From contig CAZCJN010000006.1 of assembly GCA_964498865.1 (NCBI GenBank), forward strand, positions 1 through 34,340: a DNA stretch of 34,340 nucleotides, written 5' to 3'. Source of the DNA: an uncultured Bacteroidia bacterium. GTDB lineage: Bacteria > Bacteroidota > Bacteroidia > Palsa-948. The notes under the pieces were generated by a model. That model saw nothing but the letters and a program-made list of their open reading frames with translations, did not search any database and had not been told where the DNA came from. Shown piece after piece: positions 1-34,340 of this stretch (position 1 is the first letter of the stretch; each line of letters opens with the position of its first letter). A program made the translations under genes and the position numbers.

Positions 1-65
1 ATAACGCTTAATGACCGTTGGTTTATAAAAAGGAAATACGATTAAATGATTGAAAACCTTCCTCA

Positions 66-626
66 ATGAATATAAGGAGTTTAATTCCTTTTAAAAATGT
101 ATTGTTTGCTGTAGTTTTACTTTCTTGTCAAAACGATATGCAAACCATTAATCAGGTTGCAGCTGTAAATACCTTGCCTTCTGAGGTGATGAAGGATGCT
201 GAAATTCTTTATAGCGACTCTGCAAAAGTTAAAATGAAACTTGTAGCAAAAGTATTGAACCGGTATGCTGGTGAAAAACCATATATAGAAATGCCAAACG
301 GACTTCAAATGTTTTTTTATGATGACTCAATGAAAGTTAATTCTCAAATGAAAGGGGATTATGGTATTCGTTATGAGCAGGAAGGTAAAATGGAGGCGAA
401 GAGAAATGTAGAAGTGATAAATATAAAAGGCGAGAAACTGAATACAGAACATTTGATTTGGGACGAATCTAAAGACAGTATCTATACAAAAGCTTTTGTA
501 AAGATCACTACTAAAGACGAAGTTATTTTTGGAAATGGATTAGAGTCGAATCAGGATTTTACCAAGTATAGAATTAAAAAAATTAAAGGAATGGTAAATG
601 TAAAGGATGAAAACTCCAATCATTGA
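66..626 (+). CDS. lptC: LptC-like (OstA-fold) LPS-export lipoprotein
   Basis: Lipoprotein signal peptide with lipobox LLSC (Cys21). About 186 aa. By-eye resemblance to Bacteroidota LptC proteins, including the C-terminal GNGLESNQDFTKY region. Lies directly upstream of lpxD. Family recalled from memory, not searched. Confidence 0.5.
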   Translation: MNIRSLIPFKNVLFAVVLLSCQNDMQTINQVAAVNTLPSEVMKDAEILYSDSAKVKMKLVAKVLNRYAGEKPYIEMPNGLQMFFYDDSMKVNSQMKGDYGIRYEQEGKMEAKRNVEVINIKGEKLNTEHLIWDESKDSIYTKAFVKITTKDEVIFGNGLESNQDFTKYRIKKIKGMVNVKDENSNH

Positions 627-642
627 AATATTGTAATAACAC

Positions 643-1569
643 ATGAAGTTCTCTAAGCCTCAAAAACTAAAAGAAATAGCTTCTATTGTAGGTGCAGAAA
701 TGTATGGCAATCTAGATATTGTAATATCCGGCATTAATGAGATTAATGTAGTGGAAGAAGGCGATATAGTTTTTGTAGATCATCCTAAGTATTATCAAAA
801 GGCATTACATTCAAAAGCAAGTGTTATCATTATAAATACAAAAGCAGATTGTCCTTCCGGAAAAGCATTACTTGTTTGTAATGATCCCTTTTCTGCATTT
901 AATCGGATAACAGCACAATTTTCTCAGCGCTCTTTTTCTCAATCTACTATCAGCAGTACTGCAGCAATTGGTAAGAATACCCGCATTATGCCCAATTGTT
1001 TTATTGGGGATAATGTTAAGGTGGGAGATAACTGCACTATTCATCCGAATGTTTGCATTCAGGATAATTGTGTAGTGGGTAATAATGTAATCATACATGC
1101 GGGAACTGTTATTGGTGCTGATGGTTTTTATTACAAAAAGAGACCCGGAGGGTATGACAAGTTATTATCTGTAGGTAAAGTGATTATTGAAGACAATGTA
1201 GAGATAGGAGCTCTTTCAAGTATTGACAGGGGCGTAACTGGAGAAACAGTGATAGGTGCCGGAACTAAGATTGATAATCATGTGCAAGTAGGTCATGATA
1301 CCAAAGTGGGCAAAAATTGTTTATTCGCTGCTCAAGTGGGTGTTGCCGGTGCATGTGTGATAGAGGATGATGTGATTCTTTGGGGGCAGGTAGGCGTGCC
1401 TAGTAAAATAAGAATTGGAAAAGGAGCGGTATTGCTAGGACAATCAGCCCCTGCAAAAAATTTAGAGGGCGGTAAAACGTATTTGGGAAGCCCGGCAGAA
1501 GAGGCTATGAAAAAATTTCGTGAACTTGCTATGTTGAGACAACTACCTGATGTGTTTTCTAAAATTTAA
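643..1569 (+). CDS. lpxD: UDP-3-O-acylglucosamine N-acyltransferase (lipid A biosynthesis)
   Basis: LpxD-type N-terminal domain (KLKEIASIVGAE...ISGINEI...GDIVFVDHPKY). This is followed by a long run of hexapeptide left-handed beta-helix repeats (IGDNVKVGDNCTIHPNVCIQDNCVVGNNVIIHAGTVIG...). Confidence 0.75.
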   Translation: MKFSKPQKLKEIASIVGAEMYGNLDIVISGINEINVVEEGDIVFVDHPKYYQKALHSKASVIIINTKADCPSGKALLVCNDPFSAFNRITAQFSQRSFSQSTISSTAAIGKNTRIMPNCFIGDNVKVGDNCTIHPNVCIQDNCVVGNNVIIHAGTVIGADGFYYKKRPGGYDKLLSVGKVIIEDNVEIGALSSIDRGVTGETVIGAGTKIDNHVQVGHDTKVGKNCLFAAQVGVAGACVIEDDVILWGQVGVPSKIRIGKGAVLLGQSAPAKNLEGGKTYLGSPAEEAMKKFRELAMLRQLPDVFSKI

Positions 1570-1572
1570 AAA

Positions 1573-3282
1573 ATGAAATCTTTTCTTTTTCTTTTTTTAA
1601 TTATTTTCAATATTTGCTTTTCGCAAACTCAAAAAAGAAAAGTTTATACTACCACTCCTACGTATTCTGAAATAATTTCTTTCTATGAATCGTGTGTGAG
1701 TAAAAGCCCTTACTTTAAATTGTTTACTTATGGTCTTACTGATGTAGGAAAGCCACTTCATTTATTTGTAATCAGTAAGAACAAAATGTTTGATCCGGAT
1801 TCTGTTAAAAAAAGTAATAAAAGAATACTTCTTATTAATAATGGAATACATCCCGGAGAGCCAGATGGCATAGATGCAAGTATGGAATTGATAAAATCTT
1901 TCATTGATAAACCATCAAATATTCCCAATGATCTGGTAGTGTGTATTATTCCTGTTTATAATATAGATGGTTGTTTAAACAGAGGGAAATTCTCCCGGGC
2001 CAACCAGAACGGTCCTGATGAATATGGATTTAGGGGTAACAGGCAAAATTTAGATTTGAATCGTGATTTTATTAAAGCAGATTCTAAAAATGCTCAAACA
2101 TTTATACAGATTTTTCAAATATGGAAACCGGACCTGTTTTTAGATACCCATACTTCTGATGGCGCCGATTATCAATACATAATGACCCTGATCTCTACCC
2201 AAAGAGATAAACTACATCCATTACTTTCCAATTTCATGGTAAAAGATATGTTGCCAATGTTATATGGGAAAATGAAAGAAAGAAAATATGAGATGTCTCC
2301 GTATGTAGATCATAAGGGCAAAACACCGGATAGTGGGTTGGTTGAGTTTATGGAAACTCCACGTTTTGCGTCGGGATATACTGCTCAGTTTAACTGCATA
2401 GGTTTTATTTCAGAAGCACATATGTGGAAGCCCTATAATGATAGGGTGTGGGCAACGTATGAATTTATTTATTCACTTATAGAAACAGCACAAACTTTTT
2501 CTGATAAAATAGGAGTGCTTCGGAAACAAGCGGATGATGATGTGAAAACAAAAAAAGTCTTTAATCTTAATTATGTTTTAGATACTACCGTTGCTGATCA
2601 AATTGAGTTTAAAGGATATGAAGCTTACTATAAAACAAGTGCTGTTTCCGGGTTGAAAAGATTGGCTTATGATAGAACTAAACCATACACTAAAAAAATC
2701 CCTTTTTATAATCATTATAATGCATCTGTTTCAGTGATTAAACCATCTGTATACATTGTTCCTCAAGCATGGGTAAAAATAATTGAAAGATTAAAAATGA
2801 ATAATGTCGAGATGTCTCAGTTGAGAAAAGATACCAGTTTGTTATGTACTGTATACTATATAAAGGACTTCGAAACTTCTAAACGCCCGTATGAAGGGCA
2901 TTATATTCATTTTAATACAAAAGTCAAATCGGACCAACAAACAATGCAGTTTTTTAAAGATGATTATATTATTCAAACAGATCAGATGGCGAACAGGTAT
3001 ATAGTCGAAACATTAGATCCCCAAGGTGATGATTCGTTTTTTGCATGGGGATTTTTCGATGCCATTCTACAGCAGAAGGAATGGTTTTCTGACTATGTTT
3101 TTGAGGACAGAGCAGAAGAGATATTAAGAGCTAATCCTGAACTTAAAGCCAAATTAGAAAAAAAGAAAGCAGAGAATAAATCATTTGCTTCTTCCGCATG
3201 GGAACAATTAACATTTATATATAGAAATTCTGTTTATTATGAGCCTTCTCATAATCGATATCCCATAGGAATGATGGAATGA
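1573..3282 (+). CDS. secreted M14-family zinc carboxypeptidase
   Basis: Signal peptide MKSFLFLFLIIFNICFSQ. M14 zinc and substrate motifs are present: HPGEPDG (HxxE), NLDLNRDF and DTHTSDG (third zinc His). The start lies 4 nt after the lpxD stop. Confidence 0.8.
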   Translation: MKSFLFLFLIIFNICFSQTQKRKVYTTTPTYSEIISFYESCVSKSPYFKLFTYGLTDVGKPLHLFVISKNKMFDPDSVKKSNKRILLINNGIHPGEPDGIDASMELIKSFIDKPSNIPNDLVVCIIPVYNIDGCLNRGKFSRANQNGPDEYGFRGNRQNLDLNRDFIKADSKNAQTFIQIFQIWKPDLFLDTHTSDGADYQYIMTLISTQRDKLHPLLSNFMVKDMLPMLYGKMKERKYEMSPYVDHKGKTPDSGLVEFMETPRFASGYTAQFNCIGFISEAHMWKPYNDRVWATYEFIYSLIETAQTFSDKIGVLRKQADDDVKTKKVFNLNYVLDTTVADQIEFKGYEAYYKTSAVSGLKRLAYDRTKPYTKKIPFYNHYNASVSVIKPSVYIVPQAWVKIIERLKMNNVEMSQLRKDTSLLCTVYYIKDFETSKRPYEGHYIHFNTKVKSDQQTMQFFKDDYIIQTDQMANRYIVETLDPQGDDSFFAWGFFDAILQQKEWFSDYVFEDRAEEILRANPELKAKLEKKKAENKSFASSAWEQLTFIYRNSVYYEPSHNRYPIGMME

Positions 3283-3413
3283 AACAAGGCATCGGATGTT
3301 AGCTCGATTGTTAATATATAATGCCCGATTACCCCTCTTAAATTTTTCTTTTTACAATTCTTATAGTACTTTTACGTGTTAAGATTTTAATACGAACTGT
3401 CTATAATTTTACC

Positions 3414-4661
3414 ATGTCGAAAACACAACAACTTGAACTGAAGCTTGCCTCTTTACTTGAGATTACGAAGGCTATTAATTCGAACACAAAGACTCCGGAT
3501 TTATTAAAGATTTATGAATCTGTTTTGCGTTACCAACTTAACGTTGGCAAATTTGTATTATATACCTACGATAGTGGATGGAAAACAATATTAGAGTTTG
3601 GTATGAACTCTGTATTTACACCGGCCGAAGCAGAAACGTATTTAAAATCCATTAAGGATATAACTCTTCTTAATCTTTCCTCTTCTTCTCCAGCTTCCGA
3701 CCAGTTATTACCTATTCAAAAATCTCTTCAACAAAATCATGTAGATGTGGTGATACCTGTTTTTCACAAGGACCGCGCATTAGCCTATGCTCTTATTGGA
3801 GATTTGGATGAAGAGCAGATAGGAATGGGAACAAGCGTTAAGCATTTGAATTTTATTCAAACCATTACTAATATTTTAGTGGTAGCAGTAGAAAATAAAC
3901 GATTAGCTAAAGAGGGAATCAGGCAAGCTGAGATGAAAAAAGAATTAGAGGTTGCTTCTCAAATGCAACACATGCTTTTCCCTGCTGTATTACCTAACGA
4001 TAGTCAAATGGAAATGGATGCTTACTATATTGCTCACCAGCAAATAGGAGGAGATTATTATGATTTTATTCGGATTAATGATGAGGAAGTTGCTCTCTGC
4101 ATGGCTGATGTGTCCGGCAAGGGAGTTTCTGCTGCATTGCTCATGAGTAACTTTCAGGCCAACTTACGTATTTTATTACATCGATCAGAATCGCTCACAG
4201 AGCTTGTGAAAGAGTTAAATCAAAAGGTAAATGATACTGCCCAAGGCGAGCGTTTTATTACTTTTTTTGTTGCTAAGTATAATACAACTACAAAAGTATT
4301 TACATATGTAAATGCCGGGCACAACCCTCCGCTTTTACTCAATCCGGATAATTCTGTTGAAATGTTGCGAATTGGCACAACAGGATTAGGAATGCTTGAT
4401 GATTTAGTAAATATAAAAGAAGGTACTGTAGAGATTAAATCAGGTTCTGTATTGTTTTGTTATACTGATGGGGTAGTGGAACAAGAGAATGAAAACTCCC
4501 AAGAGTTTGGTGTGAATCGTATCAAAGAAATTTTAATTAAGAGCGGTCATACTTCTACCATTAAAGATATCAATCGCAGCATTATTAAAAGTGTAACCGA
4601 ACACAAAGGAGCTAAAGAATATGTTGATGATATAGCTTTGCTTTCTTGTCGCTACTTATAA
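3414..4661 (+). CDS. PP2C/SpoIIE-family serine phosphatase with N-terminal GAF-like sensor domain
   Basis: The C-terminal half has SpoIIE/PP2C signatures (GGDYYDF, CMADVSGKGVSAALLMS, YVNAGHNPP, CYTDGVVE, DDIALL). The N-terminal ~170 aa looks GAF-like. Confidence 0.8.
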   Translation: MSKTQQLELKLASLLEITKAINSNTKTPDLLKIYESVLRYQLNVGKFVLYTYDSGWKTILEFGMNSVFTPAEAETYLKSIKDITLLNLSSSSPASDQLLPIQKSLQQNHVDVVIPVFHKDRALAYALIGDLDEEQIGMGTSVKHLNFIQTITNILVVAVENKRLAKEGIRQAEMKKELEVASQMQHMLFPAVLPNDSQMEMDAYYIAHQQIGGDYYDFIRINDEEVALCMADVSGKGVSAALLMSNFQANLRILLHRSESLTELVKELNQKVNDTAQGERFITFFVAKYNTTTKVFTYVNAGHNPPLLLNPDNSVEMLRIGTTGLGMLDDLVNIKEGTVEIKSGSVLFCYTDGVVEQENENSQEFGVNRIKEILIKSGHTSTIKDINRSIIKSVTEHKGAKEYVDDIALLSCRYL

Positions 4662-4672
4662 AGACCTAAATT

Positions 4673-7000
4673 TCATTTTTGTTTTCTCTTCTCTCTACGT
4701 TCTTCCTTCTTTTTTTCTCTTCGTTCTTTTCGTTTTATAGGATCACTTTTGAAGATATTCATAAACTTATCTATAATGTTGTCTTCTATAAACGATTCAC
4801 ACTGCGGCATAGGATTTATATCATTTCCCCAATAAAATCCTCCACTTACTTTTGTCTTACACGCTGCATCACTTCTGCACCCTTGCATAAAATACGCCCA
4901 AATAGGCAAGGCCATAGCAGCTCCTTGTCCATAATAGGTTGAGTTGAAGTGTATATTCGGATTATCGGCCCCTACCCAAGCACCTGCTACTAACTTAGGA
5001 GTATATCCAATGAACCAACCATCAGCCTGCGATTGAGTAGTGCCTGTTTTTCCTGCTACTTCTCCTCCAACTCCATAGGTTCCTCTAAGTCTACTTGCTG
5101 TGCCTTCATTAACAACTGCTTTTAACATCTCAGTCATATAATAAGCTGTTTGTTTTGAAATTACCCTTGTGTATGTTGGCTTATCTCCTTGATAAATTAC
5201 TTTCCCGGTTTTGTCTTCGATCTTTGTAATGTAAACAGGTTTTACTTTTTTTCCTCCGTTTGCAAAAACACAATATGCCTGAACCATTTCCAATAAGCTT
5301 ATATCCGCTACTCCTAATGCTATTGCAGGCACTCTGGGGATATCGTTTTTTATTCCCATACTGTGAGCAGTTCTCACTACATTATCAATCCCTGCTTTGA
5401 ATAATACTTCTACGGATACTACATTTACAGAATTTGCAAGAGCACCTTTTAAAGAATATTTTCCGGTATATTCTTCTTCATTGTTAGAGTTACGAGGTGA
5501 CCAGTTTTCATATTGCTCGTAAACATGTTGTTCATTTTTAAAATAATCACATGGACTTATTCCTTGCTCTAATGCTGTAGCATAAACAATGGGTTTAAAG
5601 GTGCTGCCTACCTGTCTTGTAGATGTTACATGGTCGTATTGAAAATGATTGTATTTATTGCCTCCAACCCATGTTTTTATTTCTCCTGTATTCGGTTCTA
5701 AAGCTAAAAATCCACTATGTAAAAATCGCATGTAATATTTAATAGAATCAAGAGGTGACATAGTTACTGTTTTGTCGCCTTTCCAATCAAAAACTTCCAT
5801 TTCTATCGGCGTTTCAAATACTTTTTTTATGTCCTTTTCATTTTTTCCTTCGGCAATTAAATTTTTATAACGCTTAGAGTTTTTTAACGCTTTATATATA
5901 ATGCTTGAATTTCTTCCCCAAGGATTAGACTTTCTCCAATAGTTATTAAAAGTTTCTTGCAGGCTTTTCATATGTTTTTCTATAGCAGCGTTTGCATATA
6001 ATTGCATTTGATAATCAATAGGAGTATATATTTTTAATCCATCAGTATATAGATTATATTTTTCTCCATCGGTTTTGGTTATTTTCTCTAAGATTGAATT
6101 GGTCAGCTCTTCTATTTGTACCAAAAAATAGGGGGCAATATTGCCATACATACCTGCATTGTTATACTGAAGTTGAAGAGGGATTTTTTTTAACGAATCT
6201 GCTGATTCTTGTGGAATGTAATTTCTATCTGCTAAATTATCTATCACTATATTTCTTCTTGCGAGAGAATTTTTTGGTTTAAGTCTTGGATTGTAAAGAG
6301 TAGGAGAGTTTAACATTCCTATCAATAGTGCGCTTTCTTCTATTTTTAATGAATCAGGAGATTTATTGAAGAACCGAAGGCAGGCATTTTTGATTCCGTA
6401 AGTATCTTCTCCGAAAGAAACTGTATTTAAGTACATAGATAAAATTTCTTCTTGAGAATAAACGCTATTAAAACGCACAGCATAAATGGCTTCTTTAATT
6501 TTGTTCACCGGCAGGGACAGAATGCCATAACTCTTTTTCCGTTTGAATATATTTTTTGCTAATTGTTGACCGATGGTACTACCTCCTCCTGATTTTTTAT
6601 CACCCAATAAAAGAGTTTTAAAGAAAACCCGTACCAGGCCTATGGCATCCACGCCATTATGTTGATAAAAGCGAGCGTCTTCTGTAGCTATAAGTGATTG
6701 TATAACAAAAGGTGGTAGTTCGCCATATGTTATAGGGCTTCTGTTCTCCCAATAGTATTTGCCAAGTACCTGCCCGTCATCTGAATATACTTCAGATGCT
6801 AAATAGTTTTCTATATTTTTAAGTTCATCTTTTGAATATAACTTACCGAATACACCAAAATAGACGAGCATAAAAAAAGAGAGCGGAAAAAGCAATAATA
6901 CCAACGCAAGAAGTAATATCCATTTCCTGAATTTGATAATCTTTTCTTTTATTTTTGTAAGTATCTTTTCTATTGAGTATTTCATAATAAAACGCAGCAT
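4673..7000 (-). CDS. mrcA: class A penicillin-binding protein 1A (transglycosylase + transpeptidase)
   Basis: N-terminal TM anchor. GT51 motifs EDARFYQHNGVD, GGSTIGQQLAKN and NKIKEA. Transpeptidase motifs STFKP (SxxK), NSVN (SxN) and KTGTT (KTG). Confidence 0.9.
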   Translation of the reverse strand: MLRFIMKYSIEKILTKIKEKIIKFRKWILLLALVLLLFPLSFFMLVYFGVFGKLYSKDELKNIENYLASEVYSDDGQVLGKYYWENRSPITYGELPPFVIQSLIATEDARFYQHNGVDAIGLVRVFFKTLLLGDKKSGGGSTIGQQLAKNIFKRKKSYGILSLPVNKIKEAIYAVRFNSVYSQEEILSMYLNTVSFGEDTYGIKNACLRFFNKSPDSLKIEESALLIGMLNSPTLYNPRLKPKNSLARRNIVIDNLADRNYIPQESADSLKKIPLQLQYNNAGMYGNIAPYFLVQIEELTNSILEKITKTDGEKYNLYTDGLKIYTPIDYQMQLYANAAIEKHMKSLQETFNNYWRKSNPWGRNSSIIYKALKNSKRYKNLIAEGKNEKDIKKVFETPIEMEVFDWKGDKTVTMSPLDSIKYYMRFLHSGFLALEPNTGEIKTWVGGNKYNHFQYDHVTSTRQVGSTFKPIVYATALEQGISPCDYFKNEQHVYEQYENWSPRNSNNEEEYTGKYSLKGALANSVNVVSVEVLFKAGIDNVVRTAHSMGIKNDIPRVPAIALGVADISLLEMVQAYCVFANGGKKVKPVYITKIEDKTGKVIYQGDKPTYTRVISKQTAYYMTEMLKAVVNEGTASRLRGTYGVGGEVAGKTGTTQSQADGWFIGYTPKLVAGAWVGADNPNIHFNSTYYGQGAAMALPIWAYFMQGCRSDAACKTKVSGGFYWGNDINPMPQCESFIEDNIIDKFMNIFKSDPIKRKERREKKKEERREKRKQK

Positions 7001-7100
7001 TCAGCTAAAAACATGAATTTAAGCATTTATATGTTTTTTAATAGAAACAATATTTGTGGACATTAAAACCTTACTAACTTTAAACACTAAAAATTATTAC

Positions 7101-7544
7101 ATGGCATTAGAGGAAAAAATAAACAATGATATAAAAGCTGCTATGTTGGCAAAAGACCAGCAGAAATTGGAAGCTATACGTGGAATTAAATCTGCAATCT
7201 TATTACTTAAATCATCTGGTAAACCTGTTACTGATGATGAAGAAGTAAAGGCTTTGCAGAAAATGGTAAAACAACGGAAAGAATCGGCTGATATTTACCA
7301 TCAGCAAAATCGTAAAGATTTAGCTGATGTAGAGTTATTTCAAGTTTCTATTATTGAACAATATCTTCCTAAACAGATGAGTGAGCAAGAAATAAAATCT
7401 GCTCTTTCTCAAATCATCTCTCAAACAGGAGCTACATCTGCTGCTGATATGGGTAAAGTGATGGGCGTTGCTACAAAGCAATTAGCTGGGAAGGCTGACG
7501 GAAGGATTATTTCTTCTTTAGTGAAAGAATTACTTTCAAAATAA
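7101..7544 (+). CDS. GatB/YqeY domain-containing protein
   Basis: Typical YqeY sequence (MALEEKINNDIKAAMLAKD...LEAIRGIKSA...QRKESADIY...E.Q.SIIEQYLP...MGKVMG). I prefer the ATG at 7101. The track's 7056 start is a GTG that adds 15 unconserved-looking residues. Confidence 0.75.
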   Translation: MALEEKINNDIKAAMLAKDQQKLEAIRGIKSAILLLKSSGKPVTDDEEVKALQKMVKQRKESADIYHQQNRKDLADVELFQVSIIEQYLPKQMSEQEIKSALSQIISQTGATSAADMGKVMGVATKQLAGKADGRIISSLVKELLSK

Positions 7545-7550
7545 GTTTTA

Positions 7551-9056
7551 TTAAATCAGCACAGTTCCTGTCATCTCTTTAGGGACTGCAATATCTAATA
7601 TCTTTAAAATAGTAGGAGCAAGGTCTGCTAACTTCCCATTTTTTATTTGCTTGTAGTCCTTATCTATTAATATACAGGGAACCGGATTAGTTGTATGTGC
7701 AGTATTTGGAGTTCCATCTTTATTAATCATGAATTCAGCATTTCCGTGGTCAGCAATAATAATAACTGAATAATTATTTTCTATAGCTGTCTCAACTACT
7801 TTTTTATTACAGTTGTCAACTGTTTCAAGCGCTTTTTGTACTGCGGGGAAAGAACCTGTGTGACCGACCATATCTGGGTTAGCGAAGTTGAGGCAAATAA
7901 AATCTGATTCTCGTTTTTTAATTTCCGTCACGATTGCATCAGTTATTCCAGCAGCACTCATTTCTGGCTGCAGGTCATAGGTTGCAACTTTTGGAGATGG
8001 AATCATTATTCTTTTTTCACCGGCAAATTCTTTTTCCCTTCCTCCTGAAAAGAAAAATGTAACATGGGGATATTTTTCTGTTTCGGCAATCCGTATTTGT
8101 TTTTTATTGGATAAACTTATTACTTCTCCTAGTGTCATGTATAAGTTATCCTTTTCAAATACTACGTGAATGTTTTTAAATGTATCATCGTAGCGAGCCA
8201 TGGTTACATAGTGCAAATGCATTTTTTTCATACCATGTTCCGGCATATCTTTTTGTGTGAGTGCGACAGTAATCTCCCTGCAACGATCAGTCCTGAAATT
8301 AAAGCAGATAACACAATCACCTTCTTTTATTGCTCCTGCTGTATCAAGTATGCATGGCTTTATGAATTCGTCTGTAATATTTTCACTGTATGAAGACATT
8401 ATTGCATCTGTTGCTGTTTTGAATTCTTTTCCTTCTGACTTAACGAGCATATTATAGGCAAGCTTGATTCTTTCCCAGCGGTTATCTCTATCCATAGAAT
8501 AATACCTGCCACATAAACTAGCAATTTTACCTGCTGATTTTTTTAAATGATTTTCTAAATTTTGAATATGCTTTAGCCCACTCTTGGGGTCACAGTCTCG
8601 CCCATCCATAAATGCATGAATAAAAACATTTTTTAGGTTATACTCTTTAGCAAGGTCGCATAAAGTGTATAAGTGTTCTTGATGAGAATGTATACCTCCT
8701 GGTGAAACTAATCCCATTAGGTGTAAAGACTTGTTCTTCTTCTTTGCATATTCAAAAGCTTCTTTTAATACCGGATTAGTATGAAAAGTATTATCTTGAA
8801 TAGCTTTATTAATCTTTGCCAAATCCTGATATACAATGCGTCCCGCACCAATGTTTAAGTGTCCCACTTCAGAATTACCCATTTGCCCTTCAGGTAAACC
8901 AACATGGCTACCATCTGTAAGTAATTGTGAATGCGGGTATTTTTGAAGAAGAGAATTGTAAAAAGGGGTTTTAGAGTTAGCGATGGCATCAGCTTTACTT
9001 TTGTCACCAATTCCCCAACCATCTAATATAATAAGCGCTAATTTTTTTTCAGTCAT
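7551..9056 (-). CDS. gpmI: 2,3-bisphosphoglycerate-independent phosphoglycerate mutase
   Basis: iPGM motifs: LIILDGWG, GNSEVGHLNIGAGR (catalytic Ser), FMDGRDC, ANPDMVGHTG and ADHGNAE. The ATG at 9056 (MTEKKLALIILDGWG) is preferred over the TTG at 9065. Confidence 0.9.
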   Translation of the reverse strand: MTEKKLALIILDGWGIGDKSKADAIANSKTPFYNSLLQKYPHSQLLTDGSHVGLPEGQMGNSEVGHLNIGAGRIVYQDLAKINKAIQDNTFHTNPVLKEAFEYAKKKNKSLHLMGLVSPGGIHSHQEHLYTLCDLAKEYNLKNVFIHAFMDGRDCDPKSGLKHIQNLENHLKKSAGKIASLCGRYYSMDRDNRWERIKLAYNMLVKSEGKEFKTATDAIMSSYSENITDEFIKPCILDTAGAIKEGDCVICFNFRTDRCREITVALTQKDMPEHGMKKMHLHYVTMARYDDTFKNIHVVFEKDNLYMTLGEVISLSNKKQIRIAETEKYPHVTFFFSGGREKEFAGEKRIMIPSPKVATYDLQPEMSAAGITDAIVTEIKKRESDFICLNFANPDMVGHTGSFPAVQKALETVDNCNKKVVETAIENNYSVIIIADHGNAEFMINKDGTPNTAHTTNPVPCILIDKDYKQIKNGKLADLAPTILKILDIAVPKEMTGTVLI

Positions 9057-9061
9057 GTAGA

Positions 9062-10042
9062 TCAATTTGATTTCGTGAATATCGCTTCAAAGATACTTCC
9101 TTTAGGTGAATTTTTCCTTACAGAAATTATTCCTTTGTGTTTCTCTACCAGGTATTTTACTATATATAAGCCAAGTCCAGTTCCTTTTGTTTTTCTGGTT
9201 TCTTCGTTTCCTACCCTGTAAAACTGTTTAAATATGTTTTGCTCTTCATCTTTTAATATACCAATTCCTTCATCGGCAAATGATAGTACGATAGCATTTC
9301 CTTGCTCCTTAAGGCATATTTTTATATCGGAGTTTTGAGGGGAATATTTTACTGCATTTTCAAAGAGGTTAAGAAATATGGAAGGAAAAATAGTCTTATC
9401 TATATTAAAGAAAATGTTGGGTTGAATATCAGTCGTTATATGTTGTTTGGGAGTGAATGCAGAAATGGTTTGCTTGATTGCTTCATCAATGTATTCGGAA
9501 AAATTTATATTTTCTGTATGTAATTCAAAAAGGGTGTTGTCTATGCGAGCAGCTAATAAAATGTTTTCCACCAACGTATTGAGTCTGTCAGTGTCTGCGA
9601 TAGCATTGCTTATTATTTCCTTTTGTTTGTCTCTTTCAAGGTTATGCCTTAACATCGTTTCCATGGCAAGTTTAACAGATGCTATAGGTGATTTCAATTC
9701 ATGTGTAATCGAGTGGATGAAATTCTTTTGCCTTTTAATGAGTTCTGCTTCCCTTTTAAAAGTACCCCTCACCCTAATAAAAGCAATAATGAGTAAAGTA
9801 AAAAACACCATTCCTTCGCCTACGATCATCATCCACCTATAGTGTAACCTCTTTTCGAGTGCGTTTCCTTCTTCTATAATCAATTGGGGGTCATTGTAAG
9901 TGAGGAGGTTAAAGCTCTTTTTTAGGGTATATAGCTCATTATTTTGCTCGATTAAGAGATAGCTCCACCAGACAAACTGGATTAGAACATAGCTAACCAA
10001 AATATAGAAGACAAGGAGGGGGCGGGGATTTGCCGGCTTCAT
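9062..10042 (-). CDS. membrane sensor histidine kinase (HisKA + HATPase_c), no response regulator in window
   Basis: Two N-terminal TM helices. H-box HELKSPIASV, N-box FLNLFENAVKYS, G1 FADEGIGI and G2 GTGLGLYIV. Confidence 0.85.
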   Translation of the reverse strand: MKPANPRPLLVFYILVSYVLIQFVWWSYLLIEQNNELYTLKKSFNLLTYNDPQLIIEEGNALEKRLHYRWMMIVGEGMVFFTLLIIAFIRVRGTFKREAELIKRQKNFIHSITHELKSPIASVKLAMETMLRHNLERDKQKEIISNAIADTDRLNTLVENILLAARIDNTLFELHTENINFSEYIDEAIKQTISAFTPKQHITTDIQPNIFFNIDKTIFPSIFLNLFENAVKYSPQNSDIKICLKEQGNAIVLSFADEGIGILKDEEQNIFKQFYRVGNEETRKTKGTGLGLYIVKYLVEKHKGIISVRKNSPKGSIFEAIFTKSN

Positions 10043-10190
10043 GTTACAATATTACAACTTCTGCCTATCAAATTTTCCTTATACTTTAGAATTAGGAAAA
10101 AGTTGTATATATAATTGGTAAAAAGCATTCCTATAAATTCCTTACCTTTATCCGTAAAAGCGGGCAGAGTTTTTATTTACTTGTAATGTA

Positions 10191-10238
10191 ACTTATTACA
10201 CTCGATTGATGTAAAACAAGCGTGTGTGTGTAATAAGT
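10191..10238. promoter_or_regulatory. 11-bp perfect inverted repeat (acttattacac / gtgtaataagt, 26-nt spacer) in the divergent region upstream of the polysaccharide locus
   Basis: Read directly from the sequence: 10191-10201 is the exact reverse complement of 10228-10238. It sits about 65 bp upstream of the first locus gene. Function unknown; it could be an operator or an RNA stem. Confidence 0.25.
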
Positions 10239-10304
10239 GCTGTGTTAATTTTAAATAAGAAGTAAAAAATAGTATTAAAAACTACAAACGTTTTTTATTG
10301 CAAG

Positions 10305-11387
10305 ATGAAAACAGTGGAAGAGATATCGGTTTCAGATGATGAAACCAAACTAAGAAAGATCATTTTAGAAGATGGAGGTGAGAAGGTTCTGAATTTTATA
10401 TCGGAACAGGTGCCTTTAAATATTGATAGGACGATACTGTTGGCTTCCTCCAGCGATACTACCTATGAAATTTCAAATTCAAGCTCTTGGCAAATAAGAA
10501 CAATTATTGATTTAGGCGTAGTTAATTATAAAAACGATCTTAATACTTATTTTAAATTAGTTAATAGTACGCTTCCGGATGCTGGTATGTATATAGGTTG
10601 CGCGGAGACCATTATAGAAAGAAAAGAGAGAATCAGAAAAAAACATCCTCTGTTAGTCAATCTTATATGGATGTTTGATTTTATATTTAATAGGATTTGC
10701 TCTAAAATGTCTTTTACTAAACCACTTTATTCTTTTTTTTCTAAGGATAAATACTATGTTGCTTCAAAGGCTGAAATTCTAGGAAGACTAAGTCATGCTG
10801 GTTTTGAAATTATAGATAATGAAGTGATTAATAACTTACTTTATTTTTCTGTAATTAAAACAAGCGAACCTACTAATGATAAACAGGTTTCTGCCGGGGT
10901 ATTATTAAAAATGAGACGAATAGGAAAAGGAGGTAAGATAGTGGGTATATATAAAATACGTACAATGCATCCCTATTCTCAATATATTCAAGATTATGTC
11001 GTGAAAATGAATGGATATAATGAGGTAGGAAAACCCAATTGTGATTTTAGAATTACAAGCTGGAGTTCGATTTTAAGGAAGTTGCATTTGGATGAGCTTC
11101 CACAGCTATATAACTTGTTGAAAGGTGATTTATCCCTGGTTGGAGTGAGACCGCTTACTAAGTTTGGTTATGAATCGCTTCCTAAAGACCTTCAAGAAGA
11201 AAGGATTAAATATAAACCCGGTTGTATTCCTCCTAATGTATCGCTCGGACTTAAAGGGTTCGATGGTGTTATTCAAGCCGAACGTATATACCTCGAAGCG
11301 CGAAAACGGTATGGGGTGTTTGTTAATTTTAAGTATTTTTGGATGGCTATATATAATATGGTCAGAAAAAGAAATATGAGCGCATAA
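10305..11387 (+). CDS. polyprenyl-phosphate sugar-phosphate transferase (Bac_transf family initiating enzyme) with atypical N-terminal domain
   Basis: The C-terminal ~170 aa carries Bac_transf motifs: IYKIRTM (KFRTM), LDELPQLYNLLKGDLSLVGVRP (DELPQL...GxxSxVGPRP) and KPGCIP. The N-terminal ~190 aa has no match to the canonical short PglC-type layout. Confidence 0.8.
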   Translation: MKTVEEISVSDDETKLRKIILEDGGEKVLNFISEQVPLNIDRTILLASSSDTTYEISNSSSWQIRTIIDLGVVNYKNDLNTYFKLVNSTLPDAGMYIGCAETIIERKERIRKKHPLLVNLIWMFDFIFNRICSKMSFTKPLYSFFSKDKYYVASKAEILGRLSHAGFEIIDNEVINNLLYFSVIKTSEPTNDKQVSAGVLLKMRRIGKGGKIVGIYKIRTMHPYSQYIQDYVVKMNGYNEVGKPNCDFRITSWSSILRKLHLDELPQLYNLLKGDLSLVGVRPLTKFGYESLPKDLQEERIKYKPGCIPPNVSLGLKGFDGVIQAERIYLEARKRYGVFVNFKYFWMAIYNMVRKRNMSA

Positions 11388-11434
11388 GGCTCAATTTCAA
11401 TGTAAAACAAACGTAGAAGTATCTTTTATTAATT

Positions 11435-12202
11435 ATGATAAATCGTTTTTTCTTATTCATTCTTTTATCTGTTTTATTATATTCATGTGTACCACAGAGG
11501 AAAATTGTATATGTACAATCTCCTAAGGATACACCCGAGTTTAACCATAACTGGAGCAGCAACAAAAAGAGTATTAAAATTGATGCCTTTGATCTGTTGC
11601 ACATAAAAATTAATACTATAGATCAACCTGAATATAATTTCTTCGGACAAGAAAATACGAACGCATCTGTTACCGAGCAAAGTTTATCTATAACCTCCTA
11701 TTCAGTTGATGAGTCTGGATATGTTAGCTTACCTATAATTGGCAAAGTAAAGGTAAAAGACCTGACTCTAGAAGAGGCAGCTACCGCTATTAAAGATGCT
11801 TTAAAAAATATAATGAACAATCCGATTGTTTCCGTTCGGTTTGTTAATAATTCAATTACTATTTTAGGTGAAGTATTACGAGCGGGAACCTATGCCTATA
11901 CTACCGAACAGATTAGTATTTTTAAAGCAATAGGTCTTGCCGGCGATATTACTGAGTACGGTAATAGAAAGAATGTTGTTCTGATTCGTGAAAATGGCAA
12001 ACAAATACATAAATATTATTTAGACCTTACTAAAGACGATCTTTTTAAGTCGGAGTATTATTTTTTACAACCTAATGATGTTGTTTATATCGAGCCGTTG
12101 AAGTTACGCAGGTATGGTATGAAAGAAATTCCTTATGCATTGATTATATCAGCTATTAATGCTGCTTTTGTAGCACTTGTTTATTTTCAATTAGGAAGAT
12201 AA
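11435..12202 (+). CDS. wza: outer-membrane polysaccharide export lipoprotein (Poly_export + SLBB)
   Basis: Lipobox LLYSC. Poly_export motif (GYVSLPIIGKVKVKDLTLEEAATAIKDAL). SLBB segment (ITILGEVLRAGTYAY). C-terminal hydrophobic helix (IPYALIISAINAAFVALVYF). Confidence 0.85.
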   Translation: MINRFFLFILLSVLLYSCVPQRKIVYVQSPKDTPEFNHNWSSNKKSIKIDAFDLLHIKINTIDQPEYNFFGQENTNASVTEQSLSITSYSVDESGYVSLPIIGKVKVKDLTLEEAATAIKDALKNIMNNPIVSVRFVNNSITILGEVLRAGTYAYTTEQISIFKAIGLAGDITEYGNRKNVVLIRENGKQIHKYYLDLTKDDLFKSEYYFLQPNDVVYIEPLKLRRYGMKEIPYALIISAINAAFVALVYFQLGR

Positions 12203-12231
12203 AATCTATTTTTTATAATTCAACGATTATT

Positions 12232-14595
12232 ATGGAACAGAAACAGGAAATAGAAAGTTTTTATTATGTAAAAGTAGCCTTGCAAAAGGTAACCAAATAC
12301 TGGTATGTTTTTTTTATATCTGTAATACTGTTTTTTGGATTGGCCTTTGCTCTCAATTGGTATTCCCGTCCTATGTATGAAGTAGGTAGTGTGATTTTAA
12401 TTGATGGAAATCCTGACTCACGAGTGGCTGATCCTTCAGAAGAATTTATGAAATCATTTGCTATTTTTTCTCCTACAAGTGATATTAATAAAGAGATTCA
12501 AAAGATGAAGTCCTTAGAAATGATTTATAAAGCTCTTGAAAAGACCAATGCAAAAATAGGTTACCATGCTGTGATCAGTCAAGTAAAAAAAACAGAGTTA
12601 TACCATGATTCGCCATTTACCGTAGATATGGTAGAAAATCATTTACAACCGGTTGGAGTGTCATTTGAAATAAAACCAGAATCTCCAACACAATTTAGAT
12701 TACATGTTGAAGATGCTAAAGAGGTTGATCTGTATAATTATCTTACAAAAGAAACTCGAGGTATTGATGTTTTTTCTATAGATAAAATATATAACTATGG
12801 AGATACAGTAAAAGCTGATGAGTTTTGCTTTATTGTTACTGTTGATGCTGAGAGGCTGAAAAATTTTAAAGAAGATACAAAGTTTCTATTCGTATTTAAT
12901 AACCTGGATCAATTGAAATACCAATATAAAAACGAATTAAAAGTTGAGCAATTAGGCAAAGATATTTTAGCCATTACGGTAAAAATGAAAGTGCAGCATG
13001 TGCAAAAAGGAATTGACTTTATTAATGCACTTACAGCTGCTTATATGCAGAGAAACGTTGATAAAAAAAATTATTTAGCAGAAAAATCGATTGAATATAT
13101 CAATAGTCAGATAGGAATTATAGCCGATTCATTAACTGTGAATGAATCGGATCTGCAACAGTTCAGGTCGAGTAATAAGTTGATGGAGATAAAATCATTA
13201 TCCGACCAAACTATGAGAGGAGCTAATGAATTAGAAGGGCAGAAAGAAAAACTTGAAGCTAAAGCAAGATATTACTCCTACGTTTATAATAATCTTGATA
13301 ATGATCAGAATAATTCAAGCTTGCTGGTGCCTTCATCCATGGGGGTTGATGACCAATTGCTGACCGGTATTGTACAACAGTATATAAAATTTACCACTGA
13401 AAGGAATAATTTAATTCAGGATAAAAAAACATTAAGTCCATATTTTACAAGTTTAAATAATAAAATACAGGCTCAAAAGAAAACTCTTCTTGAAACATTA
13501 CAGTCTCAGATGACAGCTAATAATATACTGCTGGCATCAATCAGTAATCAGTTGGGAAGGGAAAACCAAAGATTGAGAGAGTTACCCAATACAGAAAGGA
13601 AACTAGTGCAGATAGAAAGAAAGCAGACATTGCATGATGATATATATAAATATATGCTCAGGAAAAAAGCAGAGGCTCAAATTGCAAAAGGTTCTAATTT
13701 ACCGGATAATGATATTATTGAGCCTGCTAAACTTACCCAGCCTACACCGGTATCACCTAATAAAATGGCAAATTACTTAGGAGCTTTAGTGCTTGGTTTT
13801 TTGTTTCCTTTTGGAATATTTGGTATAAAATCGTTATTAACTAATACTATCAGGGATGAGGAGATTCTTAAATTAATTACCGATGTGCCTTTTATAGGTG
13901 TAATACATAGAAGAAAAAATAATACTAAACAGTCTGCATTGCTTGAGTCGCCCCGATCACCTATAGCAGAATCAATAAGAACTGTTCGAACGAATGTAGA
14001 ATATGCTTTGGGAGATGAAAAAAATAAAGTCATCTTGTTTACCTCTTCAACTTCAGGAGAGGGGAAATCATTTTGTTCGTTAAACATAGCACATAGCTTT
14101 GCATTAACTAAGCGAAAAACTGTTTTGCTTGATTTTGATTTACGTAAACCCAATCAATATTTTCCATTTGAAACCAATAATAATCAAGGCATAACTTCTT
14201 TTTTAAATGGCAGTTGTATGGTAGACGATATCATTGTTTCTACCGATATTCCTAATCTTGATTTTATTCCTGTAGGTGATAGGTCGTCCGATTCATCAGA
14301 TATGATTGATTCAGATTTGACCGGTATGTTAATTAATAAGTTAAAGGAAAAATATGAGTATGTTATAATAGATACAGCTCCTATAGGATTAGTATGGGAG
14401 ACCTTCTTGCTTGCAAAGTATGCAGATATTAAAATATTTGTTGCGAGGGAAAATAAAACTTCTAAGTCCGGATTTTTGAAAACATTGACAGAGTTTCAGA
14501 ATAAGAAAATTAAGAATTTATATTGCCTGCTGAACGATGTGAGTATACCTGCTGCATTGTCAAAAAAACATTCACAGTATTTTACTAATGAATGA
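12232..14595 (+). CDS. wzc: polysaccharide co-polymerase / BY-kinase (Wzc/GumC-like chain-length regulator)
   Basis: Two TM helices flank a long coiled-coil-rich periplasmic domain. The C-terminal P-loop domain has Walker A TSGEGKS, Walker A' VLLDFDLRKP and Walker B VIIDTAPIG. Confidence 0.85.
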   Translation: MEQKQEIESFYYVKVALQKVTKYWYVFFISVILFFGLAFALNWYSRPMYEVGSVILIDGNPDSRVADPSEEFMKSFAIFSPTSDINKEIQKMKSLEMIYKALEKTNAKIGYHAVISQVKKTELYHDSPFTVDMVENHLQPVGVSFEIKPESPTQFRLHVEDAKEVDLYNYLTKETRGIDVFSIDKIYNYGDTVKADEFCFIVTVDAERLKNFKEDTKFLFVFNNLDQLKYQYKNELKVEQLGKDILAITVKMKVQHVQKGIDFINALTAAYMQRNVDKKNYLAEKSIEYINSQIGIIADSLTVNESDLQQFRSSNKLMEIKSLSDQTMRGANELEGQKEKLEAKARYYSYVYNNLDNDQNNSSLLVPSSMGVDDQLLTGIVQQYIKFTTERNNLIQDKKTLSPYFTSLNNKIQAQKKTLLETLQSQMTANNILLASISNQLGRENQRLRELPNTERKLVQIERKQTLHDDIYKYMLRKKAEAQIAKGSNLPDNDIIEPAKLTQPTPVSPNKMANYLGALVLGFLFPFGIFGIKSLLTNTIRDEEILKLITDVPFIGVIHRRKNNTKQSALLESPRSPIAESIRTVRTNVEYALGDEKNKVILFTSSTSGEGKSFCSLNIAHSFALTKRKTVLLDFDLRKPNQYFPFETNNNQGITSFLNGSCMVDDIIVSTDIPNLDFIPVGDRSSDSSDMIDSDLTGMLINKLKEKYEYVIIDTAPIGLVWETFLLAKYADIKIFVARENKTSKSGFLKTLTEFQNKKIKNLYCLLNDVSIPAALSKKHSQYFTNE

Positions 14596-14648
14596 TGGCA
14601 AAGTTTGCCGTATTTATTGATATGTTTTTGTAAAAAAAAAATATTTAT

Positions 14649-16124
14649 ATGACAATAGATAAGCTTGCTTATGCCAGACAGTTTTTGCTATCACCTCTGC
14701 CGACTAATGAATTGCCGGATTGGAAGCATACAACGATAGGTATTTATAATATTTATTCTCATCCGTTTCTTGATGTCTCAAAATCTACTAACGGAGTTAT
14801 TGAAGTAGCATTGATTGGTTTTATTGTTAATCCATATAACCCGGAACAGACGAATATGGATATATTGAATGCAATAGCAGGAGATGTATCATTGTCAAGC
14901 ATTGCAGATAAACTGTATAATTATGCAGGACGATTTGTGTTGGTTGTGAAAAATGGTGATAAGTACTATATTTTTCATGATCCTTGTGGATTGAGATCTG
15001 TTTTCTATACTAAATATGAAGAAAAGATTTTCGCTGCATCTCAACCATTGTTGTTGAAGAAGGTTATTCCGTTACAAGAAGGAGCACGATATAAAAAATT
15101 TTATGCATCGTCTTATATAAAATCAGATATTGAATATTACCTTCCTACAGGGTGCTCTTTATTTGAGGGTGTGTACCAACTTACACCTAATCATTATTTG
15201 GATTTTAATTCTTTTTCTTCTGTACGTTACTGGCCTGTTAAGCAACTGCAGAAACTAAATGTGAAAGAAGCTGCTGAAAAGATAGGTGATTTACTGAGAA
15301 AAATAATGCTTGCATTTCATAAGAGATTTAAGCTTGCCTTGCCTATAACTGCCGGTTTCGACTCCAGGGTTGTATTGAGTGCTTGTAAACCCATAGCAAA
15401 CGATATCTTTTTTTATACCTTACAATACAGGGGGCTAAAGGATGATTCAGCAGACATTAAAGTACCGAGAAAGTTGTTGTCAAAACTTGGATTAAAACAT
15501 CATGTTATAGATTGCAGGAATAATGGTGTTATTGAGCCTGCTTTTGCTGCTATTTATAAAAACAACTCAGATATTTCACACTTAAACGATTGGGGATATA
15601 TTGCTTATGGCATGAAAGGGCAAATACCTCATGATAGAGTTGTAATTAAAGGAAACTGTGCTGAAATAGCTCGATGTGCTTATTATATGTCGGGTAAGAA
15701 GGAAGAGATACAAAATGCTAATCAGATATTAAGCATGGAGCCGGGCTGGAATCAACATGAATTTATTGTGGAAAGTATTTCCAATTGGTTGAAAGATATA
15801 AAAAAAATAGAAAATAATTTTGGATACGATGTGGTGGATATGTTTTATTGGGAACAACGTCTTGGTAATTGGCAAGCCCAAAGCCAATTGGAATGGGATA
15901 TTGTTCAGGAAGCAATAACACCCTTTAATCACCGTGAGTTATTGGATATAGGTTTAGGCGTAGACAATAAATATAAATGCAAACCACATTTTTATCTTTT
16001 TCCTATGATAGCAGAATATCTTTGGAAAGAAACTCTATCGGAACCCATTAACCCACGCCCGTTTTACCATAAGTTTAAAGTATTGATGGAAATAATAGTT
16101 AAGCAGCTGACTGTAAGAAGGTAG
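14649..16124 (+). CDS. asparagine-synthase-family ATP-dependent amide ligase lacking the Cys nucleophile (degenerate glutaminase domain)
   Basis: Aligns by eye with the canonical AsnB at 25619. AGRFVLVVKNGDKYYIFHDPCGLRSVFYT...IFAASQ matches NGDFSFVIYDVQEKVFFGARDRFGVKPFYY...YFASE. The PP-loop position reads ITAGFDSR where the canonical protein has LSGGMDSS. The N-terminus is MTIDK, not MCG. Confidence 0.6.
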   Translation: MTIDKLAYARQFLLSPLPTNELPDWKHTTIGIYNIYSHPFLDVSKSTNGVIEVALIGFIVNPYNPEQTNMDILNAIAGDVSLSSIADKLYNYAGRFVLVVKNGDKYYIFHDPCGLRSVFYTKYEEKIFAASQPLLLKKVIPLQEGARYKKFYASSYIKSDIEYYLPTGCSLFEGVYQLTPNHYLDFNSFSSVRYWPVKQLQKLNVKEAAEKIGDLLRKIMLAFHKRFKLALPITAGFDSRVVLSACKPIANDIFFYTLQYRGLKDDSADIKVPRKLLSKLGLKHHVIDCRNNGVIEPAFAAIYKNNSDISHLNDWGYIAYGMKGQIPHDRVVIKGNCAEIARCAYYMSGKKEEIQNANQILSMEPGWNQHEFIVESISNWLKDIKKIENNFGYDVVDMFYWEQRLGNWQAQSQLEWDIVQEAITPFNHRELLDIGLGVDNKYKCKPHFYLFPMIAEYLWKETLSEPINPRPFYHKFKVLMEIIVKQLTVRR

Positions 16125-16179
16125 TAAGCCATAAGCTCTATTTGGCGATATTTGCACAATTAAATTTGCTTTGTTTAAC

Positions 16180-17517
16180 ATGATTTTTAAAAAATATTTT
16201 GCCAATACACATACTAGGTCAAAAAAGGCAATAAAAAATATTGCCAGCGCATTTGTAATAAAAGGTGTCAGCATTGCGATTAATCTGGCACTAGTTCCAC
16301 TTACAATAAGTTATTTAAATCCTACCAAATATGGTATTTGGCTTACTATTAGCTCAATTTTAGGATGGGTTGATTTTTTTGACATTGGACTTGGTCATGG
16401 ATTAAGAAATAAGTTAGCTGAATCAGTGGCTGAGGGAAATATGAAAAAAGCAAAAGCATATGTGAGTACGGCATATATATCGGTATCTATACTTTGTGCT
16501 TTTCTTTTCGGGATATTTTTAATTATAAATGAATTCATTGATTGGAATGCAGTGTTGAATGTTCCGGAGAATATGGATGAAGACATTAAAACAATTTCAT
16601 TTATTGTGTTTTTTATGTTCTCTATGAGATTTATACTTCAACTGATAAATAGTATATTTTTAGGATACCAGGAATCTGCAAAGGTTTCTTTTAATGTTGC
16701 ACTAGGCAACCTATTAGTTTTAATTGGTATTTTTTTAGTAACGCATTTTTCGCATTCCTCTTTGTTGTATGTTGCATTTTTGATTTCTGTAGTACCTGTG
16801 CTTGTTTTACTTGGAGTTAACATATTTTATTTTTCCACTAAGCTAAAAACGATATCTCCAAGCTTTAAAAGTTTTGATTATAATTCATTAAAAAATATAC
16901 TTCATCTTGGGGTTAAATTTTTTATTATTCAGATTAGTTTATTGATTTTATTTCAAACAAGTAATTTATTGATAAGTCGATATTTCTCTCCTGATTTGGT
17001 TACCTCTTATAATATTGCATTTAAGTATTTCGGTGTCATTACTATGGTTTTTAACATTATAATATCTCCTTACTGGTCTGCCTATACCGAAGCGTATGTT
17101 AAACAAGATTATGCATGGATGAGAAGATCACTTACGCAATTATTAAGAATATGGGGTGGGCTTTCTGTCGTGGCAGTGATCATGTTATTTGCATCTAACT
17201 TTATGTATCATTTATGGATTGGTGATAAAGTAAAAATAGATTTTTCTATTTCGTTGTTTATGATGTTCTATGTTGTACTCACATGCTTTGGAGATGTATA
17301 CATACGATTTCTGAATGGTGTAGGTAATGTACGTCCTCAGATGATCGTGAACCTTATCGGGATGGTGCTGTATATACCTATGTCTTATTTATTAGCAGTC
17401 AGATGGGGTATGGGTGTTTCTGGAATTATTTTATCAATTATCATATGCAACTCTTATGGAATTCTTATTGCACCATTTCAAGTAAGAAAAATTTTGAATA
17501 AACATTTACCGGTTTAA
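16180..17517 (+). CDS. wzx: Wzx-type oligosaccharide flippase (MOP superfamily)
   Basis: About 445 aa with roughly 12 predicted TM helices, typical polysaccharide-biosynthesis-protein composition, and a position inside the locus. The ATG at 16180 is preferred over the track's TTG at 16171. Confidence 0.75.
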   Translation: MIFKKYFANTHTRSKKAIKNIASAFVIKGVSIAINLALVPLTISYLNPTKYGIWLTISSILGWVDFFDIGLGHGLRNKLAESVAEGNMKKAKAYVSTAYISVSILCAFLFGIFLIINEFIDWNAVLNVPENMDEDIKTISFIVFFMFSMRFILQLINSIFLGYQESAKVSFNVALGNLLVLIGIFLVTHFSHSSLLYVAFLISVVPVLVLLGVNIFYFSTKLKTISPSFKSFDYNSLKNILHLGVKFFIIQISLLILFQTSNLLISRYFSPDLVTSYNIAFKYFGVITMVFNIIISPYWSAYTEAYVKQDYAWMRRSLTQLLRIWGGLSVVAVIMLFASNFMYHLWIGDKVKIDFSISLFMMFYVVLTCFGDVYIRFLNGVGNVRPQMIVNLIGMVLYIPMSYLLAVRWGMGVSGIILSIIICNSYGILIAPFQVRKILNKHLPV

Positions 17518-17537
17518 TAAATATAACTTAAGAAAAG

Positions 17538-18458
17538 ATGAACTCTCCTGATCTGTCCATTGTAATACCCACATTTAATCGTAAACAACCCTTATCTGTA
17601 TTGCTCAATCAATTTAAAAGACAAAAAATAAATGGAGTAAACTATAAAATTGTTGTTGTTGTTGACGGATCGACAGATGGTACGTTAGAGATGTTAAGCT
17701 CTGAATTTCCAGAAGTTTTTGTGGTGAAGGGAAGTGGTAATTGGTGGTTTACGAAATCAATGAATGAAGGATGTAAATACGCTGTGGAAGTTTTGAGATC
17801 CAGACTAATTCTCACTATTAATGATGATGTACAGATTCCTGAGAATTATTTGTCACAAATCATTCGTAACTATAATGAATGTGGCCCGGAAAGTATAATT
17901 GGCTCCTCGTCTTATTCAGCAACAGAGCCCAGGATGATAACTTTTTCAGGGATTAAATCGGAAAACCGCTTTAAACTTAAATACCATAAATATATTCCAT
18001 CCTATACGTATAAAAATCCTGATGACTTAAAAGGCGTTGTTCCTTCAGTTACATTACCCACACGAGGCGTTCTACTATCGGCAGAAATGATGAAAAAACT
18101 AAATTATTTAGACGAAGTTACCTTTCCTCAATACAGTTCAGATTATGATTTTGTTTTGCGTGCAGCAAAAAATGGTGCAAAAGTGTATGTTAGCTATGAT
18201 GCTTATCTTTTTGAAAACATGCAGATGACCAGTGGTGGTAATCCCCGCCTGGTAAAAAACTTTAAAAGTTACCTGCATAATATATTTTTTAATAAATACT
18301 CGACTAATTATTTCTTTAATCAAACAAATATGGTATGGAGGCATGGTATAAAATTATTGTTTCCTTATTATCTACTAGTACTAATTGCGGTTATACCATA
18401 CGTGTATATAAAATACAAATACTCTTCTTTGAATAATAAAGTAGAGGGTAAAAATTAA
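17538..18458 (+). CDS. family 2 glycosyltransferase
   Basis: GT-A N-terminus LSIVIPTFNR, VVVDGSTDGT and a DxD-like INDDV. There is a C-terminal hydrophobic helix. Confidence 0.8.
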   Translation: MNSPDLSIVIPTFNRKQPLSVLLNQFKRQKINGVNYKIVVVVDGSTDGTLEMLSSEFPEVFVVKGSGNWWFTKSMNEGCKYAVEVLRSRLILTINDDVQIPENYLSQIIRNYNECGPESIIGSSSYSATEPRMITFSGIKSENRFKLKYHKYIPSYTYKNPDDLKGVVPSVTLPTRGVLLSAEMMKKLNYLDEVTFPQYSSDYDFVLRAAKNGAKVYVSYDAYLFENMQMTSGGNPRLVKNFKSYLHNIFFNKYSTNYFFNQTNMVWRHGIKLLFPYYLLVLIAVIPYVYIKYKYSSLNNKVEGKN

Positions 18459-18462
18459 CAGC

Positions 18463-19689
18463 ATGCTGAAAAAAATAAGAGCCCTTCCCACAGAAGATAA
18501 GGTTAACTACTTTCTGTGCTTTAGCTTAATTGGTGTTAGTGGAATGCCTTATTTTTTTGGTTCAATTTACAATACCCTTATATTTTTTATGATTTCGCTG
18601 TTTATTTTTTTAAAGCGAAGCATAAGGTTTGACACGCGTTCATTAAATATTATGGGTGTATTTTTTTTAGTTGAATTATTACAGGCTGTATTTGTTTATT
18701 CCATAGCACCTGTAACATACATGGGAACTGTGTTACGTTTTATGTTTGCTTATGTAGTTGTTGCTATATGTAACAAAAAATTTATTATTTATTATGTAAA
18801 TATTCTTTATTTTCTTGCTGTCGTTAGCTTTGTTTTCTACATACCAACAGCGTTTATCCCGGGTGTTTATGATTTTTTTGTTTCTACTATTGCCCCTCTT
18901 TTTCCGGCTGCTGAATCCAGTACAGATAATCCCTTTTATGCTATTCAATCTACAATTGTGATTTTTACGCTGCATCCGACAATTCTTATGTTTCGTAATC
19001 CTGGTGCATTTTGGGAACCGGGAGCCTATGCCATTTTTTTGAACCTTGCACTGATCTTTAATATTATAATTACAGGTAAGCTAGTAAACAAAAAAAATGT
19101 TTTGTTTACAATTGCTATTATTTCTACACTCTCAACTACAGGATTTGTGGCTATGTTTATACTGATAGCATCCTTCTTTTTGGTTACCGGTGAATTATCG
19201 AAAAAAGCATTTATTTTAATAATGTTTGCACCACTTGCTATATATTTATTTTTTACGCTTGACTTCTTAGGCTCAAAAATCAGCCAGAATATGGAGTTGA
19301 AAGATGATACCACATCGCGATTTGGTAGTGCAGCAGCCGATCTTGAAGATTTTTCTACAAGTCCTTTGATAGGATGGGGTAAAGGTGAAAAACGTTTTGG
19401 AGGCAAAGAATTTACCTTTTTTACAGTAGATCAGCATCGTAACAATGGCCTTACCAATCTTCTTGCTACCTATGGTATATTTGCGTTTCTAACATTGTTA
19501 TACAATTATTTAAAAACCTTCAATGCGTTATGTTCAGAGTATTCATTTACAGGAACTTTTGCATTCTTGTGTTTTCTTATTATGATGATGATGGGATTTG
19601 GGGAATCTATTTTTCAGTACCCTTTCTTTTTTAGCATTATGTTTTTACATCTTGCGTATACTAAACATAACTCAATAACTGTACGATAA
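18463..19689 (+). CDS. wzy: O-antigen polymerase / ligase-like polytopic membrane protein
   Basis: 408 aa with about 10 or more TM helices and one larger loop (KISQNMELKDDTTSRFGSAAADLEDFSTSPLIGWGKGE). Positioned between the two GT2 genes. Wzy proteins are poorly conserved, so the call rests mostly on context and topology. Confidence 0.55.
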   Translation: MLKKIRALPTEDKVNYFLCFSLIGVSGMPYFFGSIYNTLIFFMISLFIFLKRSIRFDTRSLNIMGVFFLVELLQAVFVYSIAPVTYMGTVLRFMFAYVVVAICNKKFIIYYVNILYFLAVVSFVFYIPTAFIPGVYDFFVSTIAPLFPAAESSTDNPFYAIQSTIVIFTLHPTILMFRNPGAFWEPGAYAIFLNLALIFNIIITGKLVNKKNVLFTIAIISTLSTTGFVAMFILIASFFLVTGELSKKAFILIMFAPLAIYLFFTLDFLGSKISQNMELKDDTTSRFGSAAADLEDFSTSPLIGWGKGEKRFGGKEFTFFTVDQHRNNGLTNLLATYGIFAFLTLLYNYLKTFNALCSEYSFTGTFAFLCFLIMMMMGFGESIFQYPFFFSIMFLHLAYTKHNSITVR

Positions 19690-19738
19690 TAATTAGATAT
19701 GTTTCATATTATAAATTAATAATTTCCAGTCAATATCT

Positions 19739-20587
19739 ATGAAATATTATGTGATTACACCCGCTAAAAATGAAGAAGCGTTTATTGCTTATACACTAGA
19801 GTCGATGGTTAAGCAAACCCTCAAGCCTATAAAATGGATTATTGTAGATGATGGTTCAACTGATAAAACAAGAGAGATTATTGAAAAATATAGTAGATTG
19901 AATGACTGGATAGAAGTTCTTACTATTGAAAACAAACAAGAACAGAAATCATATGGTTCTAAAGTAATTCGCGCATTTAATGTTGGATATAAGAAAATAA
20001 AAGATTTCGATTTTGATTTCATTGTAAAATTAGATGCTGATTTAACATTCCCTGCAGATTATTTTCAAAAAATAGCTCAAGCATTTTCTGCTGATGATGC
20101 TATTGGAATTTGTGGTGGGTATATTGTAGAAAATGAGAATGATAGAAATATTAAAGCTTCCCGCTTTCCAAGAGTGGAGGGTGCAGTTAAGTCAGTACGC
20201 ATGAAATGTTTTAACGATATAGGGGGCTTTTTAGAAGAGAACGGTTGGGATGGAATAGATTTGCTGCATGCCCAATATTTAAATTGGAAAGTTGCAAACA
20301 TTCCTGTGAATGTATTACACCATCGCCCCGAAACAGCCGAGTACCGTTCGTTAAGATTTTTTTATAATAATGGCATTACTCACTATAGGCAGGCAAATGA
20401 TTTGTTCCTCACGTTTGTCAGGGCATTAGTAATGCTTAAGAAGAAGCCTTATTTTTTAGCCAGCTTCAGTTATGTGAGAGGATATTTGAATGCATTCTTT
20501 TCTCATACTCCCAAGTTAGTAGATGATGGACTTGCCAGGTTTATAAAAGGATACCATTATCAAAGATTGTTTAACTTTAAAAGATAA
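19739..20587 (+). CDS. family 2 glycosyltransferase
   Basis: YYVITPAKNEE...WIIVDDGSTDKT and VKLDADL (DxD), typical of a GT-A fold. Confidence 0.8.
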   Translation: MKYYVITPAKNEEAFIAYTLESMVKQTLKPIKWIIVDDGSTDKTREIIEKYSRLNDWIEVLTIENKQEQKSYGSKVIRAFNVGYKKIKDFDFDFIVKLDADLTFPADYFQKIAQAFSADDAIGICGGYIVENENDRNIKASRFPRVEGAVKSVRMKCFNDIGGFLEENGWDGIDLLHAQYLNWKVANIPVNVLHHRPETAEYRSLRFFYNNGITHYRQANDLFLTFVRALVMLKKKPYFLASFSYVRGYLNAFFSHTPKLVDDGLARFIKGYHYQRLFNFKR

Positions 20588-20597
20588 ATTTTTATTT

Positions 20598-21425
20598 GTG
20601 CTAAAAGTATCATTGACCCACGACGTTGATCGTACACAAAAAACGTATCAATATCTTACAGGATTTGTAAAAGGACTCCGAAAAGGTAACTTTTCCGAAG
20701 CACTGTATCATATCACGCCACAAAAAAAAGAGCCTTATTGGAATATTTATGACATAGCCAAACTGGAAGATTCTTATGGATTACGTTCTACATTTTTTAT
20801 CTTGGATGAGAGCATAAAATTCAATCCATTGAAGCCAAGCACCTTTGCATTAGCAGTAGGCAGGTATGATATGTTTGAACCCAAGATTCAGGATGCTTTG
20901 AGATATCTCGATAAGAATGGTTGGGAAATAGGTTTACATGGTTCGTTTTTGTCCTATAACAATAAAGAACTGTTAGGGAGAGAAAAGAGTAGGTTAGAAT
21001 CCATTATAGGACATCCGGTTTTAGGAACACGTCAGCACCATCTGAATATGGATGATACAACCTGGAAGATTCATGAAGAGCTTGGATTTTTATATGACTC
21101 TACCTGGGGGTCAAATGATGATATAGGTTTTGTAGGCGGAAAAATAAAACCATTCAAGCCAAACGGAACAAAATTCACAGTGTTTCCTTTGTTGCTTATG
21201 GATGTATGTTTTATGCCCATTCAAAATAAATGGGAGCGTTTTGAAAAATTATTGGATGAAGTTGAGCAAAATGATGCAATATTGGTAGTGAACTATCACC
21301 ACAGGGTATATAATGAGAAAGAATACCCGGGCTATAAAGCTTCTTATATTCGCATCATAGAATCTGCATTGAAACGAAATGCAGAAATTGCTCCATTAAT
21401 TAAATTTTATAACAAGCTTGCTTAG
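20598..21425 (+). CDS. polysaccharide deacetylase-like (CE4-related) protein
   Basis: N-terminal THDVD metal-site-like motif, LRSTFFIL strand and GWEIGLHGS His motif. The GTG start lies 10 nt after the preceding stop. The HDVD motif at residues 8-11 rules out the downstream ATGs. Confidence 0.55.
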   Translation: MLKVSLTHDVDRTQKTYQYLTGFVKGLRKGNFSEALYHITPQKKEPYWNIYDIAKLEDSYGLRSTFFILDESIKFNPLKPSTFALAVGRYDMFEPKIQDALRYLDKNGWEIGLHGSFLSYNNKELLGREKSRLESIIGHPVLGTRQHHLNMDDTTWKIHEELGFLYDSTWGSNDDIGFVGGKIKPFKPNGTKFTVFPLLLMDVCFMPIQNKWERFEKLLDEVEQNDAILVVNYHHRVYNEKEYPGYKASYIRIIESALKRNAEIAPLIKFYNKLA

Positions 21426-21459
21426 CCTTGCTAATATATTTTTATACTTAAACTGATTC

Positions 21460-22533
21460 GTGAAGATACTTATAGATATAGGACATCCTGCCCACGTTCA
21501 TTATTTCAAAAACTTTATTTGGATAATGCAAAAAAAAGGGCATCAGATTACGATAACAGCCCGTGACAAAGAAGTAGCTTTTAAATTACTTGATTACTAT
21601 AAATTTACATATTTCAAAAGAGGAAAAGGGGGAAATGGATACATTGGTAAATTGTTATACATTTTGTGGGCAGATTATTTTCTTTTCAAAAAAGCGTTGG
21701 AGGTTAAGCCGGATATATTTTTAAGTTTTGGTTCTCCTTATGCTGCGCAGGTAGCATGGCTGTTGAAAAAACCACATATTGCTTTTGATGATACGGATCA
21801 CAACCCTTTTTCACATGCTATGTATGTACCATTTACAACAGCAATATTAACCCCCAAATTCTATTTAAAAGATCAGGGAAATCGTCAAATTCGTTTTGAT
21901 AGTTTTATGGAATTATGTGCGCTCCATCCGAATCAATTTATTCCTAACCTTTCTCACATACAAGATGAACCGCGTCTTCAGGGTGCTGATAAATATATTG
22001 TATTAAGATTTGTTTCATGGGGTGCTAGTCACGATATGGGTTTGAAAGGATTAACATTACAAGAAAAATATTCACTGGTTAAAGAACTATCAAAATATAT
22101 TAAAGTAGTTATCTCCTCTGAGTCGCTGCTGCCCGATGACTTACAGGAATATGCATATAGTACACATCCTGCTTTTATGCATGATCTGTTAAACGGTGCA
22201 TCATTGCTGGTAAGTGAAAGTCTTACCATGTCTGCTGAAGCTGCATTTTTAGGTACTCCTGCTCTCTGCATAAGTACTGCCCAGGCCGGTACATTAAATG
22301 AAGAAGTGAAATTGGGGTTAATCGAGCTATTTAGAACGAGCGATGGATTAATTGAGCGTGCAATTGAGCTTGTTAAGAACAGTTCATATAAGGAAACATA
22401 TAAAGAAAAATCAAAAGAGATTGTTAAAAACAAACTTGATCTTACTGCATTTATGGTTTGGTTTGTAGAAAATTTCCCCAATAGCTTTTCAATTATGAAA
22501 CAAACACCTGATTATCAAAACCGATTTAAGTAA
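21460..22533 (+). CDS. DUF354-family protein, paralog A (predicted GT-B-like fold; function unknown)
   Basis: The N-terminal signature MKILIDIGHPAHVHYFKNFI matches my memory of the DUF354 family. The GTG start is supported because it aligns residue-for-residue with the ATG start of paralog B. Confidence 0.7.
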   Translation: MKILIDIGHPAHVHYFKNFIWIMQKKGHQITITARDKEVAFKLLDYYKFTYFKRGKGGNGYIGKLLYILWADYFLFKKALEVKPDIFLSFGSPYAAQVAWLLKKPHIAFDDTDHNPFSHAMYVPFTTAILTPKFYLKDQGNRQIRFDSFMELCALHPNQFIPNLSHIQDEPRLQGADKYIVLRFVSWGASHDMGLKGLTLQEKYSLVKELSKYIKVVISSESLLPDDLQEYAYSTHPAFMHDLLNGASLLVSESLTMSAEAAFLGTPALCISTAQAGTLNEEVKLGLIELFRTSDGLIERAIELVKNSSYKETYKEKSKEIVKNKLDLTAFMVWFVENFPNSFSIMKQTPDYQNRFK

Positions 22534-22535
22534 AT

Positions 22536-23549
22536 ATGTCAGAAAAAACTACGGGCATACAGATTAATGAAAACCCCGATAAGAAAAAGTGGGATGATTT
22601 TGTATTAAACCATCCATTGGGAAATATATTTCAAACATCCTTAATATACGATGTATATAAAAAAACACCTTATAATGATGCTGGTGTAATTGCCTTAGAA
22701 GATGCTGATAAAAATATAAAGGGTATTTTGGTATATACCCTCATTTTTGAGCCTGGAATTAAAAGTCGTTTCTCAACACGTTCAATCATTAATGGCGGAC
22801 CTATTATCAGCGATAATAATAGCCAGTTCACTAAACAGATCCTTGACTATTACAACGAGAAGATTAAAAAAACAAAGGTTATATATACTGAAGTAAGAAA
22901 TCTATTTGATGTACAACTGCTGAATGAACCCTTTTTAAAATGTGGCTTTTCTCACATTGAACACATGACTATTCATAATGATCTTACTTTGCCTGTTGAG
23001 GAAATGAAAAAAGCATTACACAGGGGTAGGGCATCTAATATTAAAAGAGCGCTTAATAAAAACATGCAAATAAGGCAGCTTGTAACCAAAGATGAAATAA
23101 TGCAGGGGCATGACCTTATTGCTAAAACATATGAAAGAATTAATTTGCCATCTCCTGACCCTAACTTGTTTTTAAATACAGCTGAAATTTTAAAAGATAA
23201 ATGCCGCATTGTAGGAGCTTTTGCAGATGATAAACTTATTGGCTGCAGAGTTTATTTGATCTATAAAGAGTCAATGTATGACTGGTATGCAGCTATTGAT
23301 ATGAAGTATTCTAATTACCAGGTAGCTGATCTTATGCCATGGCATAATATGCTATGGGGAAAAGAAAATGGAATTAAAGTATATGATTTTGCCGGTGCAG
23401 GTAAACCAACTCAGGATTATTCCGTTAGAGATTATAAATTGAAGTTTGGAGGTAAGTTATTGTCTTTTGGAAGGTATTATTATGTGCATAAACCATTATT
23501 ATATAATGTGGGAAAATTAGGAATGAAAGTTTATAAGTATATAAGATAG
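22536..23549 (+). CDS. FemAB-family / double-GNAT (Acetyltransf_6-like) acyl- or aminoacyl-transferase
   Basis: 337 aa. C-terminal signature YDFAGAG...YSVRDYKLKFGGKLLSFG resembles the FemAB-family Y-x-F-K-x-x-F-G-G motif. The size fits a two-GNAT-lobe protein without the coiled-coil insertion. The start is 2 nt after the DUF354-A stop. Confidence 0.6.
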   Translation: MSEKTTGIQINENPDKKKWDDFVLNHPLGNIFQTSLIYDVYKKTPYNDAGVIALEDADKNIKGILVYTLIFEPGIKSRFSTRSIINGGPIISDNNSQFTKQILDYYNEKIKKTKVIYTEVRNLFDVQLLNEPFLKCGFSHIEHMTIHNDLTLPVEEMKKALHRGRASNIKRALNKNMQIRQLVTKDEIMQGHDLIAKTYERINLPSPDPNLFLNTAEILKDKCRIVGAFADDKLIGCRVYLIYKESMYDWYAAIDMKYSNYQVADLMPWHNMLWGKENGIKVYDFAGAGKPTQDYSVRDYKLKFGGKLLSFGRYYYVHKPLLYNVGKLGMKVYKYIR

Positions 23550-23567
23550 ATAGTTGTTAGTATCGTT

Positions 23568-24656
23568 ATGAGGATATTAATTGACATAGGCCATCCTGCT
23601 CATGTTCATTATTTCAAAAACTTTATTTGGAATATGAAAGACAAAGGGCATTTAGTTCATATTGTATCGAGAGATAAAGAAGTTGCCTTTAGTTTATTGG
23701 ATTATTATATGCTCCCTTATGTAAATAGGGGAAAAGGCAAAAAGGGCATTATAGGTAAGTTGTTTTATATTTTACAGGCTGATTTTTTTATTTTTAAGCA
23801 GGCACTTAAATTTAAACCTGATATTTTCCTTAGTGCAGGCTCCATGTATGCTGCTCATATTTCCTGGTTAATGCGGAAACCTCATGTTGCGTTAGACGAT
23901 ACGGATCATAATACTTTTCAGCATTTAATGTATGTACCCTTTACCTCTGATATTTTAACTCCTAAAGTATTTCAGAAAGATTTTGGAAAAAAACATATTC
24001 GTTTTGATGGTTTTCTTGAATTGGGTTCATTGCATCCCTCAAGATTTAAGCCTAACCCTGAAAATATTAAAGATTTATTACAAGGATCGGATAAAAACCG
24101 GTATGTTATCCTACGCTTTGTTTCCTGGGATGCCAGTCATGATATAGGTTTAAAAGGCCTATCGTTAGCTGATAAATATTTATTGGTAAAAGAGCTGTCC
24201 AAGTATGCTAAAGTTATAATTTCGTCGGAGTCTCCTCTCCCTGATGATTTAAAAAAGTATGCTTTTAAAACCCACCCTGCGTATATGCACGATGTGCTGA
24301 ATAGTGCTAGTTTGTTAGTAAGCGAAAGTTTAACCATGTCTGCAGAAGCCGCCTTTTTAGGAACACCTGCCTTGTGTATAAGCACCGCTCAAGCCGGTAC
24401 GTTGGATGAAGAAGTTAAATTAGGATTGATTGAGCTATATAGGTCGAGTGAGGGATTGGTAGATCGAGCCATCCAAATAGTAAAAGATGATTCTTATAAA
24501 AATGTTTTCAAGCTTAAATCAAGAGAAATATTAAACACCAAAGTAGATCTTTCAGGTTACATAAGTTGGTTTTTGGAAAATTATCCGGGCAGTAGAAAGA
24601 TAGCAGGTGATTCAAAATATCAATATAACAATTCAGAAAAGTTTTATAATACATAA
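23568..24656 (+). CDS. DUF354-family protein, paralog B
   Basis: MRILIDIGHPAHVHYFKNFIW... is collinear with paralog A. By hand count, 70 of the first 100 residues are identical. Confidence 0.7.
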   Translation: MRILIDIGHPAHVHYFKNFIWNMKDKGHLVHIVSRDKEVAFSLLDYYMLPYVNRGKGKKGIIGKLFYILQADFFIFKQALKFKPDIFLSAGSMYAAHISWLMRKPHVALDDTDHNTFQHLMYVPFTSDILTPKVFQKDFGKKHIRFDGFLELGSLHPSRFKPNPENIKDLLQGSDKNRYVILRFVSWDASHDIGLKGLSLADKYLLVKELSKYAKVIISSESPLPDDLKKYAFKTHPAYMHDVLNSASLLVSESLTMSAEAAFLGTPALCISTAQAGTLDEEVKLGLIELYRSSEGLVDRAIQIVKDDSYKNVFKLKSREILNTKVDLSGYISWFLENYPGSRKIAGDSKYQYNNSEKFYNT

Positions 24657-24680
24657 TATCATTATACCTTCATAATATAT

Positions 24681-25475
24681 ATGAGAGACTTTACTCTTAT
24701 TTCCTATGAACACTTGCTTACTACATTTAAGCAAAAGGGATATTCATTTTTTACGTTCGAGGAATATTTGCTGACTAAACCCGCTGGTAAAGTTGTTATT
24801 TTAAGGCATGATGTAGATGATCTTCCGGGTAATTCTTTAAACACCGCAAAGATTGAAAATAGATTGGGAATTAAAGGAGTGTATTATTTCCGAATTGTAA
24901 AACAAAGCAACCACCCTGAGATTATAAAAGCTATTGCTGCATTAGGACATGAAATAGGCTATCATTATGAAGATCTTACATTAGCATGGGGAAATACAGA
25001 GAAAGCTATTTCTAACTTTAAGAAGAACCTTGAATATTTCCGCACTTATTATCCTGTTAAAACAATATGTATGCACGGAAGCCCAATGAGTACGTGGGAT
25101 AATAAAGATGTATGGAAAAAATATTCCTATAAAGATTTTGGAATTATTGGAGAACCTTATTATGATATAGACTTTAAAGTTTTTTGTTATTTAACAGATA
25201 CCGGCAGGAGATGGAATGGAGGACAAGTGAGCGTAAGGGATAAGGTTGTTTCATCCTATAATTTTAATTTTGAGACTACATTAAACATTACAGAGAATAT
25301 ACAGAAACTGCCTGACAAGATAATGATAACAGTTCATCCACAACGTTGGTCAGATAACTGGTTCATATGGACTAAAGAATTAATCCTTCAGAATGTTAAA
25401 AATGTAGTTAAACGCCTTATAGCATCTCCTAAGGCTGGTATGACTTCATTACTTACTTATTTTAATATGGTTTGA
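24681..25475 (+). CDS. polysaccharide deacetylase-like (CE4-related) protein
   Basis: VVILRHDVDD, GIKGVYYF and GHEIGYHYE follow the same HDVD...G-H-E-I-G-x-H pattern as 20598-21425. The two are otherwise only distantly similar. Confidence 0.5.
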   Translation: MRDFTLISYEHLLTTFKQKGYSFFTFEEYLLTKPAGKVVILRHDVDDLPGNSLNTAKIENRLGIKGVYYFRIVKQSNHPEIIKAIAALGHEIGYHYEDLTLAWGNTEKAISNFKKNLEYFRTYYPVKTICMHGSPMSTWDNKDVWKKYSYKDFGIIGEPYYDIDFKVFCYLTDTGRRWNGGQVSVRDKVVSSYNFNFETTLNITENIQKLPDKIMITVHPQRWSDNWFIWTKELILQNVKNVVKRLIASPKAGMTSLLTYFNMV

Positions 25476-25524
25476 GTTATAGAATTAATTCCATTAAATA
25501 TAACTACCATAGAGTGCATTTTGA

Positions 25525-25532
25525 TATCTTTG
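25525..25532 (+). promoter_or_regulatory. possible Bacteroidota sigma-A -7 element (TAnnTTTG match: tatctttg)
   Basis: Exact match to the published Bacteroidetes -7 consensus TAnnTTTG. It lies in the only sizeable intra-locus gap (143 bp), about 87 nt upstream of the asnB-like start. I saw no well-spaced -33 TTG, so the call is weak. Confidence 0.2.
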
Positions 25533-25618
25533 CCCCCTATTTTATAAGACATAATCAAGGTATTTATACTTTTTTAACGTTATTTATTCAGTTTTTTAAA
25601 TTTATAATCTAATAATGT

Positions 25619-27445
25619 ATGTGTGGCATTGCCGGTATAGTTAATTTATCTGAACGACCCGTTACAATGGACGATATTTCCGGTATGCTTAAGACCATTA
25701 AACATCGGGGGCCGGATGATGAAGGAACTTATTTCAAAGATAATATTGGTATCGGACAAGTCAGGTTAAGTATTATAGATCTTTCATCTGCAGGACATCA
25801 ACCCATGTTTAGTAATGAAAACAGGTACAGCATTGTTTTTAATGGAGAGATATATAACTACCTGGAGTTAAAGGAAGTGTTAAAGGATAAATATAGTTTT
25901 AAAACTAAAAGTGATACTGAAGTTATATTGGCAGCTTATTCCGTTTGGGGAGAGGATTGTTTATCGAAGTTTAATGGAGATTTTTCTTTTGTTATTTACG
26001 ATGTTCAGGAAAAAGTATTTTTTGGTGCCCGTGATCGTTTTGGAGTAAAACCATTCTACTATCATCAAAATCAAACAGGATTCTATTTTGCTTCTGAAAT
26101 AAAAGCATTATTACCTAAAGTAGCGAACGTAGAGCCCAATAATAAGTCGATATTTGAATACTTGGTTTATAATCGAACCGATCAATCACATGAAACATTT
26201 TTTAAAGATATTTTTAAGTTAAAGCATGGTCATTGTTTTACTATCAAGAATGCCAAGGTAAATTTTAAACAATGGTATAACCTTCCCAACCAAGTAAAAT
26301 ATCCTACTCCTTTAACACCCAAAGAGTTTAGAGAAGAAATTAAAAAATCAGTAGCTCTTCGTTTGCGTAGTGATGTACCGGTTGGCGTTTGTTTGAGTGG
26401 AGGTATGGATTCTTCTACCTTAACCTCGGTGATGTATAATGACTTTTCAGCAAAGGAATTACAAACATTTTCGGCAATATATGAACGAGGAACCTGGGCA
26501 GATGAAAGTCCCTATGTATATGCATTTAAGGATAAGCTCAAGCACATGCATACCATCACTCCAACAGCAGATACTTTTTATAATGAGTTTATAGATTTTA
26601 TAGTTTCTCAAGGCGAACCTATCCCCGGAGTAAGTCCCTATGCACAGTATAAGGTAATGCAATTAGCTAAGGGAAATGTGGTGGTTACCTTGGACGGACA
26701 GGGGGCCGATGAAATGCTAGGTGGGTATCCATACTTGTATGGAAGCTACTTTAAAGAGTTACTTACCAACTTTAAATTTATTACTTTGTTGAAGGAGGCT
26801 ATAGGATATTATAAAAACAATCCTTCGAAAGATGCCTATACCTATTTCGTTTACTACATGCTGCCCATAAGTTTAAAAGGTTATGCAAGTAGTAAGAAAT
26901 TTGGAAGTGTAAGTACAGAGTTTTACAATCGTTATCAAAAAGAATCAACCATATCTGCAGATTTTTATAATCCGAAATCATTACATGAATTCTTTCTACA
27001 GCATTTTGAACATAAATTAGAACATTTATTGAAGTGGGATGATCTCAACTCTATGCGCTTCTCTATAGAATCAAGAGTTCCGTTTCTAGATCACAACCTG
27101 GTAGAAAAAGCTTTATCTCTTCCTGCTAATCTTACACATAAGGGCGGGGTGAGTAAATATATCTTAAGAGAGTCGGTGAAAGATATATTGCCTGAAAAAA
27201 TATACAACAGAAAAGATAAAAAGGGTTTTGAGACTCCTTCGGATGAATGGTTTAGGACAACTCGGTTTCAGAAATATATTACAGATATGTTGAATTCTGA
27301 GAAATTTAAAAATCGCGGGTATTTTAATGTACAGGATTGTAAAAACAAATATCAAAGCCACTTAGAAAAGAAAGGAAATCACTCGAAAGATATTTGGAAA
27401 TGGATAAATCTGGAAGTATGGTTCCAAAAATTTATAGATAAATAA
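25619..27445 (+). CDS. asnB: asparagine synthase (glutamine-hydrolysing) family amidotransferase
   Basis: Ntn glutaminase start MCGIAGI, then HRGPDD, NGEIYNY and ARDRFGVKPFYY. Synthetase PP-loop CLSGGMDSS. Confidence 0.9.
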   Translation: MCGIAGIVNLSERPVTMDDISGMLKTIKHRGPDDEGTYFKDNIGIGQVRLSIIDLSSAGHQPMFSNENRYSIVFNGEIYNYLELKEVLKDKYSFKTKSDTEVILAAYSVWGEDCLSKFNGDFSFVIYDVQEKVFFGARDRFGVKPFYYHQNQTGFYFASEIKALLPKVANVEPNNKSIFEYLVYNRTDQSHETFFKDIFKLKHGHCFTIKNAKVNFKQWYNLPNQVKYPTPLTPKEFREEIKKSVALRLRSDVPVGVCLSGGMDSSTLTSVMYNDFSAKELQTFSAIYERGTWADESPYVYAFKDKLKHMHTITPTADTFYNEFIDFIVSQGEPIPGVSPYAQYKVMQLAKGNVVVTLDGQGADEMLGGYPYLYGSYFKELLTNFKFITLLKEAIGYYKNNPSKDAYTYFVYYMLPISLKGYASSKKFGSVSTEFYNRYQKESTISADFYNPKSLHEFFLQHFEHKLEHLLKWDDLNSMRFSIESRVPFLDHNLVEKALSLPANLTHKGGVSKYILRESVKDILPEKIYNRKDKKGFETPSDEWFRTTRFQKYITDMLNSEKFKNRGYFNVQDCKNKYQSHLEKKGNHSKDIWKWINLEVWFQKFIDK

Positions 27446-27459
27446 TTTCTGCATTATTA

Positions 27460-28488
27460 ATGGATACCCCTTCAAATCTTACTTCACGTTTTAATTTTCT
27501 TGATTATATAAAGGGAATTTTAATTTTTTTGGTTGTTTACGGGCATATCATCCAATTTGTTGAATATAAAGATTCAGGTTTATTTTGGTTCGACCCTGTT
27601 TACAAAATCATTTACATGTTTCACATGCCTTTATTTATGGCAATTAGTGGTTTCCTTGCTTATAACTCAATTCAGAAAAAATCCTTTTATGATATTTTTA
27701 AAAGCCGCATTAAAACACTCATTGTTCCAATTGTTTTCTTTGCTGTTTTAAAGTTTACATTATCGCTGATATGGGATAGTGATTTTATATTACGACAATT
27801 GCCGGCTACGTTTATTAAAGCAATTATTGGCAATCTTTGGTTTTTGTGGGCATTATTTTACGCAACTGTAATTGTAGCGTTTATGAGAAAATACAATTTT
27901 GATAAACCGGTCTTTTTTGCTCTTGCTCTTATTGTTTTTTTGATATTGCCAGATCGTTACGATTCCTCTCTATATAAATTTACATTCTTTTATTTTTTAC
28001 TTGGTTATTTAGTAGCTCAGTATTCTATTCATATCTATTTTCAAAATAGCATCAAGCGTAATAACATTCTTCTTTTTATTAGTGTATTGTTAAGTATATT
28101 TTTTTTCTTCATTTGGAATAAGAATATGTATGTATATATCTCCGGTATGCAAATACTTAGTATGAATATTTTCACAGTATTGCTTAGATTCTTAATAGGT
28201 ATTGTATGTTCAATTGCTTTTCTATTGTTTTTTCTGAAAGTATATGAATGGCGTCCGGCACCTGGTATTATTGAGTTGGGTAAGAATAGTATTTATATAT
28301 ATATCCTGCAAGATATTGCGGTGTCCTTTTTTAAAAGAAGCACTTTTCCTGAATTCAATTCTTTATTATTTACAATTACTGTAGCACCAATAGTTGCATT
28401 GGTGGTGGTTTTTGTTAGTCTTTATATTGGAAATTTTTCTCAACGTTGGCGTTTAATGCAAGTAGCTTTCGGGCGTTTTAATCGGTAA
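27460..28488 (+). CDS. acyltransferase family 3 (AT3) membrane O-acyltransferase
   Basis: N-terminal RFNFLDYIKGILIFLVVYGH (AT3 R...D...G...H motif) and about 10 TM helices. Confidence 0.8.
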   Translation: MDTPSNLTSRFNFLDYIKGILIFLVVYGHIIQFVEYKDSGLFWFDPVYKIIYMFHMPLFMAISGFLAYNSIQKKSFYDIFKSRIKTLIVPIVFFAVLKFTLSLIWDSDFILRQLPATFIKAIIGNLWFLWALFYATVIVAFMRKYNFDKPVFFALALIVFLILPDRYDSSLYKFTFFYFLLGYLVAQYSIHIYFQNSIKRNNILLFISVLLSIFFFFIWNKNMYVYISGMQILSMNIFTVLLRFLIGIVCSIAFLLFFLKVYEWRPAPGIIELGKNSIYIYILQDIAVSFFKRSTFPEFNSLLFTITVAPIVALVVVFVSLYIGNFSQRWRLMQVAFGRFNR

Positions 28489-28514
28489 AAACATTAATTA
28501 ATATTTGATGCAAA

Positions 28515-29939
28515 ATGATTTTTAACTCGTTCATATTTTTGATTTTCTTAGGAATTGTTCTTCCAATTTTTTATTGGTTACCTACAAAGAAAAGTAAAAA
28601 CCTTTTTCTTGTCATTGCCAGCTATTTTTTTTACGGGTACTGGGATTGGCGTTTTTGTACTCTTCTTGCATTCACCACTTTTACTGATTTTTATATTGGG
28701 AAACAAATAGCAAGTTTAAGTGACGATAAAAAAAGAAAACTATGGTTGATTATCAGTTTGGTTATTAATTTGGGAATATTAGGCTTTTTTAAATACTTTA
28801 ATTTCTTTGTTGATAATATTCATGCTGTTTCTACTCAGCTTGGTTTTGGTTTAGATTTTTTGCATTTGAACATTATTCTTCCAGTAGGCTTATCCTTCTA
28901 TATCTTTCATAATCTTTCTTATATCACAGATATATATAGAAGAAAAATTCAACCCTCTGATGATATAATTGATTTTGGCCTATTTGTTACATTTTTCCCT
29001 CAATTGGTAGCGGGTCCAATTGGAAGAGCCGATGCATTATTACCTCAATTAACAAAGTTTTTAAAACCAACTAAAGAGCAAATTAAAGAAGGAATTGTAT
29101 TAATCATATATGGCCTTTTCAGAAAAGTAATGATAGGAGATACCACAGGCAGGTATGTAGATCATATTTTTGAAAATATGGGAGAGTATAAAGCTTTTGA
29201 GATAATTTGTGCACTCATTTTATTTTCTATTCAGATTTATGCTGATTTTTCAGGATATACACATATAGCAAGAGGTACTTCCAAACTTTTCGGTGTAGAA
29301 CTGATGAAAAATTTTGAACAACCGTACTTATCTAGAAATATAACAGAGTTTTGGAGGCGTTGGCATATCTCCTTATCATCTTGGTTAAGGGATTACCTAT
29401 ATATATCATTAGGAGGAAATCGTAATGGTAAATTAAGGACATATATTAATCTTTTCATTACCATGCTGCTTGGCGGTTTATGGCACGGAGCAAGTTGGAA
29501 TTTTGTGATTTGGGGTGCGTTGCATGGTCTTTATTTAGCTATTCATAAAATGATGACTAAAGATGGACCTACATTAACAAAAAATTTAAAGCGTTTTACT
29601 TTTAAAGACATAGTAAATATTCTATTTACTAATGCACTTGTCATTTTTACCTGGTTGTTTTTTAGATCAACCAGTTGGGATACTACCACGATTTTCTTTT
29701 CAAAAATCGCGAATTGGGAAACAAGTGAATATACATTTTGGTTTGCTATAGTAACATTAATTTTTGTTGTGTTAACTGTTATTATTGACTTACTTGAATA
29801 TTTAACCGGAAAGCACACCTATCTTTTGAGAATAAAACCAACGTCCGTTTTGTTAGGGCTACTTACAGGATTATTGGTTTTTACTCTTTTTTATTTATAT
29901 CAGTCTAAGCCAATGCCATTTATTTATTTTAAATTTTAA
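28515..29939 (+). CDS. MBOAT-family O-acyltransferase (AlgI/DltB-like)
   Basis: Signature FWRRWHISLSSWLRDYLYISLGGNR and the catalytic-His region GGLWHGASWNFVIWG. Polytopic membrane protein. Confidence 0.9.
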   Translation: MIFNSFIFLIFLGIVLPIFYWLPTKKSKNLFLVIASYFFYGYWDWRFCTLLAFTTFTDFYIGKQIASLSDDKKRKLWLIISLVINLGILGFFKYFNFFVDNIHAVSTQLGFGLDFLHLNIILPVGLSFYIFHNLSYITDIYRRKIQPSDDIIDFGLFVTFFPQLVAGPIGRADALLPQLTKFLKPTKEQIKEGIVLIIYGLFRKVMIGDTTGRYVDHIFENMGEYKAFEIICALILFSIQIYADFSGYTHIARGTSKLFGVELMKNFEQPYLSRNITEFWRRWHISLSSWLRDYLYISLGGNRNGKLRTYINLFITMLLGGLWHGASWNFVIWGALHGLYLAIHKMMTKDGPTLTKNLKRFTFKDIVNILFTNALVIFTWLFFRSTSWDTTTIFFSKIANWETSEYTFWFAIVTLIFVVLTVIIDLLEYLTGKHTYLLRIKPTSVLLGLLTGLLVFTLFYLYQSKPMPFIYFKF

Positions 29940-29957
29940 TACATAAATACAATTTTG

Positions 29958-30971
29958 ATGAAAAAGGTACTATCTATATTTTACTTCTGTTTAACACTTT
30001 TAGGTACAGCTATTTTATTTGAACTTATATTGCATTTTGGTGGTATTATGACTCCTATTTTAACCATTGACCCAAACAAAGGGGAACGTTATATGCCTAA
30101 TAAAATGTGCTGTTCAATTTTTAATTATGAAGGATTTGGCCTGGCAAAAACAAATTCTGCCGGCTGGTTTGGAAATGATCCTAATAGATGGGATTCTTCT
30201 GCTACTTCATTAGCGATATTGGGCAATAGTTTTATTCCTGCCCGGCAGGTATTTTACAGGCATAATTTTTTAGCAATAACAGAAGAACTCTTTCAAAATA
30301 ATAATAAAAATGTACGTTTTTACAATTTTGGAAAAGAATCAATGCCCTTGCGTGAATCATTGTATATAAAAGAAGAGATAGATGCGACCTACCACCCTGA
30401 TTATTTTATTGTTTTTATAAATGAACGAAGTTTAGGAAACGAAGGAAGGTATATTCCTTATTATGAATTAGCGGGAGATTCGTTAAAATTAAATGATAGT
30501 TTTAAATATTCTTCTTTTGTAAAAAAATATCAAAAAATTAGCCTTCTTAATCAATCATCTCTTCTTTTCTTAATATATCGAGTTAAAAATAATCTTTCTG
30601 ATTTTTGGAAAATAGTTCTTGATAAATTTTATCCGAATTATGATGAAAATATTGAAGAAGGAGTAGTCAACCGACCAGTAGATAGGGTAGATGAAGCAAT
30701 TATAAAGAAATTTGACCAAGATAGAAGAGTGATTTTTTTATTTGATTTAGATTCTTCAAAAGCACAAATGGTACAATCATATATTAGTAACTCACCTGTT
30801 ATTAATGTACACCCTGCTTTAATGAAAATGCATAAAGAAACAGGTGTAGATCCTTATTATTGGCCTATAACTAATCAAAAAGGACATTGGAATTACGAAG
30901 CACATAGAGTCATTGCCAGAGAGTTTTCAAATGAAATTAATAGTGTTATTTTTACTACAAGTAAGAAATAG
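29958..30971 (+). CDS. membrane-anchored hypothetical protein; possible DltD/SGNH-like partner of the MBOAT
   Basis: Single N-terminal TM helix. AILGNSF is a candidate SGNH block I (GDS-like) and KGHWNYEAHRVIAREF a candidate block V. It lies immediately downstream of the MBOAT, as DltD and AlgJ/X do. The call rests on weak motifs only. The ATG at 29958 is preferred over the TTG at 29955. Confidence 0.35.
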   Translation: MKKVLSIFYFCLTLLGTAILFELILHFGGIMTPILTIDPNKGERYMPNKMCCSIFNYEGFGLAKTNSAGWFGNDPNRWDSSATSLAILGNSFIPARQVFYRHNFLAITEELFQNNNKNVRFYNFGKESMPLRESLYIKEEIDATYHPDYFIVFINERSLGNEGRYIPYYELAGDSLKLNDSFKYSSFVKKYQKISLLNQSSLLFLIYRVKNNLSDFWKIVLDKFYPNYDENIEEGVVNRPVDRVDEAIIKKFDQDRRVIFLFDLDSSKAQMVQSYISNSPVINVHPALMKMHKETGVDPYYWPITNQKGHWNYEAHRVIAREFSNEINSVIFTTSKK

Positions 30972-30994
30972 AAATAACTAACTATTTAAGTTAT

Positions 30995-31768
30995 ATGGCT
31001 TCTAAGAGTATGTACAAAATACTTAAGAGTATTTATAACAAGTGTATTAGATGGATAGCTGGAAAAATAGTACATAAAAAGGTTAATTTGAATCTATCCG
31101 AAGCAATTGTTTCTTTTGCATTTGATGATGTTCCCCATTCAGGTTTTATGTATGGTTCAAATATTTATAAAAAATACGGGTTTCGTTCAACGTATTATGT
31201 CGCTCTAGGTTTTTTTGAAAAAAATAGACAAGACGGGCCGTATTATGAACCTAAGTATTTACAGCAAGCACTAGACGAGGGCAGCGAACTTGCCTCCCAT
31301 ACCTATGGTCACTTGCATTTTTCTATTTCAAATAAAAAACAAATAATCGAAGACTTGAATAAAAATCAAAAAAGAATAAACGAATTTTTTCCGGAATATA
31401 AATTTGTAAATTTTTCTTATCCATATGGTGAGCAAACAATAGCAAGCAAACGTATAATGTTGAATAGATTTAAAACTGCACGTGGGGTAAAAGGAGGTAT
31501 TAATTATGGAGTTATTGACTTGATTGATTTAAAATCACATCAATTAGGCAATCATTTTCAAATGGAAGACATTAAATTTATTATTGATGAAACAATTAGA
31601 TTAAAGGGTTGGTTGATTTTTTATACGCATGAAGTTGAAAGCAACCCAACCGCATATGGCTGTACTCCTGAAATGTTTGAATTTGCTGCTCAGTATTGCT
31701 ATCAAAAAAGGGTTTCTGTTTTAACAGTGAAAGAAGCCATAGAAACAATAGAAAAAACGACATCCTGA
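30995..31768 (+). CDS. NodB-type polysaccharide deacetylase (CE4)
   Basis: NodB motif 1 FAFDDV (TFDD-like), motif 2 SHTYGHLH (H-S/T-x-x-H), and later FSYPYG. Confidence 0.8.
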   Translation: MASKSMYKILKSIYNKCIRWIAGKIVHKKVNLNLSEAIVSFAFDDVPHSGFMYGSNIYKKYGFRSTYYVALGFFEKNRQDGPYYEPKYLQQALDEGSELASHTYGHLHFSISNKKQIIEDLNKNQKRINEFFPEYKFVNFSYPYGEQTIASKRIMLNRFKTARGVKGGINYGVIDLIDLKSHQLGNHFQMEDIKFIIDETIRLKGWLIFYTHEVESNPTAYGCTPEMFEFAAQYCYQKRVSVLTVKEAIETIEKTTS

Positions 31769-32080
31769 ATAGTTTTTGAATAGTAAGTTTACTTCTTTTT
31801 TAGATGTTAATTATTCGTTCAAATAATGAATATTCTCTAATTAAACCCATTAACAGGCAGGCCCAATCCTGAATAAGTAGAAAGTAAATTAAAGAGAGAT
31901 AGGTGTTATTGAGTTTAACTTGAAACCTCACAGTTTAATCTCAGTTTTCTGAAGTTTTTTTATCCCAAAATGATTTTTCACATTAATTACGCACTCTAAA
32001 TTTTTGAGCTGTTTTTGCTACGTGTTCTATAACAAAAAGTTATAATATAATCCATTACCGTTTTTACTCCCCAATTCGAT

Positions 32081-32126
32081 GAGATTTTGCATGTAAGTGC
32101 AAAATTTTAATTTTTTAATTTTTTTT
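32081..32126 (+). terminator. AT-rich hairpin plus T-tracts (terminator-like)
   Basis: Stem attttgca (32084-32091), loop tgtaag, stem tgcaaaat (32098-32105), followed by ttttaattttttaatttttttt. Only 2 G:C pairs, and it lies about 315 nt downstream of the last locus gene, so the assignment is tentative. Confidence 0.25.
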
Positions 32127-32372
32127 ATTGGTAAACCTATAATTATCGTCGTTGGTCGATATGCAATTATTGGTGGGCGAAATCAGCAGATCGAGGTGCA
32201 ACATAAAGAAAATGGAGGGCGTACATATTCTCAAAATCAACAAACCACATGATAATCACTTTTACGATAGAAATTAGGTTAATGTTTTTCTTCTTTCACC
32301 ACTTTAATAAACACTTACACACACATTATCACTTATTCATTATGGATAATGATAACCAAAAATAATTAAAAC

Positions 32373-34340
32373 ATGAAATTATCACTTTATCTATCAATCG
32401 CCCTTATCGCCACTTTTGGAACAGTATCTGCAAAAAAGTATTATGTATCAACAACCGGAAATAACTCAAATTCAGGACTTACTCTTGCTTTGCCATGGAA
32501 AACAATCACATATGCAGCATCTTCAACATGTCCTGTAATCGGAGGGGATACTGTATATGTAAAGGCTGGTAATTATGGGGCAGAATATGTAAGTTTTCAA
32601 AAAAGTGGTGTATCCGGAAAGCCTATATGTTATATTGGCTATCAAGCTACTCCCGGTGATTCCCCTAATTTGAATTATAAAATGGGTGATGCGCTTAACG
32701 CGGCAGTTATGCCACTACTTAACGGCGGTGATAGGGCGGCATCGAAAGTAGGAATGAATTTACCCGGTCGCTCTTATATTATAATTAAAAATTTTCAAAT
32801 AACTAACTATGCATATGGAGTAAATACAGGCAATGCATCTTATTTAACATTAGATAACATTATCACCATGTATACAGGTGATATTGTAGCATCTTATTCA
32901 GGAAGAGGAATACAATTGGGGTCATGGGGTACCTCTGTTTCAAGTTATAATAATATTAGCAATTGTGTGGTAGTTAACTCTGCTGCTGAAGGATTAAGCA
33001 TAAATGGTAATAATAATACGGTAACCAATTGCAGAGTTTATTGTAATGAAGGTCTAATGGGATCGGGCAATAATGCATCTACCGACTACTATCTAATTGT
33101 ATGTGGAAATAACAATACAATTACGGGTTGTTATACTGAACGAGTGGGTAATCTTGCGCATTATGGACATGGTACCGGGGTTAAATATGACTGCCTGAAC
33201 AATACATTTATAGGCTGTAAATCTGTAAACATGACCGAGAATTTTTATGTACGACATAGAGGAGTAAAATACAACACTTTTAAAAATTGTGTTGCAGTTA
33301 GAGGACGTGGGTTTTGTATACGTGACGGAGCGAGCTATAATACCTATGAAAACTGTATTGCAGATAGTACTACCGGAGGGATCCGTATTCAAGATACTTC
33401 TGAAGACGGAGGTGCACAATACGCAGGAAGACATAATGTGATTAAAAACTGTATCATTAAAAATTCATCATTAGGTGTTTTTTTTGATGACTACGATCAA
33501 GTATCTCCTGCAGACAGCAATACTATAGTTAATTGCACTTTTGATAATATTGACTATCTGTTCTATTGCGGAAGAGAAAATAAAAACAATGAAATTGTTA
33601 ATTGTATCATTTCGAATGTAGATAATTTAAAATCTGGTAGCTATGCATTGTCTATGAATTTCAACTACTCCAACTTCTACAATAATAAGTTTGCTACACC
33701 TGCTGGTACAAAAAATACTACTGCTAACCCATTATATGTAAATGCTTCTACTCAGGATTATCATTTACAAGCAACCAGTCCTTGTAAAGATTTAGGCGCA
33801 ACTTTATCATATATTACTCAGGATTATGATGGTAATGCGCGTCCTCAAGGAGCAGGCATCGATATTGGCGCATATGAATTTCAAGAAATAACGTCTACCC
33901 TTTCAGCAACAGTAGCCTCAACCAATGTAAGTTGTTATGGAGGTAACAATGGTAAAGCAACCGTTACTATTAGCGGAGGAAAGGGGCCCTATACTTATGT
34001 ATGGAGCAATGGTCAAACAGCAGCGTCTTCTACGGGTCTAATAGCAGGAAATTATTCTGTAACTGTTACGGATATGCTAAGCGCATCAAAAAAATTATCG
34101 GTTTCTATTTTACAACCATCAAGCGCAGTTACATCAACTATAGCATCTCAAGCAAATGTTAGTTGTAATGGTGGAATGAACGGTAGTGCTACTATTAATG
34201 CTTCCGGTGGAGTAGGGCCTTATAAATATATGTGGAGTCCTTCGGGTCAAACTACAGCTACTGCAACAGGTTTATCAGCCCTTAACTATTCTGTAACCAT
34301 AACAGATGCTAACGGATGCAATACCCCAAAAGTAGTAACG
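32373..34340 (+). CDS. secreted right-handed parallel beta-helix protein with C-terminal SprB repeats (partial; runs off window end)
   Basis: Not in the supplied ORF track because no stop is reached. I translated 656 codons by hand with no stop. Signal peptide MKLSLYLSIALIATFGTVSA. YYVSTTGNNSNSGLTLALPWKTITYA is typical of DUF1565/pectate-lyase-fold proteins. Repeated N-C-x-(I/V) rungs follow (ISNCVVVNS, VTNCRVY, FKNCVAV, YENCIADS, IKNCIIKNS, VNCTFDN, VNCIISN), then DYDGNARPQGAGIDIGAYEF and SprB repeats. Confidence 0.8.
   Translation, partial: MKLSLYLSIALIATFGTVSAKKYYVSTTGNNSNSGLTLALPWKTITYAASSTCPVIGGDTVYVKAGNYGAEYVSFQKSGVSGKPICYIGYQATPGDSPNLNYKMGDALNAAVMPLLNGGDRAASKVGMNLPGRSYIIIKNFQITNYAYGVNTGNASYLTLDNIITMYTGDIVASYSGRGIQLGSWGTSVSSYNNISNCVVVNSAAEGLSINGNNNTVTNCRVYCNEGLMGSGNNASTDYYLIVCGNNNTITGCYTERVGNLAHYGHGTGVKYDCLNNTFIGCKSVNMTENFYVRHRGVKYNTFKNCVAVRGRGFCIRDGASYNTYENCIADSTTGGIRIQDTSEDGGAQYAGRHNVIKNCIIKNSSLGVFFDDYDQVSPADSNTIVNCTFDNIDYLFYCGRENKNNEIVNCIISNVDNLKSGSYALSMNFNYSNFYNNKFATPAGTKNTTANPLYVNASTQDYHLQATSPCKDLGATLSYITQDYDGNARPQGAGIDIGAYEFQEITSTLSATVASTNVSCYGGNNGKATVTISGGKGPYTYVWSNGQTAASSTGLIAGNYSVTVTDMLSASKKLSVSILQPSSAVTSTIASQANVSCNGGMNGSATINASGGVGPYKYMWSPSGQTTATATGLSALNYSVTITDANGCNTPKVVT
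33900..34340 (+). repeat. two tandem SprB-type protein repeats (unit 1: 33900-34118; unit 2: 34119 to window end)
   Basis: Unit 1 reads VSCYGGNNGKATVTISGGKGPYTYVWSNGQTAASSTGLIAGNYSVTVTD. Unit 2 reads VSCNGGMNGSATINASGGVGPYKYMWSPSGQTTATATGLSALNYSVTITDANGC. This is the C-x-G-x-x-N-G...GG-x-x-PY-x-Y-x-W...L-x-x-G-x-Y pattern of gliding-adhesin SprB repeats. Confidence 0.7.

Follow-up and report, generated by a model that had tools for sequence, protein, structure and literature searches.

Gene organization of the locus

The window, a 34,340-nucleotide stretch of DNA from an uncultured Bacteroidia bacterium, carries an open reading frame for a 491-residue protein, here given the working name FAM, that lies between two genes of polysaccharide assembly and upstream of a gene for a conventional asparagine synthetase (AsnB).

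12232..14595, + strand: Wzc-like chain-length regulator/BY-kinase, upstream neighbor of FAM (Pfam GNVR, AAA_31)
14649..16124, + strand: FAM coding sequence, Cys-less AsnB-superfamily protein, 491 aa (ORF list)
16171..17517, + strand: Wzx-type flippase, downstream neighbor of FAM (Pfam Polysacc_synt/MatE)
25619..27445, + strand: canonical glutamine-dependent AsnB, a separate enzyme of the same locus, used as comparator (MCG start, Pfam/NCBIfam)

The first three genes form one operon-like run with gaps of 53 bp (Wzc–FAM) and 46 bp (FAM–Wzx), in keeping with the position between Wzc and Wzx given in the initial annotation, and the same order recurs in the related loci L001 and L049. The second AsnB-family gene recognized at that stage is indeed a full glutamine-dependent AsnB, 9.5 kb downstream of FAM, with matches to GATase_7 (E 1.5e-44), Asn_synthase (E 3.3e-69), and, above its cut-off, TIGR01536 (438.8 bits). 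The translated N-terminus of FAM reads MTIDK, without the cysteine of glutamine-hydrolyzing enzymes, as had been noted. An upstream start that would supply an MCG N-terminus is impossible, since an in-frame TAA lies 5 codons 5' of the ATG in an open frame of 496 codons in total.

A divergent relative of asparagine synthetase

FAM is genuinely related to asparagine synthetase, although highly diverged from it. The NCBIfam model TIGR01536 matches residues 96–338 (E 9.3e-11) and is matched by all 32 aligned FAM relatives, and comparison with the AsnB of the window in hhalign gives E values of 5e-5 for a local alignment that spans residues 87–246 only and 1.5e-5 for a global alignment of 57% probability. 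An AF2 model of FAM (pLDDT 92.7) matches beta-lactam synthetase (beta-LS) in Foldseek with an E value of 1e-15 over ~500 columns (superfamily range, 1e-15 to 1e-11), and structural alignment with VIA places it on TsnB9, carbapenam synthetase (CarA), AsnB, and beta-LS with Z scores of 22–23 over 371–415 residues, single-domain matches reaching Z scores of 8–9. For the entries 7ylz, 1q15, 1ct9, 1mc1, and 6gq3, the corresponding values are Z scores of 19–23 over 371–415 residues. By both methods, FAM is structurally equidistant from AsnB, beta-LS, CarA, and TsnB9, and it shares the two-domain arrangement of the AsnB superfamily, with an Ntn-type domain at the N-terminus and a PP-loop ATP pyrophosphatase domain behind it. 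The agreement among TIGR01536, hhalign, Foldseek, and VIA establishes that the alignment with both AsnB domains, originally made by eye, is no artefact, and the proposed comparison of a predicted structure with AsnB and beta-LS returned the same two-domain fold. Profile alignment with hhalign likewise reproduced both motif replacements that had been read from the sequence, IGFIVN at the position of NGEIYN and TAGFDS at that of SGGMDS.

In the suggested check against PF00733 and PF13537, a Pfam profile search returned no GATase_7 match, and FAM stays below the curated cut-offs of both PF00733 (13.8 versus 21) and TIGR01536 (41.4 versus 267.1 bits). Because a search of the family profile against the sequences of solved structures gave marginal matches only (PurF, E 0.02; NadE, E 0.1), we draw the homology to AsnB from the NCBIfam, hhalign, and fold-search results. 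In 2–3 of the 32 members, the NCBIfam models for macrolactam and lasso cyclases are weakly matched (E 1e-5 to 9e-4), and a role of FAM in the closure of lasso peptides or macrolactams could be read from this. We consider this extremely unlikely, given scores of 18 bits where the cut-off is 300 (NF033535, NF033561) and a search of the window and related loci that turned up neither a precursor peptide nor a gene for a B-type protease or an RRE.

A predicted inactive glutaminase domain

14649..15248, + strand: class-II (Ntn) glutaminase-like domain, aa 1–200, predicted to be catalytically dead (VIA, hhalign)
14676..14681, + strand: Arg10-Gln11, where the fold would place the Cys1 nucleophile (VIA, conservation)

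In VIA, residues 10–197 of the FAM model align with the glutaminase domain of GlmS (residues 1–227) and also with the N-domains of PurF. Residue 10 superposes on the Cys1 position (residue 1) of AsnB (1ct9), ASNS (6gq3), PurF (1ecf), and GlmS (1xff), and is preceded by a leader of 9 residues (about 10). On the basis of this superposition, Arg10-Gln11 replaces the nucleophile, as opposed to FAM simply having a late start. Arginine occupies position 10 in 85%, and glutamine position 11 in 93%, of 215 relatives. The cysteine directly after the initiator methionine that marks glutamine-hydrolyzing asparagine synthases is missing from FAM, and a cysteine at position 2 occurs in only 1 of the 215. 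At the positions of the glutamine pocket, which in E. coli AsnB we take to be formed by R49, N74, E76, and D98, the global alignment of 57% probability places T29, I56, F58, and N69 of FAM; of the N-G-E of the pocket, only the glycine is kept, as G57 in this low-probability alignment. The earlier suggestion that glutaminase activity has been lost thus stands, with an arginine at the nucleophile position and the pocket residues replaced, and FAM is predicted to be unable to split glutamine. The newly invariant residues of the N-domain (R10, Q11, H38, R95, D111, R116, N181, and R193) suggest that it may have a role in substrate binding.

A conserved variant of the PP-loop synthetase site

15261..16121, + strand: PP-loop ATP pyrophosphatase (synthetase) domain, aa 205–491 (VIA)
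15348..15368, + strand: PP-loop variant T234-A-G-F-D-S-R240, aligned to SGGMDS of the window AsnB (hhalign local and global)
15648..15686, + strand: K334-GNCAEIARCAYY-346, counterpart of the AsnB nucleotide/Mg loop SGEGSDE..GGY (hhalign global)
15849..15899, + strand: W401-E402...E415-W-D417 motif (conservation, hhalign global)
15975..15977, + strand: Lys443, a residue that is Arg in 96% of the family and may stand in for the catalytic Lys of AsnB/beta-LS (conservation)

Residues ~200–470 of FAM align in VIA with the ATPPase domains of NAD synthetase, LarE, and GMP synthetase (Z scores of 7.5–8.3). AsnB, beta-LS, and CarA are matched in the same region through their synthetase domains. The PP-loop, which the initial annotation had described as altered, is altered yet conserved: across the 215 relatives, at 28–55% identity, it follows the pattern [TS][ASG]GxD[ST]R, with G236, D238, and R240 present in 100%. 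FAM therefore has a conservative variant of SGGxDS in which the glycine and aspartate are invariant, and the family-wide retention of this pattern indicates that ATP pyrophosphatase chemistry has probably been kept.

Beyond the loop, the conserved set of the synthetase domain in the 215 relatives comprises G335 (94%), E339 (90%), E402, E/D421, P425, R429, and R443. E339 may be the counterpart of AsnB D351 or of E352. E402, present in 215 of 215, aligns to the WD of the window AsnB, at a position that presumably equals Asp384 of E. coli AsnB and Glu382 of beta-LS. In those enzymes we take the acidic base to be AsnB D384/beta-LS E382 and the catalytic lysine to be AsnB K449/beta-LS K443. No lysine of FAM aligned with this catalytic lysine in the global hhalign alignment, on whose 57% probability all residue equivalences outside the PP-loop (Mg ligand, catalytic Lys) rest; Lys443, as R/K443 the nearest strongly conserved basic residue in the same loop, may take the place of that lysine. 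FAM appears to share with the glutamine-independent AsnB-like synthetases the combination of a dead glutaminase domain with retained ATP/Mg-site residues. An Fe–S or metal site formed by Cys113, 289, 337, and 343 was considered and rejected: all 32 close relatives have the four cysteines, but their conservation falls to 41–64% in the 215.

Could FAM be a pseudoenzyme that lacks catalytic activity and serves the canonical AsnB or the assembly machinery, for instance, as a scaffold or regulator? The dead glutaminase site, the lack of an aligned catalytic lysine, and the intact second AsnB in the locus would all accord with such a role. It is nevertheless made very improbable by the 100% conservation of G236, D238, R240, and E402, by a PP-loop pattern kept in 215 relatives down to 28% identity, and by the absence of a canonical AsnB near most family loci.

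Family distribution and gene neighborhoods

FAM belongs to a family that spans bacteria and archaea, with at least 1770 clusters at 50% identity at E<=1e-30 and 6777 clusters in a full HMM search; a word search for homologs returned 348, and no Pfam or NCBIfam model naming the family was found. Conservation was computed over the 215 relatives, the close set consists of the 32 aligned relatives, and loci were counted over 60 non-redundant ones. In 32 of these 60, at least 2 glycan genes (glycosyltransferase, flippase, or export) lie within 6 kb. A GT2 or GT1/4 glycosyltransferase is the immediate neighbor in 27 of 102 cases, and a flippase abuts the family member on a haloarchaeal plasmid. Culturable strains that carry the gene include Mariniphaga anaerophila DSM 26910, Proteiniphilum acetatigenes DSM 18083, and Maribacter antarcticus DSM 21422. 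Clustering of 1250 ORFs from 84 loci revealed no partner gene common to the family and, beyond generic GT2, no cluster present in more than about one third of the loci. A tblastn search of phage records gave no match.

Nineteen of the 60 loci have no recognized glycan gene, as for the actinobacterial, Nostoc, and Kiritimatiellae copies, and this third or so of the family loci speaks for a different assignment, in which FAM would be an amide or lactam synthetase for a soluble small molecule (an amino acid or other metabolite) whose product is perhaps later joined to a sugar. Copies in Streptomyces sp. L7 adjoin genes for a GNAT, a glyoxalase, an FAD oxidase, and a LysR regulator, those of Nostoc and Kiritimatiellae are solitary, and in Fibrobacterota the genes that come next encode GluTR, a class-III aminotransferase, and ALAD, small-molecule enzymes of the aminolevulinate type; moreover, the Cys-less members with solved structures, beta-LS and CarA, work on small molecules. 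FAM itself and its closer relatives, however, are set among export, flippase, and glycosyltransferase genes, and no small-molecule pathway genes were found in the window, so that for FAM we regard a soluble substrate as unlikely.

Proposed function

We propose, with a probability of about one half, that FAM is an amide ligase acting on a glycan, which is the best-supported mechanism. This proposal is built solely on superfamily chemistry and gene context, from which all chemical steps and the identity of both substrates are likewise inferred. As a member of the AsnB superfamily, FAM would be soluble, cytoplasmic, and independent of glutamine, and its C-terminal PP-loop domain would bind Mg-ATP through T234–R240 and E339. 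It would adenylate a carboxylate with release of PPi, and an amine, either free ammonia or an amino compound, would attack the acyl-adenylate to yield the amide and AMP, with the invariant Glu402 as a possible base and Arg/Lys443 as a possible stabilizer of the transition state. The N-terminal domain would keep its Ntn fold and produce no ammonia, Arg10 being buried behind the leader in place of Cys1. To our knowledge, every characterized member of the AsnB fold (AsnB, beta-LS, CarA, TsnB9, and the lasso cyclases) adenylates a carboxylate and forms a C–N bond.

Which substrate could FAM act upon? Given its co-oriented position between Wzc and Wzx, the most likely candidate would be a repeat-unit sugar with a carboxylate group, linked to a nucleotide or to undecaprenyl-PP and modified before flipping. 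The case for a uronic acid, as favored by the initial annotation, is weak. In its favor, a distant relative (hhalign 99.9%, E 8e-35) in a capsule locus on the E. coli plasmid pCE1537-B directly follows wecB–wecC, the genes for UDP-ManNAcA; this homolog gave no match in complete E. coli genomes by megablast. The window, on the other hand, contains no UDP-sugar dehydrogenase or other gene for a carboxylate-bearing sugar, matches to UDP-sugar dehydrogenases being confined to other contigs, and only 8 of the 60 non-redundant family loci have such a gene within 10 kb.

Activation by PP-loop ATPases as a class extends to amide and ureido oxygens, and it is conceivable that FAM adenylates a carbonyl oxygen other than that of a carboxylate and uses free ammonia, for example to turn an N-acetyl group into an acetamidino group in the manner of WbpG/PseA-type enzymes, or to act upon a ureido group. 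Nearly all such loci have N-acetyl sugars, and this would accord with the missing link to uronic acids. We nonetheless judge this improbable, as FAM has the two-domain AsnB fold, whose known members all activate carboxylates, no NCBIfam model of N-acetyl sugar amidotransferases was matched even at E<=1, and a HisH/HisF-like ammonia supplier is absent from the window.

Returning to FAM as a ligase for a glycan carboxylate, we tentatively speculate that its dead glutaminase domain has been rebuilt, through R10, Q11, R95, and R193, as a site that binds the diphosphate carrier or an amine donor other than ammonia, and that the clade comprises general glycan carboxylate–amine ligases adding amino acids or aminolevulinate-type units to lipid-linked repeat units before flipping; such an elaboration is possible, though we would not expect it.

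Amide-linked decorations, among them the carboxamides and amino-acid amides found on uronic acids, alter the charge and antigenicity of surface polysaccharides and their recognition by phages and enzymes. Few enzymes that install them are known, and these fall into three unrelated folds. FAM is of an already known kind, the Cys-less or glutamine-independent AsnB-like synthetases such as MoeH5 and beta-LS, and its value lies in the definition of a family and the discovery of a substrate, with no new principle involved. The family amounts to thousands of sequences that annotation pipelines call "hypothetical", and assigning a reaction to FAM would annotate many glycan loci at once. FAM would also add a glutamine-independent AsnB branch in primary cell-surface biosynthesis, as against antibiotic pathways.

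Comparison with known systems

Like FAM, beta-LS (1jgt/1mbz) and CarA (1q15) have the two-domain AsnB fold (Z scores of 22–23), with an N-domain retained without the Cys nucleophile and a PP-loop synthetase domain, and they form a C–N bond by carboxylate adenylation without glutamine. Their identity to FAM is only 11–16%. Unlike FAM, they make intramolecular beta-lactams, belong to antibiotic clusters, and have the canonical SGGLDSS loop and the catalytic lysine; FAM is set apart by TAGFDSR, the lack of an aligned lysine, its glycan-locus context, and the invariant R10, Q11, R95, R193, E402, and R443. E. coli AsnB and the WbpS–WbtH-type uronic acid amidotransferases, for which the gene at 25619–27445 serves as a stand-in, share fold, domain order, and PP-loop position with FAM. 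They have Cys1, an NGEIYN-type pocket, and SGGxDS and pass TIGR01536/PF00733, whereas FAM fails on all four counts.

A literature search yielded nothing usable on a characterized Cys-less AsnB-like enzyme in polysaccharide loci or on the serine-adding enzyme of E. coli K40, and the initial description of this enzymology as sparsely characterized is fair. Precedents are MoeH5 (PMC8778134), VpsH (PMC13463779), and the ATP-grasp ligases (PMC13419641). MoeH5, from the moenomycin pathway of Streptomyces ghanaensis/viridosporus, is the closest functional model for the proposed role of FAM, likened to it by description and not by sequence. It is an AsnB-like enzyme that forms amides between a galacturonic carboxyl group and NH3, Gly, Ser, Cys, Ala, or C5N; its gene adjoins a glycosyltransferase gene, and its substrate is a uronic acid on a lipid-linked glycan (PMC8778134). 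The existence of MoeH5 means that the idea of an AsnB-like enzyme forming glycan amides is not new. The Streptomyces sp. L7 copies of FAM were considered as possible MoeH5 orthologs and set aside, as they do not lie in a moenomycin-like cluster. VpsH of the V. cholerae VPS pathway, the Cj1438-type enzymes, and the TupA-like ATP-grasp amidoligases couple the uronic acid carboxyls in surface glycans with amino acids or amino alcohols (PMC13463779, PMC11800397, PMC13419641). Their folds (ANL/CapK-like, ATP-grasp) are unrelated to that of FAM, so that they are functional analogues only; the VPS glycine ligase proved to be VpsH itself and was set aside on the same ground. VpsH works on an undecaprenyl-PP-linked intermediate, before further extension (PMC13463779).

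Reading Frame and Locus

FAM, our name for the Cys-less AsnB-superfamily protein encoded in the window, lies between genes for a Wzc-like protein and a Wzx-type flippase.

Features of the locus
12232-14595, + strand: Wzc-like gene, ending 53 bp before FAM
14649-16124, + strand: FAM, 491 aa, N-terminus MTIDK
16171-17517, + strand: Wzx-type flippase, beginning 46 bp after FAM
22536-23549, + strand: FemAB-like gene
25619-27445, + strand: canonical glutamine-dependent AsnB (the window AsnB)

The remaining genes, all on the + strand, add to Wzc an initiating sugar transferase and Wza, followed by a GT2, Wzy and a second GT2, a DUF2334-like protein, a DUF354 protein, the FemAB-like GNAT, a second DUF354 protein, an unassigned ORF, the full AsnB, and AT3, MBOAT and polysaccharide deacetylase genes. 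An in-frame TAA stands five codons 5' of the FAM ATG, and in a six-frame genome search the open frame spans no more than 496 codons; a longer N-terminus is therefore impossible. The window is the entire contig C6 of a 2.5 Mb assembly (93% complete) that holds one copy of the family. Window ORFs 24681-25475 (264 aa) and 29955-30971 (338 aa) match nothing in Pfam at E<=0.001; the former has as its counterpart in the syntenic Flavobacteriales locus L001 a 250-aa gene preceding AsnB.

Homology and Fold

The Pfam Asn_synthase model matches FAM below threshold (aa 234-339, E 0.047, 13.8 bits against a cut-off of 21), and NCBIfam TIGR01536 matches aa 96-338 at E 9.3e-11 (41 bits against a cut-off of 267). 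This weak TIGR01536 match recurs in 32 of 32 aligned relatives, which no other curated model covers. Profile-profile alignment with the window AsnB joins aa 87-246 to 113-272 (E 5e-5) and places TAGFDS on SGGMDS, and when deeper profiles are aligned globally IGFIVN falls on NGEIYN, recovering both correspondences that the initial annotation had read by eye.

An AlphaFold2 model built from 32 relatives is confident (pLDDT 92.7, pTM 0.91). Foldseek matches it to beta-lactam synthetase (beta-LS; E 1e-15, about 500 columns), and carbapenam synthetase (CarA), E. coli AsnB, human ASNS and TsnB9 are also matched, each over about 500 columns. With VIA-align, TsnB9, CarA, AsnB and beta-LS are effectively tied (Z 22-23, 371-415 residues, rmsd 3.6-4.0 A), and single-domain relatives score far lower, at Z 7.5-9; the N-domain pairs with PurF and GlmS, and the C-domain with NAD synthetase, LarE and GMP synthetase. 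These scores establish FAM as a bona fide two-domain AsnB-superfamily protein, about equally distant from all solved branches.

A Glutaminase Domain without Glutaminase Activity

In six independent class-II amidotransferase structures, residue 10 of the model is the first to pair, with residue 1 (the Cys1 position), and hence the first strand of the glutaminase domain is present, behind a leader of about 10 residues (family median 11). Arg10-Gln11 occupy the nucleophile position, within a conserved (F/Y)-R-R-Q-F motif (R10 85%, Q11 93% in 215 relatives). Since Ntn hydrolases require a free N-terminal Cys, Ser or Thr there, glutamine hydrolysis by FAM is excluded. The global alignment sets T29, I56, F58 and N69 at what we take to be R49, N74, E76 and D98 in E. 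coli AsnB numbering; from N-G-E just the Gly is retained, as G57 (100%). The domain nevertheless has invariant residues of its own (G57, G94, R95, D111, R116, N181, H182 and R193), a pattern of conservation which argues that it is used for something and is not merely decaying.

The Synthetase Domain and a Proposed Reaction

In the 215 relatives, which share 28-55% identity with FAM, the PP-loop follows the pattern [TS][ASG]-G-x-D-[ST]-R, with G236, D238 and R240 each at 100%.

Further conserved positions of the synthetase domain (215 relatives)
D269: 99%
G335: 94%
E339: 90%
W380: 99%
W401: 95%
E402: 100%
E/D421: 97%
P425: 98%
R429: 99%
R443: 96%, Lys in the window protein
N468: 93%

In the global alignment, K334-GNCAEIARCAYY pairs with the AsnB 'DGQGADE..GGY' loop and W401-E402 with AsnB 'WD', presumably the position of E. 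coli AsnB D384 and beta-LS E382. No Lys of FAM aligns to the catalytic Lys of AsnB and beta-LS; the obvious candidate to take its place is R/K443, which lies in the same loop, a few residues upstream. The Lys443 codon is at window 15975-15977, and Lys occurs at this otherwise near-invariant position in one aligned sequence only. We dropped the idea of an Fe-S or metal site because four Cys, seemingly invariant among the close relatives, show no more than 41-64% conservation across the family.

To our knowledge, every characterised AsnB-fold enzyme (AsnB, beta-LS, CarA, TsnB9, lasso cyclases) activates a carboxylate by adenylation in its PP-loop domain, after which a nitrogen nucleophile displaces AMP. 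The PP-loop and surrounding acidic residues are under strong constraint in this family, and an invariant PP-loop makes it highly improbable that FAM is a pseudoenzyme. With the PP-loop kept, ammonia production lost and this chemistry typical of the fold, the most economical reading, to which we give about an even chance, is that FAM is a glutamine-independent amide synthetase. Its PP-loop domain would adenylate a carboxylate using ATP, and free ammonia or an amino compound would displace AMP to form the amide. Activation of a non-carboxylate carbonyl, for example to convert an N-acetyl to an acetamidino group, is improbable. FAM, which lacks both a signal peptide and membrane segments and would need ATP, thus probably works in the cytoplasm, ahead of the flippase encoded directly downstream, on either a nucleotide-sugar or a repeat unit linked to undecaprenyl-PP.

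A Large, Unnamed Clade

A word-indexed search returned 348 homologs, 470-540 aa long; every one is labelled 'hypothetical' and hardly any carries a Pfam domain. Clustered at 50% identity, the hits of an exhaustive HMM search form 6777 clusters at E<=1e-3 and 1770 clusters at E<=1e-30. In the ESM Atlas the protein falls into unnamed clusters of 52-413 members. One-genome-per-species contigs yielded 157 loci, in Bacteroidota, Chloroflexota, Fibrobacterota, Acidobacteriota, Actinomycetota, Desulfobacterota, Nitrospirota, Pseudomonadota, Cyanobacteria and Methanomicrobiales, and a relative also occurs on a haloarchaeal megaplasmid. Cys-less AsnB-fold amide synthetases, one acting on a glycan included, are an already known kind; what is new is the delimitation of a large, sharply conserved clade, recognisable in sequence by an RRQF leader strand, TAGxDSR, WE...E.D and EPINP.

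Some relatives are fused, one to a C-terminal PAS domain, one to a C-terminal methyltransferase and two to an N-terminal 2H phosphoesterase (LigT-like; P0217, L096:4582-6807, and P0248, L097:8001-10175). The L096 fusion adjoins two Acetyltransf_6 (FemAB-like) genes, and the window locus has a FemAB-like gene too. Three unrelated loci (L008:10001-13204, L080 and L092) hold tandem pairs of paralogs, each paralog about 500 aa long; in L008 a flippase gene comes after the pair.

Gene Neighbourhoods

We clustered 1250 proteins from the ORFs of 84 loci, annotated recurrent clusters, and counted on 60 non-redundant loci with sufficient flank. At least two recognised glycan-assembly genes lie within 6 kb in 32 of 60 loci, and at least one glycosyltransferase is present in 35; 19 of 60 lack a recognised glycan gene, an upper bound because singleton ORFs were left unannotated. 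Immediate neighbours include GT2 (17/102), GT1/GT4 (10/102) and Wzx (4/102), and no partner gene is common to the whole family in this survey. The link to glycosyltransferases and flippases is documented but not universal.

The window order Wzc-FAM-Wzx-GT2-Wzy-GT2 is repeated in two Flavobacteriales loci (L001, L002) and one of Bacteroidia (L049), and the downstream DUF354/FemAB/AsnB block also in L001 and L002. Mariniphaga has Wzx-GT2-FAM-GT4, and in one metagenomic locus Wzx comes after a tandem duplicate of the gene, a UDP-sugar dehydrogenase lying 4 kb upstream. On a plasmid of the haloarchaeon Natrinema thermotolerans (L101, CP031304.1 435239-436798), a full-length relative of 28% identity starts one base after the flippase stop, in a locus with glycosyltransferases and dTDP-rhamnose genes. 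Copies in a Streptomyces sp. L7 record, Nostoc and Kiritimatiellae lie outside glycan loci, as would suit a small-molecule amide or lactam synthetase, an unlikely identity for FAM. A lasso or macrolactam cyclase is scarcely credible, precursor or protease genes being absent nearby. The Kiritimatiellae member (L003/L018, JAQUPZ010000001.1; 46% identity) stands alone among GH95, GH123 and BNR sialidase-like glycoside hydrolases, with no glycan-synthesis genes near it; the family is therefore not confined to biosynthetic loci.

Precedents and Substrate

What might an amide synthetase act on in such loci? The direct precedent is MoeH5, an AsnB-like enzyme that amidates the galacturonic carboxyl group on the lipid-linked pentasaccharide of moenomycin, the amine partner being NH3, Gly, Ser, Cys, Ala or an aminolevulinate-derived C5N unit (PMC8778134). 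In V. cholerae, VpsH, whose fold is unrelated to that of FAM, adds glycine to a uronic acid at the Und-PP-disaccharide stage (PMC13463779), and ATP-grasp enzymes perform the same uronic acid amidation elsewhere (PMC11800397, PMC13419641).

That the FAM substrate is specifically a uronic acid is a tentative proposal of rather low probability. It is favoured by the MoeH5 analogy and by the kps-type capsule locus of E. coli plasmid pCE1537-B (L100, NZ_MT162140.1, 46652-48997), where wecB and wecC (UDP-ManNAcA synthesis) are followed by one small ORF, a 781-aa 'asparagine synthase-related protein' and a GT4. The C-terminal 445 residues of this protein clearly belong to the family (hhalign 99.9%, E 8e-35), with SGGLDSR as PP-loop and the motif FYWEHRMG; its first ~300 aa have no Pfam match, and megablast of the gene against 5,426 complete E. 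coli genomes found no match. Against a uronic acid, a dehydrogenase gene is absent from the window and most family loci (UDP-sugar 6-dehydrogenase within 10 kb in only 8 of 60); the UDP-sugar dehydrogenase genes of the source genome are on other contigs.

In glycan loci of Fibrobacterota (L073, L076, L077, L081-L085, L091; genes of interest at ~11.5-16 kb), the FAM homolog is directly followed, in this order, by genes for glutamyl-tRNA reductase, a class-III aminotransferase (some loci only), a 540-aa protein that matches nothing in Pfam, ALA dehydratase, a GT4 and a flavoprotein of the amine-oxidase type. This set could be a haem operon lodged in a glycan locus, or could serve a decoration derived from aminolevulinate and resembling the C5N unit attached by MoeH5.

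Follow-up and report, generated by a model that had tools for sequence, protein, structure and literature searches.

The six-gene block described here lies within a 34,340 nt stretch of DNA (the window) from an uncultured Bacteroidia bacterium. The reading we favour, though with some reserve, is that it forms a glycan-tailoring module, in which DUF354 and deacetylase proteins, a FemX-like enzyme and AsnB would act on the cytoplasmic side during repeat-unit assembly of the Wzx/Wzy type. Its core would be the pairing of a DUF354 transferase of the GT-B type with a divergent CE4-type N-deacetylase; two such pairs, deac1-DUF354a and DUF354b-deac2, lie either side of the FemX-like enzyme. In the order of steps that we infer, undecaprenyl phosphate would be loaded by a priming phosphoglycosyl transferase (PGT), after which each DUF354 protein would add a sugar of the N-acetyl-hexosamine type, possibly a uronic acid, and its partner deacetylase would remove the N-acetyl group to leave a free amine. 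The FemX-like enzyme, with K301 as its catalytic lysine, would then take an amino acid from aminoacyl-tRNA and attach it to one of these amines, and AsnB, with glutamine and ATP, would turn a carboxylate, most likely at C6 of a uronic acid, into an amide. The transferase role of DUF354, the donors and acceptors of the steps, the identity of the sugar and amino acid, and action on lipid-linked intermediates as opposed to UDP-sugars are predictions of this scheme.

Layout of the block and its locus

Checking of the ORF coordinates bore out the preliminary description of six consecutive, almost gap-free genes inside a Wzx/Wzy locus: the block is real and co-directional, with intergenic gaps of 34, 2, 18, 24 and 143 bp in order (Table 1). 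It follows Bac_transf, Wza, Wzc, Wzx, GT2, Wzy and GT2 genes and precedes those for AT3, MBOAT and HfsH-like CE4 proteins. Independent pipelines called the same genes on contigs of at least four further metagenome samples, and synteny of the block extends to a Flavobacteriales MAG. In L001, L008 and L106 conservation takes in the whole locus, both DUF354 copies are kept as orthologous pairs, and the MBOAT, 338-aa and CE4 proteins are likewise retained; the order of the context from Wza to GT2 is repeated in L001 and L008. All six block proteins are cytoplasmic, with neither transmembrane segments nor signal peptides in any of them.

Table 1. Coordinates and assignments of genes in the window
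Feature	Position	Strand	Length	Assignment or remarks
Priming phosphoglycosyl transferase (Bac_transf)	10305..11387	+		Start of locus; PF02397, 81 bits
Wza, Wzc, AsnB-like protein without nucleophile, Wzx, GT2, Wzy, GT2	11435..20587	+		Pfam and NCBIfam matches
deac1	20598..21425	+	275 aa	Putative cytoplasmic WbmS/VimE-like divergent CE4 N-deacetylase
DUF354a	21460..22533	+	357 aa	GT-B fold protein, probable glycosyltransferase
FemX-like tandem-GNAT transferase	22536..23549	+	337 aa	Probable aminoacyl-tRNA-dependent N-aminoacyltransferase
DUF354b	23568..24656	+	362 aa	Paralogue of DUF354a, 68% identical
deac2	24681..25475	+	264 aa	Unclassified CE4-like family, probable N-deacetylase
AsnB-type glutamine-dependent amidotransferase	25619..27445	+	608 aa	
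AT3 acyltransferase, MBOAT, 338-aa single-TM protein, HfsH-like CE4 deacetylase	27460..31768	+		

Folds and predicted activities of the block proteins

The middle gene was correctly described as FemAB-like and as lying between two DUF354 paralogues. Its product passes the cutoffs of both FemAB (PF02388, 50.8 bits, cutoff 24) and Acetyltransf_6 (PF13480, 41.5 bits, cutoff 22), and its neighbours pass that of PF04007 (DUF354a 61 bits, DUF354b 48 bits, cutoff 22) and align to one another with a BLASTP E value of 3e-175. As had been proposed, the FemX-like protein looks like an aminoacyl-tRNA-dependent transferase rather than a plain acetyl-CoA GNAT. The AF2 model (pLDDT 94.7) is a tandem GNAT of the FemX type, for which the best Foldseek matches, at 1e-16 to 1e-18, are FemX, Sbb17/Sba18 and FemA, and tandem GNATs that use acetyl-CoA follow only at 1e-9 to 1e-11; Sbb17 and Sba18 are enzymes that aminoacylate amino sugars. 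Only Fem-type PDB chains were matched by the protein's profile, including those of S. aureus FemX (E = 1.5e-15) and W. viridescens FemX (E = 1e-11). Residues 163-174 form a conserved basic helix, and K301, within the stretch RDYKLKFGG, falls in the alignment on the catalytic lysine of FK(K), the role of which is taken from the literature (PMC12945691).

With this lysine found in every one of 90 relatives, and aminoacyl-tRNA-dependent enzymes matching better than CoA-dependent tandem GNATs by six to eight orders of magnitude in both structure and profile, it is decidedly unlikely that the protein uses acyl-CoA or another non-tRNA donor to place an unusual acyl group (such as hydroxybutyryl or succinyl), and no amino acid, on the deacetylated amine. 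Such a donor would fit the match to PF13480, a GNAT family (including CelD-like proteins) with poorly defined donors, the failure to find a dedicated tRNA gene near the block, and the plain GNAT upstream in L087, a locus with DUF354 and a WbmS-like gene that lacks Fem. However, the related VimA decides between Ser and Gly as the amino acid put in place (PMC7468200), and Fem::Fem tandem fusions resemble stepwise peptide building of the FemA/FemB type.

The preliminary assignment of both deacetylases to CE4 stands in part: they are CE4-like, cytoplasmic and, in the case of deac2, tightly co-inherited with Fem, but both fall under Pfam thresholds and, on profile evidence, are remote rather than canonical relatives. 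On PF01522 deac1 scores 18 bits, under the cutoff of 23.1, whilst deac2 has no match to this or any other Pfam model at E <= 0.01. Over positions 161-416 of its 431, the NCBIfam VimE model matches deac1 at 43 bits (E = 1.9e-11), a score far under the equivalog cutoff, homologues of deac1 pass both WbmS-like PF22537 and PF01522, and its motifs HDVD and GWEIGLHGS are conserved; hence it seems better described as WbmS/VimE-like than as a canonical CE4. It is present in only six of 85 Fem-centred loci. The CE4 likeness of deac2 was recognised through profile searches only. Its profile (A3) matches the CE4 deacetylases 7y51/7fbw in the PDB at E = 3e-5 and SpPgdA at 1.4e-4, with RHDVD aligned to motif 1 and GHEIGYH to motif 2, although the canonical second His of motif 2 is missing (HEIGYHYE in place of HS/TxxH). 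By hhalign the deac2 family also matches the deac1 family, with a probability of 90.8. The two proteins are not close paralogues. Probably an N-deacetylase, deac2 appears to belong to a CE4-like family that has no Pfam model and comprises 474 representative clusters at E <= 1e-30.

For DUF354, which had been suggested to supply either a GT-B-type transfer or an epimerase step, the GT-B fold is upheld, a transfer is favoured and the epimerase step disfavoured. The AF2 model of DUF354a (pLDDT 93) has two Rossmann-like halves and a predicted GT-B fold, with Foldseek matches to UDP-GlcNAc 2-epimerases (about 1e-13) and to GT1 glycosyltransferases (about 1e-12). Weak matches were found to GT28, PseG and MJ1255 models. 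By hhalign the DUF354 profile is much nearer GT4 (probability 98.7, E = 2.7e-16) than Epimerase_2 (probability 95, E = 4e-8), and the catalytic residues D95, E131 and H213 of UDP-GlcNAc 2-epimerase are unmatched in the profile alignment. Fold and profile together point to a probable glycosyltransferase. DUF354a is the orthologous 'a' copy across related loci, and in L001, L008, L011, L007, L093 and L106 it is always the 'b' orthologue that adjoins deac2.

These data also bear on an unlikely, if not negligible, alternative: DUF354 might be a GT-B-fold modifier of nucleotide sugars, an atypical epimerase or else a UDP-sugar hydrolase resembling PseG, that with the deacetylase, Fem and AsnB tailors a UDP-sugar for loading onto the lipid carrier by the adjacent PGT. 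The unmatched epimerase residues and the distance to Epimerase_2 argue otherwise, and whilst UDP-GlcNAc and UDP-diNAc-glucuronate 2-epimerases are the best Foldseek matches, the TM-scores of 0.6-0.69 are generic for GT-B. In its favour are the PseG match, the naming of VimE as a UDP-sugar deacetylase by NCBIfam, and a published analysis in which few glycosyltransferase catalytic residues were conserved in DUF354 (PMC4520260).

AsnB is, to judge by its motifs, an intact glutamine-dependent amidotransferase, scoring 234.7 bits on Asn_synthase, 151 bits on GATase_7 and 439 bits on TIGR01536 of NCBIfam, the cutoff of which it passes; that of TIGR03108 (XrtA/PEP-CTERM amidotransferase; 817) is not reached, at 360 bits. 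Since the N-terminus reads MCGIAG, the Cys2 nucleophile is kept, and the PP-loop SGGMDS lies at position 260. The window holds neither a UDP-sugar dehydrogenase nor Wbp genes (WbpA/B/E/D) to supply a uronic acid for AsnB; UDP-sugar dehydrogenases are found in only eight of 85 Fem loci.

Gene neighbourhoods and fusions

Of 50 Fem-like loci with complete flanks, 44 have DUF354, 41 deac2 and only 10 AsnB at no more than 5 kb from Fem. As Fem loci span Bacteroidota, Ignavibacteria, Cloacimonadota, Aminicenantes, Desulfobacterota, Omnitrophota and Archaea, the grouping of DUF354, FemAB-like and CE4-like genes, the conservation of which the preliminary description had left to be checked, extends across phyla. 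The amidation step proposed there, by contrast, is not specifically linked to aminoacylation: of 40 loci centred on DUF354, the majority of which lack Fem, 18 have AsnB nearby. DUF354 is often found without Fem, then usually beside AsnB or a PGT, and frequently without any deacetylase or Fem.

The presence in some loci of AsnB, DUF354 or Fem alone of the three, and the mosaic nature of capsule loci, would suit an ordinary patchwork of unrelated capsule-tailoring genes that act on different residues and share no pathway. This is nevertheless very improbable given the 82-88% co-occurrence of deac2 and DUF354 with Fem across phyla, the recurrence of the gene orders AsnB-deac2-Fem-DUF354-PGT and Fem-DUF354-deac2-PGT, and independent fusions in both orders (DUF354::deac2 and deac2::DUF354). 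Elsewhere deac2 is also fused to a canonical CE4, and in P0418 to Bac_transf.

In many related loci a PGT homologue lies directly downstream of DUF354/deac2. The frequent position of DUF354 immediately upstream of the PGT would suit the tailoring of a UDP-sugar, as would the deac2::PGT fusion, which recalls fusions between a PGT and the enzyme producing its UDP-sugar donor, such as Neisseria PglB; yet many cassettes already hold a bona fide Epimerase_2 gene beside DUF354. We continue to prefer DUF354 as a transferase within a common pathway. The cassette itself appears to be undescribed, and its uncharacterised parts to be widespread in bacteria and archaea.

Comparison with known systems

The sequence of deacetylation, aminoacylation and amidation put forward in the preliminary description is well supported, but its supposition that no characterised system follows such logic proved wrong. 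In the Wbp/Vim pathway of P. gingivalis and T. forsythia, VimE (CE4 deacetylase), VimA (FemAB-related transferase) and WbpS (AsnB-type) yield 2-N-seryl-3-N-acetylglucuronamide, which the neighbouring GT-B glycosyltransferase VimF is proposed to transfer; exchanging vimA for that of T. forsythia changes the amino acid from Ser to Gly (PMC7468200, PMC13086638). By analogy, the block can be regarded as a functional, non-orthologous counterpart of the P. gingivalis pathway (VimF, VimE, VimA, WbpS). The enzyme classes and proposed chemistry match (CE4-type, FemAB/TIGR03019-related tandem GNAT, AsnB-type and an adjoining GT-B glycosyltransferase), the hosts are Bacteroidota, and deac1 is detectably homologous to the VimE catalytic domain. 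However, WbpA/B/E/D are missing from the window, its glycosyltransferase is DUF354 where VimF is a GT4, the main deacetylase partner, deac2, is of a separate, unclassified CE4-like family, and the DUF354 and deacetylase pair is duplicated. All NCBIfam scores are far under equivalog cutoffs (43 vs 440, 47 vs 260, 360 vs 817), and the block sits within a Wza/Wzc/Wzx/Wzy EPS locus, whereas Vim genes are scattered among LPS genes. The Vim product is the T9SS linking sugar in P. gingivalis and T. forsythia; for the block, no link to protein anchoring is seen. The chemistry that the block most likely performs is already known, and the variant here is built from different, uncharacterised parts.

Clusters of vimA-like, deacetylase, AsnB and glycosyltransferase genes have already been noted in PEP-CTERM EPS loci (PMC7468200, PMC13086638). 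The three enzyme types co-occur in these PEP-CTERM/exosortase loci (TIGR03019 FemAB-like, TIGR03006 deacetylase, TIGR03108 amidotransferase), and their models are the best or second-best NCBIfam matches of the window proteins, but at scores well under family cutoffs; the window shows no exosortase gene, and the described set, likewise biochemically uncharacterised, excludes DUF354.

That an amino-sugar amine can be aminoacylated in a tRNA-dependent reaction has a precedent in the glycyl transfer to streptothrisamine by Orf11/Sbb17 (PMC12945691). With these enzymes and FemX/FemA/FemB the FemX-like protein shares the tandem-GNAT fold, catalytic lysine and basic helix, but it is only 12-16% identical, lies in an EPS locus and is without the coiled-coil insertion of FemA. 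Its relatives also occur in Archaea, which have no murein.

The proposed order of steps is the same as in mycothiol and bacillithiol synthesis (MshA/MshB/MshC; BshA/BshB/BshC), where GT-B transfer of GlcNAc is followed by N-deacetylation and addition of an amino acid to the freed amine, and in lipid II synthesis (MraY/MurG/FemX), where primer, GT-B and Fem enzymes act in turn on a polyprenyl-linked intermediate. Their products, however, are small thiols or murein rather than EPS, and the thiol pathways use LmbE-type deacetylases and ATP-dependent ligases for the amino acid. Although the window is without a uronic-acid-forming dehydrogenase, it shares a glutamine-dependent AsnB paralogue within a glycan locus with the O-antigen uronamide systems (WbpS of P. 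aeruginosa O6, WbqG of E. coli O121 and PGN_1234), in which uronamide formation needs WbqG and PGN_1234 (PMC7468200).

Architecture of the polysaccharide locus

The window is AT-rich (GC content around 33%) and Bacteroidota-like in appearance, and carries a single co-directional polysaccharide locus. This opens with genes for a priming phosphoglycosyl transferase (PGT, Bac_transf), Wza, Wzc, an AsnB-like protein lacking the nucleophile, Wzx, a GT2 protein, Wzy and another GT2 protein. The six-gene block comes next, with intergenic gaps of 34, 2, 18, 24 and 143 bp; an ORF listing of the window returned all six genes at exactly the positions assigned to them in the preliminary description. The locus ends with genes for an AT3 acyltransferase, an MBOAT protein, a membrane-anchored protein and an HfsH-like CE4 deacetylase. 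Twenty contigs from several metagenomes hold the block with an identical DUF354b, independent pipelines making the same gene calls, and the entire locus is present in identical order in the Flavobacteriales MAG GCA_020635855.1 (locus L001). Transmembrane segments and signal peptides are absent from all six block proteins, hence their chemistry takes place in the cytoplasm, as a tRNA-dependent step would need. No RNA families were detected in the window and no tRNA gene dedicated to the FemX-like protein was found nearby; promoter and terminator scans were uninformative, promoter-like sites being rarer in the window than in shuffles.

Features of the window and of the related loci discussed in the text (L-numbers denote related genomic loci used for comparison)
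Feature	Sequence	Position	Strand	Product length
Polysaccharide locus	window	10305-31768
Bac_transf priming transferase (PGT)	window	10305-11387	+	360 aa
AsnB-like protein between Wzc and Wzx	window	14649-16124	+	491 aa
deac1 (WbmS/VimE-like CE4 relative)	window	20598-21425
DUF354a	window	21460-22533
FemX-like tandem-GNAT protein	window	22536-23549		337 aa
DUF354b	window	23568-24656
deac2 (CE4-like family)	window	24681-25475
AsnB	window	25619-27445
AT3, MBOAT, membrane-anchored protein, HfsH-like CE4	window	27460-31768	+	338 aa (membrane-anchored protein)
3' end of the window	window	31769-34340		about 2.5 kb
Fem::Fem fusion	L013 (Paludibacter MAG)	8954-10990		about 678 aa
Fem::Fem fusion	L014 (Paludibacter MAG)	8933-10972		about 678 aa
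deac2::CE4 + DUF3473 fusion	L051 (Methanosarcina sp. T3)	7388-9088
SprB-repeat protein	L001 (Flavobacteriales MAG)	18239-20993	-

Some features outside the block are unusual in their own right. The PGT is short and has no strongly hydrophobic 19-residue segment (Kyte-Doolittle maximum 1.24), which is atypical of a membrane-embedded enzyme of this kind, such that its start codon or topology may need checking. The AsnB-like protein encoded between Wzc and Wzx has no N-terminal cysteine nucleophile and a degenerate PP-loop, TAGFDS; paralogy with the AsnB of the block was considered and rejected, as the two have no pairwise similarity and are linked only by a weak match to TIGR01536. A related family of degenerate AsnB proteins is found in 13 of 85 loci containing a FemX-like gene, often beside a CapK-like protein of 444 aa; the window protein may be an amide-forming ligase that uses an amine other than ammonia. 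Among the tailoring genes at the 3' end, the HfsH-like CE4 scores 141 bits, under the equivalog cutoff, and the membrane-anchored protein has a single transmembrane segment and no family match; these two and the MBOAT gene are kept in the syntenic loci L001, L008 and L106. The longest ORF on either strand of the sequence beyond them is at most 113 aa, and nothing there matches Rfam at gathering thresholds; since ORFs crossing the window end fall outside the ORF listing, the sequence may hold a truncated gene.

Assignment of the enzymes in the block

The DUF354, FemAB, Acetyltransf_6 and AsnB families named in the preliminary description were all recovered above their cutoffs, leaving the two 'deacetylases' as the weak part of the original observation. 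The FemX-like protein (Fem) passes both the FemAB and Acetyltransf_6 thresholds (PF02388, 50.8 bits; cutoff 24), and its AlphaFold2 model, built with 37 relatives in the alignment (pLDDT 94.7, pTM 0.91), consists of two tandem GNAT-fold domains. The closest PDB structures found by Foldseek were those of Staphylococcus aureus FemX, Weissella viridescens FemX, Sbb17/Sba18 and FemA, at 6e-18 to 3e-16 with TM scores of 0.67-0.71; Sbb17/Sba18 are aminoacyl-tRNA-dependent peptide synthases, and the structures matched here contain streptothrisamine, an amino sugar. The best values for acetyl-CoA tandem GNATs and MprF domains were 1e-9 to 1e-11. A single-sequence search of the PDB returned nothing useful, a profile being needed: that of the Fem family matched Fem-type chains only (S. 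aureus FemX, 1.5e-15; W. viridescens FemX, around 1e-11; Sbb17, 1e-5; FemA, 6e-5). Model and profile thus both place the protein nearest to FemX, FemA and Sbb17, and not among plain acyl-CoA acetyltransferases, the outcome that the preliminary description had named as speaking against its reading.

In the profile alignment, the segment RDYKLKFGG, which includes K301, falls opposite AFKK in S. aureus FemX, and the basic helix HRGRASNIKRALNK aligns with that of both FemX proteins. K301 is the sole fully invariant position, being conserved in 90 of 90 Fem relatives. We take the FK of the AFKK segment to correspond to F304 and K305 of W. viridescens FemX. Lys305 is the only reactive active-site residue of that enzyme (PMC12945691, on which this equation also partly draws), and K301 is accordingly the predicted catalytic lysine, as judged from the alignment. 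Aminoacyl-tRNA is the probable donor. The protein therefore appears Fem-like in its working, but it is not a murein Fem, because its gene lies in a Wzx/Wzy exopolysaccharide locus and it has relatives in Methanosarcina, Archaeoglobus and Syntrophoarchaeum; these findings speak against a peptidoglycan precursor as its acceptor.

DUF354a and DUF354b score 61 and 48 bits on PF04007 (cutoff 22) and are 68% identical to one another. The preliminary description had offered either glycosyl transfer or epimerisation as their activity, and the GT-B fold that it named was borne out by a structural model (pLDDT 93). Foldseek ranked UDP-GlcNAc-type 2-epimerases slightly above GT1 glycosyltransferases, with TM scores of 0.6-0.69 that are generic for the fold. 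Among profiles built from related loci, that of GT4 was much the closer: hhalign matched DUF354 to GT4 with a probability of 98.7 (E = 2.7e-16) over 327 columns, including the C-terminal glutamate-containing helix, where E260 aligns with the second glutamate of the GT4 E-x7-E region, and to Epimerase_2 with a probability of 95 (E = 4e-8). The catalytic residues of UDP-GlcNAc 2-epimerase (PF02350) are D95, E117, E131 and H213 in Escherichia coli WecB numbering. In the profile-profile alignment, the epimerase motifs GDTNS (D95), PEEINR (E131) and HPRT (H213) lie opposite G-S, a non-conserved stretch and SSE respectively, and E117 alone has an acidic counterpart, D110/D111. Epimerisation was therefore rejected as the primary reading, and is also disfavoured by the bona fide Epimerase_2 genes beside DUF354 in many cassettes.

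The leading reading, still unproven, is that DUF354 is a glycosyltransferase. As judged from conservation and the secondary structure of the model, the invariant residues H9/H12/H14, which follow strand 1, and D111, which follows strand 4, would occupy the places of the His/Asp pair in inverting GT-B enzymes. Sub-threshold matches are to GT4, GT28, PseG and MJ1255-type GT-B proteins, and relatives are annotated by JGI as 'predicted glycosyltransferase'; against the PDB, neither the single sequence nor the profile was informative, the former giving nothing useful and the latter no match. The literature searched describes no function for the family, the sole functional comment being that it is a predicted glycosyltransferase, yet with few catalytic residues conserved (PMC4520260). 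Every relative with two copies keeps them as an orthologous a/b pair, an argument that the roles of the copies differ.

Neither deacetylase reaches the PF01522 gathering cutoff of 23.1 bits, deac1 scoring 18.0 and deac2 14.8, so that the CE4 assignment of the preliminary description failed at this level. Homologues of deac1 pass the Pfam WbmS-like model, and deac1 itself scores 43 bits (cutoff 440) on the NCBIfam VimE model, named UDP-2,3-diacetamido-2,3-dideoxy-glucuronate deacetylase, matching its C-terminal domain only. deac2 has no match to that model, nor to any in Pfam at E <= 0.01, and belongs to a family of about 470 representative clusters (E <= 1e-30) for which there is no Pfam model. 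Single-sequence PDB searches with either protein gave only marginal matches. A 40-sequence deac2 profile did give significant, if remote, alignments with solved CE4 deacetylases (E = 3e-5 to 1e-4), in which RHDVD falls on motif 1 and GHEIGYH on motif 2. HDVD is invariant in both proteins; in the motif 2 region, deac2 has H90-x4-H95-x-E97 instead of HS/TxxH, and deac1 a single histidine in GLHGS. The two are not recent paralogues (BLASTP E = 0.027), their kinship being visible only at the profile level (hhalign probability 90.8 for the deac2 profile against the deac1 family). In the deac2 alignment, residues 5-33 match the extreme C-terminal strand and helix of the canonical CE4 structures 7y51 and 7fbw, and residues 32-119 the N-terminal CE4 motifs, a weak suggestion that the family may be a circular permutation of the fold (domain i-E-value about 10).

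The AsnB of the block is full-length, with an N-terminal MCGIAG (Ntn Cys2) and a PP-loop SGGMDS at position 260, and scores 439 bits on TIGR01536 (cutoff 267) and 360 bits on TIGR03108 (cutoff 817). A dehydrogenase that would form uronic acids is absent from the window, and one lies within 10 kb in only 8 of 85 Fem loci.

Conservation of the neighbourhood and gene fusions

A pattern scan covering a single genome from each GTDB species yielded 363 Fem-like relatives. Cultivated carriers include Marinifilum breve JC075 (L044), Melioribacter sp. OK-6-Me (L076), Spirosoma panaciterrae (L005) and Methanosarcina sp. T3 (L051). The best 80 of the loci found in the scan come from Bacteroidota, Ignavibacteria, Cloacimonadota, Aminicenantes, Desulfobacterota, Omnitrophota and Saccharibacteria, and from the archaea Methanosarcina sp. 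T3, Ca. Argoarchaeum, Ca. Syntrophoarchaeum and Archaeoglobus. Where at least 5 kb was available on each side of Fem (50 loci), the neighbours within 5 kb included DUF354 in 44, a deac2 homologue in 41, a PGT in 21 and AsnB in 10; deac1 is rare (6 of 85 Fem loci). Recurrent orders are AsnB-deac2-Fem-DUF354-(Epimerase_2)-PGT and Fem-DUF354-deac2-PGT.

In the reverse sample, which comprised 40 DUF354-centred metagenome loci with a minimum length of 9 kb, the neighbours were AsnB (18 loci), PGT (17), deac2 (12), Fem (4) and deac1 (3). AsnB thus tracks DUF354 and not Fem, which suggests that its substrate is the sugar handled by DUF354, not the added amino acid. Five close relatives of the window locus (L088-L090, L094 and L095) have a simpler form, PGT-Wza-Wzc-Wzx-Wzy-DUF354-deac2-AsnB-GT2-GT2-HfsH, with a single DUF354 and no Fem; set beside these, the window locus resembles a DUF354-deac2-AsnB base module that has been extended by deac1-DUF354-Fem.

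Fusions provide independent 'Rosetta stone' links, which place DUF354, deac2 and the primer in early steps that follow one another. DUF354::deac2 fusions occur in three loci (L030, L075 and L083) and three representative proteins of the deac2 family (P0288, P0302 and P0327), and the reverse order in another such protein, P0325. P0418 (525 aa) joins an N-terminal deac2 domain to a Bac_transf priming transferase, physically linking the deacetylase to the priming step. In P0291 and in Methanosarcina L051, deac2 is fused to a canonical CE4 with DUF3473, which is the architecture of the PEP-CTERM-locus deacetylase; the L051 gene adjoins another deac2 as well as a Fem-like gene, and its host is an archaeon that lacks murein. 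Tandem Fem::Fem fusions are found in Paludibacter MAGs (L013-L015), in L013 and L014 directly upstream of DUF354-deac2-PGT. These hint that more than one amino acid is added in some relatives, where a dipeptide side chain would arise from two aminoacylations in succession.

A proposed pathway and its relation to the Wbp/Vim system

The best-supported scheme, each catalytic assignment in which rests on homology and gene context, has five steps: the PGT would load the lipid carrier, DUF354 would add an N-acetylated amino sugar, the CE4-like partner deacetylase would expose its amine, the FemX-like enzyme would aminoacylate this from aminoacyl-tRNA, and AsnB would amidate a carboxylate. The curated name of VimE and the deac2::PGT fusion suggest that deacetylation and aminoacylation take place on a UDP-sugar; analogy with MurG and FemX, together with the DUF354::deac2 fusions, suggests instead that they take place on a lipid-linked intermediate.

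If this five-step scheme is correct, a specific function open to testing can be assigned to DUF354 (COG1817), which has over 2,300 relatives at E <= 1e-3 in a 90%-clustered database. The analysis also delimits deac2 as a CE4-like family not classified before. Aminoacylation of surface glycans from tRNA has so far been documented, genetically, only for the linking sugar of Porphyromonas and Tannerella; the cassette suggests a wide distribution, which takes in Bacteroidota from the environment, several further phyla of bacteria, and methanogen and ANME-type Archaea. Free or aminoacylated amines would make polysaccharides cationic or zwitterionic and supply nucleophiles for protein attachment, chemistry that is relevant to the biofilm matrix, to recognition by phages and the immune system, and to the tethering of proteins to glycans by cells. 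It is conceivable, although we consider it very improbable, that the Fem/DUF354/deac2 cassette builds an amino-acid-capped sugar, with DUF354 installing the anchor sugar, whose free alpha-amine accepts secreted proteins through sortase-like covalent attachment to the surface glycan. In P. gingivalis, T9SS cargo is anchored in this way to the seryl-glucuronamide. Were the idea true, many Bacteroidota and members of other phyla would share a general means of anchoring proteins to glycans, which in Archaea might work with archaeosortase-type systems. Bearing on the same question, though perhaps by coincidence, the gene after the locus in L001 encodes a large protein that has SprB repeats and ends in a T9SS sorting domain (Por_Secre_tail).

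Searches for a capsule pathway combining Fem and a deacetylase returned the Vim pathway and otherwise unrelated work. No published description of the DUF354/deac2/Fem cassette was found, which is weak evidence as few subscription journals were covered. In the Wbp/Vim route of P. gingivalis and T. forsythia to 2-N-seryl-3-N-acetylglucuronamide, the CE4 enzyme VimE (PGN_1055) takes the 2-N-acetyl group off di-N-acetylglucuronic acid, VimA (PGN_1056), a FemAB-like protein matching TIGR03019, installs serine or glycine (a T. forsythia gene swap altered the amino acid), the AsnB-type WbpS (PGN_1234) makes the uronamide, and VimF, a glycosyltransferase of the same operon, is the proposed transferase for the completed sugar; clusters of vimA-like, deacetylase, AsnB and glycosyltransferase genes have already been reported in PEP-CTERM exopolysaccharide loci (PMC7468200, PMC13086638). 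The sequence of deacetylation, aminoacylation and amidation that the preliminary description read in the block is essentially this chemistry. That interpretation is partly supported: the chemistry stands, but the novelty of its logic does not, and the parts given to AsnB and DUF354 have to be refined. The WbpA, WbpB, WbpE and WbpD genes for UDP-GlcNAc3NAcA supply are absent from the 34-kb window, and may lie elsewhere in the genome. Likeness to the Vim proteins was judged through NCBIfam models, on which all scores are far under the equivalog cutoffs (Fem, 47 bits on TIGR03019 against 260). Because of these scores and the lack of Wbp genes, and because the glycosyltransferase is DUF354 and the main deacetylase partner comes from a family without a Pfam model, the block is not an orthologous Vim system.
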